NCBI GenBank assembly: GCA_043807585.1
Contig: JAZDFV010000015.1
Span: 16,071-80,070 of the forward strand
Source of the DNA: Candidatus Jorgensenbacteria bacterium
Lineage (GTDB): Bacteria > Patescibacteriota > Minisyncoccia > UBA6257 > GWB1-50-10
Direction: 5' to 3'
DNA length: 64,000 nucleotides
Shown: positions 1-64,000 of the stretch, in pieces
Position numbering within the stretch: the first letter of the stretch is position 1
How the letters are laid out: every line of letters starts with the position of its first letter
Position numbers and translations under genes: made by a program
The notes under the pieces: generated by a model
What the model saw: the letters and a program-made list of their open reading frames with translations, nothing else
Database searches by the model: none
Told to the model about the DNA's origin: nothing

Positions 1-207
1 CCAATCTCCCGCATCCCATTGTGTCGCGGATGCGCTCGAGAATGTCTTTGTCATCAGCCTTCAACCCTATCACAAACTCAATGTCCCAATAAAAATACTC
101 CGGTTTACCTTTCCGTTCGTGTCGGACATCGCGGCGGAATTTAAGCGCGAAGCATCCCTCTCCATCAACAAAACCCGCTATGTAGTCACCCGGCAACTTT
201 TCCATAA
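1..207 (-). CDS. LAGLIDADG family homing endonuclease, N-terminal part (CDS runs off window start)
   Basis: Reverse-complement of 1-207 translates MEKLPGDYIAGFVDGEGCFALKFRRDV..., which has the canonical LAGLIDADG motif (YIAGFVDGEGCF); not in the ORF track because it is partial. Confidence 0.55.
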
Positions 208-341
208 GTCAATTATATACATTGTCGCACAATGAAATCAACCGACAGTTATTCACTGTTTTGTAAAACGCGAATTTTCGAAGCGCTAAAGAAAAGGGCA
301 CCACTCCCCTTTTTCCGCGTCAAAGAGGCGCGGTCTCAATG

Positions 342-710
342 CTAAAGCACATCGAGCGCCGACTTGAACAGTTTAATGGCGAACTCAAAGACCCACACGA
401 CAAGGTCAATAATGCCGCGGAGGAGGTGTGTGAGGTCAATGCCGAGGTGCTCCTGCATCCATGCTTTCACGGAATCCCAGATGCCGGAGGCGCCGCCGGC
501 GATCTGTCCCGGGGCAACCATCTCGCCGGTAAAGCCCGGGAAAATGCGCTGGATGTTGATGCCGAGCTTCTCCTGGATAAATCCCAAGGGGTCAGTGAGC
601 ACTTGTGGGATACTTTCTGCGGACGGGAGCTCCTGCGCTGCGGCGGGAACGGGAAAAACCGCAAGGGAAGCGGAAAGAATAAGCGCGATGGCGAGGAGCT
701 TCATTGGCAA
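342..710 (-). CDS. small secreted hypothetical protein (signal peptide MPMKLLAIALILSASLAVFPVPAAAQE)
   Basis: 122-aa ORF with typical N-terminal signal peptide; no recognisable domain. Confidence 0.4.
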   Translation of the reverse strand: MPMKLLAIALILSASLAVFPVPAAAQELPSAESIPQVLTDPLGFIQEKLGINIQRIFPGFTGEMVAPGQIAGGASGIWDSVKAWMQEHLGIDLTHLLRGIIDLVVWVFEFAIKLFKSALDVL

Positions 711-741
711 TATTATACCACTCCCCTCTTGAGATCGGAAG

Positions 742-1617
742 TTAGAAAAATTCCCGAGGCGATTTTTTGAGCACCACTATCTTTTTCAATTTGGTGAGCA
801 GAGGAAACCGCGCGGTGTGCTTCCCGAGAAGCCGAAGGAGGGGCTTGAGGGATGCCACGCCTTCCGCCCCAAAATCCACTCCCCTGCCACGAGCGAGGTT
901 CTCCCCTGCGAGGCGGTTCCGGGAATATTTACTGTATCCGGTGGCAATTAGGTCGCCGCGTCCGGCGGGGCTCTCCGCGAGCGTCCGTCCTTTAGCGACT
1001 TTTGCGAGCACATCACCCATTTCTTTGATAGCTTTTTCGGTCAGCCGTTTCTTTTGCGTGGCATTCCACCCGAGGCCGTCGGCAATACCCAACGTGAGCG
1101 CGTAAACGTTTTTCAAAACGCCGGCGAGCGCAAGGGCACGGACGTTTGCCGAAGGTAAAAGTGAAACACTGGTGCCCCTGAAGAGCGCTATGACGCCCGC
1201 GCGCACCCGCAGCGATGTTGCGGCGCACAATCCTTTTCCCCGTTTCCCTATCTGCAGTTCCTCCGCGAGCATGTGACCGGAAACGAGCGCAAATGGCTGA
1301 TGTGGGGGAAGGGACGCGGCGAGCACCTTATCCATGGTGTTGCCATGGTCGTGTTCTATTCCCTTTGCAAAAGAAACCGCGATAGTTTTCCGCGCAATCC
1401 AGCGGCGGATATTACCGAGCGCTTCCTTCATCGCCCACGACGGCACGCAGAGCAATATGAAATCGGCTTCGGGCACCAATTGCGCGAGCGGCCGCTGTCC
1501 TCGTACACGCGAAGGGTTTTTATCCCACCGTTCAATGCGAAGATTGCGTTTCTTTTTGAGGACATGCGCGAGTGCAGTTCCTAATTCTCCCGCGCCGATG
1601 ATAAGCACTTTTGTCAT
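742..1617 (-). CDS. gpsA: NAD(P)H-dependent glycerol-3-phosphate dehydrogenase
   Basis: N-terminal Rossmann motif KVLIIGAGELGTALAHVL, overall GpsA-like length and conserved blocks. Confidence 0.75.
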   Translation of the reverse strand: MTKVLIIGAGELGTALAHVLKKKRNLRIERWDKNPSRVRGQRPLAQLVPEADFILLCVPSWAMKEALGNIRRWIARKTIAVSFAKGIEHDHGNTMDKVLAASLPPHQPFALVSGHMLAEELQIGKRGKGLCAATSLRVRAGVIALFRGTSVSLLPSANVRALALAGVLKNVYALTLGIADGLGWNATQKKRLTEKAIKEMGDVLAKVAKGRTLAESPAGRGDLIATGYSKYSRNRLAGENLARGRGVDFGAEGVASLKPLLRLLGKHTARFPLLTKLKKIVVLKKSPREFF

Positions 1618-1832
1618 TTGTTATTTACTGGACACGGATTTATACGGATTGGAACGGATTTATACGGATATCTTGCTTAACCCCTCCAACCCCCCCTTAT
1701 CATAAGGGGAGGTTGGAGGAGTTATACGCTGATATTTTTGAATAAATTTGTGCCACATTCGTAGATTCGCATGAATTCGCTCCGACTTTATCGAGAGTCC
1801 TCGATGGAATCGGGATATATTCGCATCGCGCT

Positions 1833-2354
1833 CTAATACTCTATTCCTTTCTTCGCCTTCGCGCCTCCGTGGAAAGGGTGTTTTACGTCCTCGCAGCGGG
1901 TGACGAGGTCCGCCCGTGCTTCCATCTCGCGCGGAGCCCCGCGTCCGGTGAGAACGAGGTCCACACCCTCCGGCACCGAGCGCATGAGTTTCAGGACACG
2001 CGCTTTCGGGATAAGTTTCAAACCGAGCGCAACATTCACCTCGTCCAGGATGACAAGGTCGTACCGTTTTGAGCGCACCGCGCGCTCCCCTACCGCGAGC
2101 GTTTTCATTGCCGCCGCGCGGTGTACCTGCCGCGGGAGCTTGTCGCCCAAAATACCGACGAATCCCCTACCACCTTTTTTAAAAACAAATCGCTTTCCGA
2201 GACGGGATAGTATTACATCCTCGCCGCTCGGATAGCCGCGACCCTTCAAAAACTGGATCATAAAAACGCGCTTCCCCTGCCCTAGAGCGCGTATCCCCTG
2301 CCCAATGGCCGCCGTCGTTTTTCCTTTACCGTTACCCGTGAAGACCAAAACCAT
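1833..2354 (-). CDS. cobO: cob(I)alamin/cob(I)yrinic acid a,c-diamide adenosyltransferase (CobO/BtuR-type)
   Basis: VFTGNGKGKTTAA P-loop, LVILDE and C-terminal KHP motif typical of CobA/BtuR; lies directly downstream of nrdJ. Confidence 0.8.
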   Translation of the reverse strand: MVLVFTGNGKGKTTAAIGQGIRALGQGKRVFMIQFLKGRGYPSGEDVILSRLGKRFVFKKGGRGFVGILGDKLPRQVHRAAAMKTLAVGERAVRSKRYDLVILDEVNVALGLKLIPKARVLKLMRSVPEGVDLVLTGRGAPREMEARADLVTRCEDVKHPFHGGAKAKKGIEY

Positions 2355-2448
2355 AGGAAACTATGACAATGACGATAACAAACGCTGATTATGACTATAA
2401 CAATGACAAGTATTCCCAGTCATCGTCATAATCATCAATCATCGTTAC

Positions 2449-5346
2449 TCATGAGCATCCTCCCGATGACTCGCCGCACTGGAGGCAGGTGAGGCAGGTG
2501 CCGGTGCGCACCATCATCCCGCCGCACTTGCGGCACACCGTTTCTCCCGTCACCGTTCCGTTCCCGTTGAGCTTGGGTGCGACGGGTACCGGCACAGCAC
2601 TATCCTCAGGCGCGACGGAGGCAATCACCGTTTTCACCGGTTCCCCGATGCGGTGTTCCACGGGTTTTGCGCCTTCTTGGAGCACCGCCGTCATTCCGAA
2701 CTCGCTGAGGTCTTCCGCAGAGAGGAAACGGATGGCAAGGTAGCGGAAAATGTAGTCCAGGATACTTGTCGCGATCCTGATGTGGGGGTTCTCGGTGAAA
2801 CCCGCTGGCTCGAAGCGGCTGTAGACGAACTTGTGGGCGAGTTCTTTGAACGGCACGCCGTACTGGAGCGCCATGGAGACCGAGATGGCGAAGGCGTCGA
2901 GAAGGCCGGAGAGGGTGCTCCCCTGCTTCGCTATGCGGATGAAAATTTCGGAGAGCGTGCCGTCCGACTGGTAGATGCTGTAGGTGAGATACCCTTCGTG
3001 CCCCGCGATGGAGAACTTGTGGGTCTCGGAGAGGCGCGTCGCGGGGAGCCGCCGCCGGGAGGCCGTGGTGCCCGCGCGGATTCCATCCTCGCCGTCAGCC
3101 GATTTTTTCTCGGCATCGGAAGAAGTGGAGAGCGGCTGAGCGGCCTTGGAACCGTCGCGGTATACCGCAAACGCCTTGATGCCGAGCTTCCATGCCATAA
3201 GGTAAGCGTCGGCGATCTCCTCCTTGGTGGTCTCGCGCTGCATGTTGAAGGTTTTTGATATGGCGCCCGAGATGAACGGTTGTACCGCCGCCACCATCTT
3301 CACGTGTCCCTGCCAAGGGATTGACCTGGTGCCTTCGTGGGGTCGCATTGCGCAGTCAAAGACCGCGAGGTGCTCGGACTTGAGGTGGGGAGCGCCCTCA
3401 ACGGTGCCGTGCTCCGAGATCCATGCGATGATAGCGTCCTTCTCTTCGCCGCGGTATCCGAGGTTCTCTAGGGCCTCGGGGACGCTGCCGTTCACGATCT
3501 TCATCAGGCCGCCACCGACAAGTTGCTTCGTCTTCACAAGGGAAAAGTCGGGTTCGATGCCGGTGGTGTCGCAGTCCATCATGAACGAGATCGTGCCGGT
3601 GGGCGCGATGACGGTAACCTGTGAGTTGCGGAATCCGTTCGTCTCGCCGAGTGAGAGCGTTTCCTCCCACACCCCCTGTACGGCGCCGCCGAGCGCGGCG
3701 TCCTTGAGGAGTGCTACTGGAATCGCGCGCGCCACGAACCCATGGCTGCGGATGACATCGAGCATCGGTGCACGGTTCGCGGCGAATCCCTCGAAGGGTT
3801 TCATCCGTGCCGCCACAAGCGCCGAGTAGCGGTACGCTTCCCCCGAGAGCAGCGAGGCAATGGTAGCGCCCCACGCTCTCCCCTCCTCCGAGTCGTAGGG
3901 GATCCCTTTGGTCATGAGAAGCGCTCCTAGGTTCGCGAACCCGAGCCCCAATTGCCTGAATTTGTGCGCGTTTTCGGTTATGGGTGGGGTCGGATAGCTC
4001 GAATCGTCAATGATGATTTCCTGGGCCAGGAGGAACACGTCCACCGCCTGCCGGAACGCATCAACGTTGAAGGCGCCACTCGCCTCGCCTCGGCTCGTCG
4101 AGGCCGGGTCGTCCCGCATGAATTTGAGGAGGTTCAGGGAAGCGAGGTTGCAGGCGGAGTTGTCGAGGTGCATGTACTCCGAGCAGGGGTTCGAAGCGTT
4201 GATGCGGCCGGAGTTGGGGCAGGTGTGCCAGCGGTTCACGGTGGTGTCGAACTGGACGCCAGGGTCGCCGGATTCCCACGCCGCCTGGGCGATCTCCCCT
4301 AGGAGCTCCCGCGCCCGGCAGGTGGTTGCCGGTTCTCCGGTTGCGATGAAGCGCGTTTGCCACGGCCGGTCCTCCTCGACCGCCGCCATGAAACTGTCGG
4401 TGACGCGTACCGAGTTGTTGGCGTTCTGGAACTGAATGGAGTTCCACGCCTCGTTGTTGAGATCCTCCATGTGGTACCCTGCCGCGGCGAGCGCGCGCAC
4501 CTTCTTTTCCTCCTCCGCCTTGCAGCGGATGAACTCTAGGATGTCTGGGTGGTCGATGTTCAGGATCACCATCTTCGCCGCACGGCGCGTGGTGCCGCCC
4601 GATCTGATCATGCCGGCGACGGAATCGGCGCCGCGCATGAAAGACACCGGTCCCGAGGCGTGTCCGCCGCGCGAGAGCGGTTCGAGCTTCGAGCGAAGCG
4701 GCGAGAGGTTCACGCCTGACCCCGAGCCGCCCTTGAAGATGGTGCCTTCCGTTTTGATCCAGTCCAGGATGGAAGGCATGGTGTCTTCCACCGCGAGGAT
4801 GAAGCACGCCGAGCACTGCGGGTGTTCGCGCACGCCGACGTTGAACCACACCGGGCTGTTGAACGAACCCTTCTGGTGGAGAAGGAGGTGGATAAGCTCG
4901 TCCTCGAAGATTCCCGCCTGCGTGGGGCCGGTGAAGTAGCCGGATTCCTCACCCCACTTGCGGATCGTCTTCGCGACGCGTGAGATCATTTGCTTCAGGC
5001 TCCACTCGCGTTCGGGGGAACCCAGTTTGCCGCGGAAGTACTTCGCGGCGGTGATGTTTATCGCATTGGGTGACCAAAAGTCGGGGAACTCAACGTCCTT
5101 CTGCTCGAACGCCTTGCGCTCGCCGCTCCCCACGGCCGCATCGCGCTTCACCCACGTGACCTCGTCGAATGGGTGGACCTTCCCATCGGTGAAGAGGCGC
5201 TTCAGGGGAAGCGCCGGCCTGTTGTCCGGCCCGCTTCGCCGGAGCTTCGGCGAGGCGAGTGGGATGGCGCGCTTCGCAGCGGCGCGCGACAGAGAACGGC
5301 GGCTCTGCGAAGTGCGGGAAATTTTTTTGGCAGTCATGCCCGACAA
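2449..5346 (-). CDS. nrdJ: class II adenosylcobalamin-dependent ribonucleoside-diphosphate/triphosphate reductase
   Basis: 965 aa; N-terminal FTDGKVHPFDEVTW block, central RNR barrel blocks, C-terminal CRKCGG...CLTCLQCGESSGGCS zinc ribbon typical of NrdJ; true start may be internal. Confidence 0.9.
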   Translation of the reverse strand: MSGMTAKKISRTSQSRRSLSRAAAKRAIPLASPKLRRSGPDNRPALPLKRLFTDGKVHPFDEVTWVKRDAAVGSGERKAFEQKDVEFPDFWSPNAINITAAKYFRGKLGSPEREWSLKQMISRVAKTIRKWGEESGYFTGPTQAGIFEDELIHLLLHQKGSFNSPVWFNVGVREHPQCSACFILAVEDTMPSILDWIKTEGTIFKGGSGSGVNLSPLRSKLEPLSRGGHASGPVSFMRGADSVAGMIRSGGTTRRAAKMVILNIDHPDILEFIRCKAEEEKKVRALAAAGYHMEDLNNEAWNSIQFQNANNSVRVTDSFMAAVEEDRPWQTRFIATGEPATTCRARELLGEIAQAAWESGDPGVQFDTTVNRWHTCPNSGRINASNPCSEYMHLDNSACNLASLNLLKFMRDDPASTSRGEASGAFNVDAFRQAVDVFLLAQEIIIDDSSYPTPPITENAHKFRQLGLGFANLGALLMTKGIPYDSEEGRAWGATIASLLSGEAYRYSALVAARMKPFEGFAANRAPMLDVIRSHGFVARAIPVALLKDAALGGAVQGVWEETLSLGETNGFRNSQVTVIAPTGTISFMMDCDTTGIEPDFSLVKTKQLVGGGLMKIVNGSVPEALENLGYRGEEKDAIIAWISEHGTVEGAPHLKSEHLAVFDCAMRPHEGTRSIPWQGHVKMVAAVQPFISGAISKTFNMQRETTKEEIADAYLMAWKLGIKAFAVYRDGSKAAQPLSTSSDAEKKSADGEDGIRAGTTASRRRLPATRLSETHKFSIAGHEGYLTYSIYQSDGTLSEIFIRIAKQGSTLSGLLDAFAISVSMALQYGVPFKELAHKFVYSRFEPAGFTENPHIRIATSILDYIFRYLAIRFLSAEDLSEFGMTAVLQEGAKPVEHRIGEPVKTVIASVAPEDSAVPVPVAPKLNGNGTVTGETVCRKCGGMMVRTGTCLTCLQCGESSGGCS

Positions 5347-5427
5347 CCATAGCGCAAAACGGGAAGCCCCGCACCTGTGGACAAGCCTCGAGAAGCGAAC
5401 GAAATGGTTGCAATGTCAACCCGAAAT

Positions 5428-5521
5428 GCTACGAAATACGAAAAGCTTACGAATATACGAAATGCCGCTGAATATCAGTGCTGTTTTTCGTATATTCGTA
5501 CTAAAATTCGTATTTCGTAGC
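5428..5521. promoter_or_regulatory. about 94-nt two-segment hairpin (14+14 bp arms of acgaaatacgaa/acgaatatacgaaa) in the pdaD-nrdJ spacer, equal to the nrdJ leader
   Basis: gctacgaaatacgaa..acgaatatacgaaa [loop with nested ctgaatatcag palindrome] tttcgtatattcgt..ttcgtatttcgtagc read directly. Confidence 0.5.
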
Positions 5522-5526
5522 CGCAA

Positions 5527-6105
5527 TTAGGGAGCTGGGGGTGCCTGCCCGTTCCCGAAGATGAGCACCGCGGATGCTACCGTGGTGGTCCAGAGCCCAT
5601 CCTTGTGACCCTCCGCGGACTGGGTGATGTTGGTAGTGCGGATGATCTTACCGGAGGCCTTGTACACCTGTTCGCGCTCGTCCCAGGCGGCGTTGGGGTC
5701 GAACTCAAGGCCGAGGGTGGTCGCGAGCATCGTGGCGGCAAGGTCTTCTGCATACTCCCCTGCCTTCCCTTCCGTTTCGCCGAATGTGTGGTGCTCGGAA
5801 AGATATCCATACTGCGATGGGTCTGCGGGTTGGGCAAGGCCGATTGCGGAAACCACGAGGCGGTTCGGTTCGTTCGTCTCATTCCGCGCCATGACGCAGA
5901 AGACCACCTGGCCGGGCACCAGAAACTTCTTCCCCTCTTCCTTGGAGATGCGCTTGCAGTTCGGGGGAAAGATGGAACTCACCTGCACGAGGTTGTACTC
6001 GGCGATGCCCGCGTCGCGGAGCGCCATCTCAAAGGATTGGAGCTGTTCCTTGTGGCGCCCCACACCCTTCGTGAAAAACATCTTTGCCGGCACTAAATTG
6101 GTCAT
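5527..6105 (-). CDS. pdaD: pyruvoyl-dependent arginine decarboxylase
   Basis: [44 protein letters not shown] matches the PdaD N-terminus including the SS self-processing site. Confidence 0.85.
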
Positions 6106-6129
6106 GCGAGATATAGTAGCAGATGTGTG

Positions 6130-7326
6130 TTATCCGTAAAGTCGCGCGAGCTCGTTGAACTTTACGAGACGCTCGCGGATAGGGGCGCCGATTTTCACGC
6201 CGTCGGCGCCGCAGGCGCGCGCGAGGTGGATGATGAACGTGTCATCGGTCTCGCCGGAGCGATGGGAAATAACAACCTGAATCCCGCGCGTGCGCGCCGC
6301 GCGGATGGCTTCGCATGTCTCGCTCACGGTTCCAATCTGGTTCGGTTTGATGATGACGCCGCTTATGGCTCCCTGTGCGGCGCACGATTCGATGAGCGCC
6401 GGATTCGTCACGGTGAGGTCGTCCCCCACGATGAGCTTTCCGGGGAGTTCCCGCCGCAGCGCCGCGAATGTCTCTCCCTCGTTCTCGTCGAACGGGTCTT
6501 CAATGGACATGAGGAGTGGCTCGCGCGCCGCATAGCTTTGGTAGATCGTTTTGAGTTCATCACTGGTGAGGTTTTTGCCCTCGAACTTATAGAAGCCACC
6601 CTTGAAGAAAACGGAGGCCGCGGAGTCAATGCCAAGCGCAAACTCTTTCTCGAGGTGGAGGGAGCGTATGCGCGCCCCGAGCGTGGCGAGGGGCTCGAAG
6701 TTGTCTTTGAAGTTCAGGGAGTAGCCACCCTCATCACCCAGGCGGATGGCGGTGAGATTCTGTGACTGCTGCAGCCATCCACCGAGGTCATGGTAGAAGG
6801 CCTTGAGCTGTTCCACGCTCTCTTTTACCGATACACTTGGTTTCACTGCGACAAGGTACTCCTGAATGTCGAGGTTGTTTTCCGCATGGGCGCCGCCGTT
6901 TATGAGATTTGAGAAAATGCGCGGCGGCGCGTCGCCTGCGGTGCTCGCGAAAAACTCGCCTCGGAGCATGAGCCAGAGCTCGCGTCCCTCGGCGCCCGCG
7001 AGCGCCCGCGCGAAGGCGATGGAGACGCCGAGGAGGACGTTACCGCCGAACGCTGCCTTATCCGGCGTGCCGTCCAGGTCAATGAGGAACCGGTCCAGGT
7101 CGCCCACCGAGGTGAAATCCCTGTCCCGTAGCGCCTGCTCGATCTTTTCCGCAGCCGCTATCGCCTCCGCGGTCGCCAGCACCCGCGCCTCGCGCGAGCC
7201 GCGGCTCCCACCGGAGGGAATGGATGCGGAGAATTCCTTTCCGTTGTCGGTGACGATGATCACCTCGATCGTAGGCGCCCCACGCGAGTCAGGAATTTCT
7301 TTTATGGCGATGCTTTGGATTCTCAT
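6130..7326 (-). CDS. eno: enolase (phosphopyruvate hydratase)
   Basis: IKEIPDSRGAPTIEV, SIPSGGSRGSREA, C-terminal IKPNQIGTVSET...VISHRSGETDD signature blocks. Confidence 0.9.
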   Translation of the reverse strand: MRIQSIAIKEIPDSRGAPTIEVIIVTDNGKEFSASIPSGGSRGSREARVLATAEAIAAAEKIEQALRDRDFTSVGDLDRFLIDLDGTPDKAAFGGNVLLGVSIAFARALAGAEGRELWLMLRGEFFASTAGDAPPRIFSNLINGGAHAENNLDIQEYLVAVKPSVSVKESVEQLKAFYHDLGGWLQQSQNLTAIRLGDEGGYSLNFKDNFEPLATLGARIRSLHLEKEFALGIDSAASVFFKGGFYKFEGKNLTSDELKTIYQSYAAREPLLMSIEDPFDENEGETFAALRRELPGKLIVGDDLTVTNPALIESCAAQGAISGVIIKPNQIGTVSETCEAIRAARTRGIQVVISHRSGETDDTFIIHLARACGADGVKIGAPIRERLVKFNELARLYG

Positions 7327-7421
7327 AGTTTTATTTTCCTTGGTTGCACATTCTCATATTCTTAAGAATATTAGAACATCATGCCACTCGTTGTTGTTTT
7401 GTTACTCATTGTACCCCGGCT

Positions 7422-7461
7422 GGTGCTATGACGCGTCATAGCACTATGCTATAGCATAGTA
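7422..7461. repeat. two abutting perfect palindromes (gtgctatgacgcgtcatagcac; actatgctatagcatagt) of the GGTRCTA-N10-TAGYACC family, upstream of eno
   Basis: Read directly; related copies at 9418, 15442, 16165, 23022, 23141. Confidence 0.55.
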
Positions 7462-7619
7462 CCCTCTCCCAGCTCGGAGACGAAATCGGGGAAGTTCTGA
7501 CACGTTTTAGCTTCGGTGTTCATTGATTGTGGTAAAACAACGGTCAATTAAATATGATTCTTCTTGCTCCATCCAAGGGTGCTATAATTAATTATAGCAC
7601 CCTCTACTACAGTTCCAGA

Positions 7620-9395
7620 TCACACCACCTCTGCATTGTAGCAGGATTCGCAATAGATTATCTCTTTGCGGTCCGGCGCGTAGGAGGTCTCGAACTCATT
7701 AGGACATTTCTCTCCCCCGTGGGTGTGGTGGACGGTGTTCTTATAGATACCGTTCTCACTCCCCTTCCCCGCACACTGACACTTTCTTTTCCATAGCTTC
7801 AAGGGGTTCCGCTGCTTCAAACGCTCATAGTGACGACAGTTGGGGCAGAGGCGGGGTATGGGCAGATTCATTCTCCGATAGAAGGCGAGTTCCTCCCCTA
7901 TGACCTTGAAGGCGGTGGTGCACTGGTGGGTGCATTTCCCCTCGTGAGCGCAGCCTATCGTTTCATTCAATACCTCGTCGGTGACATCTTTGATGTAGTC
8001 GGGAAGATCCTCGGGTCTCTTGGTGATAGTGTATTGTTTAAGGTCGGGGTTTTTCCACCTGTAGCCCTTCGACTTCGCTTCCGCTTCGCTCAGGGGGAAG
8101 TACTCCTGGGCGATTGTCTCGTTGTACGCGAAGGGAGACAATTCTGGAGGGAAGAACTCGCCGTACCGGTAGACCCTCCCCTGCTTATCTACGTAGGGCA
8201 TGGTGTTCATGTGCTCAATGATGCGAGGTACCAGCTCCTCATACTCTTCCTTGGTGTATTGCTTGTTCAAGATGCAGTACTGCTTGTTTTTCATCCCAAC
8301 ACACCCAAAAAGGTTATGAGAACTTGAGCACCAGTCAGTGTACTGGGACCCGCGGAGAACATCAGCGCTGGCAAAAAATTTTACATTCGAAGTTCCTTTG
8401 CCCCCGACAATCCCATCATACACGAGCTCACTTCCCTCACCACAACTGAAAACCCTGTGTACGTCTTTTGCCTTAAGGACGCGGACAACCCAAGAGGCGT
8501 TTTCCACATCATAGGCATCGAAAGAATTCCTCACGTTCTTGCAATTCAAAATGTAGTTCCCGGTGCAATTGACCGCTTTCGAAATGTCGGCGTATTTATG
8601 AATACTGCACGCCTCAAGATCCTTGAAGTCATTCAGAAGTTTGGCTCTCCCCCGAGCGCTCCCAAGATTGATCCCCGAAATCGATTTCTCATACGCGCCC
8701 TTCGAGAGCTGTTCGTTGCAAAAAACATACTGTTTGTTCCGAAGGTTTGCCGACATAAAACAATTCTGGCAATTCACACAGTCATATAGGTAGTACGAAT
8801 CCGTACAGTCACGGCTGTTCACGATGAACTGGCTCTTATAACAATGGTCGGAATTGAACCCCTCGTATAACAACTCGGAGTTCTTGGACATCAAGGAATC
8901 GAGGACATCCTTAGACCAATCAACGATATTCGAATAGTAAATGCTCTCTCCTGTAGAAATCCCATACGCAAGGTAGGCGTTCTTCGTGTTCCGCGTGTAG
9001 TTCGCGAATTCGCAGTTAACACTCGTTCCATACTGCAGTATCGCGACGCGGGGGGTTGTCTTCAAAACGGACAGGAACTGAGTAAAGAATGGTTTTGCGA
9101 AATCATACGGAACCCCATATTTTGTTGGGTCCCATTTGTCAGATATGAAACAGCTATGGCAATACACAGGGAACTGGGCCCCCACCGGGTACATGGAAAT
9201 TGTCTTCGTTTTACAAAGCTCACACTGCCCCCAATACAACGCTTTCTCATTCCGCCAGAGCATTTTCGCTGCAAAACCGCACTCCGGGCACCACGTGGGC
9301 AGCGGGACTTTTATCTTCTCGTAGAACGCGAAGTCATCCGGCTCTATCGTGAAATTCTGCTGGCAACTCTGGCAATTTCTTGATTCGTGGTGCAT
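7620..9395 (-). CDS. cysteine-rich hypothetical protein with N- and C-terminal CxxC zinc-ribbon-like modules and internal Cys/Asn-rich repeats; atypically low GC
   Basis: 591-aa ORF; FYEKIKVPLPTWCPECG at N-term and FYRRMNLPIPRLCPNCRH at C-term; local GC about 47% versus about 60% flanks. Confidence 0.5.
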   Translation of the reverse strand: MHHESRNCQSCQQNFTIEPDDFAFYEKIKVPLPTWCPECGFAAKMLWRNEKALYWGQCELCKTKTISMYPVGAQFPVYCHSCFISDKWDPTKYGVPYDFAKPFFTQFLSVLKTTPRVAILQYGTSVNCEFANYTRNTKNAYLAYGISTGESIYYSNIVDWSKDVLDSLMSKNSELLYEGFNSDHCYKSQFIVNSRDCTDSYYLYDCVNCQNCFMSANLRNKQYVFCNEQLSKGAYEKSISGINLGSARGRAKLLNDFKDLEACSIHKYADISKAVNCTGNYILNCKNVRNSFDAYDVENASWVVRVLKAKDVHRVFSCGEGSELVYDGIVGGKGTSNVKFFASADVLRGSQYTDWCSSSHNLFGCVGMKNKQYCILNKQYTKEEYEELVPRIIEHMNTMPYVDKQGRVYRYGEFFPPELSPFAYNETIAQEYFPLSEAEAKSKGYRWKNPDLKQYTITKRPEDLPDYIKDVTDEVLNETIGCAHEGKCTHQCTTAFKVIGEELAFYRRMNLPIPRLCPNCRHYERLKQRNPLKLWKRKCQCAGKGSENGIYKNTVHHTHGGEKCPNEFETSYAPDRKEIIYCESCYNAEVV

Positions 9396-9417
9396 GGATT
9401 CCTTTGCTCTAGTGGAG

Positions 9418-9442
9418 GGTACTACACGATCGTGTAGTACCT
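9418..9442. repeat. perfect palindrome gggtactacacgatcgtgtagtacc (GGTRCTA-N10-TAGYACC family), upstream of the Cys-rich gene
   Basis: Read directly. Confidence 0.55.
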
Positions 9443-9457
9443 CACCCCAGAGGCCTG

Positions 9458-10465
9458 CTACTGAGCCGTGAGATTTATCAGTTTCCCCGCGATGAATCCT
9501 TTTATATTTTCTACTGTGGTATTGAAGATGCGCTCCAGCGCCTCCTGGGTATTGAACGCGTTGTGCGGCGTGATGAGGACATTCGGCATTTTCATCAGCA
9601 TGTGGTTTTCCAGCATCGTGCGCAGTTCCTCCGCGTGTGCGTTAACGTTCCGGAAGAACTGCATCTCGTCCTTCGTCGGGCCTTCTTCTTCCAGCACGTC
9701 CACGCCAAGACCAGCCAGTGTTCCGTCCGCGAGCGCCGCAATCAAGGCATCGGTTTCCACGATGCCACCGCGCGCGGTGTTCACGAGGTACGCACCTTTC
9801 TTTATAAGCTTCATGTTATCGCGGTTCAAGAGGTGATGTGTTTCTTTGGTATAGGGCGTGTGGATAGAAATAATGTCGGAGGTCTTCAGAAGTTCTTCCA
9901 AGGGCAGGTACTGATAATTCATTTCTTTTGCATATGCCTCGTTGGGAAACGGGTCGTAAGCGACGACGTTCATTCCGAAACCTTTTGCGATCTTCACCAT
10001 TTCTTTCCCGATGCGGCCTGTGCCGATGATGCCGATGGTTTTCCATTTGAGGTCCATCCCGCGGAGGTCGTGGAGCGAGAACGATTCGAGTTCCTTCACC
10101 TGATCGATAGCGCGGTACATCTTGCGCGTGAGGTTCAGGATGAGGCCGAAGGCGAACTCCGCCACGGTATTGTCGCCATAGCCGGGCACGTAGGCCACCG
10201 CGATGCCGCGTTTTGTGCACTCCGCGAGGTCAATGTGGTCAAAACCGGTTGAGCGGGTCGTGATGAACTTGAGTTTCGGGAATTGGGCGAGGACCGCTGG
10301 CGTGAAGCGCGAGTTCACGAAGACGGAGATAACTTCCGCGCCGTTCATTTCGGGAAGCGTCAATTCGTCTATCTTGTTTTCATTGAACGATAATTCCGCA
10401 TCGGGAAACGCCGCCCGCGCGAGCGGTTCCTCCCACCCTTCCACCTCAAAAAAGGCAATGCGCAT
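9458..10465 (-). CDS. ldhA: D-isomer-specific 2-hydroxyacid dehydrogenase (D-lactate dehydrogenase-like)
   Basis: GIIGTGRIGKEMVKIAKGFGMNV NAD-binding motif and catalytic RGG/E/H arrangement of the D-2-HADH family; likely true start is MRIAFF (ATG at 10465) with TATAAT 7 nt upstream (leaderless). Confidence 0.8.
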   Translation of the reverse strand: MRIAFFEVEGWEEPLARAAFPDAELSFNENKIDELTLPEMNGAEVISVFVNSRFTPAVLAQFPKLKFITTRSTGFDHIDLAECTKRGIAVAYVPGYGDNTVAEFAFGLILNLTRKMYRAIDQVKELESFSLHDLRGMDLKWKTIGIIGTGRIGKEMVKIAKGFGMNVVAYDPFPNEAYAKEMNYQYLPLEELLKTSDIISIHTPYTKETHHLLNRDNMKLIKKGAYLVNTARGGIVETDALIAALADGTLAGLGVDVLEEEGPTKDEMQFFRNVNAHAEELRTMLENHMLMKMPNVLITPHNAFNTQEALERIFNTTVENIKGFIAGKLINLTAQ

Positions 10466-10496
10466 GTATCTATTATAGTACGTGTCGCCGCGAAAC

Positions 10497-10522
10497 AAAA
10501 ACCCCGCGCGGGGCGGGGCTTG
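10497..10522 (-). terminator. rho-independent terminator (ccccgcgcgggg stem then T-run on the minus strand) after the DUF559 gene
   Basis: aaaaaccccgcgcggggcggggctt read on the minus strand gives a GC hairpin followed by tttttgttt. Confidence 0.5.
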
Positions 10523-10558
10523 AAATTACATTTCCTCGCCAGTCATGCGACTATTCTC

Positions 10559-11317
10559 TTATTCGTGCGAATTAGCCGAGGGGAAGATAACGGCCCCGCC
10601 GCGGGAGCGAATCGCGCGCCGCACCGTCGCCATACAACTTTCAAAATCTGCTGTGAGTGCCTTCTCCGTAAGGCGCACCACTACCCATCCACGCTGCTGC
10701 AAGAAAAGATCTTTGGCACGGTCGCGCCTGCGTGTGTGCGCCCCGGCGTGCGCTTTCGTGTTATCGCATTCTACCGCAATGAATCCTCGCCGGCACGATA
10801 TCGCAAAATCAAGGCAGTACCGTTTCCCGCCGGAAATCCGGTATTGCGGAATCGCGGGGATGCCACACCGCGTGAGCGCCTGCGCCACTATCTCTTCTGT
10901 TGGCACCACTCGGTAGAGTTCGAGAATCGTTCTCGCAGTCAACAAACGGTCGAGCGTTGTAAAACCGAACGAAACACGCCTCGGCGGCACGTTCCTGATT
11001 GGCCGCGGGAGTTGTTGGATGCGGCCCACGTGAATTTGTTGATATTGCTTACCCGCGTCAGGATGGGTGGCCTCATCCGGAAGCAGGTCGCGCCGCGTCC
11101 GTACGCGCGAACGAACTGTGCGCGCATAGTAACGGATGCATCGCCCCAGTCGGCCGAAGAGCGCTGGTTGGTAGAACGCGAGATAGTGAAACGCGCGCCG
11201 CGGCGCCTTGGCGACCGGCATACGGTACCAATGCTCACGGAGGAGAATGGCCAAATCGCGCCTGCGCTTCAATATACCGACAAGCACCACCCCATCCTTC
11301 GTGTGTGCGCGCTCCAT
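10559..11317 (-). CDS. DUF559 (endonuclease-like, restriction-endonuclease fold) domain protein
   Basis: C-terminal YCLDFAI...IAVECDNTKAH...DRAKDLFLQQRGWVVVRL resembles the DUF559/Vsr-like fold. Confidence 0.55.
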   Translation of the reverse strand: MERAHTKDGVVLVGILKRRRDLAILLREHWYRMPVAKAPRRAFHYLAFYQPALFGRLGRCIRYYARTVRSRVRTRRDLLPDEATHPDAGKQYQQIHVGRIQQLPRPIRNVPPRRVSFGFTTLDRLLTARTILELYRVVPTEEIVAQALTRCGIPAIPQYRISGGKRYCLDFAISCRRGFIAVECDNTKAHAGAHTRRRDRAKDLFLQQRGWVVVRLTEKALTADFESCMATVRRAIRSRGGAVIFPSANSHE

Positions 11318-11327
11318 GCCTTTCGCC

Positions 11328-12020
11328 TTAGATGTTTAAAATCTGACTTTCAAGATGTTGTAACTTCGCTAGCCCCAACATGAGTTCACCTTTTTCCTCG
11401 GAGTTCAAGAGTGAAAGATATTCCAAAGAGCTCTTCAAAATCTTGAGACATTCTTTGAGTACATAGCTGGTGTATGCGTAGTCCACATCGCCATAAGCAT
11501 CACCGCGCTCCATCTCCCAACGGTTCGTGAGCTGCCGATAGGTCTTGGAGGTTAAGGTATTCCTATACCACGCCACATCGGCCGCCGCTTCCGTTTCCAA
11601 CCACAGGCTCCCTGATGTATCTGCGGCCTCCAGCACCGATTCCACGTTCTCACGCCATTGTGAAACTTTTCTATACAGCGGAAATTGTTCCGGCTCGGGC
11701 GGCACTGGGATATTGTCAATATTGGTAATATCAATCCCCATACGCTCAGCATCTTGCCTCACTATTGCTAAGGCTTCCCCGAAAGAGGCGCCAACATCTT
11801 CAAATACGCTCTTCATGTCATCGGGGTCTTCCCCGCAATCGATATGCGCGCTCCGATCGCGCATGATGTGTCCGCAGAGCGGGCAATCTTTTTGGTTACA
11901 CGGGATGCGACGCCAGGAACATTCCATCCACTTCGGCATCTCGAACTTACCATCCTTGCCTGATTTTATCTCCCCAATGATTGGCATACTGCTGTGTTTT
12001 TTAGTGGTAATAACCTTCAC
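11328..12020 (-). CDS. hypothetical protein with CxxC...CPLCGH zinc-finger-like motif
   Basis: 230-aa ORF, no recognised family. Confidence 0.4.
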   Translation of the reverse strand: MKVITTKKHSSMPIIGEIKSGKDGKFEMPKWMECSWRRIPCNQKDCPLCGHIMRDRSAHIDCGEDPDDMKSVFEDVGASFGEALAIVRQDAERMGIDITNIDNIPVPPEPEQFPLYRKVSQWRENVESVLEAADTSGSLWLETEAAADVAWYRNTLTSKTYRQLTNRWEMERGDAYGDVDYAYTSYVLKECLKILKSSLEYLSLLNSEEKGELMLGLAKLQHLESQILNI

Positions 12021-12076
12021 GCCACCATTCTCTTATTCGTGCGAATAAGAGAATGGTCAGAGCAAAGAAGAAATGG

Positions 12077-12355
12077 TTAAAGAATGGTAATGATGGCTCG
12101 GGCGGCAGGGCGTGCGGTATTCGCGAGCCGATAGAACACCTGCAAATCCCGCTGGTCGCGATCCACAAGGTCAGCCGCGTGGAGCACCGCGAGGTGCCGC
12201 GAGGTCGATTTGAAAGAGAGACGTATGGCACCCGCAATCTTCCCTACCGATGCCTCGCGCTCCTCCTTGAGATACTTCATGATGGCAAGCCGCCGCCGGT
12301 TGGCGAGTGCCTTGAGGGTCCGCTCGAGATCGCGCATAGGTGTTTGGGTTACCAT
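12077..12355 (-). CDS. ArsR/SmtB-family transcriptional regulator
   Basis: 92 aa; winged HTH VGKIAGAIRLSFKSTSRHLAVLHAADLV. Confidence 0.7.
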   Translation of the reverse strand: MVTQTPMRDLERTLKALANRRRLAIMKYLKEEREASVGKIAGAIRLSFKSTSRHLAVLHAADLVDRDQRDLQVFYRLANTARPAARAIITIL

Positions 12356-12383
12356 TATGCCTTATTTTACCATTCGCGCGAAA

Positions 12384-12416
12384 ACATTCCGACATTCTGC
12401 AGAATGTGAGAATGTT
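12384..12416. promoter_or_regulatory. imperfect copy of the 40-bp palindrome (cattctgcagaatgtgagaatg core) between the divergent ArsR genes, abutting the TATAAT of the plus-strand ArsR; candidate operator
   Basis: Palindrome ends 6 nt before tataat (12423-12428); ATG at 12438. Confidence 0.5.
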
Positions 12417-12437
12417 GTGTGGTATAATGAAACTGGT

Positions 12438-12713
12438 ATGAAAACAAAAACGGCAAAGCAACTGGAAAGGCATTTTAAGGGCATGGCCAACCATCGGCGG
12501 ATCGAGATTTTGAGATTGATTGCCGAGAGTGAGGGAATTAGCTTGGAAAACATTGCCAGGAGTCTGGATTGTAATTTCAAGACCATTTCCGAGCATACTA
12601 AAAAATTGGTTCAAGCTGGGCTGGTTGATAAAAAATATCACGGCAGGACAGTCGCTCATACCCTCTCACCCTACGGCAAAATTTTCTGCAAATTTATAAC
12701 CAGCTTCTCGTAA
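12438..12713 (+). CDS. ArsR/SmtB-family transcriptional regulator
   Basis: MKTKTAKQLERHFKGMANHRRIEILRLIAESEGISLENIARSLDCNFKTISEHTKKLVQAGLV; start chosen at internal ATG preceded by tataat. Confidence 0.7.
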   Translation: MKTKTAKQLERHFKGMANHRRIEILRLIAESEGISLENIARSLDCNFKTISEHTKKLVQAGLVDKKYHGRTVAHTLSPYGKIFCKFITSFS

Positions 12714-12742
12714 TCACCTAATCACCTAATCACCTAATCACT
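12711..12742. repeat. tandem 8-mer repeat (taatcacc) x4 starting at the ArsR stop codon
   Basis: taatcacctaatcacctaatcacctaatcac read directly. Confidence 0.6.
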
Positions 12743-12776
12743 GACATTCTCACATTCTGCAGAATGTGAGAATGTC
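12743..12776. repeat. copy of the 40-bp perfect palindrome family (gacattctcacattctgcagaatgtgagaatgtc) between the convergent ArsR and helicase genes
   Basis: Read directly; identical core at 15125, 16239. Confidence 0.7.
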
Positions 12777-12851
12777 GTTTAACGTAGTTGGAGTGCTCAG
12801 GACGAAGGAGGAAATTGGCCTATGTGGTGGAGAGAGGTAACAACACGTGTC

Positions 12852-14429
12852 TCATGCTTCTCGGAGCTTCCGGTCGAGCTTTAGTTTTGCGATGCGCGAA
12901 CGGATGGCGCTCTGTTGACGCCCCAATCGCCCCGCGAGGTTCTTCACGGGCGCGCCGCTCGAAAAAAGTTCTCTCAGTTCTGCATCATCGCTCGTCGGCC
13001 ATGGGCGGTACGCGTTCGGATACCGCTCCCGCATCTCGGCGAACCTGGTATCGCCCGACACTCCGCCGCCGCGTGACCGGGCGAATTCTGCTCGGTGTTC
13101 CGCTCGCCTCTTCATGGTTCCTCCGCACGTAACGATGAATTTCCTTTCCCGTGCGTTTTGGGAAACGGGGGTCTGTAGGGTAAGTTCTGCCGCGGCGCGG
13201 TGAGATAGTTGCTGGAACTCTCCATCACGCGCGAGAATCTCGGGATGCACTTCAAGCGCACGTTCGTTCCACCCGAGAAGGGAAAGCCCGGAAAAAGACC
13301 TCACGCGGGAGAGCGCGACATACCCCTGCCCGTACTCGAACGCGCGAGAGAGATCGACCACCGCGGCGTCGAGCGTCATCCCCTGGCTCTTATGGACGGT
13401 AATGGCCCACGCGAGCTTCAGCGGCACCTGCCGGATGCGCGCGAGCGTTTTCGCGCCGTCCACCATGGACCACTCCATGGGGAGTGCATGAATGAGACGC
13501 CCGGCGTGCGTGCGCACGAGCGGGTAGCCCTCATCGGAAAAATCTTCCACCTCTCCCAGCGTGCCGTTCACAAACCCCTCCTCAAAGTTGTTCTTAGTGA
13601 AGAGCACCTTCGCGCCCAGTTTGAGGAAAAGTCGCTCCGGTGAGAGACAGCCGCGCTTCAATTGCGCTACGAGCGTTTTTGCACCGTGCGATTCCATGGA
13701 GCATTCGCGGACGCTCCCCGGCAATAACGCCAAACGCTCTTCGTTCATTTTATCTACATCAACATTATGTGCGTAGAGATGTGTGTGATTTCCTTCTCGG
13801 ACGGTGTGGACACGCCGCGCGCGAAGCACGGCGGACATTCGCGTTCCACTCCCGCGGCGCACCTCCGAAAGGAGCGCGAGAAACTCCTTTTCATCCTGAC
13901 GGTACTGCTCGGAAAGATAGCACACCGCCACCTCGGCTGTTTCCCAGGACGGCGAGAGAAACGCGAATCGCGCCGGCGGTTCACCTTCCCGTGCAACCGG
14001 GGGTAATTGGAAGAAATCCCCAGCGAGCACCACCTGCAGACCGCCGAACGGCGCTTTATTTTTCCGGAGCACGCGGCACACCACATCAACAGAGGCAAAT
14101 GTTTCGGCATCCAGCATTGAAATCTCATCAATGATGAGCACTTTCGTACGCGCCACCCGCGACGTAAGTCGGTCGTTCCCCGCGAGCAGTTCCGCCTCAT
14201 CTCGGGAGAGCGATTTCCGGATACCGATGCCGGACCACGCATGGATGGTCATACCGCCTATATGCGTCGCCGCGATGCCGGTGGACGCGGTGATCGCCGG
14301 TTCGATACCGTGCGCGCGGAGATAGGCGACGTAGCGGTTCACGGTGTGTGTTTTTCCCGAGCCGGGCTCACCCGTCAAAAACACGTTCACGCCGGACTTC
14401 AACACCATGAGCGCTTGCTCCTGGGTCAT
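12852..14429 (-). CDS. PIF1/RecD-like (AAA_30) ATP-dependent DNA helicase
   Basis: Walker A LTGEPGSGKTH, Walker B VLIIDEISM, helicase motifs plus C-terminal HTH-like tail. Confidence 0.75.
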   Translation of the reverse strand: MTQEQALMVLKSGVNVFLTGEPGSGKTHTVNRYVAYLRAHGIEPAITASTGIAATHIGGMTIHAWSGIGIRKSLSRDEAELLAGNDRLTSRVARTKVLIIDEISMLDAETFASVDVVCRVLRKNKAPFGGLQVVLAGDFFQLPPVAREGEPPARFAFLSPSWETAEVAVCYLSEQYRQDEKEFLALLSEVRRGSGTRMSAVLRARRVHTVREGNHTHLYAHNVDVDKMNEERLALLPGSVRECSMESHGAKTLVAQLKRGCLSPERLFLKLGAKVLFTKNNFEEGFVNGTLGEVEDFSDEGYPLVRTHAGRLIHALPMEWSMVDGAKTLARIRQVPLKLAWAITVHKSQGMTLDAAVVDLSRAFEYGQGYVALSRVRSFSGLSLLGWNERALEVHPEILARDGEFQQLSHRAAAELTLQTPVSQNARERKFIVTCGGTMKRRAEHRAEFARSRGGGVSGDTRFAEMRERYPNAYRPWPTSDDAELRELFSSGAPVKNLAGRLGRQQSAIRSRIAKLKLDRKLREA

Positions 14430-14899
14430 GCGGGTAAATCGTCGTTGATGTGGGTCACCCGCAGCCGCTCAATGCCGTTGGTTTCAAATTCTTTCCAGTA
14501 TTTTTCGAACAGAGGATGGTCTTTCTCGATCCGCTCGGACGCGCTCATCGCCCGAATTTCCTCGTCGGTGTACATTCTGGAACAATCACGGTCCACGAGA
14601 TGGCACGCCAACTCCTCCCAGAAATTTTCCTCGTCGTAGCGATCAATACATTCCTGTATCTCCTCATCGTCCTCGAGTTTCAACGTAGGAACGTGCCGCC
14701 GCATCTCAACGTCGTACTTTACCAAGTCCCCCGCCCCAAACTCCTCGGCGCGGGAGAACATGTAATCCTCGATCTCGTCGAATGCCTCCTTCCGCTTGTC
14801 GTCGGGCGCGTCCGTACGCACCGCGTTCGCAAGCCAGTTGCCCAAGTATACCGTCTTGAGCAGGGCGAGAAACTGGTCTTTAGTAAGTCGAATCTCCAT
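14426..14899 (-). CDS. acidic hypothetical protein translationally coupled (ATGA overlap) to the PIF1-like helicase
   Basis: 157-aa ORF ending 4 nt inside the helicase start. Confidence 0.5.
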   Translation of the reverse strand: MEIRLTKDQFLALLKTVYLGNWLANAVRTDAPDDKRKEAFDEIEDYMFSRAEEFGAGDLVKYDVEMRRHVPTLKLEDDEEIQECIDRYDEENFWEELACHLVDRDCSRMYTDEEIRAMSASERIEKDHPLFEKYWKEFETNGIERLRVTHINDDLPA

Positions 14900-15124
14900 A
14901 CGCTTCGAAAATGGTAATAACTTCTCAACTATTCTATCACTTGCGCAATCCAGACAATAGCGTAGACAACTATTCTACCATTCGAGCTTTGCTAAGTAGC
15001 GCCTTCCCGTCCGCCCGCTCCGCGCGCCGTCGTCAAAGCCTCTGGCGACGTACGACCGGAGCAGTAGCGAGGCAAGTAGCTGGGCGAAAAGGCGGAAATT
15101 AGAGATATAACGAGAAAAGGTATG

Positions 15125-15164
15125 AACGACATTCTCACATTCTGCAGAATGTGAGAATGTCGTT
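15125..15164. repeat. 40-bp perfect palindrome aacgacattctcacattctgcagaatgtgagaatgtcgtt
   Basis: Exact reverse-complement symmetry about ctgcag. Confidence 0.75.
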
Positions 15165-15181
15165 TTGGTGATGCGGGTCTG

Positions 15182-15403
15182 TCAGTCGGACATTTTCCAC
15201 TGGACGCGGCCGACGGTGCCGTCCGTTAGGCGCACCTTGATGCCGCGCGGGTGGATGCCCTTGGACGTCAAAATCTCCTTCACTATCCCCTGCGTGTAGT
15301 TCGTCGTACCGTAGTTTTCTTTCTCTATGATCCAGACGGCGTCCCCGGGTTTCACTTCGCTCCGCTTCGGCGGATTGGGATTGTCGGGTCCGTGCTTTCT
15401 CAT
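15182..15403 (-). CDS. YwbE-family (DUF2196) small protein
   Basis: GIVKEILTSKGIHPRGIKVRLTDGTVGRVQ matches the YwbE signature. Confidence 0.7.
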   Translation of the reverse strand: MRKHGPDNPNPPKRSEVKPGDAVWIIEKENYGTTNYTQGIVKEILTSKGIHPRGIKVRLTDGTVGRVQWKMSD

Positions 15404-15441
15404 GTTCGTTTTGTCATTCTACCTCAAAACGCCGCGCGCGG

Positions 15442-15471
15442 CAGGGTGCTACAGTCAACTGTAGCACCCTG
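15442..15471. repeat. palindrome cagggtgctacagtcaactgtagcaccctg (GGTGCTA-N10-TAGCACC family) upstream of the ywbE-like gene
   Basis: Read directly. Confidence 0.55.
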
Positions 15472-15503
15472 GTGATGATGGGAGAATTGAGGAAGAAACC
15501 CGT

Positions 15504-15827
15504 CTACCGCGGCAAATTGTCAAAAATCGTAACATCGCCCCCACTGTACTCCCCTACTTCAAACCCATCATATGCAAAGTGATTGCCATTCTGATTGAAA
15601 TAGAGCGCGGTGTGTCGGTCGAGGATGATCATAAAGCCGCGGCTGCCTGGTTGATACGGAACGATATCGACACGCTCCACGCCGGAAAAAATATCATGGA
15701 GCGGACCAAAAGGAGAATTCTTGATTCCTTGTTGGCGCGCCAAAAATGTTATGGCCGCACGTGGCCATAACTTTAAAAGTAGTCTTGTATACCAGCTGAT
15801 TTTTATCTCCTTCCTCGTGTTCGCCAT
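15504..15827 (-). CDS. hypothetical protein
   Basis: 107-aa ORF, no recognised domain. Confidence 0.35.
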   Translation of the reverse strand: MANTRKEIKISWYTRLLLKLWPRAAITFLARQQGIKNSPFGPLHDIFSGVERVDIVPYQPGSRGFMIILDRHTALYFNQNGNHFAYDGFEVGEYSGGDVTIFDNLPR

Positions 15828-15837
15828 ATTCCTAGTA

Positions 15838-16134
15838 TCATTCGCTCGCGGGTGACTTGAGAGAATCGCGTTTTGCTTCTTCCACGTTTTCCTTTAGGGA
15901 GCCAACCTTACGCATGATATCGATCAAGGTTTTTGTTTCTTCCTGGTCTGCATCCGGTGACATTGCCCGGCGCGCTGCCTCTAAATTTTCCGCCAGGCGG
16001 GACATGCTCTCGGCCATCTTTTTGAAGAGCAACTCCTTCGGGATATTTTTCTCTCCGCCGTATTTCACAATCCACCACCAATATAGGAGCCGAACCTTCA
16101 CCATTGGCCAGAAGCTGTAGCGTATAAAATCCAT
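15838..16134 (-). CDS. hypothetical small protein
   Basis: 98-aa ORF. Confidence 0.35.
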   Translation of the reverse strand: MDFIRYSFWPMVKVRLLYWWWIVKYGGEKNIPKELLFKKMAESMSRLAENLEAARRAMSPDADQEETKTLIDIMRKVGSLKENVEEAKRDSLKSPASE

Positions 16135-16164
16135 ATCTCTATTCTATCTCAAAACGCCATGCGG

Positions 16165-16204
16165 GGTACTATAGGCTAATTCGCACGAATTAGCCTATAG
16201 TACC
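16165..16204. repeat. 40-bp palindrome ggtactataggctaattcgcacgaattagcctatagtacc (GGTACTA...TAGTACC outer arms, long spacer)
   Basis: Read directly; followed by a ccattcgcgcgaattagagaatgg module also present at 12367 and 12025. Confidence 0.55.
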
Positions 16205-16238
16205 ATTCGCGCGAATTAGAGAATGGGACTCAAGCAAG

Positions 16239-16274
16239 AACATTCTCACATTCTGCAGAATGTGAGAATGTCGT
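16239..16274. repeat. copy of the 40-bp palindrome family
   Basis: aacattctcacattctgcagaatgtgagaatgtcgtt. Confidence 0.7.
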
Positions 16275-16362
16275 TCTCTATGATCCAGACGGCATCCCTG
16301 GGTTTCACTTCGCTCCGCTTCGGCGGATTAGGATTGTCGGGTCCTTGCTTCCCCATATTCGT
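16264..16362 (-). pseudogene. internally deleted remnant of a duplicated ywbE-like gene (5-prime about 90 nt only)
   Basis: 16275-16362 is near-identical to 15308-15403 (the ywbE 5-prime end); a deletion junction joins it directly to the palindrome. Confidence 0.6.
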
Positions 16363-16399
16363 TTTGTCATTTTAACATTTTCGCCTTACTTCTCGTTGG

Positions 16400-17155
16400 T
16401 CAGTTAGTTTTTTTGTACCAAACATCAATTTTTTGACGTGTTTCTCTTCGATTTGCATTAACAAAAGTCTGTAATTGTGGAAAATATCCTAAAAATTCGT
16501 CGTGTAATTTCTTGCGGCTAGCTGATGTCTCTCTACCACTTTTAATTAAATAACTAGTCCGAACTAACCCAATAATAAGATCGACGAGTTGCAGTTCACA
16601 TGATGCATATAAAGGCGCAAAGAGTACTGAAGAATCTCGAATCTGGATTGTGGGCTTCCCCAAAATAGTATTCTTTTTTCTCAGCATATTATTCAGTACC
16701 TTCGAGAATTCTTCCTGTTGCTCAAAATTAAGCGATTGTCTATCAAAGATAAGTCGAGCAGCAGAAAGACGATTGTGTATTAAGCTTCCATGAAGTATCC
16801 ATGGATAAGACAATAGCAGTGCCGCTAACTTCGCGCGGCTGATGTGATTTTCCCATCTTTCCCACGTGCGAGCGTTCACCACAATTGCTCTAAACAGGGC
16901 ATTCGAATCAACAAAAGCAGAAAGAAACCCACTCATAACTTTAGATTGTTTTTCGGTAATATTTGTAGTGTTGGAAAAATGAAGAGTATTGATACAACTT
17001 TCTTTCATTCTCACTTGCCCAAGTCGCTGGAACAAATCGCAATCTACAGGTAGAAAAATACCACCAACCATAAAATGGCTGGTGCCTAGATACCCGAACT
17101 CAGTTTCGTCCAAAAAAATCCTGCAAAGATGAAATACTGATTCTGAAATTTTCAT
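16400..17155 (-). CDS. DUF3800-like protein (defence-island-associated family), AT-rich
   Basis: N-terminal IFLDETEFGY resembles the DUF3800 IFIDESG start; 251 aa; low GC. Confidence 0.4.
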   Translation of the reverse strand: MKISESVFHLCRIFLDETEFGYLGTSHFMVGGIFLPVDCDLFQRLGQVRMKESCINTLHFSNTTNITEKQSKVMSGFLSAFVDSNALFRAIVVNARTWERWENHISRAKLAALLLSYPWILHGSLIHNRLSAARLIFDRQSLNFEQQEEFSKVLNNMLRKKNTILGKPTIQIRDSSVLFAPLYASCELQLVDLIIGLVRTSYLIKSGRETSASRKKLHDEFLGYFPQLQTFVNANRRETRQKIDVWYKKTN

Positions 17156-17223
17156 TACGAAACAAGCCGGGTTGCCCCGGCTTGGAAGTCAAACGGCTTT
17201 CGAGTCAGGGCGCAATTGGTTCT

Positions 17224-18798
17224 TTATATTCCAAGTTCTTTGTCTCTATTTTTTTCTTCTACCGGCTTCGCTTCCTTGTAGTACCGCAGGGCGCCGAGGG
17301 GCACCCTCGGCTTCTTGTTGTTCAGCAAATCGTCAACGGTGAGGATTTGAATCTTGGGGAATTCAAACTCGTTTCCGAACTTGACCTTGTACGAACCGGC
17401 GCTCGCCGCTTCCTCCAGCATCGGCTTGGTTGGTTTCTCAAGCGTAATGAGCACGCCACCCTCCGCTCGTTCCCGCTCCACGTCACCCTTGAGCGTGGCG
17501 ATATCGTTCCGATGAACCCCGCCGCCTTTCACCTGCACCAGCAAGCGGCCGTATTCCTCGTTCCCATTCTTCAAGTCCTTTACGAACGTAATAACCCCGT
17601 CTATGCCTTTATCGGCGCCGCGCATATGCTCCTTCGTTTTACTTTGAGCCGGCACCGCGTCCACCATATCGAGCACCCAGTATTCGAATTCAAACGGGTC
17701 TTTTTTGAATAGTGCCTGCGCGCTGGCAACATCACGCGGACGACCGTCAATATATATTGCAGGCATCTTTCCTTCAAACTGCTTAGCGAGGCGATGGCGA
17801 ATGAGGTTGATCGCAAGCATCGTGATGTCAATACCGACCCAGTTCCGCTTCAGGCGTTCCGCCACCGACACCGTTGTCCCGCATCCGCAAAATGGGTCAA
17901 GCACCCAATCCATTTCGTTTGAAGATGCCTTAACAATACGTTCAAGGAGTGTTTCTGGTTTTTGAGTGGGATAGCCAAGTCGTTCATTAGGAGAAATATG
18001 CCCTCCTGATGGAATATCAACCCAAAAATCTTCTGGAATCTTACCTCGCTTTAAATATTCCTGACGCACTGTTTCATCCTGTAATTTCCCTTCACTCCCC
18101 CATATTTTTGCCCCAGCACCCTTATCTGTATGTAACTCCTTATAGGGAATCCTCGTTGCTTCAAGATTGCTGTAATAATTATCTGTCTTTGAATATCGCA
18201 AAATTGTGTCATGTTTTTTAGGAAAATCATTCTTTGCACCAGAAGGACCAGTATAGCACCACACAATCTCGTTCCTAAAATTCTGCTTTCCAAAAATCGC
18301 GTCCATCACAATTTTTAAGTAATGGCTTGCGGTCGGGTCACAGTGGAGATAAATACTCCCTGTCGGTTTCAGCACGCGATGTAACTCTAAGAGTCGCACC
18401 GTCATCATGGTGAGATAGGCAAGCACGTCGTTGTGTCCCACGAGTTTCTCCAACGCCTGCATCAGATTGATGATTTTCTCGTTGATGGGCGCTTTTGTAG
18501 TTCGTACTCCCGCGAGTTCCTCGAAGGTTTCCTGCGCATCGCGCGTCCAGTGCCATGAATCTTCAAACGCCTGCACTTGCGAAGGGCTGTCCTGCAACCC
18601 TTCTTTAAAGAGAACATTGTAGTTCCGGTTGGAGTTGAACGGCGGGTCGAGATAAATCAAATCAAAACTCTCGTCGGGAATTTTCTCCCGCAGGATTTCC
18701 AAATTATCGCCGAAGAACAGGGTGCGATTTCTAAGTGGTTCCATTTTTTTCCATCCTACTCCTCTTTTTCTTCCCCGCCAAGCTACGAGAGGGTACAC
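17224..18798 (-). CDS. beta-class N6-adenine/N4-cytosine DNA methyltransferase fused to a C-terminal Mrr-like (PD-(D/E)xK) nuclease domain
   Basis: Motif IV DLIYLDPPFNS precedes motif I LDPFCGCGTT (beta order); C-terminus GADKGIDGVITF...LLVQVKGGG resembles Mrr_cat. Confidence 0.75.
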   Translation of the reverse strand: MYPLVAWRGRKRGVGWKKMEPLRNRTLFFGDNLEILREKIPDESFDLIYLDPPFNSNRNYNVLFKEGLQDSPSQVQAFEDSWHWTRDAQETFEELAGVRTTKAPINEKIINLMQALEKLVGHNDVLAYLTMMTVRLLELHRVLKPTGSIYLHCDPTASHYLKIVMDAIFGKQNFRNEIVWCYTGPSGAKNDFPKKHDTILRYSKTDNYYSNLEATRIPYKELHTDKGAGAKIWGSEGKLQDETVRQEYLKRGKIPEDFWVDIPSGGHISPNERLGYPTQKPETLLERIVKASSNEMDWVLDPFCGCGTTVSVAERLKRNWVGIDITMLAINLIRHRLAKQFEGKMPAIYIDGRPRDVASAQALFKKDPFEFEYWVLDMVDAVPAQSKTKEHMRGADKGIDGVITFVKDLKNGNEEYGRLLVQVKGGGVHRNDIATLKGDVERERAEGGVLITLEKPTKPMLEEAASAGSYKVKFGNEFEFPKIQILTVDDLLNNKKPRVPLGALRYYKEAKPVEEKNRDKELGI

Positions 18799-18844
18799 CT
18801 ACCCCAAAACCGAACCCCGGTAATAGCGGTTAGTAGAGACAAAC

Positions 18845-18897
18845 AAAAACGCCCGCTTGGGCGGGTTTGGATTATCGGGTCCGAATTTACGCATATT
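18845..18897 (-). pseudogene. second short remnant of the ywbE-like 5-prime end
   Basis: gcccgcttgggcgggtttggattatcgggtccgaatttacgcatattcgttttgtcatttta parallels 15345-15420. Confidence 0.45.
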
Positions 18898-19002
18898 CGT
18901 TTTGTCATTTTACACCAAAATGACGACTATTAACCTGTTATTAGAAGCATTGACATAGAGAGTACGTGGCGTTAATATACCGTCGGTTACTTTTGAGAGT
19001 GC

Positions 19003-19221
19003 ATGTGGCCTAGGCCTAAGACGACACTTCGCTTGCGAGGTTCAAACGTCATGGCACATACGAAAGGACTGGGAAAGGAGTACATTTACTGCCAATCGAT
19101 CGACTCACCTCCAGAATGGCAGGACGAAGTAGACTACCTCATTTATGAAGTTCAAAGTCTATTGATAGTAGAGAGGTTCAGCCAAAGATCGGTCGAGACA
19201 GATTTTGTACCTTCTCCCTAA
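19003..19221 (+). CDS. small hypothetical ORF ending at a rho-independent terminator
   Basis: 72-aa ORF; terminator immediately follows. Confidence 0.3.
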   Translation: MWPRPKTTLRLRGSNVMAHTKGLGKEYIYCQSIDSPPEWQDEVDYLIYEVQSLLIVERFSQRSVETDFVPSP

Positions 19222-19250
19222 GCCCAACAAGGATATCCTTGTTGGGCTTT
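19221..19250 (+). terminator. rho-independent terminator agcccaacaaggatatccttgttgggc then ttt
   Basis: 11-bp perfect stem, T-run on the plus strand. Confidence 0.55.
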
Positions 19251-19362
19251 AAATTTTTATGTGGATAACTACGCACAGGTATCCCTTACCAACAAAAAGT
19301 GGTTTTCTTCCCTGCTCGGTGCTTTACTGTCTTCTGCAAGGTAGAGAGGAAGCGGGATTTGG

Positions 19363-19719
19363 TCATTTATTAAAAGCCCATTCAGAAATATTGAGCAGAA
19401 CAATAGCATCCTCCTGTTGATTGGTCCAAATAGGTACTGTTTTATTCCAGTAGAAGAAGTGTGAAGTATTGCCACTCCCATTTACTTGTGTTTTATAAGA
19501 CCCTTTCTTTGTATAAAGAACAATTAAATCACCCTTTTTAATTTCGTGGTCAGTAAACCAAAAAGTAGCACTGGTAGCACTAGAAACTTGCGCCTCCCCT
19601 GTTTTTTTAGATTTGAAAACGGCGTATTCTCCAACGTTATCATCATCCAAAACCTCAAAAATAACCCTTTCTTTCTCTAAATTCCCCGCGTCTTCAATTC
19701 CTTTAATTTGGATTTTCAT
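19363..19719 (-). CDS. hypothetical soluble protein, AT-rich, first gene of a two-gene module
   Basis: 118 aa; stop/start overlap with the upstream gene. Confidence 0.45.
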   Translation of the reverse strand: MKIQIKGIEDAGNLEKERVIFEVLDDDNVGEYAVFKSKKTGEAQVSSATSATFWFTDHEIKKGDLIVLYTKKGSYKTQVNGSGNTSHFFYWNKTVPIWTNQQEDAIVLLNISEWAFNK

Positions 19720-20267
19720 TATGAATTATTTTTCTTAAAAGATTTCAAAAAATCAGGGTTCCACATAGCCAAAACAAAACTCGCTAAACATAAAAGTGCT
19801 ATACCCCAACGATATTGCAATAAATCAGGAGTAAAGAAAAGACCTCCCAATAAACCACCAACGGTGAATAAAAGATTCCTTACTCCAATAGATTCTCCTA
19901 ATCCTAATAATCTCTCCTTCAAAACAGCGGATTCTTCACTCTTTTGATAAAATTTATCCTTAAATGGTTTTAATCCAGCAATTTCACTTTGATAACGCTT
20001 AGTATCACCAAGAAGTGTTCTAGCTACCACTTTTGCTACTTTATTGTTTTCTAAATCTTCTTCGGTAATTTCATCTTTAATGCCAGCGTAGGGCGTTTTT
20101 GCTGACTTAACGCCATCTATTTCTGGCGAACCCTTCGGCTCCTCATCTAGTTTTAGAACTATCTTAGCCATTTTGTCTAAGTATAACACACCTGGTTCAA
20201 TGGTATCTACCAAAGAGTAATCCCGATATTTATAATGAGACAAGGATAGCTTTTCTCTAGAAACCAC
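19719..20267 (-). CDS. hypothetical protein with C-terminal transmembrane helices, AT-rich
   Basis: 182 aa; hydrophobic C-terminus NLLFTVGGLLGGLFF...IALLCLASFVLAMW. Confidence 0.45.
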   Translation of the reverse strand: MVSREKLSLSHYKYRDYSLVDTIEPGVLYLDKMAKIVLKLDEEPKGSPEIDGVKSAKTPYAGIKDEITEEDLENNKVAKVVARTLLGDTKRYQSEIAGLKPFKDKFYQKSEESAVLKERLLGLGESIGVRNLLFTVGGLLGGLFFTPDLLQYRWGIALLCLASFVLAMWNPDFLKSFKKNNS

Positions 20268-20329
20268 AACAACCTCGCCTCGCGGCGGGGCTCATTATAC
20301 AAACGATTTTGACTATTCCGGCAGTTTTT

Positions 20330-22921
20330 CTACTTCTTCGCCAACTGAAGAATGGTTTTGATGACCGTATCCGGATTGAGAGAGATGCTCTCTATCCCCT
20401 TCCTGATGAGGAACGCGGCGAAGTCGGGGTAGTCCGAGGGTGCCTGGCCGCAGATGCCGCTGTATTTTTTTCGCTTGCGGCACTTCGCGATGACCTCCGC
20501 GATCATCTTCTTCACCGCCGGGTTGTTCTCGTTCGCGATGTGGGTGACGATTCCGGAATCGCGGTCGAGGCCCAGGACGAGCTGGGCTAGGTCGTTGGAC
20601 CCGATGGACATACCGTCAAAAATGTCCAGGAACTCATCGGCGAGGAGAATGTTGGAGGGGATTTCGCACATCACATAAACCCGCAACGGGTTTATGTGAC
20701 CCTGAGCCTGTCGAAGGGTTGTTTTCCCTCGCTTCAAACCGAAGCGCGCCATTGCGGCGAGTACCTTTCTTCCCTCCTCCGGCGTGCGGCAGAATGGCAC
20801 CATCGGCACCACGTTCGTGAGGCCGAACTTCTCGCGGACGCGCCGCAGGGCTTTCACCTCCAGGCCGAACGCTTTCTCGAACTTCGGGTCGTAGTAGCGC
20901 GAGGCGCCGCGCCACCCGAGCATGGGGTTCTCCTCCACCGGTTCGTAGAGTTCACCACCCACGAGCTTCCGGTACTCGTTCGTCTTGAAATCGGAGAAGC
21001 GGATGATAACCTCGCGCGGGTAGAACGCCGCGCCTATCTTTGCAATGCCCTCGGCGAGTTCGTCCACGTAGAATTTTGTCTTATCCTTATAGCCCGGCGT
21101 CAGTTCGTCAATTTTCCGAATCAGTTTCTGCAGTTTTGATTTTTCAGTTTTCGTTTTGACTTTTGAGATTTGAGATTTGAGTTTATCGTATTCGATGAGC
21201 GCGTTCGGGTGAACCTTGATGTGCGAGGCGATGATGAACTCCAACCGCCCAAGGCCCACGCCCGCGACGGGCAGGTAGTGGTTTTTGAACGCCTCGTCGG
21301 GCGCGCCGATATTGACCATAATCTTTACCTTCGGCTTCGGGAGCTTGTCCAGGTGGTGCTCTTTTATTTCAAACGCCAGTTTCCCCTGGTACACATGGCC
21401 GGTTTCGCCGCCCGAGCAGTCCACAGTAACCGCCTGCCCCGTTTTCAGCTTCCGCGTGGCGTTTCCCGCGCCCACGATGCAGGGAATCCCGAGCTCGCGC
21501 GAGACGATGGCGGCGTGCGACGTGCGCCCACCCTTGTCTGTCACGATCGCCGCGGCGATCTTCATGATAGGCTCCCAATCGGGGTCGGTGATCTCGGTCA
21601 CGAGCACCTCGCCGGGCTTGAACGAACCAATACCCCTTATGCTCTTTATCACCCGCGCCTTTCCCGCGCCCACTCTCTCCCCCACCGCGATGCCCTCCGT
21701 AAGCACCTTGCCCTGAGGGCTTCGACTGAGCTCAGCCGAATGTCCTTGTCGAAGGGTTTTGCCCCCTGCGCGCCGAAGTGTTTTATCTTTGAGCCGGTAC
21801 TCGCGGTAAACCTTCTTACTTTCCATTGCGTGGACCGTTTCGGGGCGCGCCTGCACGATGAAGAGTTCGCCTGTTTTGCCGTCCTTCGCCCACTCGATAT
21901 CCATCCCGTTAGAGGCAGCCCGCCCCAGGGCCCCTCCGGGGCGCGCAGCGCGGGCGCGGCCTCTAACGGGACCCATCGGCCGCATACGATTCCTCACTTC
22001 TGCAAAGTGTCTCTCTATCTCGACACTCCACCGCGCGAGCGTGAGCACCTCATCCTCCGTGAGGCAGAAGCGGTTCTGGTCACGCGGCGAGACCGCCACC
22101 TTCCGCGTTCCTACGCCCGCGTAGACGAGCTTCACCGTTTTCCTCCCAAGGTTCTGGGCAATGACCGCCTTGAACCCCTGCGCCAGGGTCGGTTTGAAGA
22201 CCACGAACTCATCCGGCAGCACCCTTCCCTGCACCACCATCTCACCCAGACCCCATGAGGCATTTACCACCACCACCTTGTCGAACCCCGTTTCGGTATC
22301 AATGGTGAAGATGACGCCGGAGGCGGAGAGATCGGAGCGCACCATCTTCTGGACACCCACCGAGAGCGCCACATCCGAGTGCGTGAACCCTTGGTCCGCA
22401 CGGTACGAGATGGCGCGGTCCTTGAAAAGCGAGGCGATGCATTTCTTCGTGGCGAGGAGCACTTCATCGGCGCCGGAAACGTTCAGGAACGTTTCGTGCT
22501 GGCCGGCAAATGAAACACCGGGGAGATCCTCCGCGGTCGCCGAAGAGCGCACCGCCGTGTCCAAGTTCTTCCCGTACTTCTTCTCCAGTTTCCGATACGC
22601 CGCCCGTATCTCGCGTTTCAGGTCTGCGGGGAGTTCCGCCTTCACTATGAGTTCGCGTATCGCCTTACCGCGCCGCTGGAGGTCCTTGAGGTTGCGGGTT
22701 TTGAGGCCAGCGAGGAGCGTTTTTATTTCGCGGTCCAGCCCGGTTTCTTTCAGAAAGTAGCGGTAGGCGCCCGCGGTGATGGCGAAGCCGTCAGGCACAC
22801 TGATACCCCGCTTCGTGAGGTTCGAGTACATTTCCCCGATCCCGGCGGTCTTGCCGCCTACCTTAGGGACGTCCTTCAAACGTATGTCTTTGAACCAGAT
22901 GATGAACGGCTTATAGGTCAT
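20330..22921 (-). CDS. ppsA: phosphoenolpyruvate synthase (pyruvate, water dikinase) carrying several in-frame repeat-element insertions
   Basis: MTYKPFIIWF...VGGKTAGIGEM N-terminus, central phospho-His domain, C-terminal MCEIPSN...GSNDLAQ PEP-utilising block; 863 aa against about 790 typical. Confidence 0.85.
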   Translation of the reverse strand: MTYKPFIIWFKDIRLKDVPKVGGKTAGIGEMYSNLTKRGISVPDGFAITAGAYRYFLKETGLDREIKTLLAGLKTRNLKDLQRRGKAIRELIVKAELPADLKREIRAAYRKLEKKYGKNLDTAVRSSATAEDLPGVSFAGQHETFLNVSGADEVLLATKKCIASLFKDRAISYRADQGFTHSDVALSVGVQKMVRSDLSASGVIFTIDTETGFDKVVVVNASWGLGEMVVQGRVLPDEFVVFKPTLAQGFKAVIAQNLGRKTVKLVYAGVGTRKVAVSPRDQNRFCLTEDEVLTLARWSVEIERHFAEVRNRMRPMGPVRGRARAARPGGALGRAASNGMDIEWAKDGKTGELFIVQARPETVHAMESKKVYREYRLKDKTLRRAGGKTLRQGHSAELSRSPQGKVLTEGIAVGERVGAGKARVIKSIRGIGSFKPGEVLVTEITDPDWEPIMKIAAAIVTDKGGRTSHAAIVSRELGIPCIVGAGNATRKLKTGQAVTVDCSGGETGHVYQGKLAFEIKEHHLDKLPKPKVKIMVNIGAPDEAFKNHYLPVAGVGLGRLEFIIASHIKVHPNALIEYDKLKSQISKVKTKTEKSKLQKLIRKIDELTPGYKDKTKFYVDELAEGIAKIGAAFYPREVIIRFSDFKTNEYRKLVGGELYEPVEENPMLGWRGASRYYDPKFEKAFGLEVKALRRVREKFGLTNVVPMVPFCRTPEEGRKVLAAMARFGLKRGKTTLRQAQGHINPLRVYVMCEIPSNILLADEFLDIFDGMSIGSNDLAQLVLGLDRDSGIVTHIANENNPAVKKMIAEVIAKCRKRKKYSGICGQAPSDYPDFAAFLIRKGIESISLNPDTVIKTILQLAKK
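20672..20735. mobile_element. hairpin (cacataaacccgcaacgggtttatgtg) plus cctgagcctgtcgaaggg element inserted in-frame in ppsA (encodes KTTLRQAQGHINP)
   Basis: Same cctgagcctgtcgaagg module with an adjacent hairpin at 47986-48030 (in ychF). Confidence 0.55.
21131..21183. repeat. gagatttg-type tandem repeat inside ppsA (encodes SQISKVKTKTEKSKLQKL); related copy intergenic at 50710-50750
   Basis: ttttgacttttgagatttgagatttgag. Confidence 0.5.
21707..21765. mobile_element. short CTGAGC-family element (ggcttcgactgagctcagccgaatgtccttgtcgaaggg) in-frame in ppsA
   Basis: Same termini as the longer copies at 55617, 60158 and 50010 (reverse orientation). Confidence 0.6.
21901..21976. mobile_element. 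cccgttagag TIR element (short form) inserted in-frame in ppsA (encodes MRPMGPVRGRARAARPGGALGRAASNG)
   Basis: catcccgttagaggc ... gcctctaacgggac inverted termini as in the copies at 44842, 45946, 48936. Confidence 0.6.
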
Positions 22922-23021
22922 ACTAGGCTACCTCCGTATTGTAACACGTCTCACAATACGATTTCTTTTTGTTCTGTACCATAGTTCAAAAACTAATCTC
23001 TTTGGTTACGATGCCGCAGTA

Positions 23022-23047
23022 CGGTGCCGTGACGCGTCACAGCACCG
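23022..23047. repeat. near-perfect palindrome cggtgccgtgacgcgtcacagcaccg upstream of ppsA (shares the tgacgcgtca core with the eno site)
   Basis: Read directly. Confidence 0.5.
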
Positions 23048-23124
23048 CATCTAGACCACTTTTGCATCGTAATTCGACACTGTCTGTTTTCTCGATTCAT
23101 ATTTTCTAGATTTAATTTCGGCTA

Positions 23125-23157
23125 CTATCCCATGGGATAGTACTATGCTATAGCATA
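23125..23157. repeat. palindromes ctatcccatgggatag and tactatgctatagcata upstream of ppsA (second shares a 16-mer with the eno upstream region)
   Basis: actatgctatagcata present at 7443 and 23142. Confidence 0.55.
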
Positions 23158-23252
23158 ACACCTTCATTCTTAGACGACTTCGCTGCTGTAGCACTGCTCA
23201 CAGTAGACGATTTCGGGCCGGTTGGGGGCATAACTCGTCTCAAATTCATTGG

Positions 23253-24581
23253 TTAATCTTTCAGCGCAACAATCAAATCCGAAACGTTGGAGCCGGTGTC
23301 GCCCGTGATGAGGGCGTCGCCCGTCGCTTTGAAAAACTCGTAGGAGTCGTTCTCGGCGAGGAACTGTGCGGCGTCAAGTTTCAACTTCTCCGAGTGCTCC
23401 TTCGTCATTATATCAGAGACGGCGCCGGCGAAGTCGGTGTTGTCCCGTCCGTCGGAAGCGAGGGCGAGAACGAGCTCCCCTTCTTTGAGCTCCCTCAAGG
23501 CACCGAGGGCGAGCTCAAGGTTCCGGCCGCCTCTCCCCTGCGGGTTCTGCACCGTGACAGTGGTCTCTCCGCCGTAGAGGTGGACGGTGCCGGGTGCCGC
23601 CTCATGGAGCACATCCGCGATTTCTCTGCCCACATCCCGCGCCTCGCCGCGAAGGTTCGCGGTCATGATGCGGGGCGTGAAACCGGATTTTTCCGCCTCC
23701 GCCGCCATCGCCCCGAGCGCGGCTTGGTTGGAAACGACAAGGAGGTTCGTCACTTTTTCAAAATACTTATCCTCTTTTGGCGTCTCAATGAGTTCCAGTC
23801 GCGGGAGGTTACACTTCTCGCGGATGGCGTACTTCTCGAGCACCGCTTCGGCGTCCGCCACCGTCGTTTTGTCCCTCACAGTGGGGCCCGACGCGATGAA
23901 AGCAAGTTCGCCGCCCGGGACGTCGGAGAAAATGAGCGAAATTACCTGTGCGGGGCAGGCATAGCGCGCGAGCCAGCCGCCGCGGGCAAGCGAGGTGTGC
24001 TTGCGGAGTGTGTTTATCTCGTAGATGTCGGCGCCGCCCGCAAAGAGGCAGCGGAGGATTTTGGCTTCATCTTCGCAGGTGTGGTCCTGCGGCTGACCCG
24101 CCTCCGCTGAAGCTATGGCGGGTAAACATAATAAAGTAGAGCCGCCCCCCGAGACGACAAAGAGCACCGTATCTTTCTCCGAGAGGCCGGTGAGCGTTTG
24201 AATAATCTCCTTCGTGGCGTCCACGTTGGACTGTGTGGGGAAGGGGTGGGTACCAAAGCGAATTTCTAATTTCAAATTCCTAATTTCTAATGACGGCTTG
24301 TTTGACGTTAGAATTATTCCACCAGACAATCTTTCGCCGAGAATTTTTTCCAGTACCCTACCCGATTCCAGCGCGCACTTCCCAACCCCAATGACGAGGA
24401 GTTTGCCGTCCGGTGCAAGCTTGAATTTCTCCCCCTTTACGGAGAGTGTGTCACCCGCGAACTGTACTGCGTTCTTCACGACCGATTCGGTGTCTATCGC
24501 CTGAAGTCCGGCCTCCGCGATCTGGAGCGCCGCTTCCCGCGGTCTGCTCTTCGCAAGTTGCCCGAAGTTTTTGATTCTCAT
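23253..24581 (-). CDS. glycerate kinase (MOFRL/DUF4147 family, glycerate 2-kinase type)
   Basis: 442 aa; conserved blocks LVIGVGKCA, FSDVPGGELAFIASGPT, LYGGETTVTV typical of the GckA/TtuD family. Confidence 0.7.
   Translation of the reverse strand: MRIKNFGQLAKSRPREAALQIAEAGLQAIDTESVVKNAVQFAGDTLSVKGEKFKLAPDGKLLVIGVGKCALESGRVLEKILGERLSGGIILTSNKPSLEIRNLKLEIRFGTHPFPTQSNVDATKEIIQTLTGLSEKDTVLFVVSGGGSTLLCLPAIASAEAGQPQDHTCEDEAKILRCLFAGGADIYEINTLRKHTSLARGGWLARYACPAQVISLIFSDVPGGELAFIASGPTVRDKTTVADAEAVLEKYAIREKCNLPRLELIETPKEDKYFEKVTNLLVVSNQAALGAMAAEAEKSGFTPRIMTANLRGEARDVGREIADVLHEAAPGTVHLYGGETTVTVQNPQGRGGRNLELALGALRELKEGELVLALASDGRDNTDFAGAVSDIMTKEHSEKLKLDAAQFLAENDSYEFFKATGDALITGDTGSNVSDLIVALKD
24261..24293. 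repeat. taatttctaat tandem units inside the glycerate kinase CDS (encode EIRNLKLEIRF)
   Basis: aatttctaatttcaaattcctaatttctaatga; same unit dominates the murG-ftsW spacer. Confidence 0.5.
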
Positions 24582-24687
24582 ACTCAGTTTTAGCGGATTT
24601 TTTTGTTCTGTTTTAGCCGTACTCCATACTTAACGCCCGCTACTGACCACCAAACAATTATACCACCGCACCTCACAAAACCGCGCT

Positions 24688-24721
24688 GCTTCATTTCGTC
24701 ACATATGTGACGAAATGAAGC
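24688..24721. promoter_or_regulatory. 34-bp perfect palindrome gcttcatttcgtcacatatgtgacgaaatgaagc upstream of glycerate kinase
   Basis: Exact reverse-complement symmetry. Confidence 0.5.
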
Positions 24722-24811
24722 ACTGCACAATCACCTCCACCGCCGAGCATTTCCCCCGCCGGAAACAAAAAGAAGCCCCGATTTCCGAGGCTTCGCTTTC
24801 TGTTCTGACCG

Positions 24812-25246
24812 TCAGCGGAGAATGACCTCCGCTGACTTCTCAAAGAGTAATTCCTTAACCACCCCCTCGATGGTTGTACCTGTACGCAGCGCCTTTGTTG
24901 CAAGGAAACGGAGGACGGAAACCTGTTCGCCATTCCCCGTCATCAGTGAGCTCACCTCCGCCGCCTCCTCGATCTTCTGGAACTCTTCCGCCGGGAGCTC
25001 CTCCTGAATCTTTCGGTAGGTAGACCCCGCGATTCCTTCCGTCTGCCTGACCAGATCCTCAATGCACAGGCGGCAGGCAGTACCACCCCCTTCAAACCCG
25101 AGGTGGGGAGATTTATGCCGCACACAGTATGCGGGTGATTGCTCCGCACACTGGAGACAGGAAATGGTAATGATGGAACCATCCGCCTTTTTGATTGGCA
25201 GGATAACGTAAGTCATCGCATTCTTGCCACACGTCTCGCAGTTCAT
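24812..25246 (-). CDS. hypothetical protein with N-terminal zinc-ribbon-like Cys pairs
   Basis: 144-aa ORF; MNCETCGKN...CLQCAE. Confidence 0.4.
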   Translation of the reverse strand: MNCETCGKNAMTYVILPIKKADGSIITISCLQCAEQSPAYCVRHKSPHLGFEGGGTACRLCIEDLVRQTEGIAGSTYRKIQEELPAEEFQKIEEAAEVSSLMTGNGEQVSVLRFLATKALRTGTTIEGVVKELLFEKSAEVILR

Positions 25247-25356
25247 GGGTTTGCCCTTTCTTGCGTTCGTGATGGGTTTGAATTAGGGAGAGCTAAAAAC
25301 AAAATAGCACGTTTCGTGCTATTTTGTCGAACACCGATATCCGGAAAGTTCACCTA

Positions 25357-25385
25357 CGCATCGTCCGCCTAAGGCGGACGATGCG
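25357..25385. repeat. palindrome cgcatcgtccgcctaaggcggacgatgcg (gtccgcctaaggcggac core, second copy at 61442)
   Basis: Read directly. Confidence 0.5.
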
Positions 25386-25456
25386 GGGTTTCGCTCCACG
25401 GAACCCCACAATGAGCCCCACACATAACCAAGAGATTATATGTGGGGTGTGGAGCT

Positions 25457-25840
25457 TCACTGCTGCGGGAGCGCGCAGCCGCTCGCCGCGGCGAGCGTTT
25501 CCAATGGCCGTTCTCCTGCCAGCTGCGTCCCGTCGGCAAGCACCCACGTGGGATATCCTTCTACCTTTGCCGCGAGGCATTTTTGCGGCTCCGTGGTGCA
25601 CTCCACGTAGGGTACATGCTTGAACGAGCTTCCGAACATCGCTTTCTGATTTTGGCAGTGCGAGCACCAGTAGGCGCCGTACATCGTCACGTTCTTTGCG
25701 GCTAAGCACTGGGCGAACGCATTGAGTGCTTCATCGGAGTACTTGCCGGTCCCACGTGAATTCAAAAATAAAAATGCAAAAATCAAAATAACAACGAAAA
25801 TCGCCAAAATGATCTTGAATTTCAAACCGTTATTTTTCAT
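25457..25840 (-). CDS. membrane-anchored thioredoxin-like thiol:disulfide oxidoreductase
   Basis: N-terminal TM helix; YGAYWCSHCQNQK CxxC active site. Confidence 0.65.
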   Translation of the reverse strand: MKNNGLKFKIILAIFVVILIFAFLFLNSRGTGKYSDEALNAFAQCLAAKNVTMYGAYWCSHCQNQKAMFGSSFKHVPYVECTTEPQKCLAAKVEGYPTWVLADGTQLAGERPLETLAAASGCALPQQ

Positions 25841-25879
25841 TTTGCGTAATTAACGACATCGTAAGTCGTTAATAATAAG

Positions 25880-26410
25880 TTATTCGTCGCAACAGTCCAC
25901 GAGCTTCTCGAGTATATCCTCCAAGGTCCACGGTTTCTTCATCCCATTCTCGTCGTGTATATTCAGTTTGTCGTCGCCGATCTTCTTCATGTCGCCCGCG
26001 TCAATAAGTTTGAGGCGCAGACCCCAGAAGAGCGCGTAGACGCGGTATGCCTGTCCGAAAAGCTTTTCGGCCTCCTCGCGCTTCCCCTCCCCCAGCGCCT
26101 TCGTCCCCACTTCCATGATGCGCATGGTGGCAGCAAGGAGGTGTTTTGAGATGCACCACGTCTCGCCCTCGTTCTGCGGCATCATTTTAGCAAGGAGCTC
26201 TTTCCGCAGTTCGCGGGTTTCCCTGAGCAGGTCCAGGTACCCAGACTTCTTCGTTTTCTCCGCGGTGAAGAAAAAGTGCTCCTCCAAACTCACGAGGTTC
26301 ATGATGGCGATGGAGAGATCCTCGTCGGAGGAAAGGTCAACCGTGCCTTTTTCCTTGAGCGCGCGGATCTTCTCGGCGAGCGCTTCCATTTTTTTAACGT
26401 TTTCGTCCAT
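25880..26410 (-). CDS. hypothetical protein
   Basis: 176-aa ORF, coiled-coil-like, no recognised family. Confidence 0.35.
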   Translation of the reverse strand: MDENVKKMEALAEKIRALKEKGTVDLSSDEDLSIAIMNLVSLEEHFFFTAEKTKKSGYLDLLRETRELRKELLAKMMPQNEGETWCISKHLLAATMRIMEVGTKALGEGKREEAEKLFGQAYRVYALFWGLRLKLIDAGDMKKIGDDKLNIHDENGMKKPWTLEDILEKLVDCCDE

Positions 26411-26529
26411 AGGTATTAGTGTAACATCTTGAACTTAGTTTTTCATTTATTTGGTTTTATCTTGTTTTATATCCTATTGAACGGCCGTCCAATGGGATAT
26501 ATTTACGAATTTATACTTTCACCTTCCCT

Positions 26530-28671
26530 CTACCCGTGCGGGTGCGGTTTCTCACGCGCCCAGCGGCGCAAAAGGAGCGCATTTGCCGCCACAATGACGG
26601 TGGAGAGCGACATGAGCACGGCGGAAGCGGCAGGCTGGAGGAGGATACCCTGGCTCGCGAGCACCCCGCCGGCCAGAGGAATAGCCACGACGTTGTAGCC
26701 GGTTGCCCAGAAAAGGTTTTGGAGCATCTTCCGATAGGTGGCGCGGGAGAGCGAGATTATTTTCGCGATATCGCGGGGGTCGCTCCTCATGAGCACAATG
26801 CCCGCGGACTCAATGGCGACGTTCGTGCCGGCTCCCACTGCGATGCCGACATCGGCTTGGGTGAGGGCGGGAGCGTCGTTCACGCCGTCCCCCACCATCG
26901 CGACCCGCAATCCGCGCGCCTGGAGCTCCTTCACCTTCGCCGCTTTCTCCTGCGGCAGCACTTTTGCGAAATATTCGTTCAAGTCCAGTTCTTTCGCGAC
27001 CCACTGCGCCACCGCCTCCGAATCTCCAGTGAGCATGGCAACCTTGAGGCCCATCGCTTTCAGGTCGCGCACCGCCTCGCGGGATTCATCGCGGATGATG
27101 TCGGCGAGCGCGATGGCGCCCGCGAGAGCACCATTCGCCGTGACGTAGATAATGGTGCTCCCTCCTTCTACATACTCGCGGAGCGATGCCGCAATGGCCG
27201 GCGGGAGCGGGTGGTTCGTTTCGGTAAACATCGCTTCGCCGCCGGAGGTCACCTGCGCCTCGCCCACCGCGCCCCGCACACCCTTGCCGGGAATCCGCTC
27301 GAAATTCTTAACGGGGAGCAGGGAAACGTTCCCATTTCGTGCTTCACGGACGATGGCTCGTGCCACGAAGTGCTCCGAATTTTGGTCTACCGATGCGGCA
27401 TACTGCAATACCCGGGACTCGGTGAATGGCGCCGCGGCGAGCACCTTCTCTACGCCGTATTCGCCCTTCGTGAGCGTTCCCGTTTTATCAAAGAGCACGA
27501 TATCAATGTTGCGGGCACGCTCCAACGCAAGCCGTTCGCGGACGAGGAATCCCTTCCGCGCCGCGAGGGTGGTGGAGAGCGACGCCACGAGCGGGACGGC
27601 GAGCCCCAGCGCGTGCGGGCACGCGATGACCAGGACCGCGACGAGCCGCTCGAATGCGAACGCGGTGTCCGCTCCCGCGAGGAGCCACCCCACGAACGCG
27701 ATGCCGCCGCTCGCAACCGCGATGAGGGTGAGAAAGAACGCGGCGCGGTCGGAGAGCATCTGGAGGCGCGATTTGGAGGCCTGCGCGTCGCGCACAAGGC
27801 GCATCACCCCCGCAAGGAACGTGTGTTCGCCGATCTTCGTCACCCGCACCGTAAGCGCTCCGTCGCCGTTGATGGTACCGGCAATGACCTCGCTCCCCGC
27901 CCCTTTCTCCACCGGTTTTGATTCTCCGCTCACCATGGATTCGTTCACCTGCGAACGTCCCTCGGTGACCGCTCCGTCGGCGGGAATGCCCGCACCCGGA
28001 CGCACAAACACCACATCACCTTCCTTAAGCTCGCGGAGCCCTATCATGACGCGCTTCCCGTCGCGGATGACCTCTGCGGTGTCAGGGAGAAGTTTGGAAA
28101 GTTCTTTGAGCGCTCCTTGGGTGGATGCCACCGCGCGCATCTCGAGCCAGTGTCCGAGGAGCATGACGGTGATAAGGGTAGCGAGTTCCCAGAAAAGGGT
28201 ATGGCCGTCGCCGGAGAACGTGGCGTATGCGCTCCAGAAATAGGCGGCGGCGATTGCGATGGCGATGAGCGTCATCATCCCCGGGAGCTTCCCGCGGAGT
28301 TCGCGCCACGCCCCCGCGAGGAATACCCACCCCCCATAGAAGAAAATAAGCGAACCAAGCGCAAACGTGAGGTACGGCGCGCCTGCGAACGGCGGCGGAG
28401 CCCACCCGAACAATTGTTCGGGTAGTTCCGAGTAAAGGATGATGGGAACTGTGAGCGCCGCGCTCACCCAAAACTTCTTGAGAAACGACTCCGTTTTGTG
28501 CCCCGCATGCTTGTCAAACGTATCGGCGTTCCCTCCTCCGTGCCGGTGGTCGTCCTCCTTCTTCTCTTTCACCGGCACGAGGTGCATGCCACACTCGGGA
28601 CACATCCCCGGCTGCGACTCTTGCACCTCGGGGTGCATGGGACAAGTAAATGTTTTTTGGCGTGTGTCCAT
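26530..28671 (-). CDS. copB: heavy-metal (copper) translocating P1B-type ATPase, CPH subtype (CopB-like) with N-terminal CPxHPE...CPECGM metal-binding ribbon
   Basis: DKTGTLT phosphorylation motif, TGDS/GDGVNDAP hinge, CPH in the transmembrane metal site. Confidence 0.85.
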   Translation of the reverse strand: MDTRQKTFTCPMHPEVQESQPGMCPECGMHLVPVKEKKEDDHRHGGGNADTFDKHAGHKTESFLKKFWVSAALTVPIILYSELPEQLFGWAPPPFAGAPYLTFALGSLIFFYGGWVFLAGAWRELRGKLPGMMTLIAIAIAAAYFWSAYATFSGDGHTLFWELATLITVMLLGHWLEMRAVASTQGALKELSKLLPDTAEVIRDGKRVMIGLRELKEGDVVFVRPGAGIPADGAVTEGRSQVNESMVSGESKPVEKGAGSEVIAGTINGDGALTVRVTKIGEHTFLAGVMRLVRDAQASKSRLQMLSDRAAFFLTLIAVASGGIAFVGWLLAGADTAFAFERLVAVLVIACPHALGLAVPLVASLSTTLAARKGFLVRERLALERARNIDIVLFDKTGTLTKGEYGVEKVLAAAPFTESRVLQYAASVDQNSEHFVARAIVREARNGNVSLLPVKNFERIPGKGVRGAVGEAQVTSGGEAMFTETNHPLPPAIAASLREYVEGGSTIIYVTANGALAGAIALADIIRDESREAVRDLKAMGLKVAMLTGDSEAVAQWVAKELDLNEYFAKVLPQEKAAKVKELQARGLRVAMVGDGVNDAPALTQADVGIAVGAGTNVAIESAGIVLMRSDPRDIAKIISLSRATYRKMLQNLFWATGYNVVAIPLAGGVLASQGILLQPAASAVLMSLSTVIVAANALLLRRWAREKPHPHG

Positions 28672-28678
28672 TGGTGCG

Positions 28679-28906
28679 CTACGTCAGTTCTCTCTTCTTT
28701 TCCTCATACTCTTTTTTGTTTATCTCCCCTTTGGCATAGCGCTCCTTCAATATTTCAAGCGCTTTGCCGTTGCCGCAACAGGAAGAATGGTGGGTAAACC
28801 ACCGTACCAGCGCCACGAGCGCAATGATCACAAATATCCACCAGAGGAACATCATGAGCGTGCCACCCCATCCCCAACCGCCGCCATATCCCCAATTCCA
28901 CATCAT
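28679..28906 (-). CDS. SHOCT-domain small membrane protein
   Basis: Gly/Trp-rich N-terminus, TM helix, C-terminal LEILKERYAKGEINKKEYEEKKREL SHOCT-like motif. Confidence 0.6.
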   Translation of the reverse strand: MMWNWGYGGGWGWGGTLMMFLWWIFVIIALVALVRWFTHHSSCCGNGKALEILKERYAKGEINKKEYEEKKRELT

Positions 28907-28954
28907 AAATCGTTATCGATGATCTTTATGTGAGGTCCGACTACACCTCGTTAT

Positions 28955-29224
28955 TCACTTTTTCCGCGATGACCGATAGATGGTGAGAATTTCCTTGACC
29001 GCCTTTGCGGTTTTTCCAGAGCGCATTTGTGCGGCGGCATGCGTCGCAAGGTGGTTTTCAAGAATGAGGTCTTCAACGCCGGAGAGCGCTTCCTTGACCG
29101 CCAATGACTGTCGGAGGATATCAATGCAGTATTGTTCGCGTTCCACCATATTTTGGAGACCGCGCACCTGCCCCTCCACGATCTTGAGACGCCGCATGGA
29201 CTTTCGTTTCACGTCAGATTTCAT
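28955..29224 (-). CDS. csoR: CsoR/RcnR-family metal-sensing transcriptional repressor
   Basis: RLKIVEGQVRGLQNMVEREQYCIDILRQ matches the DUF156/CsoR helix-bundle signature. Confidence 0.7.
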   Translation of the reverse strand: MKSDVKRKSMRRLKIVEGQVRGLQNMVEREQYCIDILRQSLAVKEALSGVEDLILENHLATHAAAQMRSGKTAKAVKEILTIYRSSRKK

Positions 29225-29281
29225 AGTCGTCAGTTGTTCGTCGTTCGTTGTAAGTTATCAGTTGTCAGTTGTAAGTTATCG

Positions 29282-30190
29282 CTATACCCCGCAACCGCCG
29301 CCTCCCTGTTTTTCCACCGGTTTCGTTGCCGCGAGAATGCGCTGAAATCCCTCTCCGCTCGAGAAATCATATCCCAGGAGCGTTTTCGGGTCCGCCTCTT
29401 CCCACGTCGTTCCCCGCTCCTTCAGGTATGCGGCAATGGTGCGGTACTGGTCGGGAAACCAATAGGAATTCACGGCGAGCGCGGCACGGTACATGGCCGC
29501 TTCATCGGCGCCCTGCGCGGCCATGAGTTCCAGGAGCCCCAGCATCGCCATTCCATGGTTGCAGTCCGGGAAGTAAGTGGCGTTCCCGCAACAGGGGCGG
29601 TAGATGTTCTTGCTCACCCGCTCCACGAGCTCCTGCTGTTCCTTTGTGAGCGTTATGAACGAGTGGGCGCTGTAGTGGTCCATCGCATCCCCTTTCGCGA
29701 GCGTCCAGCCGCCGGTGGAAGCGAAACGAGCCGCGCCGCCGTAGCGGGCCTGCCCGCCATCGCTGCGCTCAGGCGCTTGCGGGCGGGGATCTGCCATCGG
29801 CCCCTCCTCCAGAATGGGATTTTTGTTGGCCAGGCCGAACGCCCAGAAAAAGTTCAGGAGTACAGGCGCATTTTGTGCATTAATGCGGAGTGGCGCTTCA
29901 TTCCCGCCATAGAGTAGCGCCTTTTCGCCGGGAGCGAGGCCGCCCCTTGTGCTGTAGAGCGCTTCAAATTTTTCTCCGTCAATCACGCCCGCGGCGATGA
30001 GCCGGGGACCGATATCTTCTATGCGGGCGGGAAGCATGACGCCTTCCGCAGGGAGGAAAGTACTAATGACCGTGGCGACCTCCTGCGACGGAAGTGTCCG
30101 GCGGCCTTCGTGATATATCCAACCGATGCCCACTATGAGCACGGCGAGAAACAGGGAAAGCGGTATGAGGTAACGTGTGCGATCGGTTTC
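29282..30190 (-). CDS. membrane-anchored hypothetical protein with CCGNATYFPDCNHG Cys/His motif (start taken at internal METDRT)
   Basis: ORF track extends to 30352 but overlaps the ccdA-like gene; single N-terminal TM helix then soluble domain. Confidence 0.45.
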   Translation of the reverse strand, partial: ETDRTRYLIPLSLFLAVLIVGIGWIYHEGRRTLPSQEVATVISTFLPAEGVMLPARIEDIGPRLIAAGVIDGEKFEALYSTRGGLAPGEKALLYGGNEAPLRINAQNAPVLLNFFWAFGLANKNPILEEGPMADPRPQAPERSDGGQARYGGAARFASTGGWTLAKGDAMDHYSAHSFITLTKEQQELVERVSKNIYRPCCGNATYFPDCNHGMAMLGLLELMAAQGADEAAMYRAALAVNSYWFPDQYRTIAAYLKERGTTWEEADPKTLLGYDFSSGEGFQRILAATKPVEKQGGGGCGV

Positions 30191-30267
30191 CATAATGCGG
30201 GTATGATACCCCCGGGGGGTATATTGGTCAATGTGGATAACTTTGTTCCTTCGCGAGCCTTGAAGGT

Positions 30268-31056
30268 CTAGAACACGAAGATGAGGAACCCCAGGAGCAC
30301 CATCGCAATTCCGCCCCAGAGGTGCATGCCGCGGACGTTCTCTTTGCGCCACGTTTGAACCTTCGTGAGCAGCGTTTCATTCGCGGCGATCCCGAGAATG
30401 AGAGCGAGTGGAGCCACGAAGATAAGGTTGTAGAGGATGAGATAGCCAAAGCCGGAAATGTAGGTACGGGCGTCGTGGAGGAACCCCAGAACCATGAGGT
30501 AGGGCCCGCCGGTGCATGGAAATTCGCAGAGCGCGACGAAACCACCGAGCGCGAATGCGGCCGGTACAGACGCCTTTTCCATGAACACCGCCATTTTCTC
30601 GTGGGCAGCATCTGGAATCTTCAACTTTATCGGGAACCGCGGGAAGAACACGTTCACAAGATTAATGGCGCCGAGGAGTACGAGGAGCGCGGAGCCAAAC
30701 TTCCCCATGAAGTTCGGGATATTGAAGAGGTGGAGCGCCTGGAGCAATCCCAAACCTATGAGGAGATAGACCACAAAGATGCCGAGGATGTAGGCCAGTC
30801 CCACCTTGAGGATGCCGGAGCGGAGCCGCCCGATGCTGAAGAGGAATGCGATGGTGAGGACGAGCACCGAGAAGGCACAGGGGTTCACGCTGTCTATGAG
30901 CGCCGAGACGAGGAGGAGCGGGATGAATGCCTTGCCTCCATCGGAGAGATTCCAAATTGTAGTGGTGGCGCCGCCGCTCCACTTGAGGAACACGAGGAAG
31001 GCGGCGAGGAGTACCACGATACCGATGAGAACGAATGTGGTTTTGTTTTTGATCAT
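30268..31056 (-). CDS. ccdA: cytochrome c-type biogenesis protein CcdA / DsbD-like thiol:disulfide transporter
   Basis: Polytopic membrane protein with DSVNPCAF and CEFPCTGGPY motifs. Confidence 0.8.
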   Translation of the reverse strand: MIKNKTTFVLIGIVVLLAAFLVFLKWSGGATTTIWNLSDGGKAFIPLLLVSALIDSVNPCAFSVLVLTIAFLFSIGRLRSGILKVGLAYILGIFVVYLLIGLGLLQALHLFNIPNFMGKFGSALLVLLGAINLVNVFFPRFPIKLKIPDAAHEKMAVFMEKASVPAAFALGGFVALCEFPCTGGPYLMVLGFLHDARTYISGFGYLILYNLIFVAPLALILGIAANETLLTKVQTWRKENVRGMHLWGGIAMVLLGFLIFVF

Positions 31057-31063
31057 AGGATGG

Positions 31064-31564
31064 TTATGGCGTCACACGCGCGGCGATACCGAGCGTGAGG
31101 AGCGTGCCCGCGCCCGAATCCAATCGCACTTCACGCGCTATTGCGCCTATGCCTGCAGGTCCGTGCGCCGCCGGGTCAAAGACTGCTTCCACTTGGATTT
31201 CCTCGCCAGGTGCAATCGTGAGATTCCAGTTGGGAACGGGGCTGTGGCCAGGCATGCCGACAGGCCCCATCCTCCTTCCTCTTTGGATGAGCGTCGCTTC
31301 GGTGCACATGCAGGAGGTGTAGAAACGAGTGAGCGGCTGGGGAGTAGAGCCGCTGTTCTTCACGACGAATGTATGCGTGACTTTCCCCGCCGCCATGGAG
31401 ACAGTGCCGAAATCATAGTTGTTTTCCGAGGCGGCGAGGGCGCCCGGCGCGATGGCTTGTGAGAGATCTGCTCCCGCGGGCGCCGTGCCCGGTTTCCCGA
31501 CGATGAAGAGTGCGACGATGAGCACTGCGGCGCCGGCAAGTATAATGGTAGTTTTGTTTTTCAT
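31064..31564 (-). CDS. DUF1573 domain protein (secreted/anchored)
   Basis: YDFGTV...G.VTHTFVVKNSGSTPQPL...SCMCT pattern of DUF1573. Confidence 0.6.
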   Translation of the reverse strand: MKNKTTIILAGAAVLIVALFIVGKPGTAPAGADLSQAIAPGALAASENNYDFGTVSMAAGKVTHTFVVKNSGSTPQPLTRFYTSCMCTEATLIQRGRRMGPVGMPGHSPVPNWNLTIAPGEEIQVEAVFDPAAHGPAGIGAIAREVRLDSGAGTLLTLGIAARVTP

Positions 31565-31657
31565 TTATTCAGTGGTTAATGCCGATAAACACGCTCCCTC
31601 GACAATGGGAGGTGTTGGAAAGTACGCCAGCGGACCCGTTATTGTTCCGCGGCGCGT

Positions 31658-32065
31658 CTACGCCCCGTTCGGGGCGTTCTCCTTCAAGGAGAACCAGTGG
31701 GTGAACTTTTGGAACGAGGCAATGGAGGAAACCTGAGAGAGGCGGCGGCAATAGCCGGGACTGTAGCCGGGCGAAGGCCCCGCCGCAACGGGCGCCGGTA
31801 TCGCGGCAAGGAAGAGCATCGCGCCGAGAACCGCGAGCGTCGCGAGGGTGCCGGTGGAGAAAGTCTTTGCGGCATTGAGGTGGAAGTTCACGTAGGCGAA
31901 GAATTGGTCGGTGAGGGGGCAGGTGGCGCCGTTCACGCGCGCGGCGAGGCACCCGTCGTGGCCGGCTTCCTTAACCATAATAAGGGTGCCGAAGAGCGCC
32001 ACGGCAACGAAGGCGGTGAGCACCACTACCAACGGGATATATTTATTGACGTTTCTTACGGTCAT
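31658..32065 (-). CDS. hypothetical membrane protein
   Basis: 135 aa, two predicted TM helices. Confidence 0.35.
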   Translation of the reverse strand: MTVRNVNKYIPLVVVLTAFVAVALFGTLIMVKEAGHDGCLAARVNGATCPLTDQFFAYVNFHLNAAKTFSTGTLATLAVLGAMLFLAAIPAPVAAGPSPGYSPGYCRRLSQVSSIASFQKFTHWFSLKENAPNGA

Positions 32066-32102
32066 AAATGAGCTCCCATTGTACTCTGTCGCACGGCTTT
32101 CT

Positions 32103-33083
32103 TCAAATTATCCTTTTCACGCACCGATACGCCCAGTACCAGAGCGGCCGGAGCGGGTACTCCCACGTGCCGATCATTTTCACCGCCTTGCCGCCGAAGC
32201 TCTTTTTGAACGCCGTCACGCCTTTCCATTCTCCCTTGGTTTCGCTTACCCCCCAGAGGTCGAACGTGGTACTGAATTTCTGCTTCGCGCCCCGGATGGC
32301 TTCCCAGAGAATGAGCGAAGGGGCGTTGAACTTCCCCATGCCGGCCTTGGAAGCCGCATAGAGGTAGTACGCGCGTTTCCCGAAGTAGGCGACGATGGCT
32401 GCCGCGATCGTTTCGCCCTCAAGCTCCGCGATGAAAAGTTCTGTGTAGCAGCCTGCCTGCGCAGGCAGGTCCCCTTGGAGTTTCGCGACAGCTTCGTAGT
32501 AGCGCTTGTCGTAGGCATGGAGGTCATGCCGCACGTTGGTCTGCTCAAATAGGTCCCAGAACACGCTGAAGGCATGCGTCTTCTCGTCCGCGGTCCTCGC
32601 GATCGTGACCGTAACGCCCCGTCGCCCCGCCGCCCGGATGGCATAGCGCGTGTCGTGCTCCATTTCATGGAGGAGCTCCGGCTCGGGCTTCGTGAGATCG
32701 ATGAGGCGCGTTTCCGACGGCTGGGTATCGCGTCCCCGCCGGAAACCGGCCGCATGGAGCATCGCGGCGTTCTCCGGAGTATCGGGGAGCGCCGGTTCTA
32801 TTTTGAGAAATATTGCTCCCTCCCAATTTTCGGAGGCGAAACCTCCGAAAATGTGCCGAGTGTTAGTGAGCACCGGGCCATGCGGCGCGTACCAATAATT
32901 TTTACCGAACGGAAGTTCATAGCGCACGACCAAAGCCAGCATATCGTCCGTGGCGATGCGGCGCACCTCCCGGCCGAGCGGTTTTTGGAGCTCTCCCCAC
33001 TCCCACGACTGCAGGAGCGAACCGCCATGGGCCGCGACGCGCTCATTCCATAACTCCCTCCCCATTTCCTTTTTCTCGGTCAT
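32103..33083 (-). CDS. FemAB-family peptidoglycan interpeptide-bridge aminoacyltransferase
   Basis: Overall FemX/MurM-like architecture; conserved C-terminal FK.SFGG block. Confidence 0.75.
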   Translation of the reverse strand: MTEKKEMGRELWNERVAAHGGSLLQSWEWGELQKPLGREVRRIATDDMLALVVRYELPFGKNYWYAPHGPVLTNTRHIFGGFASENWEGAIFLKIEPALPDTPENAAMLHAAGFRRGRDTQPSETRLIDLTKPEPELLHEMEHDTRYAIRAAGRRGVTVTIARTADEKTHAFSVFWDLFEQTNVRHDLHAYDKRYYEAVAKLQGDLPAQAGCYTELFIAELEGETIAAAIVAYFGKRAYYLYAASKAGMGKFNAPSLILWEAIRGAKQKFSTTFDLWGVSETKGEWKGVTAFKKSFGGKAVKMIGTWEYPLRPLWYWAYRCVKRII

Positions 33084-33212
33084 CTTATTCTTTGCTCTTT
33101 GCTATTTACTATTTGCTATCTTGACGCTGATTAATGCTGATTTTGGCGGATTTATGCTGATATGTTCCAAGTCATCGGTTATTTTGTCATCCGTCATCGT
33201 CATTGGTCATTC

Positions 33213-34559
33213 TCACCTCATCTCTACGTACTGGGTCGGGTCGAGGTCGCCGCCTACCGGCATGGGGCCGCAACGGCTCGAGGCAGTGGTGCCCTCCGGA
33301 AACCCTGGTCTCGCGGGGGTAAGCGTTTGCGAAGCGAACACGGTGAAGTGGAGGTGGGACCCGGTCGCCCAGCCGGTGTGCCCCACGTAGCCGATAACCT
33401 CACCTTTCGTCACCGGCTGGCCAACAACAACAATAACGCGCGAGAGGTGGCCGTAGAGCGTGGTCAAACCGTTCTCGTGCTTTACCACGATGAATCTGCC
33501 ATAACCGGCATTCCGACAGCCGCGGTACTTGTCCTGGTCTCCCGTGCTGATGACAGTGCCGTTCGCCGGCGCAAAGATCTCGGTGCCGAGAGAGGCGGCG
33601 ATATCAATGCCGTTGTGGTACTGGCTGCCGTAGTTCCGGATGGCGAATTTGGTGCGCCCGTAGAGCTGGCTCACCCTTCCGCCGTTCACGGGCCACAGGA
33701 GCACGCCCACCCGCGGGATTGGGAGGAGGTTCTTGTCGATGGTGCTACGCAACTGGGACTCAATGCCCTCAATCTCTTCGGACACCTGTGCTTGGAGCGC
33801 CTTCAAATCCTCTAGCTGCTGCTGGTAGATCTGCTCCTGGCTTTTGGTCACTGAGAGGAGCACTTGCTTCTCCTGTTTCTGGTCCTGCGCGATGCTCTGT
33901 CGGTTCGCGAGGTTCACCAACTCAACCTCCCGCCGGCGCTTGTTTGCTTCGGTCGTGGCGCGTTTCTCTGCGAGCGCACTCTGCATGTCGCGCAGTTTTC
34001 CGATGTTCTGGACGAGCTGGCCCTGGAGAGTGGTGAGCGTCTGTATCTCCGAGACGCCGCCGCTCAAACTGGAATTGCGGAGGAGCACCATGAGGAGGTT
34101 CTCGCGATCCCGCTGCTGGAGCTCGGTGAAAAGTTTCCCGATGGTCTCCTTGGTGTTCTTGATGCTCTCCTGGGTGTCTATGATCTCGTCACCGAGCTCA
34201 TCGTATTCAAGGTCAAGTTTTTCCACGGTAACTTCGTTCGCGCGTACGGAGAGATTCAGTTGGTTCACGGTGGCGTCAATGGCGCGGAGCTCGTTCTTGA
34301 GCGAATCGCTCGAGCCGCGGACCTCTTCCAGATTCTTTTCAACCACATCCCGCCTGCTTTGGAGCTCCTTCAAGGTCCGTGCTTTCTCCTCGATCTGTGA
34401 GCGCAAGGAACCCGGGGCATTGGGCACGGTTTGCCCAAGTGCGGACGGAGCGGCGAGAATGCCGGCGCCCACGAGCATGGCGAGAGAGAATGCCGCAACA
34501 CGCTGGAGACGCGAGTACCTCATGGTTCGCTTACGACGGGAGCTCCCCGCCGCCGCCAA
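33213..34559 (-). CDS. M23/LytM family metallopeptidase with N-terminal coiled-coil (EnvC-like)
   Basis: Signal peptide, long coiled-coil, C-terminal HNGIDIAA...GYGRFIVVKHENGLTTLYGHLS...GHTGWATGSHLHF. Confidence 0.8.
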   Translation of the reverse strand: MAAAGSSRRKRTMRYSRLQRVAAFSLAMLVGAGILAAPSALGQTVPNAPGSLRSQIEEKARTLKELQSRRDVVEKNLEEVRGSSDSLKNELRAIDATVNQLNLSVRANEVTVEKLDLEYDELGDEIIDTQESIKNTKETIGKLFTELQQRDRENLLMVLLRNSSLSGGVSEIQTLTTLQGQLVQNIGKLRDMQSALAEKRATTEANKRRREVELVNLANRQSIAQDQKQEKQVLLSVTKSQEQIYQQQLEDLKALQAQVSEEIEGIESQLRSTIDKNLLPIPRVGVLLWPVNGGRVSQLYGRTKFAIRNYGSQYHNGIDIAASLGTEIFAPANGTVISTGDQDKYRGCRNAGYGRFIVVKHENGLTTLYGHLSRVIVVVGQPVTKGEVIGYVGHTGWATGSHLHFTVFASQTLTPARPGFPEGTTASSRCGPMPVGGDLDPTQYVEMR

Positions 34560-35958
34560 GCTTCTCGATCGCGATCTGGAGCCGGTTCATTGTTTCGGCG
34601 CGCCCGAGCACGACCGCAATCTCCACCGGCCCCGGGGAGGCCTCCCGCCCGGAGAGCGCCACGCGAAGCGGCCAGAGGAACTCCCCTCTCCCGCGCTCTT
34701 CGGCGAGGCGGAAGAGCTCTTTCTCAAGCCATGCCGGCGTAAACGATTTCTCCTTCGCTTTTTTGATGAGCGCCATAGCCGCATCCAAATTCTCGAGCGT
34801 GGCGTGCGTAGCGGTCCCCTTCCACTGCAGGAGTTCCGCGGGATAGTTGGGAAGTTCAAAGAAAAAGCTTGCGGATGCCGCGAATTCCTTGAGGGTGCCC
34901 AAGCGTTCCTGCTCCAGCGCGAGCACGCGGGTAAAGAACTCCTTATTCCCCAGCCAGTGCGGCGGAACGAACGGTTCCAGGTGCGCGGCTAGCTTCTCTG
35001 GTGAAAGGTGTCTCAGGTGCTGTGCGTTGAGCCATTCCAGCTTTTCCGGATTCCAGACCGCGCCGCCCTTCTGCACGCGCGGGAGGGTGAACTCCGCCAC
35101 CATTTCGGGGACTGTGAGCACCTCGCGGTCGCGGACAGGGTGCCACCCCAAAAGCACGAGGAAGTTCAGGAGCGCTTCCGGCAGATAGCCGTCGGCGCGG
35201 TAGTCGATTACCGACTTGGAAAGGTCGCGCTTGGAGAGTTTTTTTCGGTCGTGGCCCAGGATGAGCGGCAGGTGCGCGTAGGCGGGGGTCCGGAAACCGA
35301 GTGCTTCCTGGAACGCGATTTGCTTAGGAGTGTTTGAAAGGTGTTCCTCACCGCGTATCACGTGGGTGATGTCTGTCTCCTCGTCGTCCACCACCACGGC
35401 GAAATTGTAGAGCGGTTCCTCGAGCCCTTTTGCGATAATGACGTCTCCAACGAGGGTGAGATCGAACGACACTTTGCCGCGGATAAGATCGGTAAAGGTG
35501 ACGGCCTTCTCCGGCATCCGGAAGCGAATGACGGAGGGCTCCTTCGCGGCGCGGGCTTCCGCCTCCGCGGGCGGCAGGTTCCAGCACCCGCCCAGGTACT
35601 TCGGCACGAGTCCCTGGCTCATCTGGGCATCACGGTCCGCATCGAGCGTTTCCGGCGTACAGAAGCAGCGGTACGCCTTCCGCTCCTCCAAGAGCTTCCC
35701 GAGATAGCGGGCGTACACGGCCCGGCGCTCGCTCTGACGCATCACCGGTTCATCGGAGGTAATGCCGAGCCACGCAAAGCTTTGGATGATATCGTCCTCG
35801 AACCGCTTTTCGGAGCGCTCGCGGTCGGTATCCTCGATACGGATCACAAAGGAACCGCCCTCGTGACGGGCAAAAAGCCAGTTGAAGAGCGCCGTCCGGA
35901 CGCCGCCGATGTGGAGGAACCCCGTCGGAGAAGGCGCAAAGCGGACTTTAACAGGCAT
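34531..35958 (-). CDS. gltX: glutamate--tRNA ligase
   Basis: VRFAPSPTGFLHIGGVRTALFNW HIGH region, KLSKR KMSKS motif. Confidence 0.9.
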   Translation of the reverse strand: MPVKVRFAPSPTGFLHIGGVRTALFNWLFARHEGGSFVIRIEDTDRERSEKRFEDDIIQSFAWLGITSDEPVMRQSERRAVYARYLGKLLEERKAYRCFCTPETLDADRDAQMSQGLVPKYLGGCWNLPPAEAEARAAKEPSVIRFRMPEKAVTFTDLIRGKVSFDLTLVGDVIIAKGLEEPLYNFAVVVDDEETDITHVIRGEEHLSNTPKQIAFQEALGFRTPAYAHLPLILGHDRKKLSKRDLSKSVIDYRADGYLPEALLNFLVLLGWHPVRDREVLTVPEMVAEFTLPRVQKGGAVWNPEKLEWLNAQHLRHLSPEKLAAHLEPFVPPHWLGNKEFFTRVLALEQERLGTLKEFAASASFFFELPNYPAELLQWKGTATHATLENLDAAMALIKKAKEKSFTPAWLEKELFRLAEERGRGEFLWPLRVALSGREASPGPVEIAVVLGRAETMNRLQIAIEKLGGGGELPS

Positions 35959-36379
35959 ATCCTGATCATTATACGCTCGTTTCAGGGGTTTTTGAACCGA
36001 AAGGACCGCGAACGAATTCGCGGTCTCTGGAATCGCCTACTACGCAACAAAACTCGCTGGATTCGGCCGTGCTACGCCGCTATTATGCCATGGCGTAATA
36101 GCGGCGTATGATATGAAGAAAAGAAAGAAAGGCATATCGTCAGGACAATAATTCTTTTAGCTTTCCCAAAATCAACCAATCCGCTGTTTGATTATGTTTC
36201 TTTCTCTCAAGATCAGTTAATTCACTATGCGGTTTTCTAAATTCAACCGGGCCCTCTAAGCTGCTCATCGGCCAACCCGGAAGTATTATTTTCGAGGAGG
36301 GCGAAAAGAATAAAATTTCATGGTCGAGGGCAACTGTCTTTATTGAACCATCCGGGAATGCGAGAGAATAAGCGATGTG

Positions 36380-36754
36380 CTACCTTCCCGTCCTCTTTTC
36401 TTTCGGCGCCCCGGCAATGATTCCCTCCCAATAGTTAAGCAATGTATTGTCGTCTGCTTCGTCTTTGCTTTCAATTCTCCTCACAAAAACTCCCGGCTGT
36501 CTTTCCATGGGCAAAAAATCGACATAGAGAGCTTCATCTTCGGAAAAGACGGGCAAATTGAGCTTCTGGGAATAGAATCTTGCCTTGATCTCTGCGTTTT
36601 CTTCGGCGGTCGTACCATGTTCCTGCGGCTTCTCTGTGATGCCAAAATCGTCAAGGACAAAAATATCTTTAATCATCCCGACGAACAACCCTCCAAACCT
36701 TTCCTTTTTGGCCAGATTACGAGTGGCGATCACTATCTTTTCTACTTTTTCCAT
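36380..36754 (-). CDS. RdgB/Ham1-family non-canonical purine NTP pyrophosphatase, N-terminal portion only (possibly truncated)
   Basis: KIVIATRNLAKKERF ... GTTAEENAEIKARF ... DEALYVDFLPMERQPGVFVRR match Ham1 blocks, but the ORF is 124 aa against about 200. Confidence 0.5.
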   Translation of the reverse strand: MEKVEKIVIATRNLAKKERFGGLFVGMIKDIFVLDDFGITEKPQEHGTTAEENAEIKARFYSQKLNLPVFSEDEALYVDFLPMERQPGVFVRRIESKDEADDNTLLNYWEGIIAGAPKEKRTGR

Positions 36755-36899
36755 TTTTTAATTTTACCCCTTCGATAAACTCAGGACAAGCAAAAAACCG
36801 TCTGTTTGGCGATTTTTATTGGCTTGCCCTGAGCTTGTTGAAGGGCTCCGCTGGATGGATGATGCCTGCCCTGAGCAAAGTCGAAGGGTTAGGGCCTGT

Positions 36900-37580
36900 T
36901 TAGGATATTTCTGCATAGATCGGGTAATGATCCATATAAGCACCTCGTTCTCTCACTACTTTCGACCGCACACTACAGTGTTCAGTAATAAAGATTTTAT
37001 CCATAGATGTGCCGAAATAAGTCGTTGCTAATCCTGCTGAAGTGTCCGACGTGTAGTTGGTGAGAAGCTCGTACGATCGTCTATCTGTGTTGGATAGGAA
37101 ACGTTTTCCAATAATCCAGAAGTTAGTATCTCCGGCAATAATAACCTTGCCGTACTCCTTTATTATTTCACTAAGTATTTTGACTTGCCCAAAGCGTTTT
37201 TCCGGCGAGAAGGAGTTGAGATGTATAGGGACAATATAGTTATCATTCACTGTTAGAATTGTGAACTCTCTAGTCCCATCAACGATTTCTATGTCGGCAT
37301 TTGCGATAACTGCGATGGAATGCTTGTGGTACCAGGCATCCACTAAGAGATGGTGGGCGTAGCGAAGTTTGGTTTGAATTCTAGTAACGTCGCTCGGATG
37401 ATAAAACTCCTGAAGTATCACAACGTCGGCCGATATTTCTTGAAGAACCCCCACTACCTTCTCTATGTTTCCTTCAGAGTAGTATTCGTTTTCTATCGGG
37501 ACATTTCCAATGGTAAATTTCAGGTATCTTGCGTATTTCATCCACGGAAACAACCCGGTATTCCAAACGCAAAGCTTCAT
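36900..37580 (-). CDS. endonuclease/exonuclease/phosphatase (EEP) family protein
   Basis: VVILQE, IIAGDTNF and DHYPIYAEI motifs. Confidence 0.7.
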   Translation of the reverse strand: MKLCVWNTGLFPWMKYARYLKFTIGNVPIENEYYSEGNIEKVVGVLQEISADVVILQEFYHPSDVTRIQTKLRYAHHLLVDAWYHKHSIAVIANADIEIVDGTREFTILTVNDNYIVPIHLNSFSPEKRFGQVKILSEIIKEYGKVIIAGDTNFWIIGKRFLSNTDRRSYELLTNYTSDTSAGLATTYFGTSMDKIFITEHCSVRSKVVRERGAYMDHYPIYAEIS

Positions 37581-37913
37581 GGTAATTAGGAGTATGCCAG
37601 TTCCGGACAGTTTTCGTTCCGCTGGATAGACGATGCCTGCCCCGTTACAAAACTTGTTTTTGCAATGGGGTGAGAACCTGTTTGGTCAGCACTAAAAAAT
37701 ATCTCGCCGGAAGGTACCTAGGTTTTATCGTCGATCACTCTCCCAATGGCAACGCCAACGGCCACGGCAACAAAAAACCAAAGAACTCTATCCCAAAGCC
37801 GAGAAAAGTGCTCTGGCTGGCCAAAAATACTGGCGAGGAAAAATGCCGCGATGACTATGTAAACCAACTCTTTCCACCATTTCATAACCATTCTTGTGAT
37901 GGGTGGGTGGTTT

Positions 37914-38147
37914 TCACTTTTCTAGCCCGCTTAATCTCAAACAATTTTGATAGATAAAATTTAATTCACTCCTTCTTTCTGATTCGGTATTATAGATACG
38001 CAGTAGGCTTTTTATTGCTGAATTAAAACAACTTTTTCTAATTTGTGCTGGGCGAATCTCCCACCAATAAAAAGCTCCGACAACAGAAATAACCAAAATG
38101 GCCAGTAACCCAATCTTAAACCAATTTTCTTTGAGCCAGTTTTTCAT
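37914..38147 (-). CDS. small hypothetical membrane protein
   Basis: 77 aa with one TM helix; AT-rich region. Confidence 0.3.
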   Translation of the reverse strand: MKNWLKENWFKIGLLAILVISVVGAFYWWEIRPAQIRKSCFNSAIKSLLRIYNTESERRSELNFIYQNCLRLSGLEK

Positions 38148-38183
38148 AATTCAGATTCGAAAGAAAAATTTCCCCTTTATGGA

Positions 38184-39794
38184 CTACCAGAAACATCGAA
38201 CACTTCCAGCTGTCGGATTTGATTGACAAGTGACGCTTTTGTAATCCGAATCAGTGCAGTTGAGATAGCCAGGAGCGCCCTGTGAACAGCGTAGCATGCT
38301 AGAACCAAAGTTATCCCTGCAGGAAAATCCGGTGATGTTGTTGGTGCAGGTGACTGACGAAGGAGAACTTTTTATTTGTGGGAGAGAAATCGAACCAGAT
38401 ACGCCTACAGAATTCCCTATTGCACGAGTTATTGATATAATCTCATTTCCAACCGAATCAGTTTCTGACGGCGAGACAGAACCACCGGAATTTACTCGCT
38501 GTTGAATCGAACTCAATTGATTTGATACCCAACTGATCTTGTCCGAAATTGACGTATCAAGCTTGTATCGCGCAATACAATCGTCCCGACGTATTTCGAG
38601 GTCTCGTAAATCTCGCGCTAATTGATCCTCGATGTTCTTTTCTATGCTCGGCATGGTAGCAAAGCCTCTTCTGCTTTCGTAGTAAGCGGTTTTCTGTCTT
38701 TCAGCATCCTGTTTTAGGTAATCGACATTACTGTTATAGGAAGCGAGGCAATTTTGTTCCCCTCTGCTGGCAATATCTTGTTTCATCTGATATAGACGTT
38801 GTAAGTCTAATACCGTCTTTTGGTAGTAATCTAAATCTGATTTTGTTTGTCTTAGAATCTGCTCTTTTAGAAATTTCAATAATTCGCTTTCCAGTGCCGA
38901 TGAAGATATAGTAGGAGTATTATTTTGGGTTGGCCTAGTTTCAGAAGTAGGAGGAAATATCGGTTCAGCAGTTACGGGCACGGACGCACTTTCAGATTTT
39001 TGTTTATTCAGCTCTTGCGGGGTTTTTGCTTTGACCGCTTCTTTCAATCTCAGCTCCTCCACTTCTTTTTTTAACTTTTCAACTTCATTCGCTTGCGGAT
39101 CGCTCGATTCTTTTTTCAATTCCGCTACTTCTTTTTTCAGTTTTTCAATCTCGCCCTTGAGTTCGGCGATTTGTTTTGTTGCTTCATCTTGACCCTTTCT
39201 GCTTGCTTCAATCGCTTTTGTAATCGCCTCTTTCGCTTCATCAGGAACTCTACTTAAAACATCTGATAAAATTTCTTGATGTTTTGAAGTGTTATCAGTA
39301 ATTGAAGCAAGCAATCCTTCCGCCTTTTCCTTATTTTTGATTTGCTTAGATTCTTCTGTTGCGTAAGCGATATTGTTTTCATAACCGGCAACAGCAGTTT
39401 TAACGGCGCTGGTGTCCTTTTCTTCCGCAAGGGCTTCCGCTTCGGCTAATCGTTCATCGGCATATTCCAATGCTTTCTGCGCTTTCTTTTCGGGACTGAA
39501 TGTGAAAAATAGACTTACTCTTTCAAAAGTCGTATCAAAAAAGTAAAAGAAGCTACCGGGTTTTACGCCCGCGTTCGCGGCGGCCGAAGCAGAAACCGGT
39601 AGTGCAAAAACAACCACCAAAAACAAAAGGATAGTAACAAAAGATGATTTTTTCATCAGTTTCATTATATGCGATTTTTCATTTTTTTCGCTCCCGCTAC
39701 GCGGACCTTGCCGCAATAGCAAGCAGTTCCTTGGCGATGACATCCGCGGCGAGCGGTTTCCAAAACAACTTTGCGGCCCGCCGGGCGGCCTCAA
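38184..39794 (-). CDS. secreted coiled-coil protein with Cys-rich C-terminus (DUF5667-like N-terminal region); probable start at internal MKLMKK
   Basis: Signal peptide SSFVTILLFLVVVFALPVSASA, long EAEK-rich coiled-coil, C-terminal Cys cluster; low GC. Confidence 0.45.
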   Translation of the reverse strand: MRPPGGPQSCFGNRSPRMSSPRNCLLLRQGPRSGSEKNEKSHIMKLMKKSSFVTILLFLVVVFALPVSASAAANAGVKPGSFFYFFDTTFERVSLFFTFSPEKKAQKALEYADERLAEAEALAEEKDTSAVKTAVAGYENNIAYATEESKQIKNKEKAEGLLASITDNTSKHQEILSDVLSRVPDEAKEAITKAIEASRKGQDEATKQIAELKGEIEKLKKEVAELKKESSDPQANEVEKLKKEVEELRLKEAVKAKTPQELNKQKSESASVPVTAEPIFPPTSETRPTQNNTPTISSSALESELLKFLKEQILRQTKSDLDYYQKTVLDLQRLYQMKQDIASRGEQNCLASYNSNVDYLKQDAERQKTAYYESRRGFATMPSIEKNIEDQLARDLRDLEIRRDDCIARYKLDTSISDKISWVSNQLSSIQQRVNSGGSVSPSETDSVGNEIISITRAIGNSVGVSGSISLPQIKSSPSSVTCTNNITGFSCRDNFGSSMLRCSQGAPGYLNCTDSDYKSVTCQSNPTAGSVRCFW

Positions 39795-40827
39795 GCGCCT
39801 CGGGGTTCTCGAGGAGGTGTGCAGCCATATTGAGGAAAAGATTGACAGAGAGATTCTTCTGCTCGATCACGGTGGCGGCACCGCTCCCTGCATACTCGTA
39901 GGCATTCGCGCGCTGCTGCCCACCGTCGATCTCGAGGGGAACCAGGAGTGCGGGTTTACCGAACGTGGCGATCTCGTAGATGCTCCCCGCCCCGGCGCGC
40001 GAGAGCACGATGTCCGCCGCCGAGAGCGCCACGCCGAGGGCACGGTCGTCGAGGTTGCCCGCCACCCGGTAGCGCGGTTTGAACACTTCGCCCGCGTCGC
40101 GGAGCACCGAATCGGTGATGCGCTGTACCTCCGGGAGGTTCGCTGCCCCCGCTTGGTGGTAAACTTGGAATTTTTCGAGGAGTGTCGTGAGATTATCAAC
40201 CACGAACGCGTTCAGGGGTGCCGCGCCTTGGGAACCCCCGAGGACAAGGAGGAGCGGCTCACCGGAGTTGAACTTGAGCTCCGTCCTGGCCGTCTCCTGT
40301 GGAGGGACTCCTGCGCGGAGCCCCATGCGCACCGGGTTTCCCACAAACGCCGTTTTCTTTGCGGGAAAGAACCGGGCCGCCCCTTGAAATGCGATGCCGA
40401 TGCGCCTTGCGAAGGGAGCGGAGAGGCGGCTCGTGAGTCCCGGCACCGCGTCGGACTCATGGATCATCACGGGGACGAGATAGAAGCGTGCGGCAAGCAC
40501 CACCGCGAGCGCTCCCGGCCCCCCTTTGGAGAACACCACGTCGGGCATGAGGAGGTAGAGCTTAGTGAGCGCCTGGATGATGCCTATAAAGAACCGCGGC
40601 ACGTCAAGGAGGTTCTGGAAAAAACCGTAGCCGCGCCGCAGCTTGCTTCCCGCAACGGTGTGGATTGCGATCCCACGTTCCTCGAACTCCTCAAGGAATG
40701 CGCTCCGTGGACCGAGGTAGGTAAGCTCGAGGTCGGTCCCTGCGATGGATTTGAGTTTATCGGCAACCGCAAGAAGCGGGTAGATGTGCCCTCCGGTGCC
40801 GCCTCCTGTTAAGACGATTCGTAACAT
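39697..40827 (-). CDS. murG: undecaprenyldiphospho-muramoylpentapeptide beta-N-acetylglucosaminyltransferase
   Basis: MLRIVLTGGGTGGHIYPLLAV N-terminal G-loop and GT28 C-terminal domain. Confidence 0.9.
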   Translation of the reverse strand: MLRIVLTGGGTGGHIYPLLAVADKLKSIAGTDLELTYLGPRSAFLEEFEERGIAIHTVAGSKLRRGYGFFQNLLDVPRFFIGIIQALTKLYLLMPDVVFSKGGPGALAVVLAARFYLVPVMIHESDAVPGLTSRLSAPFARRIGIAFQGAARFFPAKKTAFVGNPVRMGLRAGVPPQETARTELKFNSGEPLLLVLGGSQGAAPLNAFVVDNLTTLLEKFQVYHQAGAANLPEVQRITDSVLRDAGEVFKPRYRVAGNLDDRALGVALSAADIVLSRAGAGSIYEIATFGKPALLVPLEIDGGQQRANAYEYAGSGAATVIEQKNLSVNLFLNMAAHLLENPEALEAARRAAKLFWKPLAADVIAKELLAIAARSA

Positions 40828-40830
40828 AAG

Positions 40831-40975
40831 AATGTAATGTCTAATTTCTAATGACTAATTTCTAATGAATTTCTAATTTCTAATGCTCAAATGTCTAAAG
40901 TATCATTTCTGGTCATTTGTCATTGGGGTTTGATTAGATATTAGAAATTAGGATTTAGACATTTCCGTCATCGGT
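40831..40975. repeat. AT-rich array of taatttctaatg units with inverted termini (aatgtctaa ... ttagacatt) in the murG-ftsW spacer
   Basis: tctaatttctaatgactaatttctaatgaatttctaatttctaatg ... attagaaattaggatttagacattt. Confidence 0.6.
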
Positions 40976-42074
40976 ACCTCGATATATTAGCGATGATACC
41001 GCTCATGGTCAAAAACGCCGCGAGCGCCGTGCCGCCGTAGGAGATGAAAGGCAGAGGCACGCCGGTCAAGGGAATGAGGCCGGAGATGGCGGCGATATTC
41101 ACGAATGCCTGAATTCCGATGAGCGAGGTGAACCCCGCGGCGAGGAGCCGCCCGAACATGTCCGAGGCGCGCCGTGCGATGGCGAGACCGCGCCATACAA
41201 AGACGGCGAAGAGCGCTACGAGCCCCGTGGCGCCCACGAAACCGAGCTCCTCCCCAACCACCGCGAAGATGGAATCCCCGATCGGCTCAGGGAGAAATTT
41301 GAGCTTGGTGGTGGATTTCCCGAACCCCACACCAGTCCACCCTCCCGAGCCTATGGCAGTCAGCGCCTGGTTGATGTGGTAAGAGGCACCGAGCTCATCC
41401 TGCGAAGGATTCAAGAATGTGAGCACGCGTTCCATTCGGTAAGGCGCAAGATACACGAGGAGCGAGACGCCGAGCGCCGCGATGAGCACGGCCGCCGCGA
41501 GAAAATGGAATCGCGCGCCCGCCACAAAGTACACGAGAAATGCGGTGGCAAAGATAATGATAGCGGTGGTGGTTGATGGCTGGGCGATGAGGAGCGCCAT
41601 CACCGCACCCACGAGCATGAGGAATGGCACGAAACCGCCGAGGAAGCTCTTGCTGCGTTCCCGGCTTCGCGCGAACCAACTGGCGAGGTAAATGAGGAAC
41701 GAGAGTTTCAGGAGTTCGCTCGGTTGGAACGTGAAGAAGCCCGCCGAGAGCCACCGCTCCCCTCCCTTGAGGTGAACTCCGAGGGGGGTCCATACAAGGA
41801 CGAGGAGCACGAGAGTGAAGAGAAGGAACGGCACCGACAATTTTTCCCACGCCCGGTAGTACACGAAGAAACCTGCGAGAAATCCCACGAGACCGATGGA
41901 GAAACCGTTCATGAGCTGGTGGCGAAGGTAGTACCAGCTCTCGCCGAACTTGGCCTCGGCGAGGTCGGAGGAGGCGCTCGTGAGCATCACGAACCCGAAC
42001 ACCGTGAGGAGCGCGAGTGCACAAAGGAAAAGGAGGTCGGGCCTGCTGTGCGGCTGCGAGAACCACTTTTTCAT
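40968..42074 (-). CDS. ftsW: SEDS-family peptidoglycan glycosyltransferase FtsW/RodA
   Basis: Polytopic membrane protein with FtsW/RodA conserved loops; start taken at MKKWFS (ATGA overlap with the upstream gene). Confidence 0.85.
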   Translation of the reverse strand: MKKWFSQPHSRPDLLFLCALALLTVFGFVMLTSASSDLAEAKFGESWYYLRHQLMNGFSIGLVGFLAGFFVYYRAWEKLSVPFLLFTLVLLVLVWTPLGVHLKGGERWLSAGFFTFQPSELLKLSFLIYLASWFARSRERSKSFLGGFVPFLMLVGAVMALLIAQPSTTTAIIIFATAFLVYFVAGARFHFLAAAVLIAALGVSLLVYLAPYRMERVLTFLNPSQDELGASYHINQALTAIGSGGWTGVGFGKSTTKLKFLPEPIGDSIFAVVGEELGFVGATGLVALFAVFVWRGLAIARRASDMFGRLLAAGFTSLIGIQAFVNIAAISGLIPLTGVPLPFISYGGTALAAFLTMSGIIANISRYR

Positions 42075-43573
42075 GGATGCGACGCCGGGCGAAGCACCGC
42101 TCCGGCGCATATTCCCGCGAGACGCCCTTCCCGGAGCGCCCATTGCCCGTTTATAAGCACCTCGCGGGGAGTTCCCTCACGCAGCACGACCACATCGGCG
42201 TGGTACCCCGGTTTCATGCTCCCCCGCTTCGCGATGCCGAACTTCCGTGCCGCGAGCGCGGTGAGCTTTTCCACCGCGCGTTCCATGGGGAGCGCGCCAC
42301 CGCGCGCCGCACGGAGAAACTGCAAAAAGGTAAGGGGTCCCCGCGGGAGCCCCCCCGTGCAAACGAGCGCATGCTCGTGCATGAGATAGCGTCCGATGAG
42401 GTGCGAATCCCCGAACGGCGCCGTGAGCACCGCGCGGAGATCCGTGGCATTCATGAACGAAAGAAGCGCGTGTCCGAACGGATAGTGCCCATGGAGTGCA
42501 AGGTCGGCGAGCGCCTTTCCCTCGAGGGAAGCGAGTGAACGCTGGGGCATATAAGCGATCGAGAACGGCACCGCCCGGAACCGCTCAAGATGAACAGTGA
42601 GGCGGCGCTTCCCTTCCGCGGTCGCGAGGTAGCGAAGCGTTTCTTCCCGCGTCGCGGAGCGGAGCCAGTCAGGGAGAAGCGCCGTGAGCGGCACCGGGAT
42701 GCGTTCCTGGGGACAGAGATCAAAATGGACGTTCGTCGTCACCGTCGCTTCGTCGAGAAGCGCGAGCGCGTGTTCGTAGGCCGCTCGGTGGTCCGCGAGG
42801 GGGGTAAGTCCGCTGATTTCCAGATTCACTTCCGTTTCCCTGGCGAGGCGGAGCGTTTCCTCCACAGATGCGGCCACTGCATCGCCGGTGTCCCGGAGAT
42901 GGAGCGCGAGAACCCGCCTGCTGTGCGCGGCAACCGAAGCGAGTGCACGAAGCTCCCGGAAGGGAGTTTGGCGTTTATACGTATCACCGAGATCGGCGGA
43001 GATGCCAAACGCGCCGTCCCCGCATGCGCGGGTGAGCAATTTCCCGAGCAACGTGAGCTCCCCTTCCGTGAGATCGCGAAATACATCCTGCGTGAGCGCC
43101 CTTCGGACGGTCGCATGCCCCGCGAGGGTCCCGAAGTTCACCCCCAAATCTCGGGCGCCGAGCCATTTGAGAAATTTTCCCACCGTTTCCCCGCGTACAT
43201 GCATTCCTTCGGTTGATGTCCACCGCTCCACGGCGCGCAGCGACCCGTCGAGGAGTGGCGCCAGAGAAACGCCGCCGTTTCCCCCGATGACCGTGGTGAT
43301 CCCCTGCCGGAGGAGGTGCTCCGCGTGCGGTTCGGAGAAAAGCGTGAGATAGTGGTCCGTTTCGCCGCCGACATCTATGAAACCGGGGGTTACCACGGCA
43401 TTCTTCGCATCTATGGTCACATCCGCGTGCACCCGAGGCACTTCGCCCACATGCGCGATGCGGCTGCCGCGGATGAGCACATCGCCGACCGTCGGCGCCG
43501 TGCCGCTCCCGTCATACACGAGTCCCCCATGGATGAGCGTGGTCATTTCTACACTTATTGTAGCATGAACCAA
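42071..43573 (-). CDS. amidohydrolase-superfamily protein (D-aminoacylase / N-acyl-D-amino-acid deacylase-like)
   Basis: TLIHGGLVYDGSG...GDVLI...I..VG...DAKN.VVTPGFID.H motif pattern of metal-dependent amidohydrolases; sits where murD usually lies. Confidence 0.65.
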   Translation of the reverse strand: MVHATISVEMTTLIHGGLVYDGSGTAPTVGDVLIRGSRIAHVGEVPRVHADVTIDAKNAVVTPGFIDVGGETDHYLTLFSEPHAEHLLRQGITTVIGGNGGVSLAPLLDGSLRAVERWTSTEGMHVRGETVGKFLKWLGARDLGVNFGTLAGHATVRRALTQDVFRDLTEGELTLLGKLLTRACGDGAFGISADLGDTYKRQTPFRELRALASVAAHSRRVLALHLRDTGDAVAASVEETLRLARETEVNLEISGLTPLADHRAAYEHALALLDEATVTTNVHFDLCPQERIPVPLTALLPDWLRSATREETLRYLATAEGKRRLTVHLERFRAVPFSIAYMPQRSLASLEGKALADLALHGHYPFGHALLSFMNATDLRAVLTAPFGDSHLIGRYLMHEHALVCTGGLPRGPLTFLQFLRAARGGALPMERAVEKLTALAARKFGIAKRGSMKPGYHADVVVLREGTPREVLINGQWALREGRLAGICAGAVLRPASHP

Positions 43574-43797
43574 AGCCCCCGCTCGTTTTTTTATTCCTCT
43601 ACCTTCAATTTTCCCCTTCTCCTCCGTTACTACACTAAATGACGGTCGTTATTTGGTGTAGTAAGAAACAAACCAATTAATCTCGATCGTCAATCCCCTC
43701 TCCTATTCCATAAATAAACCGCGCCAACTCTCCTTCATTACCTCCTCCGCAGCCAAATTAACGACATCGTAAGTCGTTAATGGTAAAAAGACATACC

Positions 43798-44844
43798 CTA
43801 GATAAAACGAGCTAAGAAGAAGAACACGAGCCCCAGGGTGGTAACCACGGCGGAGACTATCCAAAACCGCATGGTGACCTGGCTCTCTGGCCACCCCAAC
43901 GCCTCGAAGTGGTGGTGGATGGGGGTGGAGAGGAATACCTTCTTCTTGCGCAGTTTCTTGCTCGCGACCTGCACAATGACGGAACACGATTCCACCACGA
44001 AAATGAACGCAAAGAACGGCAGGAGGAGCGCCGTGTTGGTGAGCATCGCCATGACGCCGAGGGTGATACCAAGCGACATGGAACCGGTGTCTCCCATGAA
44101 AAAACGGGCGGGAAAGATATTGAACCAGAGGAAGGCGAGGAGCGCGCCCAAAATGGCGGCGTTCATGGCAGCGAGGTCATACCGGTGGATCACGAATGCG
44201 ACGACCGCGAACGCCATGAAGGCGAAGACAAGCACCCCGGCGGCGAGCCCGTCCAAGCCGTCAGTTTCGTTCGCCGAGAACGCGGTGGCGGTGAGGACGA
44301 AGACGAAAAAAGGGATATACCACCAACCGATGGTCACGGTTCCCACGAACGGGATGAAGAGCGCGTCGAACCCAAGCTTGAAGTAGAACCACCACGCGCC
44401 TACGGCCGCCACGGCGGCGTAGAGAACCAGTTTCCGCGGCACGGAGAGTCCTCCGCCGTGCGGCCCCTTTCCCAAAATGCCGAAGAGATCGTCAAAGAGC
44501 CCCACAAGCGCCGCAAAGAAGAGCGCCGCGAGAGGCAGGTACGTCTCCGCGCGATCCACAAAATTGAAATAGGATGCGAAACCGTCAAAGAGCGCATCGG
44601 CGGCGAGGAAAATAAGCGCGAGACCGAGCACCGTCACCCAAATGATGATGCCGCCCATGGTGGGCGTGTTCACTTTCCCCTTGTGGAGCGAGTAGAAGAT
44701 GGGCGCGCTTGCCTCGTCCCGGATGTTCTTTTTCTTGAGCCCGTGACGTTCCAAGAAATGAGCGACAAACGGCGTGATGAGAAGCGCCACGATGAACGAG
44801 ATGGCGAAGAGTATGAGAATGCGGACTGCCTCGAAGATTTCCAT
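43798..44844 (-). CDS. mraY: phospho-N-acetylmuramoyl-pentapeptide transferase
   Basis: Ten-TM MraY architecture and conserved motifs. Confidence 0.9.
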   Translation of the reverse strand: MEIFEAVRILILFAISFIVALLITPFVAHFLERHGLKKKNIRDEASAPIFYSLHKGKVNTPTMGGIIIWVTVLGLALIFLAADALFDGFASYFNFVDRAETYLPLAALFFAALVGLFDDLFGILGKGPHGGGLSVPRKLVLYAAVAAVGAWWFYFKLGFDALFIPFVGTVTIGWWYIPFFVFVLTATAFSANETDGLDGLAAGVLVFAFMAFAVVAFVIHRYDLAAMNAAILGALLAFLWFNIFPARFFMGDTGSMSLGITLGVMAMLTNTALLLPFFAFIFVVESCSVIVQVASKKLRKKKVFLSTPIHHHFEALGWPESQVTMRFWIVSAVVTTLGLVFFFLARFI

Positions 44845-44969
44845 CCCGTTAGAAACAGGTCGTCATAGACGACCGTAGTAAAAGCGGCTTTTTCTCAGAC
44901 GTTGTTATTTTACTTTTATAAATAAGGGATTGCATGGCGGTTGTTTTAGTTGTTTCTAACGGGATCCAT
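44842..44969. mobile_element. MITE-like element with 13-bp TIRs (cccgttagaaaca / tgtttctaacggg), filling the dac-stop to mraY-start spacer exactly; its terminal CAT is the mraY start codon
   Basis: catcccgttagaaacagg ... hairpin ... ttgtttctaacgggatccat. Confidence 0.7.
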
Positions 44970-44985
44970 GGTTGTTTACACCCGT

Positions 44986-45948
44986 TCAAAGCTCATAGGC
45001 CCGTTCGGCCCAATCAAGGATGAGGTTCACGTCGCGCACGCGATCCGTGCTCCCAAGAATCACTGCGACGAGCCGCTTGTCATGGAACGAGAGCACCCCG
45101 ACAAGATTCTCGCCGGCACTTTCCAGCGTCCCGGTCTTGCCGCCCAAAAAACGCGCGTCATTCACCAGCGGATTGATGTTCTGCGCCGTGCGGCTCGTTG
45201 GGTCATTCAGGGGCTGCACAAGGAATTGCGGTACGCGGGACCATGAGAAGATCTGCGGATGGTTTGCGAGGATGTAGCGCACCAGCCGGAGTAGGTCGTT
45301 GGGCGTAGCGGTCGTGAGGTCGGAGAGCCCAGCAGGATCGTCAATGTGGGTTCCCGTCATGCCTATCTTCAGGGCCTTTCCCTGCATTACCCGCACAAAC
45401 TCACGTTCCCCTCCGCCCGCTTCCGCAAACACCGACGCCGCATCGTTTGAAGATGTGAGGAGCATCACCCGTAGGAGATCTTGTGAGCGGTACACCTCGC
45501 CGCTCTGGAGTTCCCCCGCGTCGCCGTCGGCCGCAATTGCGGTCTCACTCACAGCCACTTTTTTGTTCTCGCCCAAATTCTCGAGTACGGTGACCGCGGT
45601 AAGCAGCTTTATCACCGAAGCGGTCGGTCGTGCGTTTTCGACGCCCATACCCCACAGCGTCATATCGTCGTCAAGCGAGTAGAGGAGCGCTCCGCGCGCG
45701 GACGGTGTAGGATCGGGCACGTCCCACTTTCTGACCGGCGCTCGATGTGCGCCGCCGAGCACTTCGAGGATCGATGCCCGTTTGAAAGAGACGTTCCCCG
45801 GAGCCGGGATAGGCGTTGAAGTTTCGGGGGCTGCGGAAATGGTTTTGGAGGAAGCGACGGGCGTTGCAACCTCAAAGTTCCGGTGGGTAAGCTCCGCGGA
45901 GATAAGAATGATGAGGATAAGGACAATGGACTGCCAGCGTTCTTTCAT
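44986..45948 (-). CDS. serine-type D-alanyl-D-alanine carboxypeptidase (PBP5/6 family)
   Basis: SxxK (ASVIK), SxN (TSSND) and KTG motifs; start at MKERW (track ORF extends through the repeat as MCYGRGARPVSNGM). Confidence 0.8.
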   Translation of the reverse strand: MKERWQSIVLILIILISAELTHRNFEVATPVASSKTISAAPETSTPIPAPGNVSFKRASILEVLGGAHRAPVRKWDVPDPTPSARGALLYSLDDDMTLWGMGVENARPTASVIKLLTAVTVLENLGENKKVAVSETAIAADGDAGELQSGEVYRSQDLLRVMLLTSSNDAASVFAEAGGGEREFVRVMQGKALKIGMTGTHIDDPAGLSDLTTATPNDLLRLVRYILANHPQIFSWSRVPQFLVQPLNDPTSRTAQNINPLVNDARFLGGKTGTLESAGENLVGVLSFHDKRLVAVILGSTDRVRDVNLILDWAERAYEL

Positions 45949-46076
45949 CCCGTTAGAGACAGGTCGCGCACCGCGACCGTAACACAACGGCCTTTTTTAT
46001 TATTAGACATCACTTTCCCTTTGTGGACGTTAAATAGCATAGTAAATTATTTTAGTTGTCTCTAACGGGATTCATA
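45946..46076. mobile_element. second copy of the cccgttagagaca-TIR element, lying exactly between the scpB stop and the dac start codon
   Basis: catcccgttagagacaggtcgcgcaccgcgacc... ttgtctctaacgggattcat; scpB stop tca at 46077-46079. Confidence 0.7.
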
Positions 46077-46718
46077 TCAGTGTTGCGGTGCCGTTTCGGC
46101 AGGGGTGGTCTCCGCTCCCGTATCCATTTCGATGCGCGCAAGGGCGCCGTGGAACCGTTCGTACTCGGGAAGCTCTTCGACGCGGGAAAACCCAAGGTGC
46201 TTCAAAAATTGAAAGCTTGGGAGGTAGTGGAACACATTCCCCTTCCCCTCGAAGTGCTGCCGTTCCACGAGCCCTCGCACGAGGAGATTCCGGACGGTGA
46301 AACTGGAATTGACGCCGCGGATGTAGTCAATGGTGGCGCGGGGCACCGGTCCCAGGTAGGCGATGAGGGAGAGTGTTTCAAGCCCCGCGGGGGAGAGTTC
46401 CTCGCGGAACTCCTCCTGGAGAAGCCGTTCTCCCACCTGTTTCTGTTCCGCCTTGGTGGCAAGCTGCACCGCCTCGTCATGGACGATAAGGGTGAGGCCG
46501 CGCGCCGGATCCCCGGCAAGCGCCGCCTGCCACTCTTGTATGAGCGCTTCGCACTTCGCCCGGTCCACGTCGAGAAGCTTCGCGATACGGCTCATTTTCA
46601 TAGGTTCCCCGTAGGAGAAAAGGAGTGCTTCAAGGCGCGGGAGCGCTGAGGGGGGCGTGTCCATAGTGATACTCATGTTACGTGTTTTGCTCGCGCCTCG
46701 CAACGGTAATCTCTCCAA
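46077..46718 (-). CDS. scpB: segregation and condensation protein B
   Basis: LEALLFSYGEPMKMSRIAKLL winged-helix repeat typical of ScpB. Confidence 0.8.
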   Translation of the reverse strand: MERLPLRGASKTRNMSITMDTPPSALPRLEALLFSYGEPMKMSRIAKLLDVDRAKCEALIQEWQAALAGDPARGLTLIVHDEAVQLATKAEQKQVGERLLQEEFREELSPAGLETLSLIAYLGPVPRATIDYIRGVNSSFTVRNLLVRGLVERQHFEGKGNVFHYLPSFQFLKHLGFSRVEELPEYERFHGALARIEMDTGAETTPAETAPQH

Positions 46719-47454
46719 AATGGCCGGTTTGCTCGACCCTCACGAGCTGCGTTTTCAAAAGGTGGAGGATGGCGAGGAAAAGCACCACGAGCTCGCTTCT
46801 GCTCCCGCCGCGGTGGAGCGCCCCGAGGCCGAGCGGAGCACCGGTGAGCCGCGCGAGCACCTCCTCTATTTTCTTGGTGAGATTGATGATCTCCGACTTG
46901 ATGTGTCCGGTGGGTTTTGCGATGCGCTCAAGCTCTCCCAAAACGCGTCCGAAGGCGGCAGCGAGATCCCCCGCCGTGAGGCGCGCGGGCGGGTAAAAAA
47001 GCGCTTCGCTTCCCATCAAGAATTCACGCGAGCGCATGAGGGGGAACACGCTCCACCCCCGTGCGAGGTGGCGCTGCCCTTCCTTGAGCTCCCGGTAGAG
47101 CCGCAGGCGGTGTTCAAGGTCGGCCACCTCCCCTTCCTCTTCTTCGGAGAGCGTAAGGTCCGGTAAGAGCGCCTTGGATTTTATGAGGATGAGGCGCGAG
47201 GCGACCACGAGGAAATCCGCGAGGAGGCCGGGCGGAATACCGCCGCCTTTAGCGTCTTTTTCTAGTTTCTCAATATACGCGAGGAAATCCGCGGTTACCT
47301 CGGCGAGGTTCAACCGCGTAATCTCCATCTTTTTCTCTTCTATGAGCTCGAGGAGCTTGTCGAGGGGACCTTGGTAGGTTTCTGTAGCTACTTCGTAGGG
47401 CATGAGGTAATGATAGATGAAAATGGCGTTACCAACATCAAATAGACACAACAA
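46678..47454 (-). CDS. scpA: segregation and condensation protein A
   Basis: MPYEVATETYQGPLDKLLELIEEKKMEITRL matches the ScpA N-terminus; overlaps scpB. Confidence 0.8.
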   Translation of the reverse strand: MLCLFDVGNAIFIYHYLMPYEVATETYQGPLDKLLELIEEKKMEITRLNLAEVTADFLAYIEKLEKDAKGGGIPPGLLADFLVVASRLILIKSKALLPDLTLSEEEEGEVADLEHRLRLYRELKEGQRHLARGWSVFPLMRSREFLMGSEALFYPPARLTAGDLAAAFGRVLGELERIAKPTGHIKSEIINLTKKIEEVLARLTGAPLGLGALHRGGSRSELVVLFLAILHLLKTQLVRVEQTGHFGEITVARREQNT

Positions 47455-47462
47455 ACCGAACC

Positions 47463-47894
47463 CTACCTTGGAATTTTATTCTCGACACGGAGAAATATTT
47501 GCTTTATGTCTTCCAATCGAACCCTTCTCAATACCTCATCTCTATCACACCATACAACCTCTTCAATGTTCTCGAGTGGAATTGGTATTTCGTTCTCACC
47601 AAGCTCCAACGTAAATAGATGGGTAATCCCTTTTCCTCCTACCCTTCCTGGCTTTTCCAACCCATAAACAAATTCATTTTTCACTCCCGTATCCTTACAT
47701 CGATTTTCACTTACATCCAAACCGGTTTCCTCTTTTATTTCTCTTCTCAAACATTCAACGAGCGTACCATCCGTTTCTTCTTTTACACCGCCAGGAAACG
47801 TCCAAAAACCTTGCCTATGTTTTAGGAGTAAAAATTGCAGACCATTTTCAACTCTTCTAAAGGTGAGCGCTAAAACCCCCGTTATTTTTTGCAT
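47463..47894 (-). CDS. NUDIX hydrolase
   Basis: Nudix box GGVKEETDGTLVECLRREIKEETGL. Confidence 0.75.
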   Translation of the reverse strand: MQKITGVLALTFRRVENGLQFLLLKHRQGFWTFPGGVKEETDGTLVECLRREIKEETGLDVSENRCKDTGVKNEFVYGLEKPGRVGGKGITHLFTLELGENEIPIPLENIEEVVWCDRDEVLRRVRLEDIKQIFLRVENKIPR

Positions 47895-47903
47895 GAAACT
47901 ATT

Positions 47904-48938
47904 TTAGCCATGCCTAATAACCATCACATCACCGTCCTGGACCACATAATCCTTCCCCTCCAACCGTAGCCAGCCCTTCTGTTTTGCAATCGCCCACGGC
48001 GATTGTCCTGAGCCTGTCGAAGGACCGCTCACTGAACGGGCCGCTTCAATCAGTTTCTCGTACGAGATGACCTCGGCGCGGATGAACTTCTTCTCAAAAT
48101 CGGTGTGGATGACCCCCGCCGCCTGCGGTGCCTTCCAGCCGCGCTCGATGGTCCATGCCCGTGTTTCGTCCTCGCCGGTGGTGAGGAAACTGATGAGCCC
48201 CAATACCTCGTACGCCTTCTTTATGAACGCGGGTATGGCGTCAGTCGTGGCGAGGTCGGCAATAAGGTAGCCCGCACCCATTTCCTTTATCTTCGCCTTA
48301 AGCTCGTCGTTCACATCACTTTCCTTGCCATTCAAAAGCACTATTTGTTTTTTGGCTGTGAGGAGCTGGAGATTGGCGACCGCCTCTTCATGTGCGAAAG
48401 GAGTGAGAGGGTTTCCCCCCGCGAGCGTTTCTTTCGCTTTGCGAAGCACGTCACAGTCGCGAATCGCGGTTTTGTTGCCGCCGCGCGCGTCCGCCACGGC
48501 GCCCGCGAGGCGCTTCTCCAGCGTCTCGAGGTCCTTCAGCGCGAGCTCCGCGCCGATGATCCCGAGGTCGCGCACCGGATCGGAGGTACCCTCCACATGC
48601 ACGATCTCGCTCCCGCCGAAGCAGCGCACCACCTGCACAATGGCTTTGCACTCGCGGATGTGTGCGAGGAACTGGTTTCCCAAACCTTCTCCCTTATGCG
48701 AGCCCTTCACAAGCCCAGCGATGTCGTAGAATTCCACGACTGCCGGGACCACCTTCTTGGAATGAGAGAGCGTCGCGAGCTTTTCCACGCGCTCATCGGG
48801 CACCTGCACCACGCCCACATTCGGGTCAATGGTGGCAAAGGGGTAGTTCGCGATGTGCACCTCCTGCTTCGTGAGAACCTTGAACAGCGTGGATTTCCCC
48901 ACGTTGGGCAATCCCACAATACCGATACTTAATTTCAT
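47904..48938 (-). CDS. ychF: ribosome-binding ATPase YchF/Ola1
   Basis: IGIVGLPNVGKSTLF P-loop, TGS C-terminal domain; start at MKLSIG (track ORF reads through the repeat as ...PISNGM). Confidence 0.9.
   Translation of the reverse strand: MKLSIGIVGLPNVGKSTLFKVLTKQEVHIANYPFATIDPNVGVVQVPDERVEKLATLSHSKKVVPAVVEFYDIAGLVKGSHKGEGLGNQFLAHIRECKAIVQVVRCFGGSEIVHVEGTSDPVRDLGIIGAELALKDLETLEKRLAGAVADARGGNKTAIRDCDVLRKAKETLAGGNPLTPFAHEEAVANLQLLTAKKQIVLLNGKESDVNDELKAKIKEMGAGYLIADLATTDAIPAFIKKAYEVLGLISFLTTGEDETRAWTIERGWKAPQAAGVIHTDFEKKFIRAEVISYEKLIEAARSVSGPSTGSGQSPWAIAKQKGWLRLEGKDYVVQDGDVMVIRHG
47986..48030. mobile_element. hairpin plus cctgagcctgtcgaagg element in-frame near the 3-prime end of ychF
   Basis: ttgcaatcgcccacggcgattgtcctgagcctgtcgaaggacc; same module as 20672-20735. 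Confidence 0.5.
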
Positions 48939-49064
48939 CCCGTTAGAGATAGGTTGCCGCAGGCAACCGTAACACAACGGCCTTTTTATTCTCAATCAAT
49001 GTTGTGTCTTTTTGAACGTCGAATCGCACAGGTAAGGGTCTTAGTTATCTCTAACGGGATTCAT
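48936..49064. mobile_element. third full copy of the cccgttagaga-TIR element, abutting the ychF start codon
   Basis: catcccgttagagataggttgccgcaggcaacc ... ttatctctaacgggattcat. Confidence 0.7.
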
Positions 49065-49150
49065 AATCGTTTGACCTCAACTCAAGAATATCGTACACTG
49101 ATATCGGCACAAAATCCACAAAACTTTCACAGAAAGGAAGGGAGGCGCCT

Positions 49151-49459
49151 ATGCATGGCGAACTAGATCTCGGCACGGCGCTTGCGGCGTTCGTGATTCT
49201 CGCGGTTGCAGTAAGCATCTTTTTATGCGGCTTCGTGCATCTCATGACGAGGAAAGAACCGCCCGCGAAGTTAACTCATAGGGGAACGGTGACGATGCCT
49301 CCTGAAGAGTTCCGACCCCGAGGCGGATTCGTAACGGTGAAAAGTCCATGTTGTGGTGCTCCCACTTACTGGACCGATGGTGGCATTCGAATCGAGAAAT
49401 GTTCGAAATGCCATAATCCTGTCGCGCCGCCGGCGCAGTATCGCACCACGAAGGAATGA
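49151..49459 (+). CDS. small hypothetical protein with N-terminal TM helix and C-terminal CC...CSKC zinc-ribbon
   Basis: 102-aa ORF. Confidence 0.4.
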   Translation: MHGELDLGTALAAFVILAVAVSIFLCGFVHLMTRKEPPAKLTHRGTVTMPPEEFRPRGGFVTVKSPCCGAPTYWTDGGIRIEKCSKCHNPVAPPAQYRTTKE

Positions 49460-49510
49460 TGCAAACAAGCGAGAATCTTTATGGAAAACCGCGGAACGAG
49501 TCCGCGGTTT

Positions 49511-50161
49511 TCACTTGCCCGAGAGGACAAATCGGTACTTCTTTTTTGACCACACCGGACCAGCATATTCAACTCCAATTCTTTCGCCTTTCGCGATTTG
49601 CCTCTTGCTAACCCGCACTCCCCTGTCCTCAATCCACAAACCTGTCCGTCGGCTGGCGCGCATGCCATTGAACCGCTTATCAATTTTGAAAAACCTTGTA
49701 ACCCGCCCCGGTCCGCTAATACACCGACACCGAGGTTCAACCTCTCTGTATGGAGGTTGAACCTCCATAAATTGAACACTTCTTATTAGAACCGCCGCAG
49801 GGTATCCTTTCTCGCGCGTCACCACATTCAGCATCCAGTGCATCCCATAGGTGAAGTACACGTACCAGCGCCCGGGCGGCCCGAACATAGGGGCGTTCCG
49901 CTTGGTGAGCCCCCGCGAGGCGTGCGAGGCCCCATCATGCGGCCCGTCGTAGGCCTCCACCTCGGTTATCATTGCGACGACGTACTTACGTCGTCGTCCT
50001 GAGGACATTCGGCTGAGCCCTTCGGCGGTGAGCTCAGGGCCGAACCGCTCAGTCGAAGCCCCTGTCGAAGGACATCTCCGCACCAAGTACTTCCCCAGTA
50101 GTTCCCGCGCCACCGCAAGCGCCGGACGCTCAAAAAATTTATCCGACAACAATTTTCTCAT
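49511..50161 (-). CDS. DNA-3-methyladenine glycosylase (Mpg/AAG family) with in-frame repeat insertion
   Basis: FFERPALAVARELLGKYLV ... ITEVEAYDGPHDGASHA ... FGPPGRWYVYFTYGMHWMLNVV match AAG blocks; [27 protein letters not shown] segment is encoded by the CTGAGC-family element (50010-50075). Confidence 0.8.
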   Translation of the reverse strand: MRKLLSDKFFERPALAVARELLGKYLVRRCPSTGASTERFGPELTAEGLSRMSSGRRRKYVVAMITEVEAYDGPHDGASHASRGLTKRNAPMFGPPGRWYVYFTYGMHWMLNVVTREKGYPAAVLIRSVQFMEVQPPYREVEPRCRCISGPGRVTRFFKIDKRFNGMRASRRTGLWIEDRGVRVSKRQIAKGERIGVEYAGPVWSKKKYRFVLSGK

Positions 50162-50215
50162 AAATCCCCCATCCTCAATTCATTCACGTACGTGAATGAA
50201 TTGAGGACACTCCAT

Positions 50216-50590
50216 CTACAGCAATCTTCGGACCTCTTCCATTACCCCTCGCGGGACCGGGTCACGCTCCGGGCTCTTCCCCGGGTACCGCCACGCCGTT
50301 ATCACTTTTATCTTCGGCTTTTCTATTAGCTTTGAGCTGTGAGCTTTTAGCTGTGAGCCAGCTCGTTGGCCGCGACCAACGAGCTTGTACATCACCCACA
50401 TCTCCTGGTACCGCTTGGTGCCGGCGGGTTGCATCACCGCCACGGTCTGCGGGGCGATCCCCTCCTCCACGCGCGAGGGGTGACGTATGATGCGGCGGAT
50501 GCGCCCCTCGGAAATGCCGTAGTACTGCATTTTCTCCACGACGTGGTACGTCCAGGAGTAGGTGCTATCCTCGCGAGGCAACTTTTGCAT
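50216..50590 (-). CDS. hypothetical small protein (possibly DUF4258/RelE-like) with in-frame palindromic insertion (agctgtgagc repeats, 50290-50350)
   Basis: Start taken at MQKLPRED; the insertion encodes GRGQRAGSQLKAHSSKLIEKPK. Confidence 0.3.
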   Translation of the reverse strand: MQKLPREDSTYSWTYHVVEKMQYYGISEGRIRRIIRHPSRVEEGIAPQTVAVMQPAGTKRYQEMWVMYKLVGRGQRAGSQLKAHSSKLIEKPKIKVITAWRYPGKSPERDPVPRGVMEEVRRLL

Positions 50591-50750
50591 GCTGGGGAAA
50601 ACTACAAATTCCAAGCACCAAACACCAAATAAATACCAATGTTCAAAATTCAAAACTTCTGAATTTCGGTCATTGTCTCGCTACGCGAGATCCCGCGAAG
50701 CGGGAGAAATTGGAATTTATTTGAGATTTGATTTTTGAGATTTGGGATTT

Positions 50751-51332
50751 TTATGGTCTCTGGTACAACCCCGTGAGGGCAGTTTGGTTAATGATGTGTC
50801 CCTCCATCGCCGCGAGGAGCGCGGCATTATCGGCGCCCGCGGGAACGGTGAGCATCGTATCCAAGGCATAGAGTGAAAAGACGTAGCGGTGGGGCTTGTC
50901 TCCGCGCGGCGGACACGGACCGCTGTACTTTACGTATCCAGCACTCGTTTTCCCCTGCACGGCATCGGACGGCAGATTGTCCTCGGAGATGTACTGCGTT
51001 TTCGGGTCTATGTTCCAGACGAGCCAGTGAATCCAGGTCCCGCGCGGCGCATCGGGATCATCCACCACGAGCGCAAAACTCACCGTGCCCTCAGGCGTGT
51101 TCTTGATCTCCAGAAATGGATTCACGTCGTCCCCGTCACAGGTAAACTTTGCGGGGATGGCACCGCCTTCCTTAAACACCGAGCTCTTGATGGTGAAAGT
51201 GTCCATGGGAACGTGAGAAGCCGGCACGGGGTTCCGCGGGGGTGCGAGGGAGATGCCAACCACGATGGCAATACCCACGCACCCGAGGAGAATCCACCGC
51301 ATGGCACCGTTTTCCACACCATTGTCTGGCAT
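50751..51332 (-). CDS. YbhB/YbcL-family phosphatidylethanolamine-binding (PEBP) protein
   Basis: FTCDGDDVNP ... VVDDPDAP ... HW ... YSGPCPP.GDKPHRYVFSLYALD signature. Confidence 0.75.
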   Translation of the reverse strand: MPDNGVENGAMRWILLGCVGIAIVVGISLAPPRNPVPASHVPMDTFTIKSSVFKEGGAIPAKFTCDGDDVNPFLEIKNTPEGTVSFALVVDDPDAPRGTWIHWLVWNIDPKTQYISEDNLPSDAVQGKTSAGYVKYSGPCPPRGDKPHRYVFSLYALDTMLTVPAGADNAALLAAMEGHIINQTALTGLYQRP

Positions 51333-51370
51333 TTTGGAAAAATTTACAAGCCGCGTATAATAGGGGCGTT

Positions 51371-52474
51371 ATGGCCATTGCTATCTACCGCCGCTACCGG
51401 CCGGCCACTTTCGGAGACCTCCTCGGGCAGGAGCTCACCGCCCGCACTCTGAAGGAAGCCGCGAAGCAGGAGAAACTCGCCCACGCGTACCTCCTAGCGG
51501 GGCCGCGCGGCACAGGGAAGACCACCACCGCGCGCCTTATCGCCAAGATAGCGAACTGCGAGACCCGCGCGAAGGACGCGAAGTTCCGCGCGGAGGGAGA
51601 GCCCTGCAACCACTGCACCCATTGCACCGAGATCGACGAGGGGCGCAGTTTGGATGTGATAGAAATAGACGCGGCGTCAAACCGCGGCATTGATGAAATG
51701 CGGGACCTGAAGGAGAGCATTCGCGTCTCCCCCTCCTCATCACGCCACAAGGTGTTCATCATTGACGAGGCGCACCAGCTCACGAAGGACGCCTTTAATG
51801 CGCTCTTAAAAAGTTTGGAGGAGCCGCCGCCCCACATCATTATGATCCTTGCGACCACGGAGGCAGACCGCATCCCGCCGACCATCATTTCACGCACCCA
51901 GCAGTTCTACTTCCGCCGCGTGCCAAGGGAGCTCGTCATGCAAAAACTCACCCGCATCGCCAAGGAGGAACAGGTGGATGTGAGCGGGGAAGCACTGGAC
52001 CTCATCGCCGCCTCCGGTGAGGGTAGCTTTCGCGACGCAGAATCGCTCCTGGACCAGCTAATCTCTTTCGGCGGCCACAGCATCGCCCTCACCGACGTGG
52101 AGGGCATGATAGGCAAGGTGGGATTCGCGAAACTCTCTGCATTCGCGGGGCTCCTCATTGCGGGAGACCGCAAGGCGGCGCTCGCCGCGCTCGCTGAACT
52201 TTCCGATGCCGGCTACAACCTCGCCCAATTCACCAAGGATCTCATCCAGTACCTCCGCCGCGTGGCGGTCATCGCCTACAGCGCTTCCATGAAAGACGTG
52301 TTTGCGCGGGAACTCACCGCCGAGCACGTCGCCCAGCTCACAGAGCATGCCAAGGAGTTCAAGGACAAGCACCTGGAACTCCTGAAGGGCCTCATCCACG
52401 CCTACAGCCAGATGCGCTACAGCCAGTTCCCGATAATTCCGTTGGAAGTTGCGATAATAGAAGCGCTGAAATAG
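51371..52474 (+). CDS. dnaX: DNA polymerase III subunit gamma/tau (short, gamma-like)
   Basis: YRPATFGDLLGQE, GPRGTGKTTTARL Walker A, CNHCTHC zinc module, FIIDEAHQL. Confidence 0.85.
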   Translation: MAIAIYRRYRPATFGDLLGQELTARTLKEAAKQEKLAHAYLLAGPRGTGKTTTARLIAKIANCETRAKDAKFRAEGEPCNHCTHCTEIDEGRSLDVIEIDAASNRGIDEMRDLKESIRVSPSSSRHKVFIIDEAHQLTKDAFNALLKSLEEPPPHIIMILATTEADRIPPTIISRTQQFYFRRVPRELVMQKLTRIAKEEQVDVSGEALDLIAASGEGSFRDAESLLDQLISFGGHSIALTDVEGMIGKVGFAKLSAFAGLLIAGDRKAALAALAELSDAGYNLAQFTKDLIQYLRRVAVIAYSASMKDVFARELTAEHVAQLTEHAKEFKDKHLELLKGLIHAYSQMRYSQFPIIPLEVAIIEALK

Positions 52475-52537
52475 AAAATACGCTTTCATTTATGGACTAG
52501 GCTATGCTATAATAGAGCATATTACCTAGGTTCGTTT

Positions 52538-53224
52538 ATGTTATCCCCTTCTCTTAAAGAAAAGGCTGTCGCGCTCCGGCGTGGTGGTCTTTCTTACTCT
52601 GAAATACTCAACCAAATACCAATTGCAAAATCAACTCTTTCGACGTGGTTACATTCGGTTGGATTATCCAAAAAACAAAAGCAACGACTGACGGAAAAGA
52701 AATTAGCTTCTGCAAGACGCGGCGCTTTTAGAAAGCACGAAATAAGACTCTTAAAAACGGATGCTATTTTCAAAGAGGCAATAAAAGATATTGCCCATAT
52801 TTCCGAAAGAGAGTTGTTTCTTATAGGCGTTGCGTTGTATTGGGCAGAAGGAGCTAAAGAAAAAGAATGGAGGCCTGGGTCAGGGGTACAATTCACAAAC
52901 TCAGATGCTTCTATGGTAACACTCTTCTTGAAATGGCTTACTGATGTGTGCCGTGTAGATAAAGATGAAATCTACTTTGACCTTTTTATTCACGAAACCA
53001 GCAAGAATCGAGTTAGTTCTATAATTGATTATTGGTCCAAACATACAAATTTTCCAAGAAATTACTTCCAGCACGTTTATTTTAAACGAAATAAACTAGC
53101 CACCAAGAGAAAAAACGTTGGAGATTCTTATTTTGGAGTTATAAAGGTGAGAGTAAAAACAAGCTCAACACTAAATAGAAAAATTGCAGGATGGACAAAG
53201 GGCGTGATAAAGTATGCAAAGTGA
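52538..53224 (+). CDS. hypothetical protein with N-terminal HTH and a LAGLIDADG-like core (possible degenerate homing endonuclease), low GC, ending 2 nt before tRNA-Gln
   Basis: LSYSEILNQIPIAKSTLSTWL HTH-like; ELFLIGVALYWAEGAKE resembles a LAGLIDADG helix. Confidence 0.35.
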   Translation: MLSPSLKEKAVALRRGGLSYSEILNQIPIAKSTLSTWLHSVGLSKKQKQRLTEKKLASARRGAFRKHEIRLLKTDAIFKEAIKDIAHISERELFLIGVALYWAEGAKEKEWRPGSGVQFTNSDASMVTLFLKWLTDVCRVDKDEIYFDLFIHETSKNRVSSIIDYWSKHTNFPRNYFQHVYFKRNKLATKRKNVGDSYFGVIKVRVKTSSTLNRKIAGWTKGVIKYAK

Positions 53225-53226
53225 AT

Positions 53227-53297
53227 TGGGGGGTGGTGTAACGGTAGCACGCCAGGCTTTGAACCTGGAAATTTAGGTCCGATTCCTAGCCCCCCAG
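53227..53297 (+). tRNA. tRNA-Gln (anticodon TTG); T-loop reads TCCGATT (C at position 55); CCA not encoded
   Basis: Hand-folded cloverleaf: acceptor TGGGGGG/CCCCCCA, 3-bp D-stem GTG/CAC (as in E. coli tRNA-Gln), anticodon stem CCAGG/CCTGG, loop CTTTGAA, T-stem TTAGG/CCTAG. Confidence 0.6.
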
Positions 53298-53544
53298 CAC
53301 TCAATTTTTCTTAGCAAGGAACGAGCTTAGAAAAATGAGTGCTCCGACCGGAGAGTCTGAGCGAATAAGTCAGCGCAGCCTGCCCTGAGTTAACCCTGGG
53401 TTTGCCGAAGGATTTATCGAAGGGTATCGAGGGGCCGAGGAGCCTCATAAATATGCTAATAACTACAGGAAAGGACCTAGAGCCAAACATAAAAAATATC
53501 TCGAAAACATAGAGAGTCGGTTTTTATTTCATGATATTTACGGA

Positions 53545-54411
53545 TTGAAACATCCTCTAGCAACCTATAATGTTTCCTTCGGGAAGGTTGAGAGTGATTT
53601 ACAGGATTTTTTTGTTGCGTATAAAAATATTGAAATTAGAGATTTTCTTCCGGAAAACAAAAGCGATGAGAAGATAAAAGAAGCATTAAAACGTTATAGG
53701 GTTTTTCTTTATTCTTTAAGAGAGTATCTAGACGACTGCTTTCATGTCGTAAAAACCTTTATCCCTCCGCAACCACAATTTAGATACAATAAAAATCAAT
53801 ATGATTGGTTGAAACAAAATATTATCATGCCACATATGGTGTCTTTTCTTAGTAAAATTGATACCTATAAAAAGTTCTTAGATAGTATTGTTAATGAACT
53901 CAAACACAATAACGCTGTTCTAAACGGGATTGTTTTCTATGACACAATCACCAAAGATTTTTCATTAGGATACTATATAGCAAATGTGTTCAATGGAAGA
54001 TATGAACCAGTAGAGAAAATCCACCAGAAATTTCATAATCAAGACACCGCGTTTTCTTTCGCGAGGGATATTAGATATAACTCTTGCAATATCTTTCAAT
54101 TATCTGAGGAACTAGTTGAATTTATTGTTAATGGTTTGAAATTGCAGATACCTGTACCTACGCAGGAACGAACTCCAAATGAGGAGCGCCGCTTGCTATA
54201 TGAAGATATTTCTAATCTACCAAGATATTTTTTCCCTGATGAATATCAAAAAGATGTTCCAAGCGTAGTACTAAGAGAAAATAGTGCATTAAAATTAGAG
54301 CTCCCTTCTAAACTTTCTTTGAGACCACTCCATCACAACAGAGTGTTGCTTTATCACTCTGGCGATGGGAAAACGAGGAGTTTTGCATTACTTTACTACT
54401 CTGGAGAATAA
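53545..54411 (+). CDS. hypothetical protein, AT-rich island
   Basis: 288-aa ORF, no recognised family. Confidence 0.4.
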   Translation: MKHPLATYNVSFGKVESDLQDFFVAYKNIEIRDFLPENKSDEKIKEALKRYRVFLYSLREYLDDCFHVVKTFIPPQPQFRYNKNQYDWLKQNIIMPHMVSFLSKIDTYKKFLDSIVNELKHNNAVLNGIVFYDTITKDFSLGYYIANVFNGRYEPVEKIHQKFHNQDTAFSFARDIRYNSCNIFQLSEELVEFIVNGLKLQIPVPTQERTPNEERRLLYEDISNLPRYFFPDEYQKDVPSVVLRENSALKLELPSKLSLRPLHHNRVLLYHSGDGKTRSFALLYYSGE

Positions 54412-54504
54412 CCCCGACCGAGACGGGTCAATGGGAAAATGCATTTCCAGCAACTTCTCCCTCCTTGTTGTTCCTAACCGCCCTTCTATACTGGAGGTAC
54501 GCCT

Positions 54505-54753
54505 ATGAGAAAGATTATTGGTTCAATATTGGATATTGCTTACTACCTTTTAGGAGCATCTGCGGTGGTAGTTTTATACGCTATCTTCAAATCATCAGTA
54601 CCGTCGGGCCTACGCTGGCTTTTTTGGGTCGTTTTTATCGGGGGTCTCTGGTTAGTGGCTTGGATAGTGGCCCGGAAACAGGGTAAATCATTTTGGGATA
54701 TTTGGAGTGAAAACAAAGAAAGTGGATCCGATCAAGATAAGTCAGCAAAATAG
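54505..54753 (+). CDS. hypothetical two-TM small membrane protein
   Basis: 82-aa ORF, two hydrophobic helices. Confidence 0.4.
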   Translation: MRKIIGSILDIAYYLLGASAVVVLYAIFKSSVPSGLRWLFWVVFIGGLWLVAWIVARKQGKSFWDIWSENKESGSDQDKSAK

Positions 54754-54832
54754 GTTCGAATAGCGTTCTTACTACGCAACACGAGTCAGCACGGTATCGA
54801 GAGACCAAGAGAGATAACAACGTGTTACTAGA

Positions 54833-55546
54833 ATGAACAACAACGGGGAACTTAAAAAGAAGCTTGATGAACTGGTTAAAAATGCTGACTTCATTCTGGC
54901 TAGTCCCGATACGTTAGAAAAACTAAAGGCGAGGGGATTTCCCATTCAATCTAAGTTTGTAACTTATCAAGAATATCTAGATAAATTATTTGAAGAGAAA
55001 AAGAAAAATGCCAATGAAATCATTCAGGATTTCCCGCCGCTTTCTGATAAGTTAGCGAATGCCGCAATAAAATCATTATACGAAGAGATAAGAGAATGCT
55101 ATGCCTTAGGTCTATTTGGAGCAGCCATAACTTTATCGGTAATTCTTTTAGAACTGGGTTTTAAATATAAAATTTATAACAAAAGAAGAGAACATGATCC
55201 AAAATCACAATGGGAAAAAATAGAAATAATCGATCTTACTACGGCAATCAAAAATTTAAAAAATCTTGGTGAATTATCAAATTCTGAGAAAAAAGAATTG
55301 GACAATTTTAATTTAGAGATAAGAAATCCGTACATCCACTATAATTTACAAAAACTAGTTTGCAATATAATGGTAGAAAAGTTACCTCTACTCAAAACCG
55401 AAACAGGCGAGATGGAAATTCTTGAGAATGTAGAAGTTGCAAAAAAACCTTATTTATGGTTTTCGGGTAAAAAATTTGTGGATAAAAATCAAGCTCACAG
55501 CATACTTAAGTTTTGTATTGGGTGGGTAAATAAAGTTTTGGGATAG
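54833..55546 (+). CDS. hypothetical protein, AT-rich
   Basis: 237-aa ORF, no recognised family. Confidence 0.4.
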   Translation: MNNNGELKKKLDELVKNADFILASPDTLEKLKARGFPIQSKFVTYQEYLDKLFEEKKKNANEIIQDFPPLSDKLANAAIKSLYEEIRECYALGLFGAAITLSVILLELGFKYKIYNKRREHDPKSQWEKIEIIDLTTAIKNLKNLGELSNSEKKELDNFNLEIRNPYIHYNLQKLVCNIMVEKLPLLKTETGEMEILENVEVAKKPYLWFSGKKFVDKNQAHSILKFCIGWVNKVLG

Positions 55547-55616
55547 AGTTTTCTTACCCCGACCGAAACCCTCCTTCAGTAAACTTTCGGACGGGCAGGC
55601 CCTTCAACGGGTTCGG

Positions 55617-55700
55617 CAAGGGCTTCGACTGAGCGGTTCGGCCCTGAGCTCACCGCCGAAGGGCTCAGCCGAATGTCCTCACCGCAAGCAAGCTCAGGGC
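55617..55700. mobile_element. intergenic copy of the CTGAGC-family element (ggcttcgactgagcggttcggccctgagctcaccgccgaagggctcagccgaatgtcc)
   Basis: Near-identical to 60158-60232 and the reverse complement of 50010-50075. Confidence 0.65.
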
Positions 55701-55790
55701 AAGCGGGTCAGTTTGACCGCTAGATTGACTGTGATAAATAGAAGACCCACACGAATGTGGGTCTTTTGGTTTCTACCTCTCAATATATCT

Positions 55791-57272
55791 TCACTGCTGA
55801 AGTATTTCCTGATAAAGCGTAGCTTCGTTCTTCAGTAAATATCCAGCCGTAAATATTCTCCTCCACCTCTCGCGCGCCTCGGCGGCGCTGAACACCATCC
55901 GGAGGATCTCGTTCCACCGCTCCACCTCCTCTTTCGATATATCAAGTTCATCGGTACGTCGAAGATCCCCTCTTTCAATGATTTCTCTGATGGACAGCGG
56001 GATGGATTCCTCGCCGCGATATTTCTCGAGAAGCGCATCGGCTTCCGCGAGTGAGTGATTCACTGTTTCCCTGATTTCTTTCATGTTCGCCGACGGCTCA
56101 AACACATTGAATGCCGCAAGCTGGACAATGCGGTACCCGGTTTCTCCGTCAATACCGAAGGAAACGCCCTCTCTTTTCAGAAACTCCTTCGCCTCGCTCG
56201 ATGCATAACATCCGCGCAATTCCACGATCTCTTGGAGCATGTGGTCTGGATAGACCACGAGCCCCGTGAGCACGGTATTCATGCGTTTTAGGGCGAACGT
56301 GAGTACGTGGAAAAGGTCGGGCCATGCGACCCTTTCGACTGACGACTGTTCGATTGACCGTTCCTCCCACGTGACCACGTTCTCGCGTATCGCGTCAAAA
56401 TACCCCCGCGCAAGCCGTGCCATTCCCTGGATGTTCTCCGAAAAAATGGTGTTCTTCTTGTGCGGCATCGCCGACGAACCTTTCTGCTTCCTACTGAACG
56501 GCTCGTGGTAGATGGGCCGGCCGCTCCGCGCACCAAGCCGTATGTCGAGCGCGATCTTCTCGAGCGAAAGACTTATCTGAAGCAGGGCGCCCGCAAGCGG
56601 AAGATGCAGCTCACGCGGCAATATCTGAGTCGCTCCGTAGAACGGCTCGAAACCGAGAAGTTCAAGTGCTCGCCTCTCCACTGCGGGGTTGATGCTGCCA
56701 TAATTGCCGATCGCGCCGGAGATCTTCGCATACTTGAGCCCATCCTGCGCGGCATAGAAAGCTGTCGCACTTTCCCCCAACGTCCGAAGCCACGTCAGGC
56801 ATCTCTTGCCGAACGTTTGGAGCTCCGCTTCCTGGCCATGGGTTCTCCCGTTCATGATGGTGTAGCGGTGTTTGAGCGCGAGCACCTTCAAGGTTGGCAC
56901 GAGATCGTGCACCATCTCCTCCACAACCTCACAGGATTGCTTCAGCATTTTCATGAACGCCGGCTCCTCTGTGTCGTAGGAGGTGATGTTCTCGTGAAAA
57001 TAGCGGTGGAGCCCGACGGGAAGATACTGTCGCCGTTCGTCGAGGAACGCATTCAGGTCGTGGCGGATCTCTTTATCCCTTGCATACCACCACGCAATGT
57101 CGATTGGTGCATTTTCAAGCGCTGTCCGTATCTCTAGATGCGTCCCACGGGGGAATTGGCCCAGCTCTTCGTTCGCCTGAACGACCGCGAGTTCGGTATC
57201 CTGCCAATGTGCCAATCTTCTCTCGTCCTTCCAAATCTCCGCAATCCGGGCGTCTTCATAACGTGTGATCAT
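55791..57272 (-). CDS. purB: adenylosuccinate lyase
   Basis: GSSAMPHKKNTIFSEN signature; fumarate-lyase fold; start taken at MITRYEDARIAEIW. Confidence 0.85.
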   Translation of the reverse strand: MITRYEDARIAEIWKDERRLAHWQDTELAVVQANEELGQFPRGTHLEIRTALENAPIDIAWWYARDKEIRHDLNAFLDERRQYLPVGLHRYFHENITSYDTEEPAFMKMLKQSCEVVEEMVHDLVPTLKVLALKHRYTIMNGRTHGQEAELQTFGKRCLTWLRTLGESATAFYAAQDGLKYAKISGAIGNYGSINPAVERRALELLGFEPFYGATQILPRELHLPLAGALLQISLSLEKIALDIRLGARSGRPIYHEPFSRKQKGSSAMPHKKNTIFSENIQGMARLARGYFDAIRENVVTWEERSIEQSSVERVAWPDLFHVLTFALKRMNTVLTGLVVYPDHMLQEIVELRGCYASSEAKEFLKREGVSFGIDGETGYRIVQLAAFNVFEPSANMKEIRETVNHSLAEADALLEKYRGEESIPLSIREIIERGDLRRTDELDISKEEVERWNEILRMVFSAAEARERWRRIFTAGYLLKNEATLYQEILQQ

Positions 57273-57473
57273 AGGAACCTCCGTTATATAGTGATCAAGG
57301 TAAGTGGATTTGAAATTGACTAGGATGACCATACCAATTCCCTCCGAGAATGTCAATCAATTTTCCGCTTACCTTTCTCTTATACTAAAGTCGCCCTCCC
57401 GGGGCTCCGTAACCGAAAAGCCCCACCGATTACCTCGATGGGGCTTTTTATGTTCGCGGGAGGGTGTCCACGC

Positions 57474-58121
57474 TCACTCACGGAGACCTTTGGATATCAT
57501 CAAAAACTTTTCCAAACCGATCCACGTTCCGTCCTCACCGGTAACGAGAGTTTGTTCGTACAGCCTGGGGTTGCGCAAGTGAAACTCGTCAATCCCAAGT
57601 ATCTCGAACACCTCCCTTACCGCATCCACCGCTTCGAAGAGATATTTGCTCTCGTCACGCCTGTAGACGAGGAAGTCGGTCGTATCCGGCGCGGGTGGAG
57701 TTCGCTCCGACGTTGAGCAATCGAAAGTGAAAAGGAGATCACCACTCGTCTGCACGTACGCCTCCTTAATGGACTTGCCTATCTCTTTTGTGCGTCGTTT
57801 GAGATCGGCTTGGAACGCGCCGACTTTTCCGGAATCGGGACAGTTCTCAAGCATCACCAGGACTTCTCCCTTGCTTTTATCAAGCGGGGCGGCGCGGCGC
57901 GCACGGACGAACCGGACCGTACGCCGGTGGTTCTGACCCTCGACTGCACCCAATTCGGTCGTCACGGGTTTCTCGAACTTCGAAAAATCCCAATCCATGA
58001 ACCTAATGACCCATGCCTCGAGAGTTTGGGGTATTTTCTCCGGTCGTTTCATGCGAGGTTCCTCCAGAAGAGTGATTGATTCAGTTGTTTGTTGAGCTGG
58101 CGTGAATATAACATTGTTCAT
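57474..58121 (-). CDS. hypothetical protein
   Basis: 215-aa ORF. Confidence 0.35.
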   Translation of the reverse strand: MNNVIFTPAQQTTESITLLEEPRMKRPEKIPQTLEAWVIRFMDWDFSKFEKPVTTELGAVEGQNHRRTVRFVRARRAAPLDKSKGEVLVMLENCPDSGKVGAFQADLKRRTKEIGKSIKEAYVQTSGDLLFTFDCSTSERTPPAPDTTDFLVYRRDESKYLFEAVDAVREVFEILGIDEFHLRNPRLYEQTLVTGEDGTWIGLEKFLMISKGLRE

Positions 58122-58157
58122 GCTTTCCTGTCAAATGAATCAAAACCCGCCGCATGG

Positions 58158-59432
58158 TCATCTTCGCCGCTTGGAATGACCGAACCTCTGCGGTCCCCGG
58201 AATCCGCCGCGCTGATCGCTGAAACGGGAATGGGCTCCGGCGGGACGGCGGTCATGGCCGAAACGGGATTTCGGCGCATCGGGAATCCGGTCAGTCCTGC
58301 GGGCCGGAGGAAGCTCGGGGAGCTTTGAGAGCGGCAATACGGCGCGAATGAGGCGCTCGATCCCCCGCACGTCCCCCCTCTGGTCGGGTGTCGCGAAGGA
58401 AATGGCGTGCCCCGCGCCCCCAGCGCGGGCGGTGCGGCCGATGCGGTGCACGTAATCCTCCGGACTCTGGGGGAGATCATAATTCAGCACCAATTCTATC
58501 CCCTTAACGTCTATCCCCCGCGCGGCAATATCGGTGGCGATGAGCACGCGATACGTGCCGTTTTTGAATCCCTCAAGCGCGGCGCGGCGTTGGGCAAGCG
58601 AACGGTTTGCGTGGATTTCGGCGGCCGCGTGGCCCATCGCGCGAACGTTCGCAGTGATCTTGCGCGCGCCGAATTTTGTCCGCGAAAACACGAGCACGGA
58701 ACCCCGGTACTCATACAGGATCTTTTCCAAGAGACGCGGCTTGTCATGCTTCTCCACGAAGAAAAGTTCCTGTGTCACCTTCGCGACGGTGGTGCCGGAG
58801 GGGGCGATCTCCACGCGTATTGGAAGCTTCATGTTCGCCTGCGCGATAGCCAAGATGTCCTGGGGCATGGTGGCCGAGAAGAGCATCGTCTGCCTGTGGC
58901 GGGGCACTACATTGAGTATCCTCTGCAACTGCGGCGCGAAACCCATATCGAGCATCCGATCCGCCTCATCGAGCACGAGAACGGCAACCGATCCCAACGA
59001 GAGGGTCTTCCCCTGCAGGTGGTCGAGGATCCTCCCCGGCGTGCCGATGATTATCTGAGGATCTTTCTGAAGCGCGAGGAGCTGGCGGCTGATGGATTCG
59101 CCGCCGATGAGGACCGCCGTCCGCGCGCCGGGGGACGCGCCAATCTTATGAAAAACATCGTTCACCTGAGCCGCGAGCTCACGCGTGGGCAGTATGACGA
59201 GCCCCCGCTTTCCGCGAAGCACGGCCTGGATCATAGGTACCGCGAAGGCCAGCGTTTTCCCCGTGCCGGTCTGGGCAATGCCGATCATATCTTTTCCTTC
59301 CAGCGCCGGGGGAATGGATTTTTCCTGAATGGGGGTGGGAACGGTGAAGTTGAGTTTATCAAGCACCGCCAGTATGTTCGGCGCAATGCCGAGGCGATAA
59401 AAACCGGAAGATTGGTTCATAGGAGATACCAT
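58158..59432 (-). CDS. DEAD-box ATP-dependent RNA helicase
   Basis: Q-motif, AQTGTGKT, DEAD, SAT, HRIGRTARAG; Arg/Gly-rich C-terminal tail. Confidence 0.85.
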   Translation of the reverse strand: MVSPMNQSSGFYRLGIAPNILAVLDKLNFTVPTPIQEKSIPPALEGKDMIGIAQTGTGKTLAFAVPMIQAVLRGKRGLVILPTRELAAQVNDVFHKIGASPGARTAVLIGGESISRQLLALQKDPQIIIGTPGRILDHLQGKTLSLGSVAVLVLDEADRMLDMGFAPQLQRILNVVPRHRQTMLFSATMPQDILAIAQANMKLPIRVEIAPSGTTVAKVTQELFFVEKHDKPRLLEKILYEYRGSVLVFSRTKFGARKITANVRAMGHAAAEIHANRSLAQRRAALEGFKNGTYRVLIATDIAARGIDVKGIELVLNYDLPQSPEDYVHRIGRTARAGGAGHAISFATPDQRGDVRGIERLIRAVLPLSKLPELPPARRTDRIPDAPKSRFGHDRRPAGAHSRFSDQRGGFRGPQRFGHSKRRR

Positions 59433-59451
59433 AGCACAAAAAATGGAGGGG

Positions 59452-61416
59452 TTAACGCAGTGCGTTACGGAGTATCCGCTTGCGCAGGCGGATGCTTTTG
59501 GGCGTCACCTCCACCAGCTCGTCCTCGCCGATGTACTCCAGCGCCTGCTCCAGGGAGAGCGTGCGGGGCGGGACGAGATCGTCGGTTACCGCGTCCGTCT
59601 TGGCCCGGAAGTTCGTCAGCTGTTTCTGCCTGCAAACGTTCACCGCAATGTCGTTCGCCTTGGCATTCTGCCCCGCCACCTGTCCCTCATACACCTTCTC
59701 GCCGGGACCGATGAACATGACGCCCCGTTCCTGCGCGCGCAGGAGCGCATACGCGGTGGTCGTGCCCGTTTCGTGTACGATAAGCGAACCGTGTGCGCTC
59801 GTCGGGATAAAATCCAGTTTCGGGAAGTAACCAGCGAAAAGCGAGTTCACGACGCCGGTGCCCCGGGTTTCTATTATGAACTCGTTCCGGAAACCGATGA
59901 GACCGCGGGTGGTGATGAAAAAGTGGAACGAGGCGATGCCGTTATCAACACTCATGTTTTTGAGCTCGCCCCTCCGCATGCTCATTTTCTGAATGACGAG
60001 GCCGGCATACGCCTCCGGCACCTCGATCCACACGTCCTCCGTCGGCTCCAGCATTACGCCGCTCTCCTCCTCCCTTCGACTTTGCTCAGGGTGGTACGGT
60101 ACTAAATCGCTAGATGTGCTATCGGTATTTGACGTTGCATTGTTGCCTGGGTGGTGAGGGCTTCGACTGAGCGGTTCGGCCCTGAGCTCACCGCCGAAGG
60201 GCTCAGCCGAACGTCCTTGTCGAACCATGAAAATGACCTCCGGCCGCGAGACCTGCACCTCATAGCCCTCGCGCCGCATGGTTTCTATGAGGATCGCGAG
60301 GTGCAGCTCGCCGCGCCCGCTCACGACGAATTCGTCGGCGGAGGCGCCCTCCTCAACGCGGAGCGCCACGTCATTGTCGAGTTCCCTGAAGAGCCGCTCA
60401 CGGATGTTGCGTGACGTGCAGTATTCCCCTTCCTCTCCGGAGAAGGGTGAATCATTGGCCGAGAACACCATTTTCACCGTGGGCTTTTCAATGGCGATGG
60501 GAGTCAGGGGGTCCGGATGGGCGGCATCCGCGAGCGTGTCGCCGATATTCACCTCTGGGATCCCCGCGATGGCCACAATGTCGCCCGCGGGCACGGCATC
60601 GATGGGCACGCGTCCCAAGCCGGAGAACGTCATGAGTTCCGTGATCTTGAAATTCTTGACCGCACTGCCGCTCCGGAGGTGCGCGATCGTCATGCCGTTC
60701 TCCGCGACGCCGCGATGGATGCGCCCCACTGCGATCCTCCCCTGGTAATCGTTGTATTGTATGGAAGCCACCATCATCTGGAACGGCGCATCGCTCTCCA
60801 TCTTCGGAGCGGGGATGTGCTGGAGAATGGCCTCAAAGAGCGGGGCGATATTTTTCATGGCGGCGAGGTCCGGCGCGATGCCCGCCACTCCAAATTTGCC
60901 CGCCGCGTAGAGAATGGGAAAATTCAGCTGTTCGTTCGTCGCGCCAAGCTCAAGGAAGAGCTCGATTACCTTTTCAAGCACGTAGTGCACGCGCGCACTT
61001 TTCTTGTCTATTTTATTGATCACGAGAATGATCTTATGCCCCGCGTTGAGCGCCTTCTTGAGCACAAAACGGGTCTGCGGCATCGGCCCCTCCTGCGCAT
61101 CCACGAGCAGGAGCGAGCCGTCCACCATATTAAGGACGCGCTCCACCTCCCCGCCGAAGTCCGCGTGACCGGGCGTGTCAATGATGTTGATCTTCGTCCC
61201 CCGGTAGACCACGGCGGCGTTCTTGGAAAAAATGGTGATGCCGCGCTCCCGCTCGAGCTCGTTCGAGTCCATGATGAGCTCGTTATTCACCAGCTTGCCG
61301 AGCTTGGTCTCGGATTGCTTCAGGAGCGCGTCAACGAGGGTGGACTTGCCGTGGTCTACATGAGCAATAATTGCTATATTTCGAATCTGCATAATATTCT
61401 CTAACTCTAGCTCCAA
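59452..61416 (-). CDS. typA: translational GTPase TypA/BipA carrying an in-frame repeat-element insertion
   Basis: [18 protein letters not shown]1, [13 protein letters not shown]; about 49-aa low-complexity insertion ([40 protein letters not shown]) encoded by 60158-60232. Confidence 0.85.
60158..60232. mobile_element. CTGAGC-family element inserted in-frame in typA
   Basis: gggcttcgactgagcggttcggccctgagctcaccgccgaagggctcagccgaacgtccttgtcgaa. Confidence 0.65.
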
Positions 61417-61441
61417 GTTATGAAATCAATGTGGGCGACTT

Positions 61442-61479
61442 GCCCCGTACCGTCCGCCTAAGGCGGACTGGTGCGGGGT
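61442..61479. repeat. imperfect palindrome ccccgtaccgtccgcctaaggcggactggtgcgggg (second gtccgcctaaggcggac copy) in the divergent typA/rarA promoter region
   Basis: Read directly. Confidence 0.5.
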
Positions 61480-61634
61480 AATGGCAATGTTGCGTATGGA
61501 ATCCATAAAAAAGTGCCGCACTCCGGGCGGCGCTTAAAAACAATATAAACCAAAACATTCAAAAAATCAACCTCAGTAAATGACCGCCCTGTGCGCGTTT
61601 GCAATTCTACCCTCCCGCGCTACGCTGCGAACAC

Positions 61635-62780
61635 ATGGAACCGCTTGCCGCAAGAATCAGGCCGACGTCGCTCGATGAATTCATCGGGCAGGAGCACCTC
61701 GTGGGCCAGGGAAAACCCATCCGCGAGGCGATTGAGAAGAAGCACCTCTTTTCGTTCGTCCTCTGGGGGCCGCCGGGGGTCGGCAAGACCACGCTCGCCA
61801 AAATCTACGCGAAAGCGCTCACCGCGGACCTCGTGGAGCTCTCCGCGGTTTCGGCCGGGAAGGACGACATAAAAGAGATCGTGCAGGGACAGCGGGGGCT
61901 CCGGTCCACCATCCTCTTTCTTGACGAAATTCACCGATTCAACAAGGCCCAGCAGGATTTCCTGCTTCCCTACGTCGAGACCGGCCGGCTCACTTTGATT
62001 GGCGCAACCGCCGAGAATCCCAGTTTTGAGATCATCGCTCCCCTCCTCTCGCGCTGCCAGGTGTTCGTCTTGAATGAGCTCTCGCTGGAGGAATTGAGCC
62101 GGATCGTTGACCGGACCGGCATCACGCTCGATAAGGCGGCGCGCGAGTGGCTCATCAACTTTGCGAACGGCGATGCCCGCCAGCTTCTGGGACTCCTGGA
62201 GGCGACGCAGGCACTCTACCGCGCCGTGAACGTCCAAACGCTCGCCAACGCCCTCCAATCCAAATTCCTCCGCTACGACCGTAAAGGTGAGGAGCACTAC
62301 AATACCATCAGCGCCTTCATCAAGAGCATGCGCGCCTCCAACCCGGACGCCGCGCTCTACTACCTCGGGCGCATGGTGGAATCGGGCGAGGATCCGAAAT
62401 TCATCGCACGCCGGATGGTAATCTTCGCCTCGGAAGACGTGGGGCTCGCGGATCCCCAAGCGCTCCCTATCGCGAATGCCGTGTTCCGCGCCGTGGAGAT
62501 CATCGGCCTGCCCGAGTGCGCCATTAACCTCGCCCATGGTGTGACCTATCTATCGCTGGCGCCGAAGAGCCGCCGTTCGTACGACGCGTATTTCCTGGCG
62601 GTGGACGACGTCAAAACGCACGGCAATCTTCCCGTCCCGTTGAATCTCCGGAACCCCGTAACGAAGCTTATGAAGGACCTTGACTACGGCAAGGGATATG
62701 AAAAGTACACGAAAGAGGATCTGCTCCCAAAGAAACTCAAAGGGAAAAAATACCTTGACCCGCCGATTGAAGGAAAATAG
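61635..62780 (+). CDS. rarA: replication-associated recombination protein A (RarA/MgsA AAA+ ATPase)
   Basis: RPTSLDEFIGQEHL, WGPPGVGKTTLA Walker A, LFLDEIHRF, MgsA C-terminal domain. Confidence 0.85.
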   Translation: MEPLAARIRPTSLDEFIGQEHLVGQGKPIREAIEKKHLFSFVLWGPPGVGKTTLAKIYAKALTADLVELSAVSAGKDDIKEIVQGQRGLRSTILFLDEIHRFNKAQQDFLLPYVETGRLTLIGATAENPSFEIIAPLLSRCQVFVLNELSLEELSRIVDRTGITLDKAAREWLINFANGDARQLLGLLEATQALYRAVNVQTLANALQSKFLRYDRKGEEHYNTISAFIKSMRASNPDAALYYLGRMVESGEDPKFIARRMVIFASEDVGLADPQALPIANAVFRAVEIIGLPECAINLAHGVTYLSLAPKSRRSYDAYFLAVDDVKTHGNLPVPLNLRNPVTKLMKDLDYGKGYEKYTKEDLLPKKLKGKKYLDPPIEGK

Positions 62781-62800
62781 GACCGAGACTCTCCTAAATT

Positions 62801-63799
62801 ATGTTGATTGACGACGTAACCATAAAAGTAAGCTCCGGCGACGGCGGGAACGGCGCCGTAGCTTTCAATAAAAACCTCATGTCGCTCGGACCCGTGGGCG
62901 GGAGCGGCGGCAGAGGCGGCAGTATCTATTGCGAGGGCGTCTCCGATCTGAACGCCTTAGGCCAATTCAGGTACGAAAAGAACATCAAGGCGAAGGACGG
63001 CGGACCAGGGAAGGGACAATTCAGAGACGGCCCCGACGGCAACGACCTTGTCTTGAAAGTTCCCGTGGGCACGGTGATCCACAATCTGACGACCGGCACG
63101 GAATCGGAGATCACAAAGATCGGCGCGCGCGTCCTCATCGCGAAAGGCGGCCGCGGCGGGAAAGGGAACTTCCATTTCCGCTCATCCACAAACACCACAC
63201 CGAAACAATTTCAGGCTGGGCTCCCCGGCGAGCAGTTCACCCTGCGGCTTGAACTCAAACTCATTGCCGACGTGGGCCTCATCGGCCTGCCGAACTCGGG
63301 AAAATCCAGCTTATTGAACGAACTCACGAGAGCAAAGAGCAAAGTTGCCAACTATCCCTTCACGACGCTGGAGCCGAATCTGGGAGCCTATTACAAGCTC
63401 ATCCTTGCGGACATTCCCGGGCTCATTGAAGGCGCGTCCTCCGGCAAGGGCTTGGGTATCAAATTCCTGCGGCACATTGAGCGCACAAAGATCCTTTTCC
63501 ATCTCATCTCCGCGGAATCGGAAGATCCAGCCAAAGACCGCAAGATCATCAAAAAAGAGCTTGAGAAATACAGCTCTTCGAAGAGTCTGAAGACTCAGAG
63601 TCTGAATGACAAGGAACTTTCAAAGAAAACCGAATACCTGTTCCTAAGCAAGAGCGACGCGGTACCGGCAAAGGACGTAAAGAAGAAGATCGCCGCTCTA
63701 AGGAAGATCGGTAAGAAAGCTTTCCCTATTTCCGTCTATGACTGGGACAGCTTGGAAAAAGTGAAAGCGATCTTAAATACGATACAGTCAAAAAAATAG
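62801..63799 (+). CDS. obg: GTPase Obg/CgtA
   Basis: N-terminal Gly-rich Obg fold (GDGGNG, GGSGGRGG), G-domain GLPNSGKSSL, DIPGLIEGA. Confidence 0.9.
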   Translation: MLIDDVTIKVSSGDGGNGAVAFNKNLMSLGPVGGSGGRGGSIYCEGVSDLNALGQFRYEKNIKAKDGGPGKGQFRDGPDGNDLVLKVPVGTVIHNLTTGTESEITKIGARVLIAKGGRGGKGNFHFRSSTNTTPKQFQAGLPGEQFTLRLELKLIADVGLIGLPNSGKSSLLNELTRAKSKVANYPFTTLEPNLGAYYKLILADIPGLIEGASSGKGLGIKFLRHIERTKILFHLISAESEDPAKDRKIIKKELEKYSSSKSLKTQSLNDKELSKKTEYLFLSKSDAVPAKDVKKKIAALRKIGKKAFPISVYDWDSLEKVKAILNTIQSKK

Positions 63800-63844
63800 T
63801 GAAGCTCCACAGGCTTAAACGCGTGAAGCTCCACATATTTTTTT

Positions 63845-63887
63845 ATATCACTTTCAACGGTCGTTGAAAGTGATATACTTTTTTATT
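63845..63887 (+). terminator. rho-independent terminator after obg (atatcactttcaacggtcgttgaaagtgatat then cttttttatt)
   Basis: 15-bp perfect inverted repeat followed by a T-run. Confidence 0.6.
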
Positions 63888-63924
63888 CACCCAGAGAAAA
63901 CCACAGGCATAAACCCGTGGAGTT

Positions 63925-64000
63925 TTATTGCGCCAGCATTCCTGTCCGCAACTGGATGGTTTGCGCGGTGATGCTCCCATCCGGATTGGCGGTTCCGCTC
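63925..64000 (-). CDS. C-terminal end of an unidentified minus-strand CDS running off the window
   Basis: Reverse-complement reads ...GSITAQTIQLRTGMLAQ* with stop at 63925-63927. Confidence 0.25.
   Translation of the reverse strand, partial: SGTANPDGSITAQTIQLRTGMLAQ

Follow-up and report, generated by a model that had tools for sequence, protein, structure and literature searches.

Introduction

The described systems that come closest to the locus considered here are the membrane effectors of CBASS and Pycsar and the RexAB-type pairs of a sensor and a membrane protein. In a 64,000-nt stretch of a Candidatus Jorgensenbacteria genome (hereafter the window), two adjoining genes, one encoding a soluble 118-aa protein and the other a membrane protein, form a real, conserved module, which may be new and of the abortive-infection or toxin-antitoxin type. 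The low-GC stretch of the genome that carries them is horizontally acquired, and it combines ordinary mobile-element genes with this undescribed pair.

Composition and layout of the region

The initial annotation had described the region as a candidate defence island. All the open reading frames that it listed exist, on the minus strand and at the coordinates it gave, and its domain calls (PIF1 helicase, YwbE, DUF3800, beta-class methyltransferase with an Mrr-like domain) are borne out. The island itself holds in part: some of the DNA is foreign and conflict-associated domains are present (DUF3800, the methyltransferase with its Mrr-like domain and, close by, a DUF559-type nuclease), but the region appears to be a composite and its helicase operon has host-like GC. 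Across 15.4-20.3 kb, from ywbE to ppsA, GC content is 0.35-0.49, compared with 0.54 for the window, and because this low GC coincides with bracketing repeats of the ywbE 5' end, the segment is taken as acquired DNA made of small cassettes. The AT-rich, horizontally acquired context claimed for the two-gene module is likewise confirmed, with a GC content of 0.35-0.36 for the pair against the same window value. At its far end the low-GC stretch is bounded by a gene with a GC content of 0.59:

20330..22921, minus strand: PEP synthase/PPDK-type housekeeping gene (ppsA)

The two-gene module

The module consists of the following genes, translationally coupled through a one-base overlap (TAATG):

19719..20171, minus strand: 150-aa membrane partner, upstream gene of the pair (from hydropathy, NCBI annotation and partner alignment)
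19363..19719, minus strand: 118-aa protein, predicted to be a cytoplasmic lamin-tail-domain (LTD)-like beta-sandwich, downstream gene of the pair

The membrane partner has a variable acidic N-terminus, a coiled coil and two C-terminal hydrophobic segments that are predicted to form a two-helix membrane hairpin. It had been given as a 182-aa protein overlapping the soluble one by one base; the overlap, the soluble component and the C-terminal membrane anchor stand, and the length is corrected. The reading frame could extend to a GTG at 20267, which yields 182 aa, but the source MAG annotation has a 150-aa protein starting at the ATG at 20171, and this shorter start is favoured since it fits both the N-termini of homologues and a promoter-like site at 20209-20180. 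The predicted structure of the 118-aa protein (pLDDT 95.7) is a lamin-tail-like beta-sandwich, so that the model places it confidently among LTD-like folds; at the sequence level, hhalign gives a probability of 7% and there is no Pfam LTD match. A SHFFYW motif is invariant in the family and specific to it. Neither protein of the pair has a match in Pfam, NCBIfam, PHROGs or PADLOC, in agreement with the earlier remark that the pair resembles no named system.

LTD relatives were identified in 11 genomes, which span at least eight phyla (with Paceibacterota, Fibrobacter, Bacteroidota, Ignavibacteria, Alphaproteobacteria, Acidobacteriota and Planctomycetota among the lineages), these being the ones that matched the motif used among 185,579 species genomes, as well as in 174 metagenome stretches and on 13 viral contigs (IMG/VR). 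Searches of 50,697 GenBank phage records and of 72,556 plasmids gave no LTD homologue, and the family is therefore rare in cultured mobile elements. Among non-redundant LTD loci with enough upstream sequence, 60 of 72 have an adjacent same-strand upstream gene encoding C-terminal TM segments, so that the check set beforehand, co-occurrence of the pair beyond its source genome, comes out positive across many phyla and in phages. A frameshifted copy of the upstream gene is seen in one further locus, while an adjacent upstream ORF is absent in seven and a different, non-TM gene takes its place in four; the LTD protein can therefore act without the membrane partner. All 60 partners are homologous, since a jackhmmer search from the partner in the window reaches every one of them (60/60), and partner distances correlate with LTD distances across loci (r 0.52, reached by 0 of 2000 permutations). 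In 20 of 21 loci the pair has a lower GC content than the sequence flanking it, the mean difference being 8.3 points.

The genomic contexts of the module are diverse. In a bona fide phage, the pair has its place between portal and capsid genes; an HTH regulator of its own precedes it and an HNH endonuclease is its neighbour. Elsewhere it adjoins a NACHT-type STAND NTPase in one context and an SF1 helicase-DUF559 nuclease in another, and in Chryseobacterium an OLD-family ATPase-TOPRIM gene precedes the LTD gene alongside Wadjet JetABC, the OLD and LTD genes being paired in a second context too. A Paceibacterota genome carries the pair alone, flanked by lysS/greA and mraZ/mraW, and five prophage-like contigs have an LTD gene directly after an Rz-like i-spanin, there with the TM partner absent. 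The 147 neighbours include PADLOC matches to MADS, RmrA, LmuB, Jet, methyltransferases and PDC candidates, together with integrases, transposases and Bro-N; no conserved third gene is found among them, and many loci have plainly housekeeping neighbours.

The helicase operon

The left part of the region holds two genes with an ATGA overlap:

12852..14429, minus strand: PIF1-family SF1B helicase (PF05970, 3.5e-35; phrog_325, 2.9e-62)
14426..14899, minus strand: acidic, helical protein of 157 aa from a large family of ~150-aa proteins without annotation

The helicase matches human, yeast and bacterial PIF1 in the PDB (human PIF1 structures at 3.6e-74) and has the full helicase core in common with human, yeast and Bacteroides/Thermus Pif1, from which it differs by a C-terminal HTH-like extension of ~100 aa (HTH-like at residues ~465-522; phrog_323 match at 465-519) and by its translational coupling to the 157-aa protein. 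This partner (pI 4.5; 41 acidic and 22 basic residues) belongs to an unannotated family with 1,825 representatives of 50%-identity clusters. Among its homologues, one, 46% identical, is part of a type I R-M locus that also contains hsdS and hsdR, a WYL-domain gene and a YgjP-like gene, another adjoins an HTH-Panacea antitoxin-type gene, a further family member carries a MazF fusion, and those in Omnitrophota and other genomes stand alone among housekeeping genes. Across the six other genomic contexts sampled, a PIF1 helicase adjoins a partner homologue only in one 90%-identical relative; the operon has a GC content of 0.54-0.60, and PADLOC yields partial helicase-domain matches only. The stretch at 12.85-14.9 kb is a host-composition operon that combines a PIF1-family helicase with a small acidic protein whose very large family is mostly stand-alone, with no tie to defence. 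The undescribed defence system that the initial annotation had proposed for it is not supported, given the large family, the host-like GC and the confinement of the pairing to that single close relative.

Mobile-element cassettes and repeats

Between the helicase operon and the two-gene module, and in the left flank, we find:

10559..11317, minus strand: REase_MTES_1575/DUF559 (Vsr-like) nuclease-domain protein (REase_MTES_1575, 7e-14)
12077-12355, minus strand: ArsR/MarR-type winged-helix regulator ORF
12210-12713, plus strand: ArsR/MarR-type winged-helix regulator ORF
12744..12775, no strand: perfect 32-nt palindrome ACATTCTCACATTCTGCAGAATGTGAGAATGT (repeat search)
15182..15403, minus strand: intact ywbE (DUF2196/TIGR03833; PF09962, 2.7e-22; TIGR03833, 77.7 bits, cutoff 63.4)
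15504..15827, minus strand: 107-aa ORF, no family match
15838..16134, minus strand: 98-aa ORF, hydrophobic N-terminus and coiled coil, no family match
16271..16387, minus strand: second copy of the ywbE 5' end and leader (91% over 104 nt, repeat search)
16400..17155, minus strand: DUF3800 (RNase H-like) protein, GC 0.38 (PF12686, 22.5 bits, a marginal match at a cutoff of 21; phrog_3732, 2.3e-6)
17224..18798, minus strand: beta-class N6/N4 DNA methyltransferase with C-terminal Mrr-like PD-(D/E)xK domain (PF01555, N6_N4_Mtase, 5.9e-48)
18853..18925, minus strand: third copy of the ywbE 5' end and leader, the most diverged one (79% over 73 nt, repeat search)

The DUF559 endonuclease reported in the flank is confirmed by its REase_MTES_1575 match, while the Zn-finger protein reported beside it proves to be a 230-aa ORF without any family match in Pfam, NCBIfam or PHROGs. 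Further copies of the palindrome lie at 12384-12415 (2 mismatches), 15129-15160 and 16240-16271, making four where none is expected, and as three sit directly 3' of genes, they are probably terminators or operators. The repeated sequence in the region is the 5' end of the intact ywbE; of the 'two decaying duplicates' described earlier, both copies are real, but they are 5' fragments only (the first ~85 nt and the upstream leader). The second copy is followed by the palindrome and separates the DUF3800 cassette from the two small ORFs, and the third forms the left boundary of the DUF3800 and methyltransferase cassette.

The DUF3800 assignment stands despite its marginal score, the DE (16-17) and QLVD (189) motifs corresponding to the DE and QxxD motifs described for the family (PMC7736814). 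The 524-aa methyltransferase is of the beta class by the order of its motifs, motif IV (DPPF, residue 51) preceding motif I (FCGCG, residue 303). Its residues ~367-491 match Mrr_cat (5.8e-9) and NA-iREase1 (4.3e-10), the C-terminal domain scoring equally against the 'inactive REase' model and Mrr_cat, and the retained GIDG...VQVK is, judged from the sequence, a plausible D...QxK catalytic motif. Full-length relatives are solitary genes on plasmids and in 28 phage records, where they carry no annotation other than methyltransferase; those of Marinitoga and Streptomyces phages and of rhizobial and actinobacterial plasmids (phrog_67) share its architecture at 38-47% identity over 90-98% of the length. 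The fusion is thus a common architecture, and the single-polypeptide restriction-modification reading attached to it is weakened, although the fusion itself was correctly recognized. The setting differs from that of the phrog_67 relatives, the window copy lying in a CPR chromosome, adjoining DUF3800 and bracketed by ywbE fragments. The whole cassette, DUF3800 with a phage/plasmid-type methyltransferase between duplicated ywbE 5' ends, is most likely derived from a mobile element.

Alternative readings

The reading we prefer, with slightly less than even confidence, is that the region is a composite of separate parts rather than a single system, to which the pair adds abortive infection or exclusion. 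The pair could instead be a plain toxin-antitoxin or addiction module that stabilises the mobile DNA carrying it, without a dedicated anti-phage role, the two-TM protein being the membrane toxin and the LTD-like protein the antitoxin. Two small overlapping genes with the membrane protein first would fit this equally well, as would the low-GC, patchy and mobile distribution, the self-contained organization without a third gene and the phage-borne copy with its own HTH regulator; the 72,556 plasmids, however, where addiction modules are common, gave no homologue, and an LTD gene after OLD nuclease or spanin genes without a TM partner is odd for a dedicated antitoxin, and we regard this possibility as rather unlikely. 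More doubtful still is a function that serves the phage and not the host, such as superinfection exclusion, lysis timing (holin/antiholin-like) or some other membrane process, in which case the bacterial copies would be prophage remnants. The 13 IMG/VR loci, the position between portal and capsid genes and the i-spanin neighbours speak for it, but the spanin-adjacent LTD copies have no TM partner, no endolysin is consistently adjacent, most bacterial loci have no phage genes nearby and the 50,697 GenBank phages do not carry the pair.

Two further explanations seem improbable. One makes the pair a structural or envelope housekeeping module of a membrane-anchored coiled coil and a lamin-tail-like adaptor, akin to a split lamin-like scaffold; the lamin architecture of coiled coil and LTD would here be divided over two genes, and some loci do lie amid cell-division or housekeeping genes, e.g., adjoining mraZ/mraW, yet the distribution is extremely patchy (11 of 185,579 species genomes by the motif used), GC is consistently lower than in the flanks and phages carry the pair, none of which suits a core cellular role. 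The other, equally remote in our judgement, treats the helicase with the 157-aa protein as a new defence system, and the fusion of methyltransferase and Mrr-like domain as a single-polypeptide restriction-modification or modification-dependent enzyme. The ATGA coupling, the type I R-M, HTH-Panacea and MazF associations of the partner family and the putative catalytic motif would agree with it; against it stand the size of that family, its stand-alone members among housekeeping genes, the single relative with an adjoining helicase, the host-like GC, the only partial PADLOC matches to the helicase domain, the solitary phage and plasmid occurrence of the fusion and the equal score of its C-terminal domain against an inactive model.

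Proposed function and comparison with known systems

For the preferred reading, abortive infection or exclusion by the pair, we infer a defence or toxin-antitoxin role in which the beta-sandwich protein would hold the membrane protein inert by binding to its cytoplasmic, coiled-coil part. A trigger, e.g., a phage protein, would titrate or alter the beta-sandwich protein, and the freed membrane protein, presumably toxic, would oligomerise via its coiled coil and make the membrane permeable or depolarise it, which would stop the growth of the infected cell and so account for any anti-phage effect. If this mechanism is true, lysogens with phage-borne copies of the pair gain the same protection.

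The 118-aa protein has no significant sequence match to the lamin tail domain (LTD, PF00932) or lamin Ig-like fold, and unlike PF00932 proteins it is stand-alone and signal-peptide-less, being neither the tail of a filament protein nor a domain of a secreted nuclease. With the small-membrane-effector Abi and toxin-antitoxin modules (CBASS/Pycsar, RexAB-type), the pair shares a small self-contained operon of mobile, patchy, low-GC and also phage-borne occurrence and, by analogy, the combination of a short multi-TM likely effector with a soluble likely sensor or regulator. It differs from them in lacking a PADLOC model match and a nucleotide-signalling enzyme, in having a predicted lamin-tail-like beta-sandwich as its soluble component, and in a membrane protein that combines a coiled coil on the cytoplasmic side with a hairpin at the C-terminus, where those systems join an N-terminal TM bundle to a ligand-binding domain.

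Layout and composition of the region

The initial annotation had proposed a defence island at 12852-20267, and all the components that it listed are present as described, apart from three corrections. The genes concerned all lie on the minus strand of the window and are flanked by housekeeping genes:

9458-10498, 2-hydroxyacid dehydrogenase (flanking housekeeping gene)
12852-14429 (-), PIF1-family helicase
14426-14899 (-), 157-aa protein, the partner of the helicase
15182-15403 (-), ywbE
16400-17155 (-), DUF3800 gene
17224-18798 (-), methyltransferase fusion with a C-terminal Mrr-like domain
19363-19719 (-), 118-aa lamin-tail-like (LTD) protein
19719-20171 (-), membrane protein, the TM partner of the LTD protein
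20330-22921, PEP synthase (flanking housekeeping gene)
23253-24581, glycerate-kinase-like gene (flanking housekeeping gene)

The 182-aa membrane ORF of the initial annotation exists, but its product is probably 150 aa long; at 100% identity, the 118-aa and 150-aa products correspond to NCBI V1696_03810 and V1696_03815, encoded on a 101-kb contig of a Candidatus Jorgensenbacteria (CPR) MAG. Against a GC content of 0.54 for the window and of about 0.59-0.60 for the flanking genes, the helicase (0.60) and the 157-aa partner (0.54) look native, and the DUF3800 gene (0.38), the methyltransferase fusion (0.49), the 118-aa gene (0.36) and the TM partner (0.35) look foreign.

The ywbE 5' end is present in three copies, at 15318-15434 (intact gene), 16271-16387 (91%) and 18853-18925 (79%). 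The supposed decaying duplicates of ywbE are real as copies, but they are 73-117-nt pieces of the 5' end and leader, not whole genes. The copies bracket 15435-16270, with two small uncharacterised ORFs, and 16388-18852, with the DUF3800 and methyltransferase genes, an arrangement that suggests serial insertion or recombination at one site, the ywbE 5' end, although we can only infer this mechanism because no integrase is present. A perfect palindrome of 32 nt, ACATTCTCACATTCTGCAGAATGTGAGAATGT, is found at four places within 4 kb (12384-12415, 12744-12775, 15129-15160 and 16240-16271) and nowhere else in the 64-kb window, where chance would give 0 copies. Three of them sit immediately 3' of genes (helicase/ArsR, ywbE and truncated ywbE) and the fourth between two ArsR-type ORFs; the element might serve as a terminator or an operator, or it might be a small mobile repeat. 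In Rfam, tRNA-Gln was the sole match in the whole window at the gathering threshold, and an E-value search of 12-20.5 kb returned no DUF3800 RNA motif and only spurious miRNA-model matches to the palindrome.

Several further features were observed in the window. The opposite strand carries a 72-aa ORF (19003-19221, +) in the interval that separates the third ywbE fragment from the LTD gene. Pfam gave no match for this ORF, which may be what remains of a gene; it terminates at a GC-rich hairpin of 13 bp that has a T-run (19220-19249). At 863 aa the PEP synthase is a long protein, in which Arg/Gly/Ala-rich insertions, e.g. MRPMGPVRGRARAARPGGALGRAASNG, separate conserved domains. The edge of a tRNA gene is a typical insertion site of genomic islands, and a low-GC stretch (0.37-0.41, window 53000-56000) begins directly after tRNA-Gln (53227-53298), the only tRNA gene of the window; no PDB sequence matches ORF 53545-54411. 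GC is also low (0.41-0.47) in a second stretch, window 36000-40000, where ORFs 36900-37580 and 38184-39794 lie; the 536-aa product likewise has no PDB sequence match.

A lamin-tail-like protein and its membrane partner

The initial annotation had pointed to the two small genes at the end of the region as resembling no named system, and profile searches agree: neither the 118-aa protein nor the TM partner matches any Pfam, NCBIfam, PHROGs or PADLOC family, and PADLOC-DB v2.0.0 at E<=0.01 gave no match for these two or for the 157-aa protein. The 118-aa protein is modelled as an eight-stranded beta-sandwich (pLDDT 95.7, 11-sequence alignment), and in a Foldseek search with this model the Ig-folds of lamin A/C and B1 fill 13 of the 16 top ranks, so that its predicted fold is an LTD-type Ig-like beta-sandwich. 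At the sequence level, Pfam gave no PF00932 (LTD) match at E<=0.01, an hhalign comparison of the family with the human lamin A tail reached a probability of 7%, which is not significant, and profile searches of PDB sequences returned noise for both families and no lamin. A fold search of viral structures (BFVD) gave nothing significant. As lamin Ig-folds top the Foldseek results and sequence similarity is not significant, the protein is called lamin-tail-like by its modelled fold only. It has neither a signal peptide nor a TM segment.

The TM partner starts with an acidic N-terminus that varies between homologues, followed by a conserved helix of consensus RxLSxEELxSPxVxKxLL and then by a coiled coil with the pattern FxxxFxxxDxxxAVLEE. 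Next come two hydrophobic helices with a short PxxW loop between them, and the chain ends in a basic tail. By the positive-inside rule, the two helices would form an N-in/C-in hairpin and the coiled coil would be cytoplasmic. The two genes overlap at TAATG, and the pair has the anatomy of type II-like toxin-antitoxin and abortive-infection modules, being two small, co-directional, overlapping genes that are conserved as a unit and horizontally mobile.

Conservation across genomes was another check proposed for this pair, and it holds in several phyla and in phages. Pattern-based scans for relatives of the 118-aa protein used one motif, so the resulting counts are lower bounds: at least 11 species genomes, at least 174 metagenome stretches (80 of them fetched) and at least 13 IMG/VR contigs. 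The species genomes are from Paceibacterota, Fibrobacter, Algoriphagus, Chryseobacterium and Ignavibacteria, as well as Sphingomonadales, Ensifer, Acidobacteriota and Planctomycetales; tblastn of the LTD proteins found no homologue among GenBank phages or PLSDB plasmids. Among 72 non-redundant loci with at least 400 nt of upstream sequence, 60 have an adjacent upstream gene on the same strand whose product carries C-terminal TM segments, and one more (L097) has a frameshifted partner copy. Starting from the TM partner of the window, jackhmmer converged on 60 of these 60 partners, with E-values that are lenient because the database is small, and all 60 are mutually homologous. Partner distances correlate with LTD distances (r 0.52; Mantel 0/2000), as is expected of genes travelling together. 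In 20 of the 21 long loci compared, the pair is poorer in GC than its flanks (mean -8.3 points); host GC at these loci spans 0.31-0.71.

The L097 locus, from a soil metagenome, holds two LTD-family genes in opposite orientation within 3 kb (439-828, +, and 3439-3825, -), and the frameshifted partner appears to be that of the first copy.

Genomic contexts of the pair

The neighbourhoods of the pair are varied. Among 147 neighbours at 30 representative loci, PADLOC matches comprise MADS, RmrA, LmuB, Jet, methyltransferases and PDC candidates; integrases, transposases, Bro-N and ordinary metabolic genes are present too, and none of the neighbours is a conserved third gene. At other loci a NACHT-type NTPase or an SF1 helicase-DUF559 nuclease adjoins the pair, and in one Paceibacterota genome the pair stands alone between greA/lysS and mraZ/mraW. 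An IMG/VR phage carries an HTH regulator-partner-LTD cassette between portal and scaffold/capsid genes, adjoining an HNH endonuclease, which is a classic accessory-gene ('moron') position.

In Chryseobacterium populi (L018, 5771-8019), the LTD gene follows an OLD-family ATPase-TOPRIM gene, which replaces the two-TM partner; an SbcC-like ATPase flanks this unit on one side and Wadjet JetA/B/C on the other. The same unit is found in another context in a metagenome contig (L108, 6205-8366). Since the two examples are 94% (OLD) and 83% (LTD) identical, they represent one lineage in two contexts, and an independent second architecture was rejected.

The remaining genes of the region

The helicase, YwbE, DUF3800 and methyltransferase proteins all fall into known families. 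The helicase is a genuine SF1B helicase of the PIF1 family, extended at its C-terminus by an HTH-like segment: it scores 122 bits against PF05970 (cutoff 25.9), its SF1B core is homologous to solved Pif1 structures (6hpt/5fhh, 253 bits), its translation shows the Walker A motif GEPGSGKT, and its 2B-domain match is borderline (23.6 vs 23.9). Its 157-aa partner, described initially as a protein of unknown function, matches no annotated family, but it is not an orphan. A word-indexed search gave only 2 homologues and was misleading, whereas exhaustive HMMER gave 1,825 cluster representatives (50% identity) at E<=0.001 and 1,053 at E<=1e-10, mostly stand-alone proteins of ~150 aa. The family has no Pfam, NCBIfam, PHROG or PDB match, with the family profile itself finding nothing in PDB and a Pfam scan of 77 members giving scattered noise only; one IMG/VR pattern scan found no relatives, and the AF2 model of the 157-aa protein is poor (pLDDT 56.5).

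By the refuting condition that the initial annotation itself set, the proposal that helicase and partner form a candidate defence system is not supported. A 90%-identical homologue also adjoins a PIF1 helicase, and across diverged genomes the pairing is kept in this relative only, with the five other contexts sampled having no helicase. Their co-occurrence is lineage-specific. In the other contexts sampled, a 46%-identical homologue heads a type I R-M cluster composed of hsdS, a WYL-domain gene, hsdR and a YgjP-like gene, another member follows an HTH-Panacea gene, an Omnitrophota member lies between an amidase and an M42 peptidase in an arrangement kept across many samples, and others are found after V-type ATPase genes or near a DUF6909 gene. 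Within the family (which includes proteins P0016-P0164), fusions occur to MazF/PemK, to TPR repeats, to SEC-C and to winged-helix domains. A conflict-related role for some members is hinted at, but no more than that, by the connections with R-M, Panacea and MazF.

The ywbE product belongs to the YwbE/DUF2196 family (TIGR03833, 77.7 vs cutoff 63.4; PF09962, 78.9 vs 25). The DUF3800 product matches PF12686 marginally (22.5 vs gathering 21) and has DE at residues 16-17 and QLVD at 189, in keeping with the N-terminal DE and C-terminal QxxD motifs of this RNase H-like domain, which is an associated or fused module of type VII retrons (PMC7736814); no reverse transcriptase lies near the gene in the window. 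The methyltransferase (164 bits against PF01555) is a beta-class N6/N4 enzyme with intact motifs, DPPF at 51 (motif IV) preceding FCGCG at 303 (motif I). Its C-terminal domain, which carries GIDG...VQVK, matches Mrr_cat at 36.5 bits (cutoff 21) and the 'inactive' REase model NA-iREase1 higher, at 40 bits. Its full-length relatives, which align over 90-98% of the length at 38-47% identity, stand as solitary genes in Marinitoga and Streptomyces phages (28 phage records cover >=80% of the query) and on plasmids of rhizobia and actinobacteria, and all are annotated as methyltransferases only. The architecture of the fusion is thus one already known from mobile elements, although uncharacterised. 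The beta-class and Mrr assignments of the initial annotation stand as domain calls, but an orphan or anti-restriction methyltransferase is at least as likely as the restriction-modification enzyme that it envisaged. The initial interpretation of the region is supported in part. The region as a whole is an ordinary patch of mobile-element genes, and what stands out in it is the conserved, undescribed LTD-like/membrane pair.

Possible functions and significance

The pair is a self-contained, horizontally mobile two-gene module, in which a short membrane protein that could oligomerise via its coiled coil would be made at a fixed ratio to a small soluble binding-fold protein. Judged by its contexts, it could be a module for abortive infection or exclusion, or else a membrane toxin with its antitoxin. 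Our preference, a tentative one held with somewhat less than even confidence, is for a defence function, in which the soluble protein would keep the membrane protein inert until a trigger such as a phage protein sets it free. A plain toxin-antitoxin module, which the anatomy of two small overlapping genes would equally suit, we regard as unlikely. In five prophage-like IMG/VR contigs (L029-L033, e.g. L030 7401-8360), the LTD gene stands without a TM partner directly after an Rz-like i-spanin; a holin/lysis reading was nevertheless dropped as a general explanation because most loci have no lysis genes, and a phage-serving function is more improbable than a toxin-antitoxin one. A structural role seems very improbable.

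A more specific form of the defence reading is possible, if doubtful, namely that the pair belongs to an unrecognised anti-phage family (abortive infection/exclusion), spread over CPR, many phyla and phages, in which the LTD-fold protein would be an interchangeable sensor/adaptor for alternative effectors, the two-TM membrane protein in most loci and the OLD-family nuclease in Chryseobacterium. Were this sensor/adaptor role true, a lamin-tail-like domain of bacteria would for the first time have a defined role in the cytoplasm. In open-access text such a pair is undescribed, and nothing relevant was found on lamin-tail domains in phage-defence or conflict contexts.

Immunity in CPR/Patescibacteria is poorly understood, and the pair is one of few defence candidates in this group. 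As a defence or addiction module it would be a compact system of ~270 residues with an unusual sensor fold, and would offer a way into the function of lamin-tail-like domains in bacteria. With the negative results, neither the helicase operon nor the methyltransferase fusion counts any longer as a new system, and the analysis exposes a large family of ~150-aa proteins, of at least 1,800 clusters, that is unannotated in every library searched. Although it lies outside all families searched, the pair would resemble in its working the known small sensor-plus-membrane-effector or toxin-antitoxin modules.

Follow-up and report, generated by a model that had tools for sequence, protein, structure and literature searches.

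Identification of the fusion gene

The window analysed here, a 64,000-nucleotide stretch of a contig from a Candidatus Jorgensenbacteria bacterium, carries on its minus strand a gene for a protein with a DNA methyltransferase (MTase) in its N-terminal part and an Mrr-type nuclease domain in its C-terminal part (Table 1). The longest version of the open reading frame spans 17224..18798, opens with GTG and encodes 524 aa, and this was the version taken in the preliminary description. The frame itself was confirmed, but its start was not: the ATG at 18744 (MEPLRNR...) is likely the true start, since an AGGA lies about 9 nt upstream of it and it agrees with the N-termini of all homologs. The 506-aa translation from this ATG is identical to MFH1162365.1, deposited as 'DNA methyltransferase' of Ca. 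Jorgensenbacteria, and the GTG extension up to 18798 is probably untranslated. All strings previously quoted from the frame (DPPF, FCGCG, DKGID and QVK) were found, at the positions listed in Table 1. Scans for promoters and terminators near the gene gave results no better than those for shuffled sequence.

Table 1. Coordinates of the fusion gene and its features in the window
Feature	Residues	Position	Strand	Basis or remark
Probable CDS of the MTase-Mrr fusion	1-506	17224..18744	-	506 aa + stop
Beta-class N6/N4 amino-methyltransferase region	1-325	17770..18744	-	PF01555, E 5.9e-48
MTase motif IV, catalytic	D33-P-P-F36	18637..18648	-	at least 97% conserved in 85 relatives
Hypervariable module, at the position of the beta-class target-recognition domain	161-255	17980..18264	-	column identity
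MTase motif I, AdoMet binding	F285-C-G-C-G289	17878..17892	-	at least 97% conserved in 85 relatives
Mrr-type PD-(D/E)xK nuclease domain	335-480	17305..17742	-	PF04471, PF22722, AF2, Foldseek, hhalign
Nuclease motif I	F353-E354	17683..17688	-	aligns to Mrr F171-E172
Nuclease motif II	D378-K-G-I-D382	17599..17613	-	aligns to Mrr D199-x-G-I-D203
Nuclease motif III	Q404-V-K406	17527..17535	-	aligns to Mrr Q219-x-K221
C-terminal tail, P482 ... Y-Y-K-E-A492	481-506	17227..17304	-	pLDDT <50

Methyltransferase region

A Pfam profile search matched the N-terminal region to PF01555 (N6_N4_Mtase) with 164.2 bits against a cut-off of 26.7, and the protein also matched the PADLOC model MTase_II (E 2.4e-55). 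The Pfam matches to both parts of the protein lie well outside the range of chance. Sequence matches in the PDB (M.RsrI, MboIIA, 8urk/9c3u, CcrM and EcoP15I Mod) were confined to the MTase part. The catalytic DPPF (residues 33-36) lies N-terminal to the AdoMet-binding FCGCG (residues 285-289), with a hypervariable segment between them, which is the permuted order of the beta class. The earlier assignment to a beta-class MTase with motif IV before motif I is thus borne out by the motif coordinates and the PF01555 match. The methylated product is probably N6-methyladenine, as suggested by DPPF and by the relatives that are adenine MTases.

Nuclease domain

The C-terminal domain matched two overlapping Pfam models: PF04471 (Mrr_cat) with 36.5 bits against a cut-off of 21 (E 5.8e-9), and PF22722, which outscored it with 40 bits against a cut-off of 27 (E 4.3e-10). 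By its name, NA-iREase1, PF22722 is a family of NACHT-associated inactive REases. The traits implied by this name were not found in the fusion protein, which is without a NACHT/NTPase domain and belongs to a family with an invariant Asp-Asp-Lys set. With the Mrr motif definitions of PMC2790908 (F-E in the first helix for motif I, D-x-G-h-D for motif II and Q-x-K for motif III), profile alignment by hhalign to E. coli Mrr (E 7.7e-6) placed every motif residue in register.

Conservation of these residues was followed in 85 relatives and in the wider family. The second position of motif I is Glu in 75 of the 85 relatives and Gln in the other 10, and mostly Gln in the wider family. D378, G380 and D382 of motif II were each present in all 85; the extra upstream Asp (D378) is a signature of the Mrr family. 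In motif III, K406 was likewise found in 85/85 and Q404 in 82/85, while the wider family has Q, S or E at the first position and a near-universal Lys. Glu is the canonical PD-(D/E)xK residue at this first position. In LlaGI, the mutations D74A and D78A at the equivalents of the motif II Asp residues abolish cleavage; alanine at either Asp or at the Lys of the Asp-Asp-Lys set has this effect, and Gln and Ser are both found at motif III of active enzymes (PMC2790908).

When the C-terminal domain by itself was searched against PDB sequences, no match better than chance was obtained, and structure prediction was therefore used for this domain. The AF2 model of the nuclease domain had a pTM of 0.74, and its best PDB matches by Foldseek were the catalytic domains of MspJI (4f0p, E 6.3e-4) and AspBHI (4oc8); Rpb5 was also among its structural matches. 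In a viral structure library, the model matched proteins annotated as restriction endonucleases. The full-length AF2 model was poor (pLDDT 61, pTM 0.42), and the arrangement of the domains is not readable from it. P482 and A492 of the tail are at least 97% conserved in the 85 relatives.

The C-terminal part had initially been described as an Mrr_cat-type PD-(D/E)xK domain, with the proviso that a domain search might reveal a non-catalytic or unrelated domain. No such domain emerged from the search, and the Pfam matches, the alignment to E. coli Mrr, the fold match to MspJI and AspBHI and the residue conservation all agree with the description. The Mrr-type catalytic set, Asp-Asp-Lys, is intact, and the domain is predicted to be capable of cleaving DNA.

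Variable module and paralog arrays

The module between the two MTase motifs had a mean column identity of 0.40-0.46 in the 85 relatives, compared with 0.8-0.9 in the core. Among 199 proteins, pairwise identity was 0.22 for the module and 0.64 for the scaffold, and the modules fell into at least 54 clusters. Module and scaffold were discordant in both directions: two copies from the same genome had scaffolds 90% identical and modules 10% identical, and another pair had scaffolds 79% identical and modules 98% identical. These values indicate that the putative recognition module swaps independently of the scaffold. Some genomes were found to have tandem arrays of 2-4 paralogs with flanks 92-97% identical. 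The same pattern of diversification has been described for Type IIG enzymes of the MmeI family (PMC4081073).

Distribution and conservation of the family

The fusion family is widespread, being found in CPR, Chloroflexota and other phyla, in temperate actinophages and on plasmids. The nuclease subfamily comprised 1,498 clusters of 50% identity at E<=1e-10 and was located almost exclusively C-terminal to this MTase; short matches resembling standalone nuclease domains were fragments, each starting from a Met codon within the fusion. The Asp-Asp-Lys set is kept across these approximately 1,500 clusters and is invariant in the 85 relatives, which come from several phyla. After correction for gene calls that were truncated and for a pattern that was too strict, about 238 of 239 near-full-length members had both motif sets. 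Apparent 'MTase-dead' or 'nuclease-dead' members were explained by these two artefacts, with the exception of P0098, which has DPHF in place of DPPF. This degree of conservation points to strong purifying selection on both catalytic centres.

The majority of copies are chromosomal; the domain was present in 28 of 50,697 phage records and 8 of 72,556 plasmid records. Full-length homologs were nevertheless found in phages and conjugative plasmids, and in the temperate Streptomyces phage Yasdnil the homolog adjoins a serine integrase. Proteins of the CPR type are 60-76% identical across distant CPR lineages, and frequent transfer is therefore implied. No description of the fusion was found in the literature on CPR, Mrr, N6_N4_Mtase, Patescibacteria methylomes, Type IIC, BtgZI and iREase, nor were biochemical or genetic data on any member of the family.

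Gene neighbourhood

The fusion gene (GC 0.49) is located in a low-GC island, with neighbours of 0.35-0.38 in a genome of about 0.58, a setting which indicates horizontal acquisition. Relatives adjoin toxin-antitoxin genes, integrases, Bro-N and Fic genes, and many chromosomal copies are found among housekeeping genes and not in obvious defence islands.

When 768 neighbour ORFs from 83 loci were clustered all against all, no conserved partner gene emerged and only generic housekeeping genes were shared: no cluster occurred at more than 6 of the 83 loci, and in a batch scan of the 145 nearest neighbours no Pfam family occurred more than 4 times. No Res, SF2 helicase, HsdS or separate REase partner was found in the window, at the 83 loci or among the 145 nearest neighbours. 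The solitary character of the fusion, first noted at this locus, therefore holds for the window and for the 83 related loci, and the adjacent Res subunit of a Type III (Mod + Res) system is absent. A relative has an RNase_H_2 / PolB-exo gene downstream, and the DUF3800 gene downstream in the window was considered as its counterpart, but BLASTP found no similarity between the two genes and neither is conserved beside the family.

Comparison with known restriction-modification systems

As judged from domains and motifs, the fusion joins an endonuclease and a methyltransferase domain in one polypeptide, as Type IIC and IIG enzymes do; it departs from their usual architecture by its reversed domain order and its beta-class methylase with DPPF. 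The nearest characterised precedent is BtgZI (Type IIC/IIS), compared here by its published description. This active Type IIC enzyme begins with an MTase and ends with a Q-x-K nuclease, and is the stated exception among Type IIC/IIG enzymes in having the MTase first; it thus shares with the fusion the single polypeptide, the domain order and the Gln-for-Glu variant of PD-(D/E)xK (PMC4081073). The two differ in the methylase, which is alpha-class in BtgZI and beta-class in the fusion, and BtgZI is biochemically proven.

In the Type IIG/IIL enzymes (MmeI family, BpuSI, Eco57I), restriction and modification are also tied to one module, so that a change of module retargets both, and specificities diverge widely on a conserved scaffold (PMC4081073). 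Their nuclease, however, is N-terminal, their methylase is of the gamma class (NPPY/F/W) and their recognition domain is C-terminal, in a chain of about 900-1,100 aa, whereas the fusion reverses this order and combines a beta-class methylase with an internal module in about 500 aa. The Type ISP enzymes LlaGI and LlaBIII are single-chain restriction-modification enzymes whose Mrr-family nuclease has the same motifs I-III (PMC2790908). They differ from the fusion in their N-terminal nuclease, SF2 translocase motor, gamma-class methylase and C-terminal recognition domain; no ATPase domain was found in the fusion protein by Pfam search.

The best matches to residues 1-330 were beta-class Type II MTases (M.RsrI, M.MboIIA, 8urk/9c3u) and Type III Mod, which have the same permuted motifs and a variable recognition module between conserved halves, but lack a nuclease domain and are paired with a separate REase or Res subunit. 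The nuclease half is homologous to the catalytic domains of Type IV Mrr and MspJI/AspBHI, in which the partner is a winged-helix or SRA reader and there is no methylase (PMC12707154). No winged-helix or SRA match was found in the fusion protein, the N-terminal 330 residues of which are MTase. Haloferax HVO_A0006, a 'methyltransferase-related PD-(D/E)xK protein' (PMC4389544), proved to be a fragment of a gamma-class Type IIG enzyme of unrelated architecture.

Proposed function and alternative explanations

From these sequence comparisons, the fusion is probably a self-contained, single-polypeptide restriction-modification enzyme of a Type IIC-like kind, a reading we hold with moderate confidence. 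The preliminary description had offered a 'Type IIG-like' or a self-contained enzyme; the single-chain restriction-modification part of that proposal fits, while the Type IIG label is less exact than 'Type IIC-like', which we prefer because the MTase is beta-class and N-terminal. Type IIG is defined by cleavage that is stimulated by or requires AdoMet, and 'Type IIC-like' is used here without a claim on AdoMet dependence. The intactness of both centres, the motif alignment to Mrr and LlaGI, the fold match to active nucleases, the near-restriction of the nuclease subfamily to this fusion, the exchange of the module, the BtgZI precedent, the lack of a partner gene and the low-GC, mobile-element setting all favour a restriction-modification function.

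In such an enzyme, the beta-class MTase with its variable central module would read a specific DNA sequence and methylate it on the host DNA, and the tightly linked C-terminal nuclease would cut at, or close to, sites recognised by this module in unmethylated form; invading DNA would therefore be cut, and the protein would serve in defence. Each chain is predicted to have a single nuclease active site, and double-strand cleavage would therefore need two chains. Beta-class MTases commonly dimerise, and the second chain could come from an MTase dimer or from two bound sites. Since one module would set both specificities, its swap would retarget restriction and protection together.

Several observations count against restriction-modification. 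Conservation of residues is not in itself proof of catalysis, and the acidic residue of motif III is replaced by Q or S. With no acid in motif III and the Glu of motif I mostly Gln in the wider family, few carboxylates are left, as is likewise the case in Mrr, LlaGI and MspJI. The best Pfam model, PF22722, is named 'inactive REase', homologs are carried by phages and plasmids, and chromosomal copies lie among housekeeping genes.

Some of these observations would suit a solitary, orphan-like MTase, in which the Mrr-like domain is a non-specific DNA-binding, anchoring or dimerisation module, or a nuclease with another, regulated purpose, and does not restrict; the protein would serve to shield a mobile element from the restriction systems of its host, or to set epigenetic marks. 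This is unlikely in our view. It would agree with the absence of a cognate partner gene at the 83 loci and among the 145 nearest neighbours, with the databases, which mostly name members plain DNA methyltransferases, with PF22722 as the top match, and with the full-length homologs in phages and conjugative plasmids, elements that often carry solitary protective MTases; REase folds have also been recruited non-catalytically elsewhere, as in Rpb5. However, non-catalytic derivatives of the fold normally shed their active-site residues, whereas Asp-Asp-Lys is invariant here over about 1,500 clusters, and motif III is limited to the canonical E and to Q and S, both found in active enzymes (PMC2790908). 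The chromosomal arrays of paralogs with diversified modules are also hard to fit to a regulatory methylase.

It is quite improbable that the same methylase-nuclease biochemistry serves a selfish or offensive biology, as an addiction module killing cells that have lost the gene, or as a phage or plasmid tool degrading unmethylated resident DNA and sparing the element's own, protected DNA. The relatives in temperate phages such as Yasdnil and on conjugative plasmids, the low-GC, horizontally acquired setting in the window and the frequent transfer between CPR lineages are in its favour, but so few phage and plasmid records contain the domain, and the copies are so largely chromosomal, that they argue the other way. 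A selfish behaviour would in any case be compatible with defence, because classical restriction-modification systems show both. Very improbable, finally, is a modification-dependent, Type IV-like nuclease, also raised in the preliminary description, in which the MTase-like domain would be a reader of methylated DNA and modified foreign DNA would be cut. The closest structures, MspJI and AspBHI, and also E. coli Mrr are indeed modification-dependent, but in these a separate N-terminal SRA or winged-helix reader does that job (PMC12707154), with no such match here, and the Mrr nuclease module of LlaGI is not itself methyl-directed (PMC2790908). The conservation of DPPF and FxGxG (at least 97% in the 85 relatives) moreover argues for an active methylase, which would make its own substrate. 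With no modified-base reader domain and with the MTase motifs intact, this option is unsupported.

Beyond the Type IIC-like restriction-modification enzyme favoured here, we only tentatively suggest, as a possibility we rather doubt, that the family forms a distinct class of minimal restriction-modification enzymes of about 55 kDa. These would be ATP-independent, with an Mrr nuclease on the beta-class methylase replacing a separate REase/Res, a cassette-exchanged internal module and tandem paralog arrays whose near-identical flanks make them a shufflon-like reservoir for recombination, and could be a major innate immunity of the CRISPR-poor CPR and a source of many new specificities on a compact scaffold.

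Implications

If active, members of the family, at about 500 aa, would be smaller than any combined restriction-modification enzyme described so far and the first on a beta-class methylase, and would widen the architectural range of single-chain restriction-modification enzymes. They would also help to account for one-gene defence in the small-genome CPR bacteria, and new specificities could be sought within the family, its recognition module being naturally swappable. If the nuclease does not restrict, it will have to be explained why an Mrr active site is so strictly conserved within a methylase. Database labels of members are inconsistent ('DNA methyltransferase' in most cases, 'restriction endonuclease' or 'hypothetical protein' in others), and activity of the fusion would allow this annotation to be corrected.

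Gene start and N-terminal methylase

The open reading frame (ORF) claimed in the preliminary description is present in the window, and the sequence strings quoted from it were all found and placed on window coordinates through the translation. Homologs and upstream sequence place the likely true start at the ATG at 18744 (MEPLRNR...), with AGGA about 9 nt 5′ of it, giving a protein of 506 aa. Residues are numbered here from its Met1; adding 18 gives the numbering of the 524-aa ORF. The database entry MFH1162365.1, 'MAG: DNA methyltransferase [Candidatus Jorgensenbacteria bacterium]', has exactly this 506-aa sequence. Its N-terminal part matches Pfam PF01555 (N6_N4_Mtase, E 5.9e-48, over the curated cut-off) and is a beta-class methyltransferase (MTase) as described, with motif IV (D33-P-P-F36) N-terminal to motif I (F285-x-G-x-G289). 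PADLOC recognised methyltransferase models only, and PDB sequence matches were limited to the N-terminal 330 residues (M.RsrI, MboIIA, 8urk/9c3u, CcrM and EcoP15I Mod). A full-length model was poor, and the MTase-nuclease geometry could not be read from it.

Coordinates of the fusion gene, its neighbours, selected relatives and other features (window positions unless a locus of a relative is given)
Feature	Location	Strand	Remark
Fusion ORF	17224-18798	minus	524 aa counted from GTG
C-terminal tail	17227-17304	minus	residues 481-506
DUF3800 protein	16400-17155	minus	68 bp downstream of fusion
Hairpin	19220-19249		perfect 13-bp stem
Small upstream protein	19363-19719	minus	no assigned function
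Small upstream protein	19719-20267	minus	no assigned function
Tandem MTase-Mrr array	L031:4978-11859		Caldilineaceae MAG OZ241379.1
Streptomyces phage Yasdnil gp48	L087:3855-5492		adjoins serine integrase
Mesorhizobium pMLa homolog	L088:4891-6615
Vsr/DUF559-type ORF	10559-11317	minus	252 aa
PIF1/RecD-like helicase	12852-14429	minus
Gene without assigned function	14426-14899	minus	157 aa
Low-GC island	36400-39800		GC 0.42-0.45
Exo_endo_phos family protein	36900-37580		in this island
DUF5667 protein	38184-39794		in this island
Very low-GC island	52538-55546		GC 0.32-0.38
tRNA-Gln	53227-53298		only tRNA gene of the window

Identity and active site of the nuclease domain

The C-terminus matched PF04471 (Mrr_cat, E 5.8e-9) and PF22722 (NA-iREase1, E 4.3e-10), both over the curated cut-offs, so that with PF01555 the described architecture, a beta-class MTase followed by an Mrr_cat-type domain, proved correct. 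Since a sequence search of the PDB with this domain alone gave no match, it was modelled with AF2 (pTM 0.74, core pLDDT about 90). Foldseek placed two catalytic domains at the top, those of MspJI (4f0p, E 6.3e-4) and AspBHI (4oc8), followed by the Rpb5 N-domain, whose fold is identical in type; the best named matches in a viral structure library carry restriction endonuclease annotation. Profile-profile alignment of the family domain with E. coli Mrr (E 7.7e-6) placed F353-E354 on F171-E172 (motif I), D378-x-G-I-D382 on D199-x-G-I-D203 (motif II) and Q404-x-K406 on Q219-x-K221 (motif III), the Mrr-family motifs defined by Smith et al. (PMC2790908).

D378, G380, D382 and K406 were each found in 85/85 relatives from several phyla and Q404 in 82/85, while residue 354 is Glu in 75 relatives and Gln in the other 10. 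Among 150 diverged representatives, motif II was kept in 140 under a strict pattern and the Lys of motif III is nearly always present; the first residue of this motif is Q in 73, S in 62 and E in 2, and in motif I Q is commoner than E. Given this variation, the set under strict conservation comes down to Asp-Asp-Lys, also the essential set of LlaGI, where D74A, D78A and K94A abolished cleavage and E38A and Q92A lowered it (PMC2790908). The LlaGI nuclease domain is not in itself methyl-directed (PMC2790908). The catalytic residues of the PD-(D/E)xK motif, which were to be checked, are thus intact, invariant for Asp-Asp-Lys and in register with Mrr. By its motifs and modelled fold the domain is a genuine Mrr-type nuclease domain for which cleavage is predicted. 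The match to PF22722, a family with 'inactive' in its name, does not appear to outweigh these findings. The tail beyond the domain, with a conserved P482 ... Y-Y-K-E-A492 motif (P482 and A492 at least 97% conserved), is predicted to be disordered.

Family size and distribution

The best 120 database matches (57-76% identity, about 500 aa) come from many CPR lineages, and nearly all share the three-Pfam architecture. Scanning of genomes added full-length relatives with 43-50% identity from Dehalococcoidia, Anaerolineae, Caldilineaceae, Acidobacteriota, Latescibacterota, Ignavibacteriota, Nitrospirales and other groups, with 2-3 copies in some genomes. When only the nuclease domain was used as profile, an exhaustive search gave 3,091 clusters (50% identity) at E<=1e-3, and 1,498 under the stricter limit of E<=1e-10; in these matches the domain is C-terminal. 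The longer matches have PF01555; the short ones were rejected as standalone nucleases, being fragments that begin at internal Met codons. The window gene is one member of a large family, already sequenced yet uncharacterised.

After truncated gene calls and one over-strict pattern were discounted, the MTase and nuclease motif sets were both kept in 238/239 near-full-length members. In the exception, P0098, the MTase motif reads DPHF instead of DPPF, and the nuclease motifs are intact. Another rare outlier, P0246, carries the nuclease domain at residues 279-440 after an unrelated non-methylase N-terminus. CPR-type versions (57-63% identity) also occur in two MAGs labelled Gammaproteobacteria (L010, L011) and one labelled Actinobacteria (L023), a sign of recent horizontal transfer or else of contigs binned to the wrong genome.

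A variable recognition module

Residues about 161-255 are the least conserved stretch (column identity 0.40-0.46, versus 0.8-0.9 in the core) and separate the two conserved halves of the MTase, at the position of a beta-class target-recognition domain. Pairwise comparison of 199 proteins gives a mean identity of 0.64 for the remaining scaffold and 0.22 for this module, which varies from 74 to 155 aa and forms at least 54 clusters. The discordance runs in both directions: two loci of one genome (L033 and L040) are 90% identical in the scaffold and 10% in the module, and the proteins P0043 and P0065 are 79% and 98% identical, respectively. The pattern matches that published for the MmeI family, whose two activities take their specificity from a single module (PMC4081073).

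Tandem paralogs were found in three loci, four in L031 and two each in L080 and L075. In 300-nt blocks, the L031 copies have DNA identities of 86-97% at their 5′ ends and 92-97% in their 3′ halves, so that near-identical blocks surround divergent middle modules, a cassette-like layout in which recombination could shuffle the recognition module.

Genomic neighbourhood

The fusion had been described as solitary, and this was upheld: no restriction, specificity or helicase family was matched among its flanking genes in the window; across 83 loci no neighbour cluster occurred in more than six, and those were generic housekeeping; and the 145 nearest-neighbour ORFs contained no Pfam family more than four times and no Res, HsdS or REase family at all. 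The DUF3800 gene and the two upstream genes are not conserved beside the family elsewhere. Some relatives have neighbourhoods rich in mobile-element and defence genes (toxin-antitoxin pairs, an integrase, Bro-N, Fic and a Schlafen-like protein), and others lie in housekeeping surroundings. The low G + C content of the fusion (0.49) and its neighbours (0.35-0.38) against the genome (about 0.58) indicates horizontal acquisition.

The two upstream genes overlap where one stops and the next starts. A gap of 620 bp separates them from the fusion, and in it sits the hairpin AAGCCCAACAAGG ATAT CCTTGTTGGGCTT, which may terminate the upstream transcript; the fusion would then have its own promoter.

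Proposed function and comparison with known systems

The simplest account of these sequence features is a one-polypeptide restriction-modification enzyme. We infer that the MTase and its module would recognise a site and protect it, that the fused Mrr nuclease would cut DNA at unmethylated sites, and that double-strand cutting would need two chains, there being one nuclease site per chain, a scheme already put forward for Type IIC enzymes and for FokI (PMC4081073). The chief alternative is a methylase that acts alone and whose Mrr-like module is non-restricting, and the phage and plasmid copies speak for it: full-length homologs are carried by 22 Streptomyces phages (42-44% identity, annotated as DNA methyltransferases), five Mycobacterium phages, Marinitoga phage MPV1, and rhizobial and actinobacterial plasmids such as pMLa. 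However, a non-restricting module fits poorly with invariant active-site residues and with paralogs that are tandem and diversified. The temperate actinophage and conjugative plasmid homologs (L087 and L088, 42-44% identity) have Ser in place of the motif III Gln.

The nearest characterised precedent for a restriction-modification enzyme of this layout is BtgZI, likened by its description as an N-terminal methylase with a C-terminal Q-x-K nuclease (PMC4081073), although its methylase is alpha-class and that of the fusion beta-class. Classical Type IIG enzymes are of another size and methylase class and have another domain order, and the fusion lacks the motor of Type ISP enzymes, the Res of Type III systems and the modified-base reader of Type IV enzymes. 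No published description of an MTase-Mrr fusion was found in the literature searched (REBASE not covered). The restriction-modification reading makes clear and cheap experimental predictions.

Other features of the window

The Vsr/DUF559-type ORF, with a C-terminal endonuclease domain (REase_MTES_1575, E 7e-14), is overlapped by a long opposite-strand ORF. Some 6 kb separate it from the fusion, to which no evidence was found to link it. The helicase has weak PADLOC candidate-defence matches (PDC-S68, E 1.4e-18), and its start is overlapped by the stop of the upstream 157-aa gene; the pair lies just beyond the edge of the low-GC island that holds the fusion. Three ORFs (228, 288 and 237 aa) in the very low-GC island had no Pfam match, and this island, beside the tRNA-Gln gene, may be an integrated element.

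Follow-up and report, generated by a model that had tools for sequence, protein, structure and literature searches.

The phosphoenolpyruvate synthase gene (ppsA) of a Candidatus Jorgensenbacteria MAG has, with a probability that we put at roughly 0.8, been repeatedly colonised by small non-autonomous repeats, of which those that persist are in-frame, free of stop codons and located in tolerant loops or linkers. The gene lies in a window (the whole stretch of DNA analysed here) of 64,000 nucleotides, on which an earlier note had proposed frame-preserving insertion at tolerant loops, in the manner of Rickettsia palindromic elements (RPEs). This core proposal agrees with our results: the segments that we call ins3 and ins4 are derived, ins4, ins3 and a further segment, ins1, fall in stretches with pLDDT < 50, and the lengths of the ins4-family copies are biased to multiples of 3 nt.

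20330–22921, minus strand: ppsA (phosphoenolpyruvate synthase), intact ORF of 863 aa in the Candidatus Jorgensenbacteria MAG

The 863-aa frame is intact, as the earlier note had stated, and consists of one ORF whose product has the three-domain PpsA architecture, with Pfam matches to PPDK_N (1e-112), PEP-utilizers (5e-29) and PEP-utilizers_C (2e-57). The phosphohistidine motif GGRTSHAAIVSRELGIP is invariant across the PpsA alignment. The product matches Neisseria PpsA (PDB 2OLS) with 838 bits, and 2OLS is the best Foldseek match of its AlphaFold model (TM 0.83). With dN/dS ~0.12 (measured against the relatives P0002–P0004) and the catalytic TSHAAI motif and all three domains intact, we rejected a pseudogene reading; these sequence comparisons indicate that ppsA is under purifying selection and probably functional. 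The protein is 100% identical to one NCBI Candidatus Jorgensenbacteria MAG protein, a single contig being known, and the closest other protein in a search of 5.8 billion sequences is 83% identical; the nearest relatives of the gene have 82–84% nucleotide identity. The search for ppsA alleles without the insertions recovered relatives lacking ins4 and ins3, but within the species no allele lacking individual inserts was found among the 5.8 billion sequences.

Insert presence or absence was scored across 62 PpsA homologues, together with a codon alignment to P0002–P0004. The alignment of PpsA with 2OLS is interrupted at exactly four places, which are the four segments that the earlier note had described as insertions, each with dispersed copies in the window. 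Both parts of this description hold for ins4, ins3 and ins1; ins2 is instead a tandem array or variable helix, with only one similar simple array in the window. The ranges originally given (64, 53, 59 and 76 nt) had been called multiples of 3 and none of them is; the actual indels relative to the closest alleles are 72 nt for ins4 (21905–21976), 69 nt for ins3 (21713–21781) and 18 nt for ins2. On the question of whether the segments are ancestral or inserted, the homologue alignment shows that ins3 and ins4 are derived, that diverged versions of ins1 occur in at least 7 of the 62 homologues and that ins2 is shared with P0003. Three stretches of the AlphaFold model have pLDDT < 50 and no secondary structure (aa 313–337, 383–402 and 735–743) and coincide with ins4, ins3 and ins1, respectively; the model thereby places these three peptides in low-confidence loops between secondary-structure elements. 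The suggestion that every insertion maps to a surface loop may apply to these three segments but does not fit ins2, which is predicted to be helical.

The ins4 segment and its relatives in the window are as follows.

21904–21971, unstranded: ins4, 68-nt MITE with 13-bp TIRs, T-CCCGTTAGAGGC ... GCCTCTAACGGG-A; net insertion 72 nt, aa 316–339
21900–21903, unstranded: left TSD copy of ins4, TCCA
21972–21975, unstranded: right TSD copy of ins4, CCCA, 3/4 identical to the left copy
44844–44964, unstranded: ~120-nt relative of the ins4 MITE, TIR CCCGTTAGAAAC, perfect TSD TCCA, on the start codon of an MraY-like gene
45948–46070, unstranded: MITE related to ins4, ~120 nt, with the perfect TSD TTCA; lies on the start codon of a D-Ala-D-Ala carboxypeptidase-like gene
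48938–49059, unstranded: MITE related to ins4, ~120 nt, with the perfect TSD TTCA; lies on the start codon of ychF

ins4 is a derived in-frame repeat insertion, missing in 60 of the 62 homologues. In P0002–P0004 the codon alignment reveals empty sites of the form CCN-ATGGAY, with the target in single copy. As a MITE, the element has TIRs of 13 bp (YCCCGTTAGAGGC) and a TNNA-type target duplication of 4 bp; it landed in the TGGA within ATG-GAT, the Met-Asp codons of the MDIEW block. It reads in-frame as ...PVRGRARAARPGGALGRAASNG... and folds into a long hairpin (z = −3.4); three further inverted pairs like its CCCGTTAGAGGC / GCCTCTAACGGG (12 nt each) lie within the window. Two other ppsA genes carry copies of the same family, that of P0066 at the ins4 site (flanks ATGGAT/ATGGAC) and that of P0012 at a different one (flanks GTTGAC/GTTGAC). 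The family has struck the same ppsA site independently in a second lineage, and another ppsA site in a third.

The ins4 family occupies at least 120 metagenome loci, and the register of its 4-bp TSD was fixed from 120 members among the matches listed. Among these matches the outermost TIR bases are complementary in 118 of 120 copies, which extends the TIR to 13 bp, and the TSD is identical in 74 (chance rate 1/256) and at least 3/4 identical in 92, with the consensus T-N-N-A. Family members are small, at 54–81 nt in metagenomes and 68 nt in ppsA, with the three intergenic relatives in the window reaching about 120 nt; they lack coding capacity of their own and can have identical interiors at different loci. 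Small size, TIRs, TSD and dispersed copies with presence/absence polymorphism are the hallmarks by which ins4 and its relatives are classed as MITEs.

The lengths and frames of these copies bear directly on selection. Among the matches listed, the length is a multiple of 3 in 93 of 127 copies (73%; p ~ 5e-20). Of the 127, 40 lie in ORFs open for at least 40 codons on either side, split 20:20 between the frames PVRG..ASNG and PLEA..PLTG. TAG/TAA within the TIRs closes the third frame, and the copies use only the two without stops. This pattern is direct evidence of frame-preserving selection. The host ORFs are ordinary genes, including those for DnaG, an RNase R-type protein, topoisomerase I, a type I R subunit and a histidine kinase.

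Strong 3n length bias and stop-frame avoidance, as seen among the matches listed, are expected only if the inserts are translated. We regard it as exceedingly improbable that the inserts are excised after transcription or translation, like introns or inteins, to leave a mature enzyme of normal length. The elements do fold as strong hairpins, and introns in rRNA and tRNA genes are a known feature of Patescibacteria (PMC13011429); however, at 36–72 nt the elements are well below the size of group I and group II introns and of inteins, and Rfam at its gathering threshold detects one tRNA only in the whole window and no RNA family in ppsA or the repeats. Repeat-induced chimeric joins in the MAG are also very improbable as the source of the inserts. 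The contig comes from a single MAG without a second assembly, and misassembly classically arises at short repeats, but all inserts are in-frame and flanked by conserved blocks in perfect register, ins4 has a proper target duplication, and the same families occur in-frame in independently assembled contigs of other samples, including the two other ppsA genes. The elements are also far shorter than the reads and so create no assembly ambiguity.

The ins3 insertion is composite, and one of its components has full-length copies elsewhere in the window.

21713–21781, minus strand: ins3, 69-nt composite insertion, aa 381–403, TLRRAGGKTLRQGHSAELSRSPQ, delimited by codon alignment with P0002–P0004
21718–21743, unstranded: nested element in ins3, 26 nt, corresponding to the 61-nt hairpin element minus its central 30 nt
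50002–50061, minus strand: 61-nt hairpin element, full length, in-frame in an Mpg-type DNA glycosylase gene
55619–55679, plus strand: 61-nt hairpin element, full length, intergenic
60157–60217, plus strand: 61-nt hairpin element, full length, in-frame in bipA/typA, within a ~50-aa insertion

ins3 is likewise a derived in-frame repeat insertion. The uninserted 13-aa form is found at its site in 59 of the 62 homologues, P0002 and P0004 among them as the nearest relatives; P0003 has only a 6-aa remnant of family 1, the repeat family to which ins1 also belongs. The insertion is made up of two family-1-like units, one of which is split by the nested hairpin element. It matches the window copies at 60155–60224, 55619–55679 and 50002–50061, and blastn aligns 21714–21731 with 60155–60172 at 18/18 and 21730–21753 with 60201–60224 at 23/24. 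Its history runs from a family-1 unit, through receipt of the 61-nt hairpin element, to loss of the hairpin tip. The three full-length copies of that element are 97–98% identical and two of them lie in genes, sequence evidence that it may have been mobile recently; the bipA copy alone reads ...CGAACGTCC, which contains CGTC, and the others read ...CGAATGTCC. The AlphaFold model positions ins3 in the linker ahead of the phosphohistidine domain.

ins1 combines a family-1 motif with a hairpin, a layout that recurs in ychF.

20687–20722, minus strand: ins1, 36-nt insertion, aa 734–745, TTLRQAQGHINP, at a hypervariable hotspot
20701–20717, unstranded: family-1 17-mer CCTGAGCCTGTCGAAGG in ins1
20671–20699, unstranded: 13-bp perfect hairpin; arm 20671–20683 formed by native R-V-Y-V-M codons, arm 20687–20699 an inserted mirror image
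47987–48023, unstranded: ychF counterpart of the ins1 layout, an 8-bp hairpin with native W-A-I-A codons plus the exact 17-mer; 13-aa in-frame insertion

About 36 nt stand at this site in place of about 6 nt. The 17-mer CCTGAGCCTGTCGAAGG has 4 matches in the window, compared with 0.04 expected from shuffles, and recurs at 48007–48023 (17/17) and, more diverged, at 36768–36845; an 18-mer that had been reported at 48007–48023 has one mismatch there, its 17-mer part being exact. The 17-mer is also present in repeats of many phyla, its core identical while the flanking stems vary. Because about 69 matches would be expected by chance in 596 Gb, we dropped the cross-phylum match count as strong evidence, and the case for a cross-phylum repeat rests on shared flanks and multi-copy loci. 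The motif with an adjacent native-codon hairpin is absent from 125 copies of the 17-mer in other phyla, and of the 9 copies that lie in about 0.88 Mb of CPR-rich loci, only the two in the window have it. So far the layout is known only from this genome and the orthologous ins1 site. Diverged versions of ins1 mean that it is not private to this ppsA, and the site varies in 16 of the 62 homologues, the other 46 having no insertion there. ins1 is an older, subclade-wide family-1 insertion at a loop filled by different repeats in many lineages.

The hairpin (z = −4.45) is maintained by compensatory changes. Across 7 homologues, picked for sharing the insertion, 95.9% of cells in the 14 pairs of the helix are paired and 6 pairs show double-sided compensatory change, a result matched by 0 of 500 shuffles, with slid controls giving at most 2. 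Perfect 13–14-bp arms are also kept in lineages with saturated synonymous sites. Such upkeep is not predicted by a pure junk-DNA model unless palindrome arms evolve in concert. It could mean that some inserts are kept as useful, with the ins1 hairpin acting as an RNA or DNA structure (in pausing, mRNA stability or protein binding) or the loops modulating a swivelling-domain enzyme; the recurrence of the motif-plus-hairpin layout in ychF and the location of ins3 in the linker before the phosphohistidine domain would fit such a role. Against this, intrastrand template switching, through quasipalindrome correction, can homogenise palindrome arms without selection, and the 7 sequences were chosen for the insertion that they share. 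Moreover, in P0002 and P0003, the closest relatives, the hairpin is lost or overwritten, the 46 homologues have no insertion at the site, and the peptides encoded by ins1 and the other inserts are poorly conserved. We consider retention for usefulness unlikely.

The remaining segment is of a different kind.

21121–21184, minus strand: ins2, degenerate heptanucleotide tandem array encoding the Lys-rich stretch KLKSQISKVKTKTEKSKLQK; TRF period 7, 7.7–9 copies

ins2 is 6 codons longer than its counterparts in P0002 and P0004 and equal in length to that of P0003, which has an orthologous heptamer array at the site. The length of the region varies between 20 and 40 aa across homologues, and AlphaFold predicts two helices in it (578–587 and 591–607, pLDDT > 90). 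Its sole dispersed likeness is the simple array at 50719–50750 (22/24). A mobile-element insertion is improbable here; the most likely origin of ins2 is an old heptamer microsatellite absorbed into a helix, with no transposition event.

The properties of ins2, and the variability of the ins1 site with a related ins1 form in at least 7 lineages, are what would be expected if the extra PpsA segments were ordinary lineage-specific variable loops that resemble low-complexity repeats and involve no mobile DNA. However, ins4 has TIRs, a TSD and a family of at least 120 copies elsewhere, ins3 matches the 61-nt elements of other genes (18/18, 23/24), and the nearest relatives lack both, with clean empty sites at the codon level (apart from the 6-aa ins3-site remnant in P0003). 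The repeat-family matches and empty sites refute the variable-loop reading for ins3 and ins4. The exact ins1 17-mer in ychF also argues against it, and as an account of the segments as a whole we give it little credence.

Colonisation by repeats extends beyond ppsA. In-frame repeats also occur in ychF, bipA, the Mpg-type glycosylase gene and a glycerate-kinase-like gene of the same window, so ppsA is not exceptional in this genome, contrary to the idea that four insertions in one enzyme are unusual. Insertion in-frame without disruption is seen in unrelated housekeeping genes, among them ppsA, ychF, bipA and mpg here and the genes for DnaG, an RNase R-type protein and TopA in metagenomes.

RPEs and the Wolbachia palindromic elements are short palindromic repeats of several families, found between genes and in-frame in housekeeping genes, with the encoded peptides in solvent-exposed regions (PMC10969869; PMC3767692). 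RPEs are 100–150 bp long, come from Rickettsia and Wolbachia, and most of their insertions are old and orthologous across species (PMC3767692). The elements in the ppsA window similarly belong to several families and lie between genes or in-frame with the frame intact. By contrast, their host belongs to the Patescibacteria (CPR), they measure 17–68 nt in genes, ins3 and ins4 are missing from the nearest relatives (P0003 having the short ins3-site remnant), and one family has canonical TIRs and a 4-bp TSD. The resemblance appears to be functional only, the two being likened by behaviour and not by sequence, and membership of the described families RPE-1 to RPE-10 is very unlikely because the host is Candidatus Jorgensenbacteria.

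Intragenic REPs (GTAG- or CGTC-tagged) are 20–40-bp palindromes, single or grouped, that lie inside genes and add 20–30 aa (Di Nocera et al. 2013, PMC3733652). Multi-hit genes are not unprecedented, because R. conorii uvrB and Thioalkalivibrio uvrA each carry two separate REP insertions (PMC3733652). Unlike REPs, the 17-mer CCTGAGCCTGTCGAAGG contains neither GTAG nor CGTC, CGTC occurring in one 61-nt copy only, and its core is identical across phyla while the flanking stems vary, the opposite of the usual REP families. As to the RAYT transposase that mobilises REPs and REPINs, Pfam finds no RAYT or other tyrosine-transposase (Y1/HUH) domain among the window ORFs.

Bacterial MITEs that make in-frame fusions include ERIC, BOX, Correia, Coxiella QMITE1 and Anabaena MITEs (PMC10969869). 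Like them, ins4 is small and multicopy, has TIRs and a TSD but no ORF of its own, and can be read through by the host ORF. The ins4 family differs in being very small (54–81 nt), in having lengths stepped by 3 nt and in lying, for about one third or more of the matches listed, in long ORFs. In the open-access literature we found no report of a 3-nt length bias in other MITE families and nothing relevant on MITEs or in-frame repeats in CPR/Patescibacteria; in-frame repeat insertion is known from Rickettsia, with no report found there for the CPR group. Among insertion sequences, IS1380 makes a 4–5 bp duplication and has 'CC' ends, and IS5 and IS701 make a 4-bp duplication. The ins4 family shares with these types the 4-bp target duplication and termini starting CC, but no full-length element with ins4 TIRs and no transposase accompanies it in the window ORFs or metagenome loci; IS of the IS1380, IS701 and IS5 types as its mobilising partners are a lead only.

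We infer that the elements are selfish and that a transposase mobilises them in trans, the latter because Pfam detects no transposase or RAYT domain in the 58 window ORFs of at least 90 aa and there is no autonomous element with ins4 TIRs in the window or in about 0.88 Mb of metagenome loci, where TIR pairs 300–4000 nt apart are separate small elements only, plus one large inverted duplication (L169). Insert peptides rich in Gly, Ala, Arg, Pro and Ser would form disordered surface loops, allowing the protein to tolerate the insertions. Purifying selection would purge out-of-frame and stop-containing insertions, and such selection on frame would both quantise the element length in steps of 3 nt and confine the elements to two of the three frames. 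More tentatively, and with considerable doubt, groundwater Patescibacteria may host a MITE lineage adapted to reading frames, alongside family-1 insertions that make long-preserved native-codon hairpins. Coding sequence may be the main niche of ins4-type MITEs and not an accident, given stop-free TIRs in two frames, codon-quantised length and, under the same proposal, the large share of copies in essential genes. The native-codon hairpins would then point to an undescribed insertion chemistry (inverted target duplication) or to a selected intragenic nucleic-acid structure in streamlined genomes.

The inserts lengthen proteins, split HMM and structure alignments, and may create false 'lineage-specific domains' in CPR phylogenomics. 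Their recurrent hotspots, located at the MDIEW junction and in the loop that precedes the VYVMCE strand, mark permissive PpsA sites for engineering, and the presence or absence of individual elements could mark strains finely in groundwater metagenomes. The system is a second independent one, after Rickettsia, for studying how proteins take up random peptide insertions. CPR/Patescibacteria genomes, at about 1 Mb, are cited as examples of streamlining, and selfish repeats in core genes (ppsA, bipA and ychF here; primase, topoisomerase and RNase genes elsewhere) indicate that streamlining is compatible with intragenic selfish DNA.

The PEP synthase gene ppsA is one uninterrupted open reading frame with four extra segments (ins1–ins4), located in the window as follows.

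20330–22921, minus strand: ppsA, 863 aa
20687–20722: ins1, aa 734–745
21121–21184: ins2, a period-7 array (7.7–9 copies, 76% matches; TRF)
21713–21781: ins3, aa 381–403
21905–21976: ins4, aa 316–339, a 72-nt gap in the codon alignment with P0002–P0004 DNA

The protein is identical to an NCBI Candidatus Jorgensenbacteria MAG protein (Patescibacteria/CPR), contains three PEP synthase Pfam domains and matches Neisseria PpsA (PDB 2OLS) with 838 bits. Its next relatives, at 81–83% identity, are P0002 (818 aa), P0003 (856 aa) and P0004 (812 aa); CPR PpsA proteins are typically ~804 aa long. A dN/dS of 0.12 between the window gene and P0002–P0004 (Nei–Gojobori), together with the invariance of the phosphohistidine motif GGRTSHAAIVSRELGIP in the alignment, indicates that purifying selection acts on ppsA and that the gene is no pseudogene in decay. 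The 2OLS alignment is interrupted at four places matching the inserted segments described in the earlier note, and the peptides predicted from the reading frame to be encoded by the inserts include PVRGRARAARPGG, TLRQGHSAELSR and TTLRQAQGHINP.

Of 62 PpsA homologues, 60 have the form without ins4, and in P0002–P0004 the empty site is a clean gap with CCN (Pro) on one side and ATG-GAY (Met-Asp) on the other. The segment consists of CCCGTTAGAGGC, 42 nt and GCCTCTAACGGG, is flanked on the plus strand by TCCA and CCCA, and folds into a single long hairpin (z = −3.4). Two further ppsA genes carry an element of this type: P0066 at the same site as the window gene (flanks ATGGAT/ATGGAC, 102-nt body) and P0012 at another (flanks GTTGAC/GTTGAC). 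P0066 shares only 64% identity with the window protein, and every closer relative lacks ins4, so the shared site is the outcome of separate insertions into a favoured target.

A metagenome scan for the terminal inverted repeat (TIR) pair of ins4 with a spacer of 30–60 nt returned at least 120 loci, holding 120 non-redundant elements. Among the matches listed, the base just outside the TIRs is complementary in 118 of 120 elements, so that the TIR is 13 bp long (YCCCGTTAGAGGC). The next four bases are the same on both sides in 74 of the 120 listed elements (chance, 1/256), and the consensus of this 4-bp flanking duplication is T-N-N-A. Interiors are identical at several loci, and that of the ppsA copy is ~70% similar to the common 66-nt form. 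With its TIRs, 4-bp duplication and copies that share interiors, ins4 is by structure a small non-autonomous element (MITE). No transposase or RAYT domain was found in window ORFs of at least 90 aa. At one fetched locus (L169), two identical ins4-type elements in inverted orientation (5725–5790 and 8255–8320) bound ~2.5 kb and have mutually reverse-complementary flanks; this may be a large inverted duplication or else stem from misassembly.

Lengths in the ins4 family are divisible by three in 93 of 127 copies among the matches listed (p ~ 5e-20), the common classes being 57, 60, 63, 66, 69, 72, 75 and 78 nt. This holds for every one of the 40 copies that lie inside read-through ORFs with at least 40 codons on each side; under a looser criterion 53–57 of 121 copies are coding. 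Of the 40 coding copies, 20 are read in the frame PVRG...ASNG and 20 in PLEA...PLTG; stop codons within the TIRs (TAG and TAA) close the third frame. Among the longest ORFs that host a copy, ten could be recognised as known genes. They encode, among others, DnaG, an RNB-domain RNase, topoisomerase I, a type I restriction R subunit, a histidine kinase, a GH94 enzyme, an SBP_bac_5 protein, a TraG-like protein and an aldehyde dehydrogenase. The multiple-of-three lengths, the two open frames and the gene hosts are direct evidence for the selection for frame-preserving insertions that had been proposed from ppsA. Best hits place all three ppsA hosts in Patescibacteria.

Longer elements with ins4-type TIRs (CCCGTTAGAGAY), 81% alike along their length, are also present in the window.

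44844–44964: ~120-nt element
45948–46070: ~120-nt element
48938–49059: ~120-nt element

They are placed exactly on the start codons of an MraY-like gene, a D-Ala-D-Ala carboxypeptidase-like gene and ychF, and have perfect 4-bp duplications, whose TG, joined to the terminal A of the TIR, remakes the ATG. Directly upstream of these start codons is a hairpin that shows compensatory changes, no Shine-Dalgarno sequence is visible, and one element has a weak sigma-70-like match directed toward the gene.

The window has three low-GC islands (16000–20300, 36000–39900 and 53000–56000; 36–45% GC against about 57% elsewhere), which hold mostly ORFs without Pfam matches; a tRNA-Gln (53227–53298) is found at the edge of the third. 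Identical perfect palindromes of 36–40 nt (12743–12780, 15125–15164 and 16240–16275, and also 12383–12416) and a ~100-nt dispersed repeat (15321–15418, 16274–16371 and 18853–18920) fall within a low-GC stretch that encodes a PIF1-like helicase and an N6/N4 methylase–Mrr fusion and is a candidate mobile or defence island.

The ins3 site has an uninserted 13-aa form in 59 of the 62 homologues, and P0003 has there six inserted residues, VLRQAQ, which represent a single unit (GTCCTTCGACAGGCCCAG) of family-1, a repeat family discussed below with ins1. On the plus strand ins3 reads CCCTGAG, GGCTTCGACTGAGCTCAGCCGAATGT, CCTTGTCGAAGGG, TTTT and then a degenerate second unit, GCCCCCTGCGCGCCGAAGTG. Its middle part corresponds to both ends (18/18 and 23/24) of a dispersed 61-nt hairpin element, the central 30 nt (the hairpin tip) being missing from the ppsA copy. 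Three full-length copies, 97–98% identical in pairs, are present in the window, and two of them are in-frame inside genes.

50002–50061, minus strand: in-frame near the N-terminus of the Pur_DNA_glyco (Mpg) gene (49511–50161, minus strand)
55619–55679: full-length copy
60157–60217: in-frame in bipA

At all four places ...TGAG precedes the element and CYTTGYCGAA... follows it, placing it within a family-1-like motif, which we read as a nested insertion or a composite unit. The minus-strand bipA/typA gene has an interdomain insertion of ~50 aa relative to E. coli BipA (about 60064–60222) that comprises the full 61-nt element, a family-1-like unit (CCTTCGACTTTGCTCAGG, 60073–60090) and a Ser/Thr/Asn-rich stretch.

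The loop that receives ins1 has the baseline form GL[DR]RxKDKxLK[IV]YVM in 46 of the 62 homologues. The other 16 have insertions of several unrelated kinds, making the site a hotspot. In P0003 ppsA (L002, 4376–6946) a private 28-aa block, SVDIRINPRLNQRQSASNNPRQSAPNPRES, occupies this hotspot, and another private in-frame repeat, SPRRSSHGGGG, follows KLVYAD; these private repeats imply that different repeat families colonised different ppsA alleles.

The window ins1 contains the family-1 17-mer CCTGAGCCTGTCGAAGG, which matches the window four times where 0.04 matches would be expected. After it comes a 13-bp perfect hairpin (20671–20699; z = −4.45; ~1.5e-4 expected per gene), one arm of which consists of native R-V-Y-V-M codons and the other of their mirror image, encoding H-I-N-P. 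The same hairpin, in lineage-specific sequences, is present in the DNA of six more homologues: it is 14 bp long in P0004 (ATGACATACACCCG/CGGGTGTATGTCAT), 13 bp in P0005 and P0103, and has 1–2 mismatches or a larger loop in P0006, P0012 and P0029. This distribution shows that ins1 is an old insertion common to a subclade, which P0002 and P0003 lost or overwrote. The alternative named in the earlier note, that the segments are ancestral, lineage-wide parts of PpsA, applies to ins1 only in part.

Across the seven aligned sequences 95.9% of the 14-pair helix is paired, with two-sided changes in six pairs; none of 500 shuffles covaries as well, and slid controls reach at most 2. The Tyr codon of the native arm, TAT or the synonymous TAC, is mirrored in the inserted arm by ATA (Ile) or GTA (Val). 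A parallel case is found in ychF.

47987–48041, minus strand: in-frame 13-aa insertion (RSVSGPSTGSGQS) in ychF relative to Thermus YchF

Here (47987–48023) the exact 17-mer lies one base away from an 8-bp hairpin, the native arm of which codes for W-A-I-A. The layout of 17-mer plus hairpin was not found among 125 17-mer copies from other phyla, and in CPR-rich loci it occurs in 2 of 9 copies, both in the window. Selection on the hairpin is one reading of why this layout is kept; on another, the arms would evolve in concert through intrastrand template switching, a process established for quasipalindromes. The insertion event itself might also copy the adjacent target in inverted orientation.

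A scan for the 17-mer in one genome per species gave at least 120 loci (L006–L125 among the matches listed), a number that proves nothing alone because ~69 chance hits are expected. The matches listed are from Chloroflexota, Actinomycetota, Cyanobacteria, Bacteroidota, Acidobacteriota, Myxococcota, CPR and Alphaproteobacteria, including cultured Novosphingobium, Henriciella and Sphingobium. Many copies have common flanks (CCGTTCGC...GCGAACGG) or other complementary stems, and several loci hold 2–3 copies each. Around the constant core the stems vary by genome (CCGTTCGC/GCGAACGG, CGCTCAT/ATGAGCG, CCTCAC/GTGAGG and others). It is the common flanks and the loci with several copies that indicate a real repeat core spanning phyla.

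An AlphaFold2 model of the window PpsA, built from the 62-sequence alignment (mean pLDDT 82.3, pTM 0.79), superposes on 2OLS with a target-normalised TM of 0.83. Segments with pLDDT below 50 are 1–3, 131–141, 313–337, 362–366, 383–402, 735–743 and 790–793. Of these, three fall on ins4, ins3 and ins1 and lack predicted secondary structure. The model positions the inserts as follows.

ins4: between helix 289–309 and strand 341–346, ATP-grasp domain
ins3: between helix 379–386 and strand 406–413, linker to the phosphohistidine domain
ins1: between helix 714–726 and strand 749–752, PEP-binding barrel

Low pLDDT is expected for lineage-private sequence, and is here consistent with, though no proof of, a location in exposed loops.

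At ins2 the model has confident helices (578–587 and 591–607, pLDDT >90). A heptamer array of equal length occupies the orthologous place in P0003; P0002 and P0004 lack 6 codons here, and in other homologues the region spans 20–40 aa. Only one other place in the window resembles ins2, and it too is a heptamer array (50719–50750, 22/24). We regard ins2 as a decayed microsatellite taken up into a variable helix, and not as the product of transposition. The claim of four ppsA insertions stands for three segments and fails for ins2. Heptamer arrays are common in the window (about ten), and most adjoin genes, just upstream. One is in-frame in a DUF4147/MOFRL glycerate-kinase-like gene (24261–24291; SLEIRNLKLEIR); others lie at 29253–29280, 33091–33119, 40835–40884, 40933–40963, 50328–50358 and 50719–50750. 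The arrays at 24261–24293 and 40836–40868 are alike at 29 of 33 positions.

In-frame genic palindromic repeats are the hallmark of Rickettsia palindromic elements (RPEs), which are 100–150 bp long, form several families and encode solvent-exposed peptides (PMC10969869, PMC3767692). Intragenic REPs are likewise known from several phyla, some genes having two insertions (PMC3733652). The window repeats behave in the same in-frame genic manner as both, and the earlier note's RPE-like interpretation was essentially right. The host phylum differs, and the likeness is one of behaviour. Unlike the REPs that carry GTAG/CGTC tags, the window repeats lack these tags, apart from a CGTC in one copy (bipA) of the 61-nt element, and in contrast to RPEs and REPs one window family is a canonical MITE with TIRs and a target duplication. 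In open-access text we came across no account of elements like these from CPR/Patescibacteria. Nor is ppsA a special case, as had been supposed: several window genes are hit, ppsA most heavily. The phenomenon is of a known kind; what is new is the host group, a codon-quantised MITE family and a conserved hairpin that recruits native codons.
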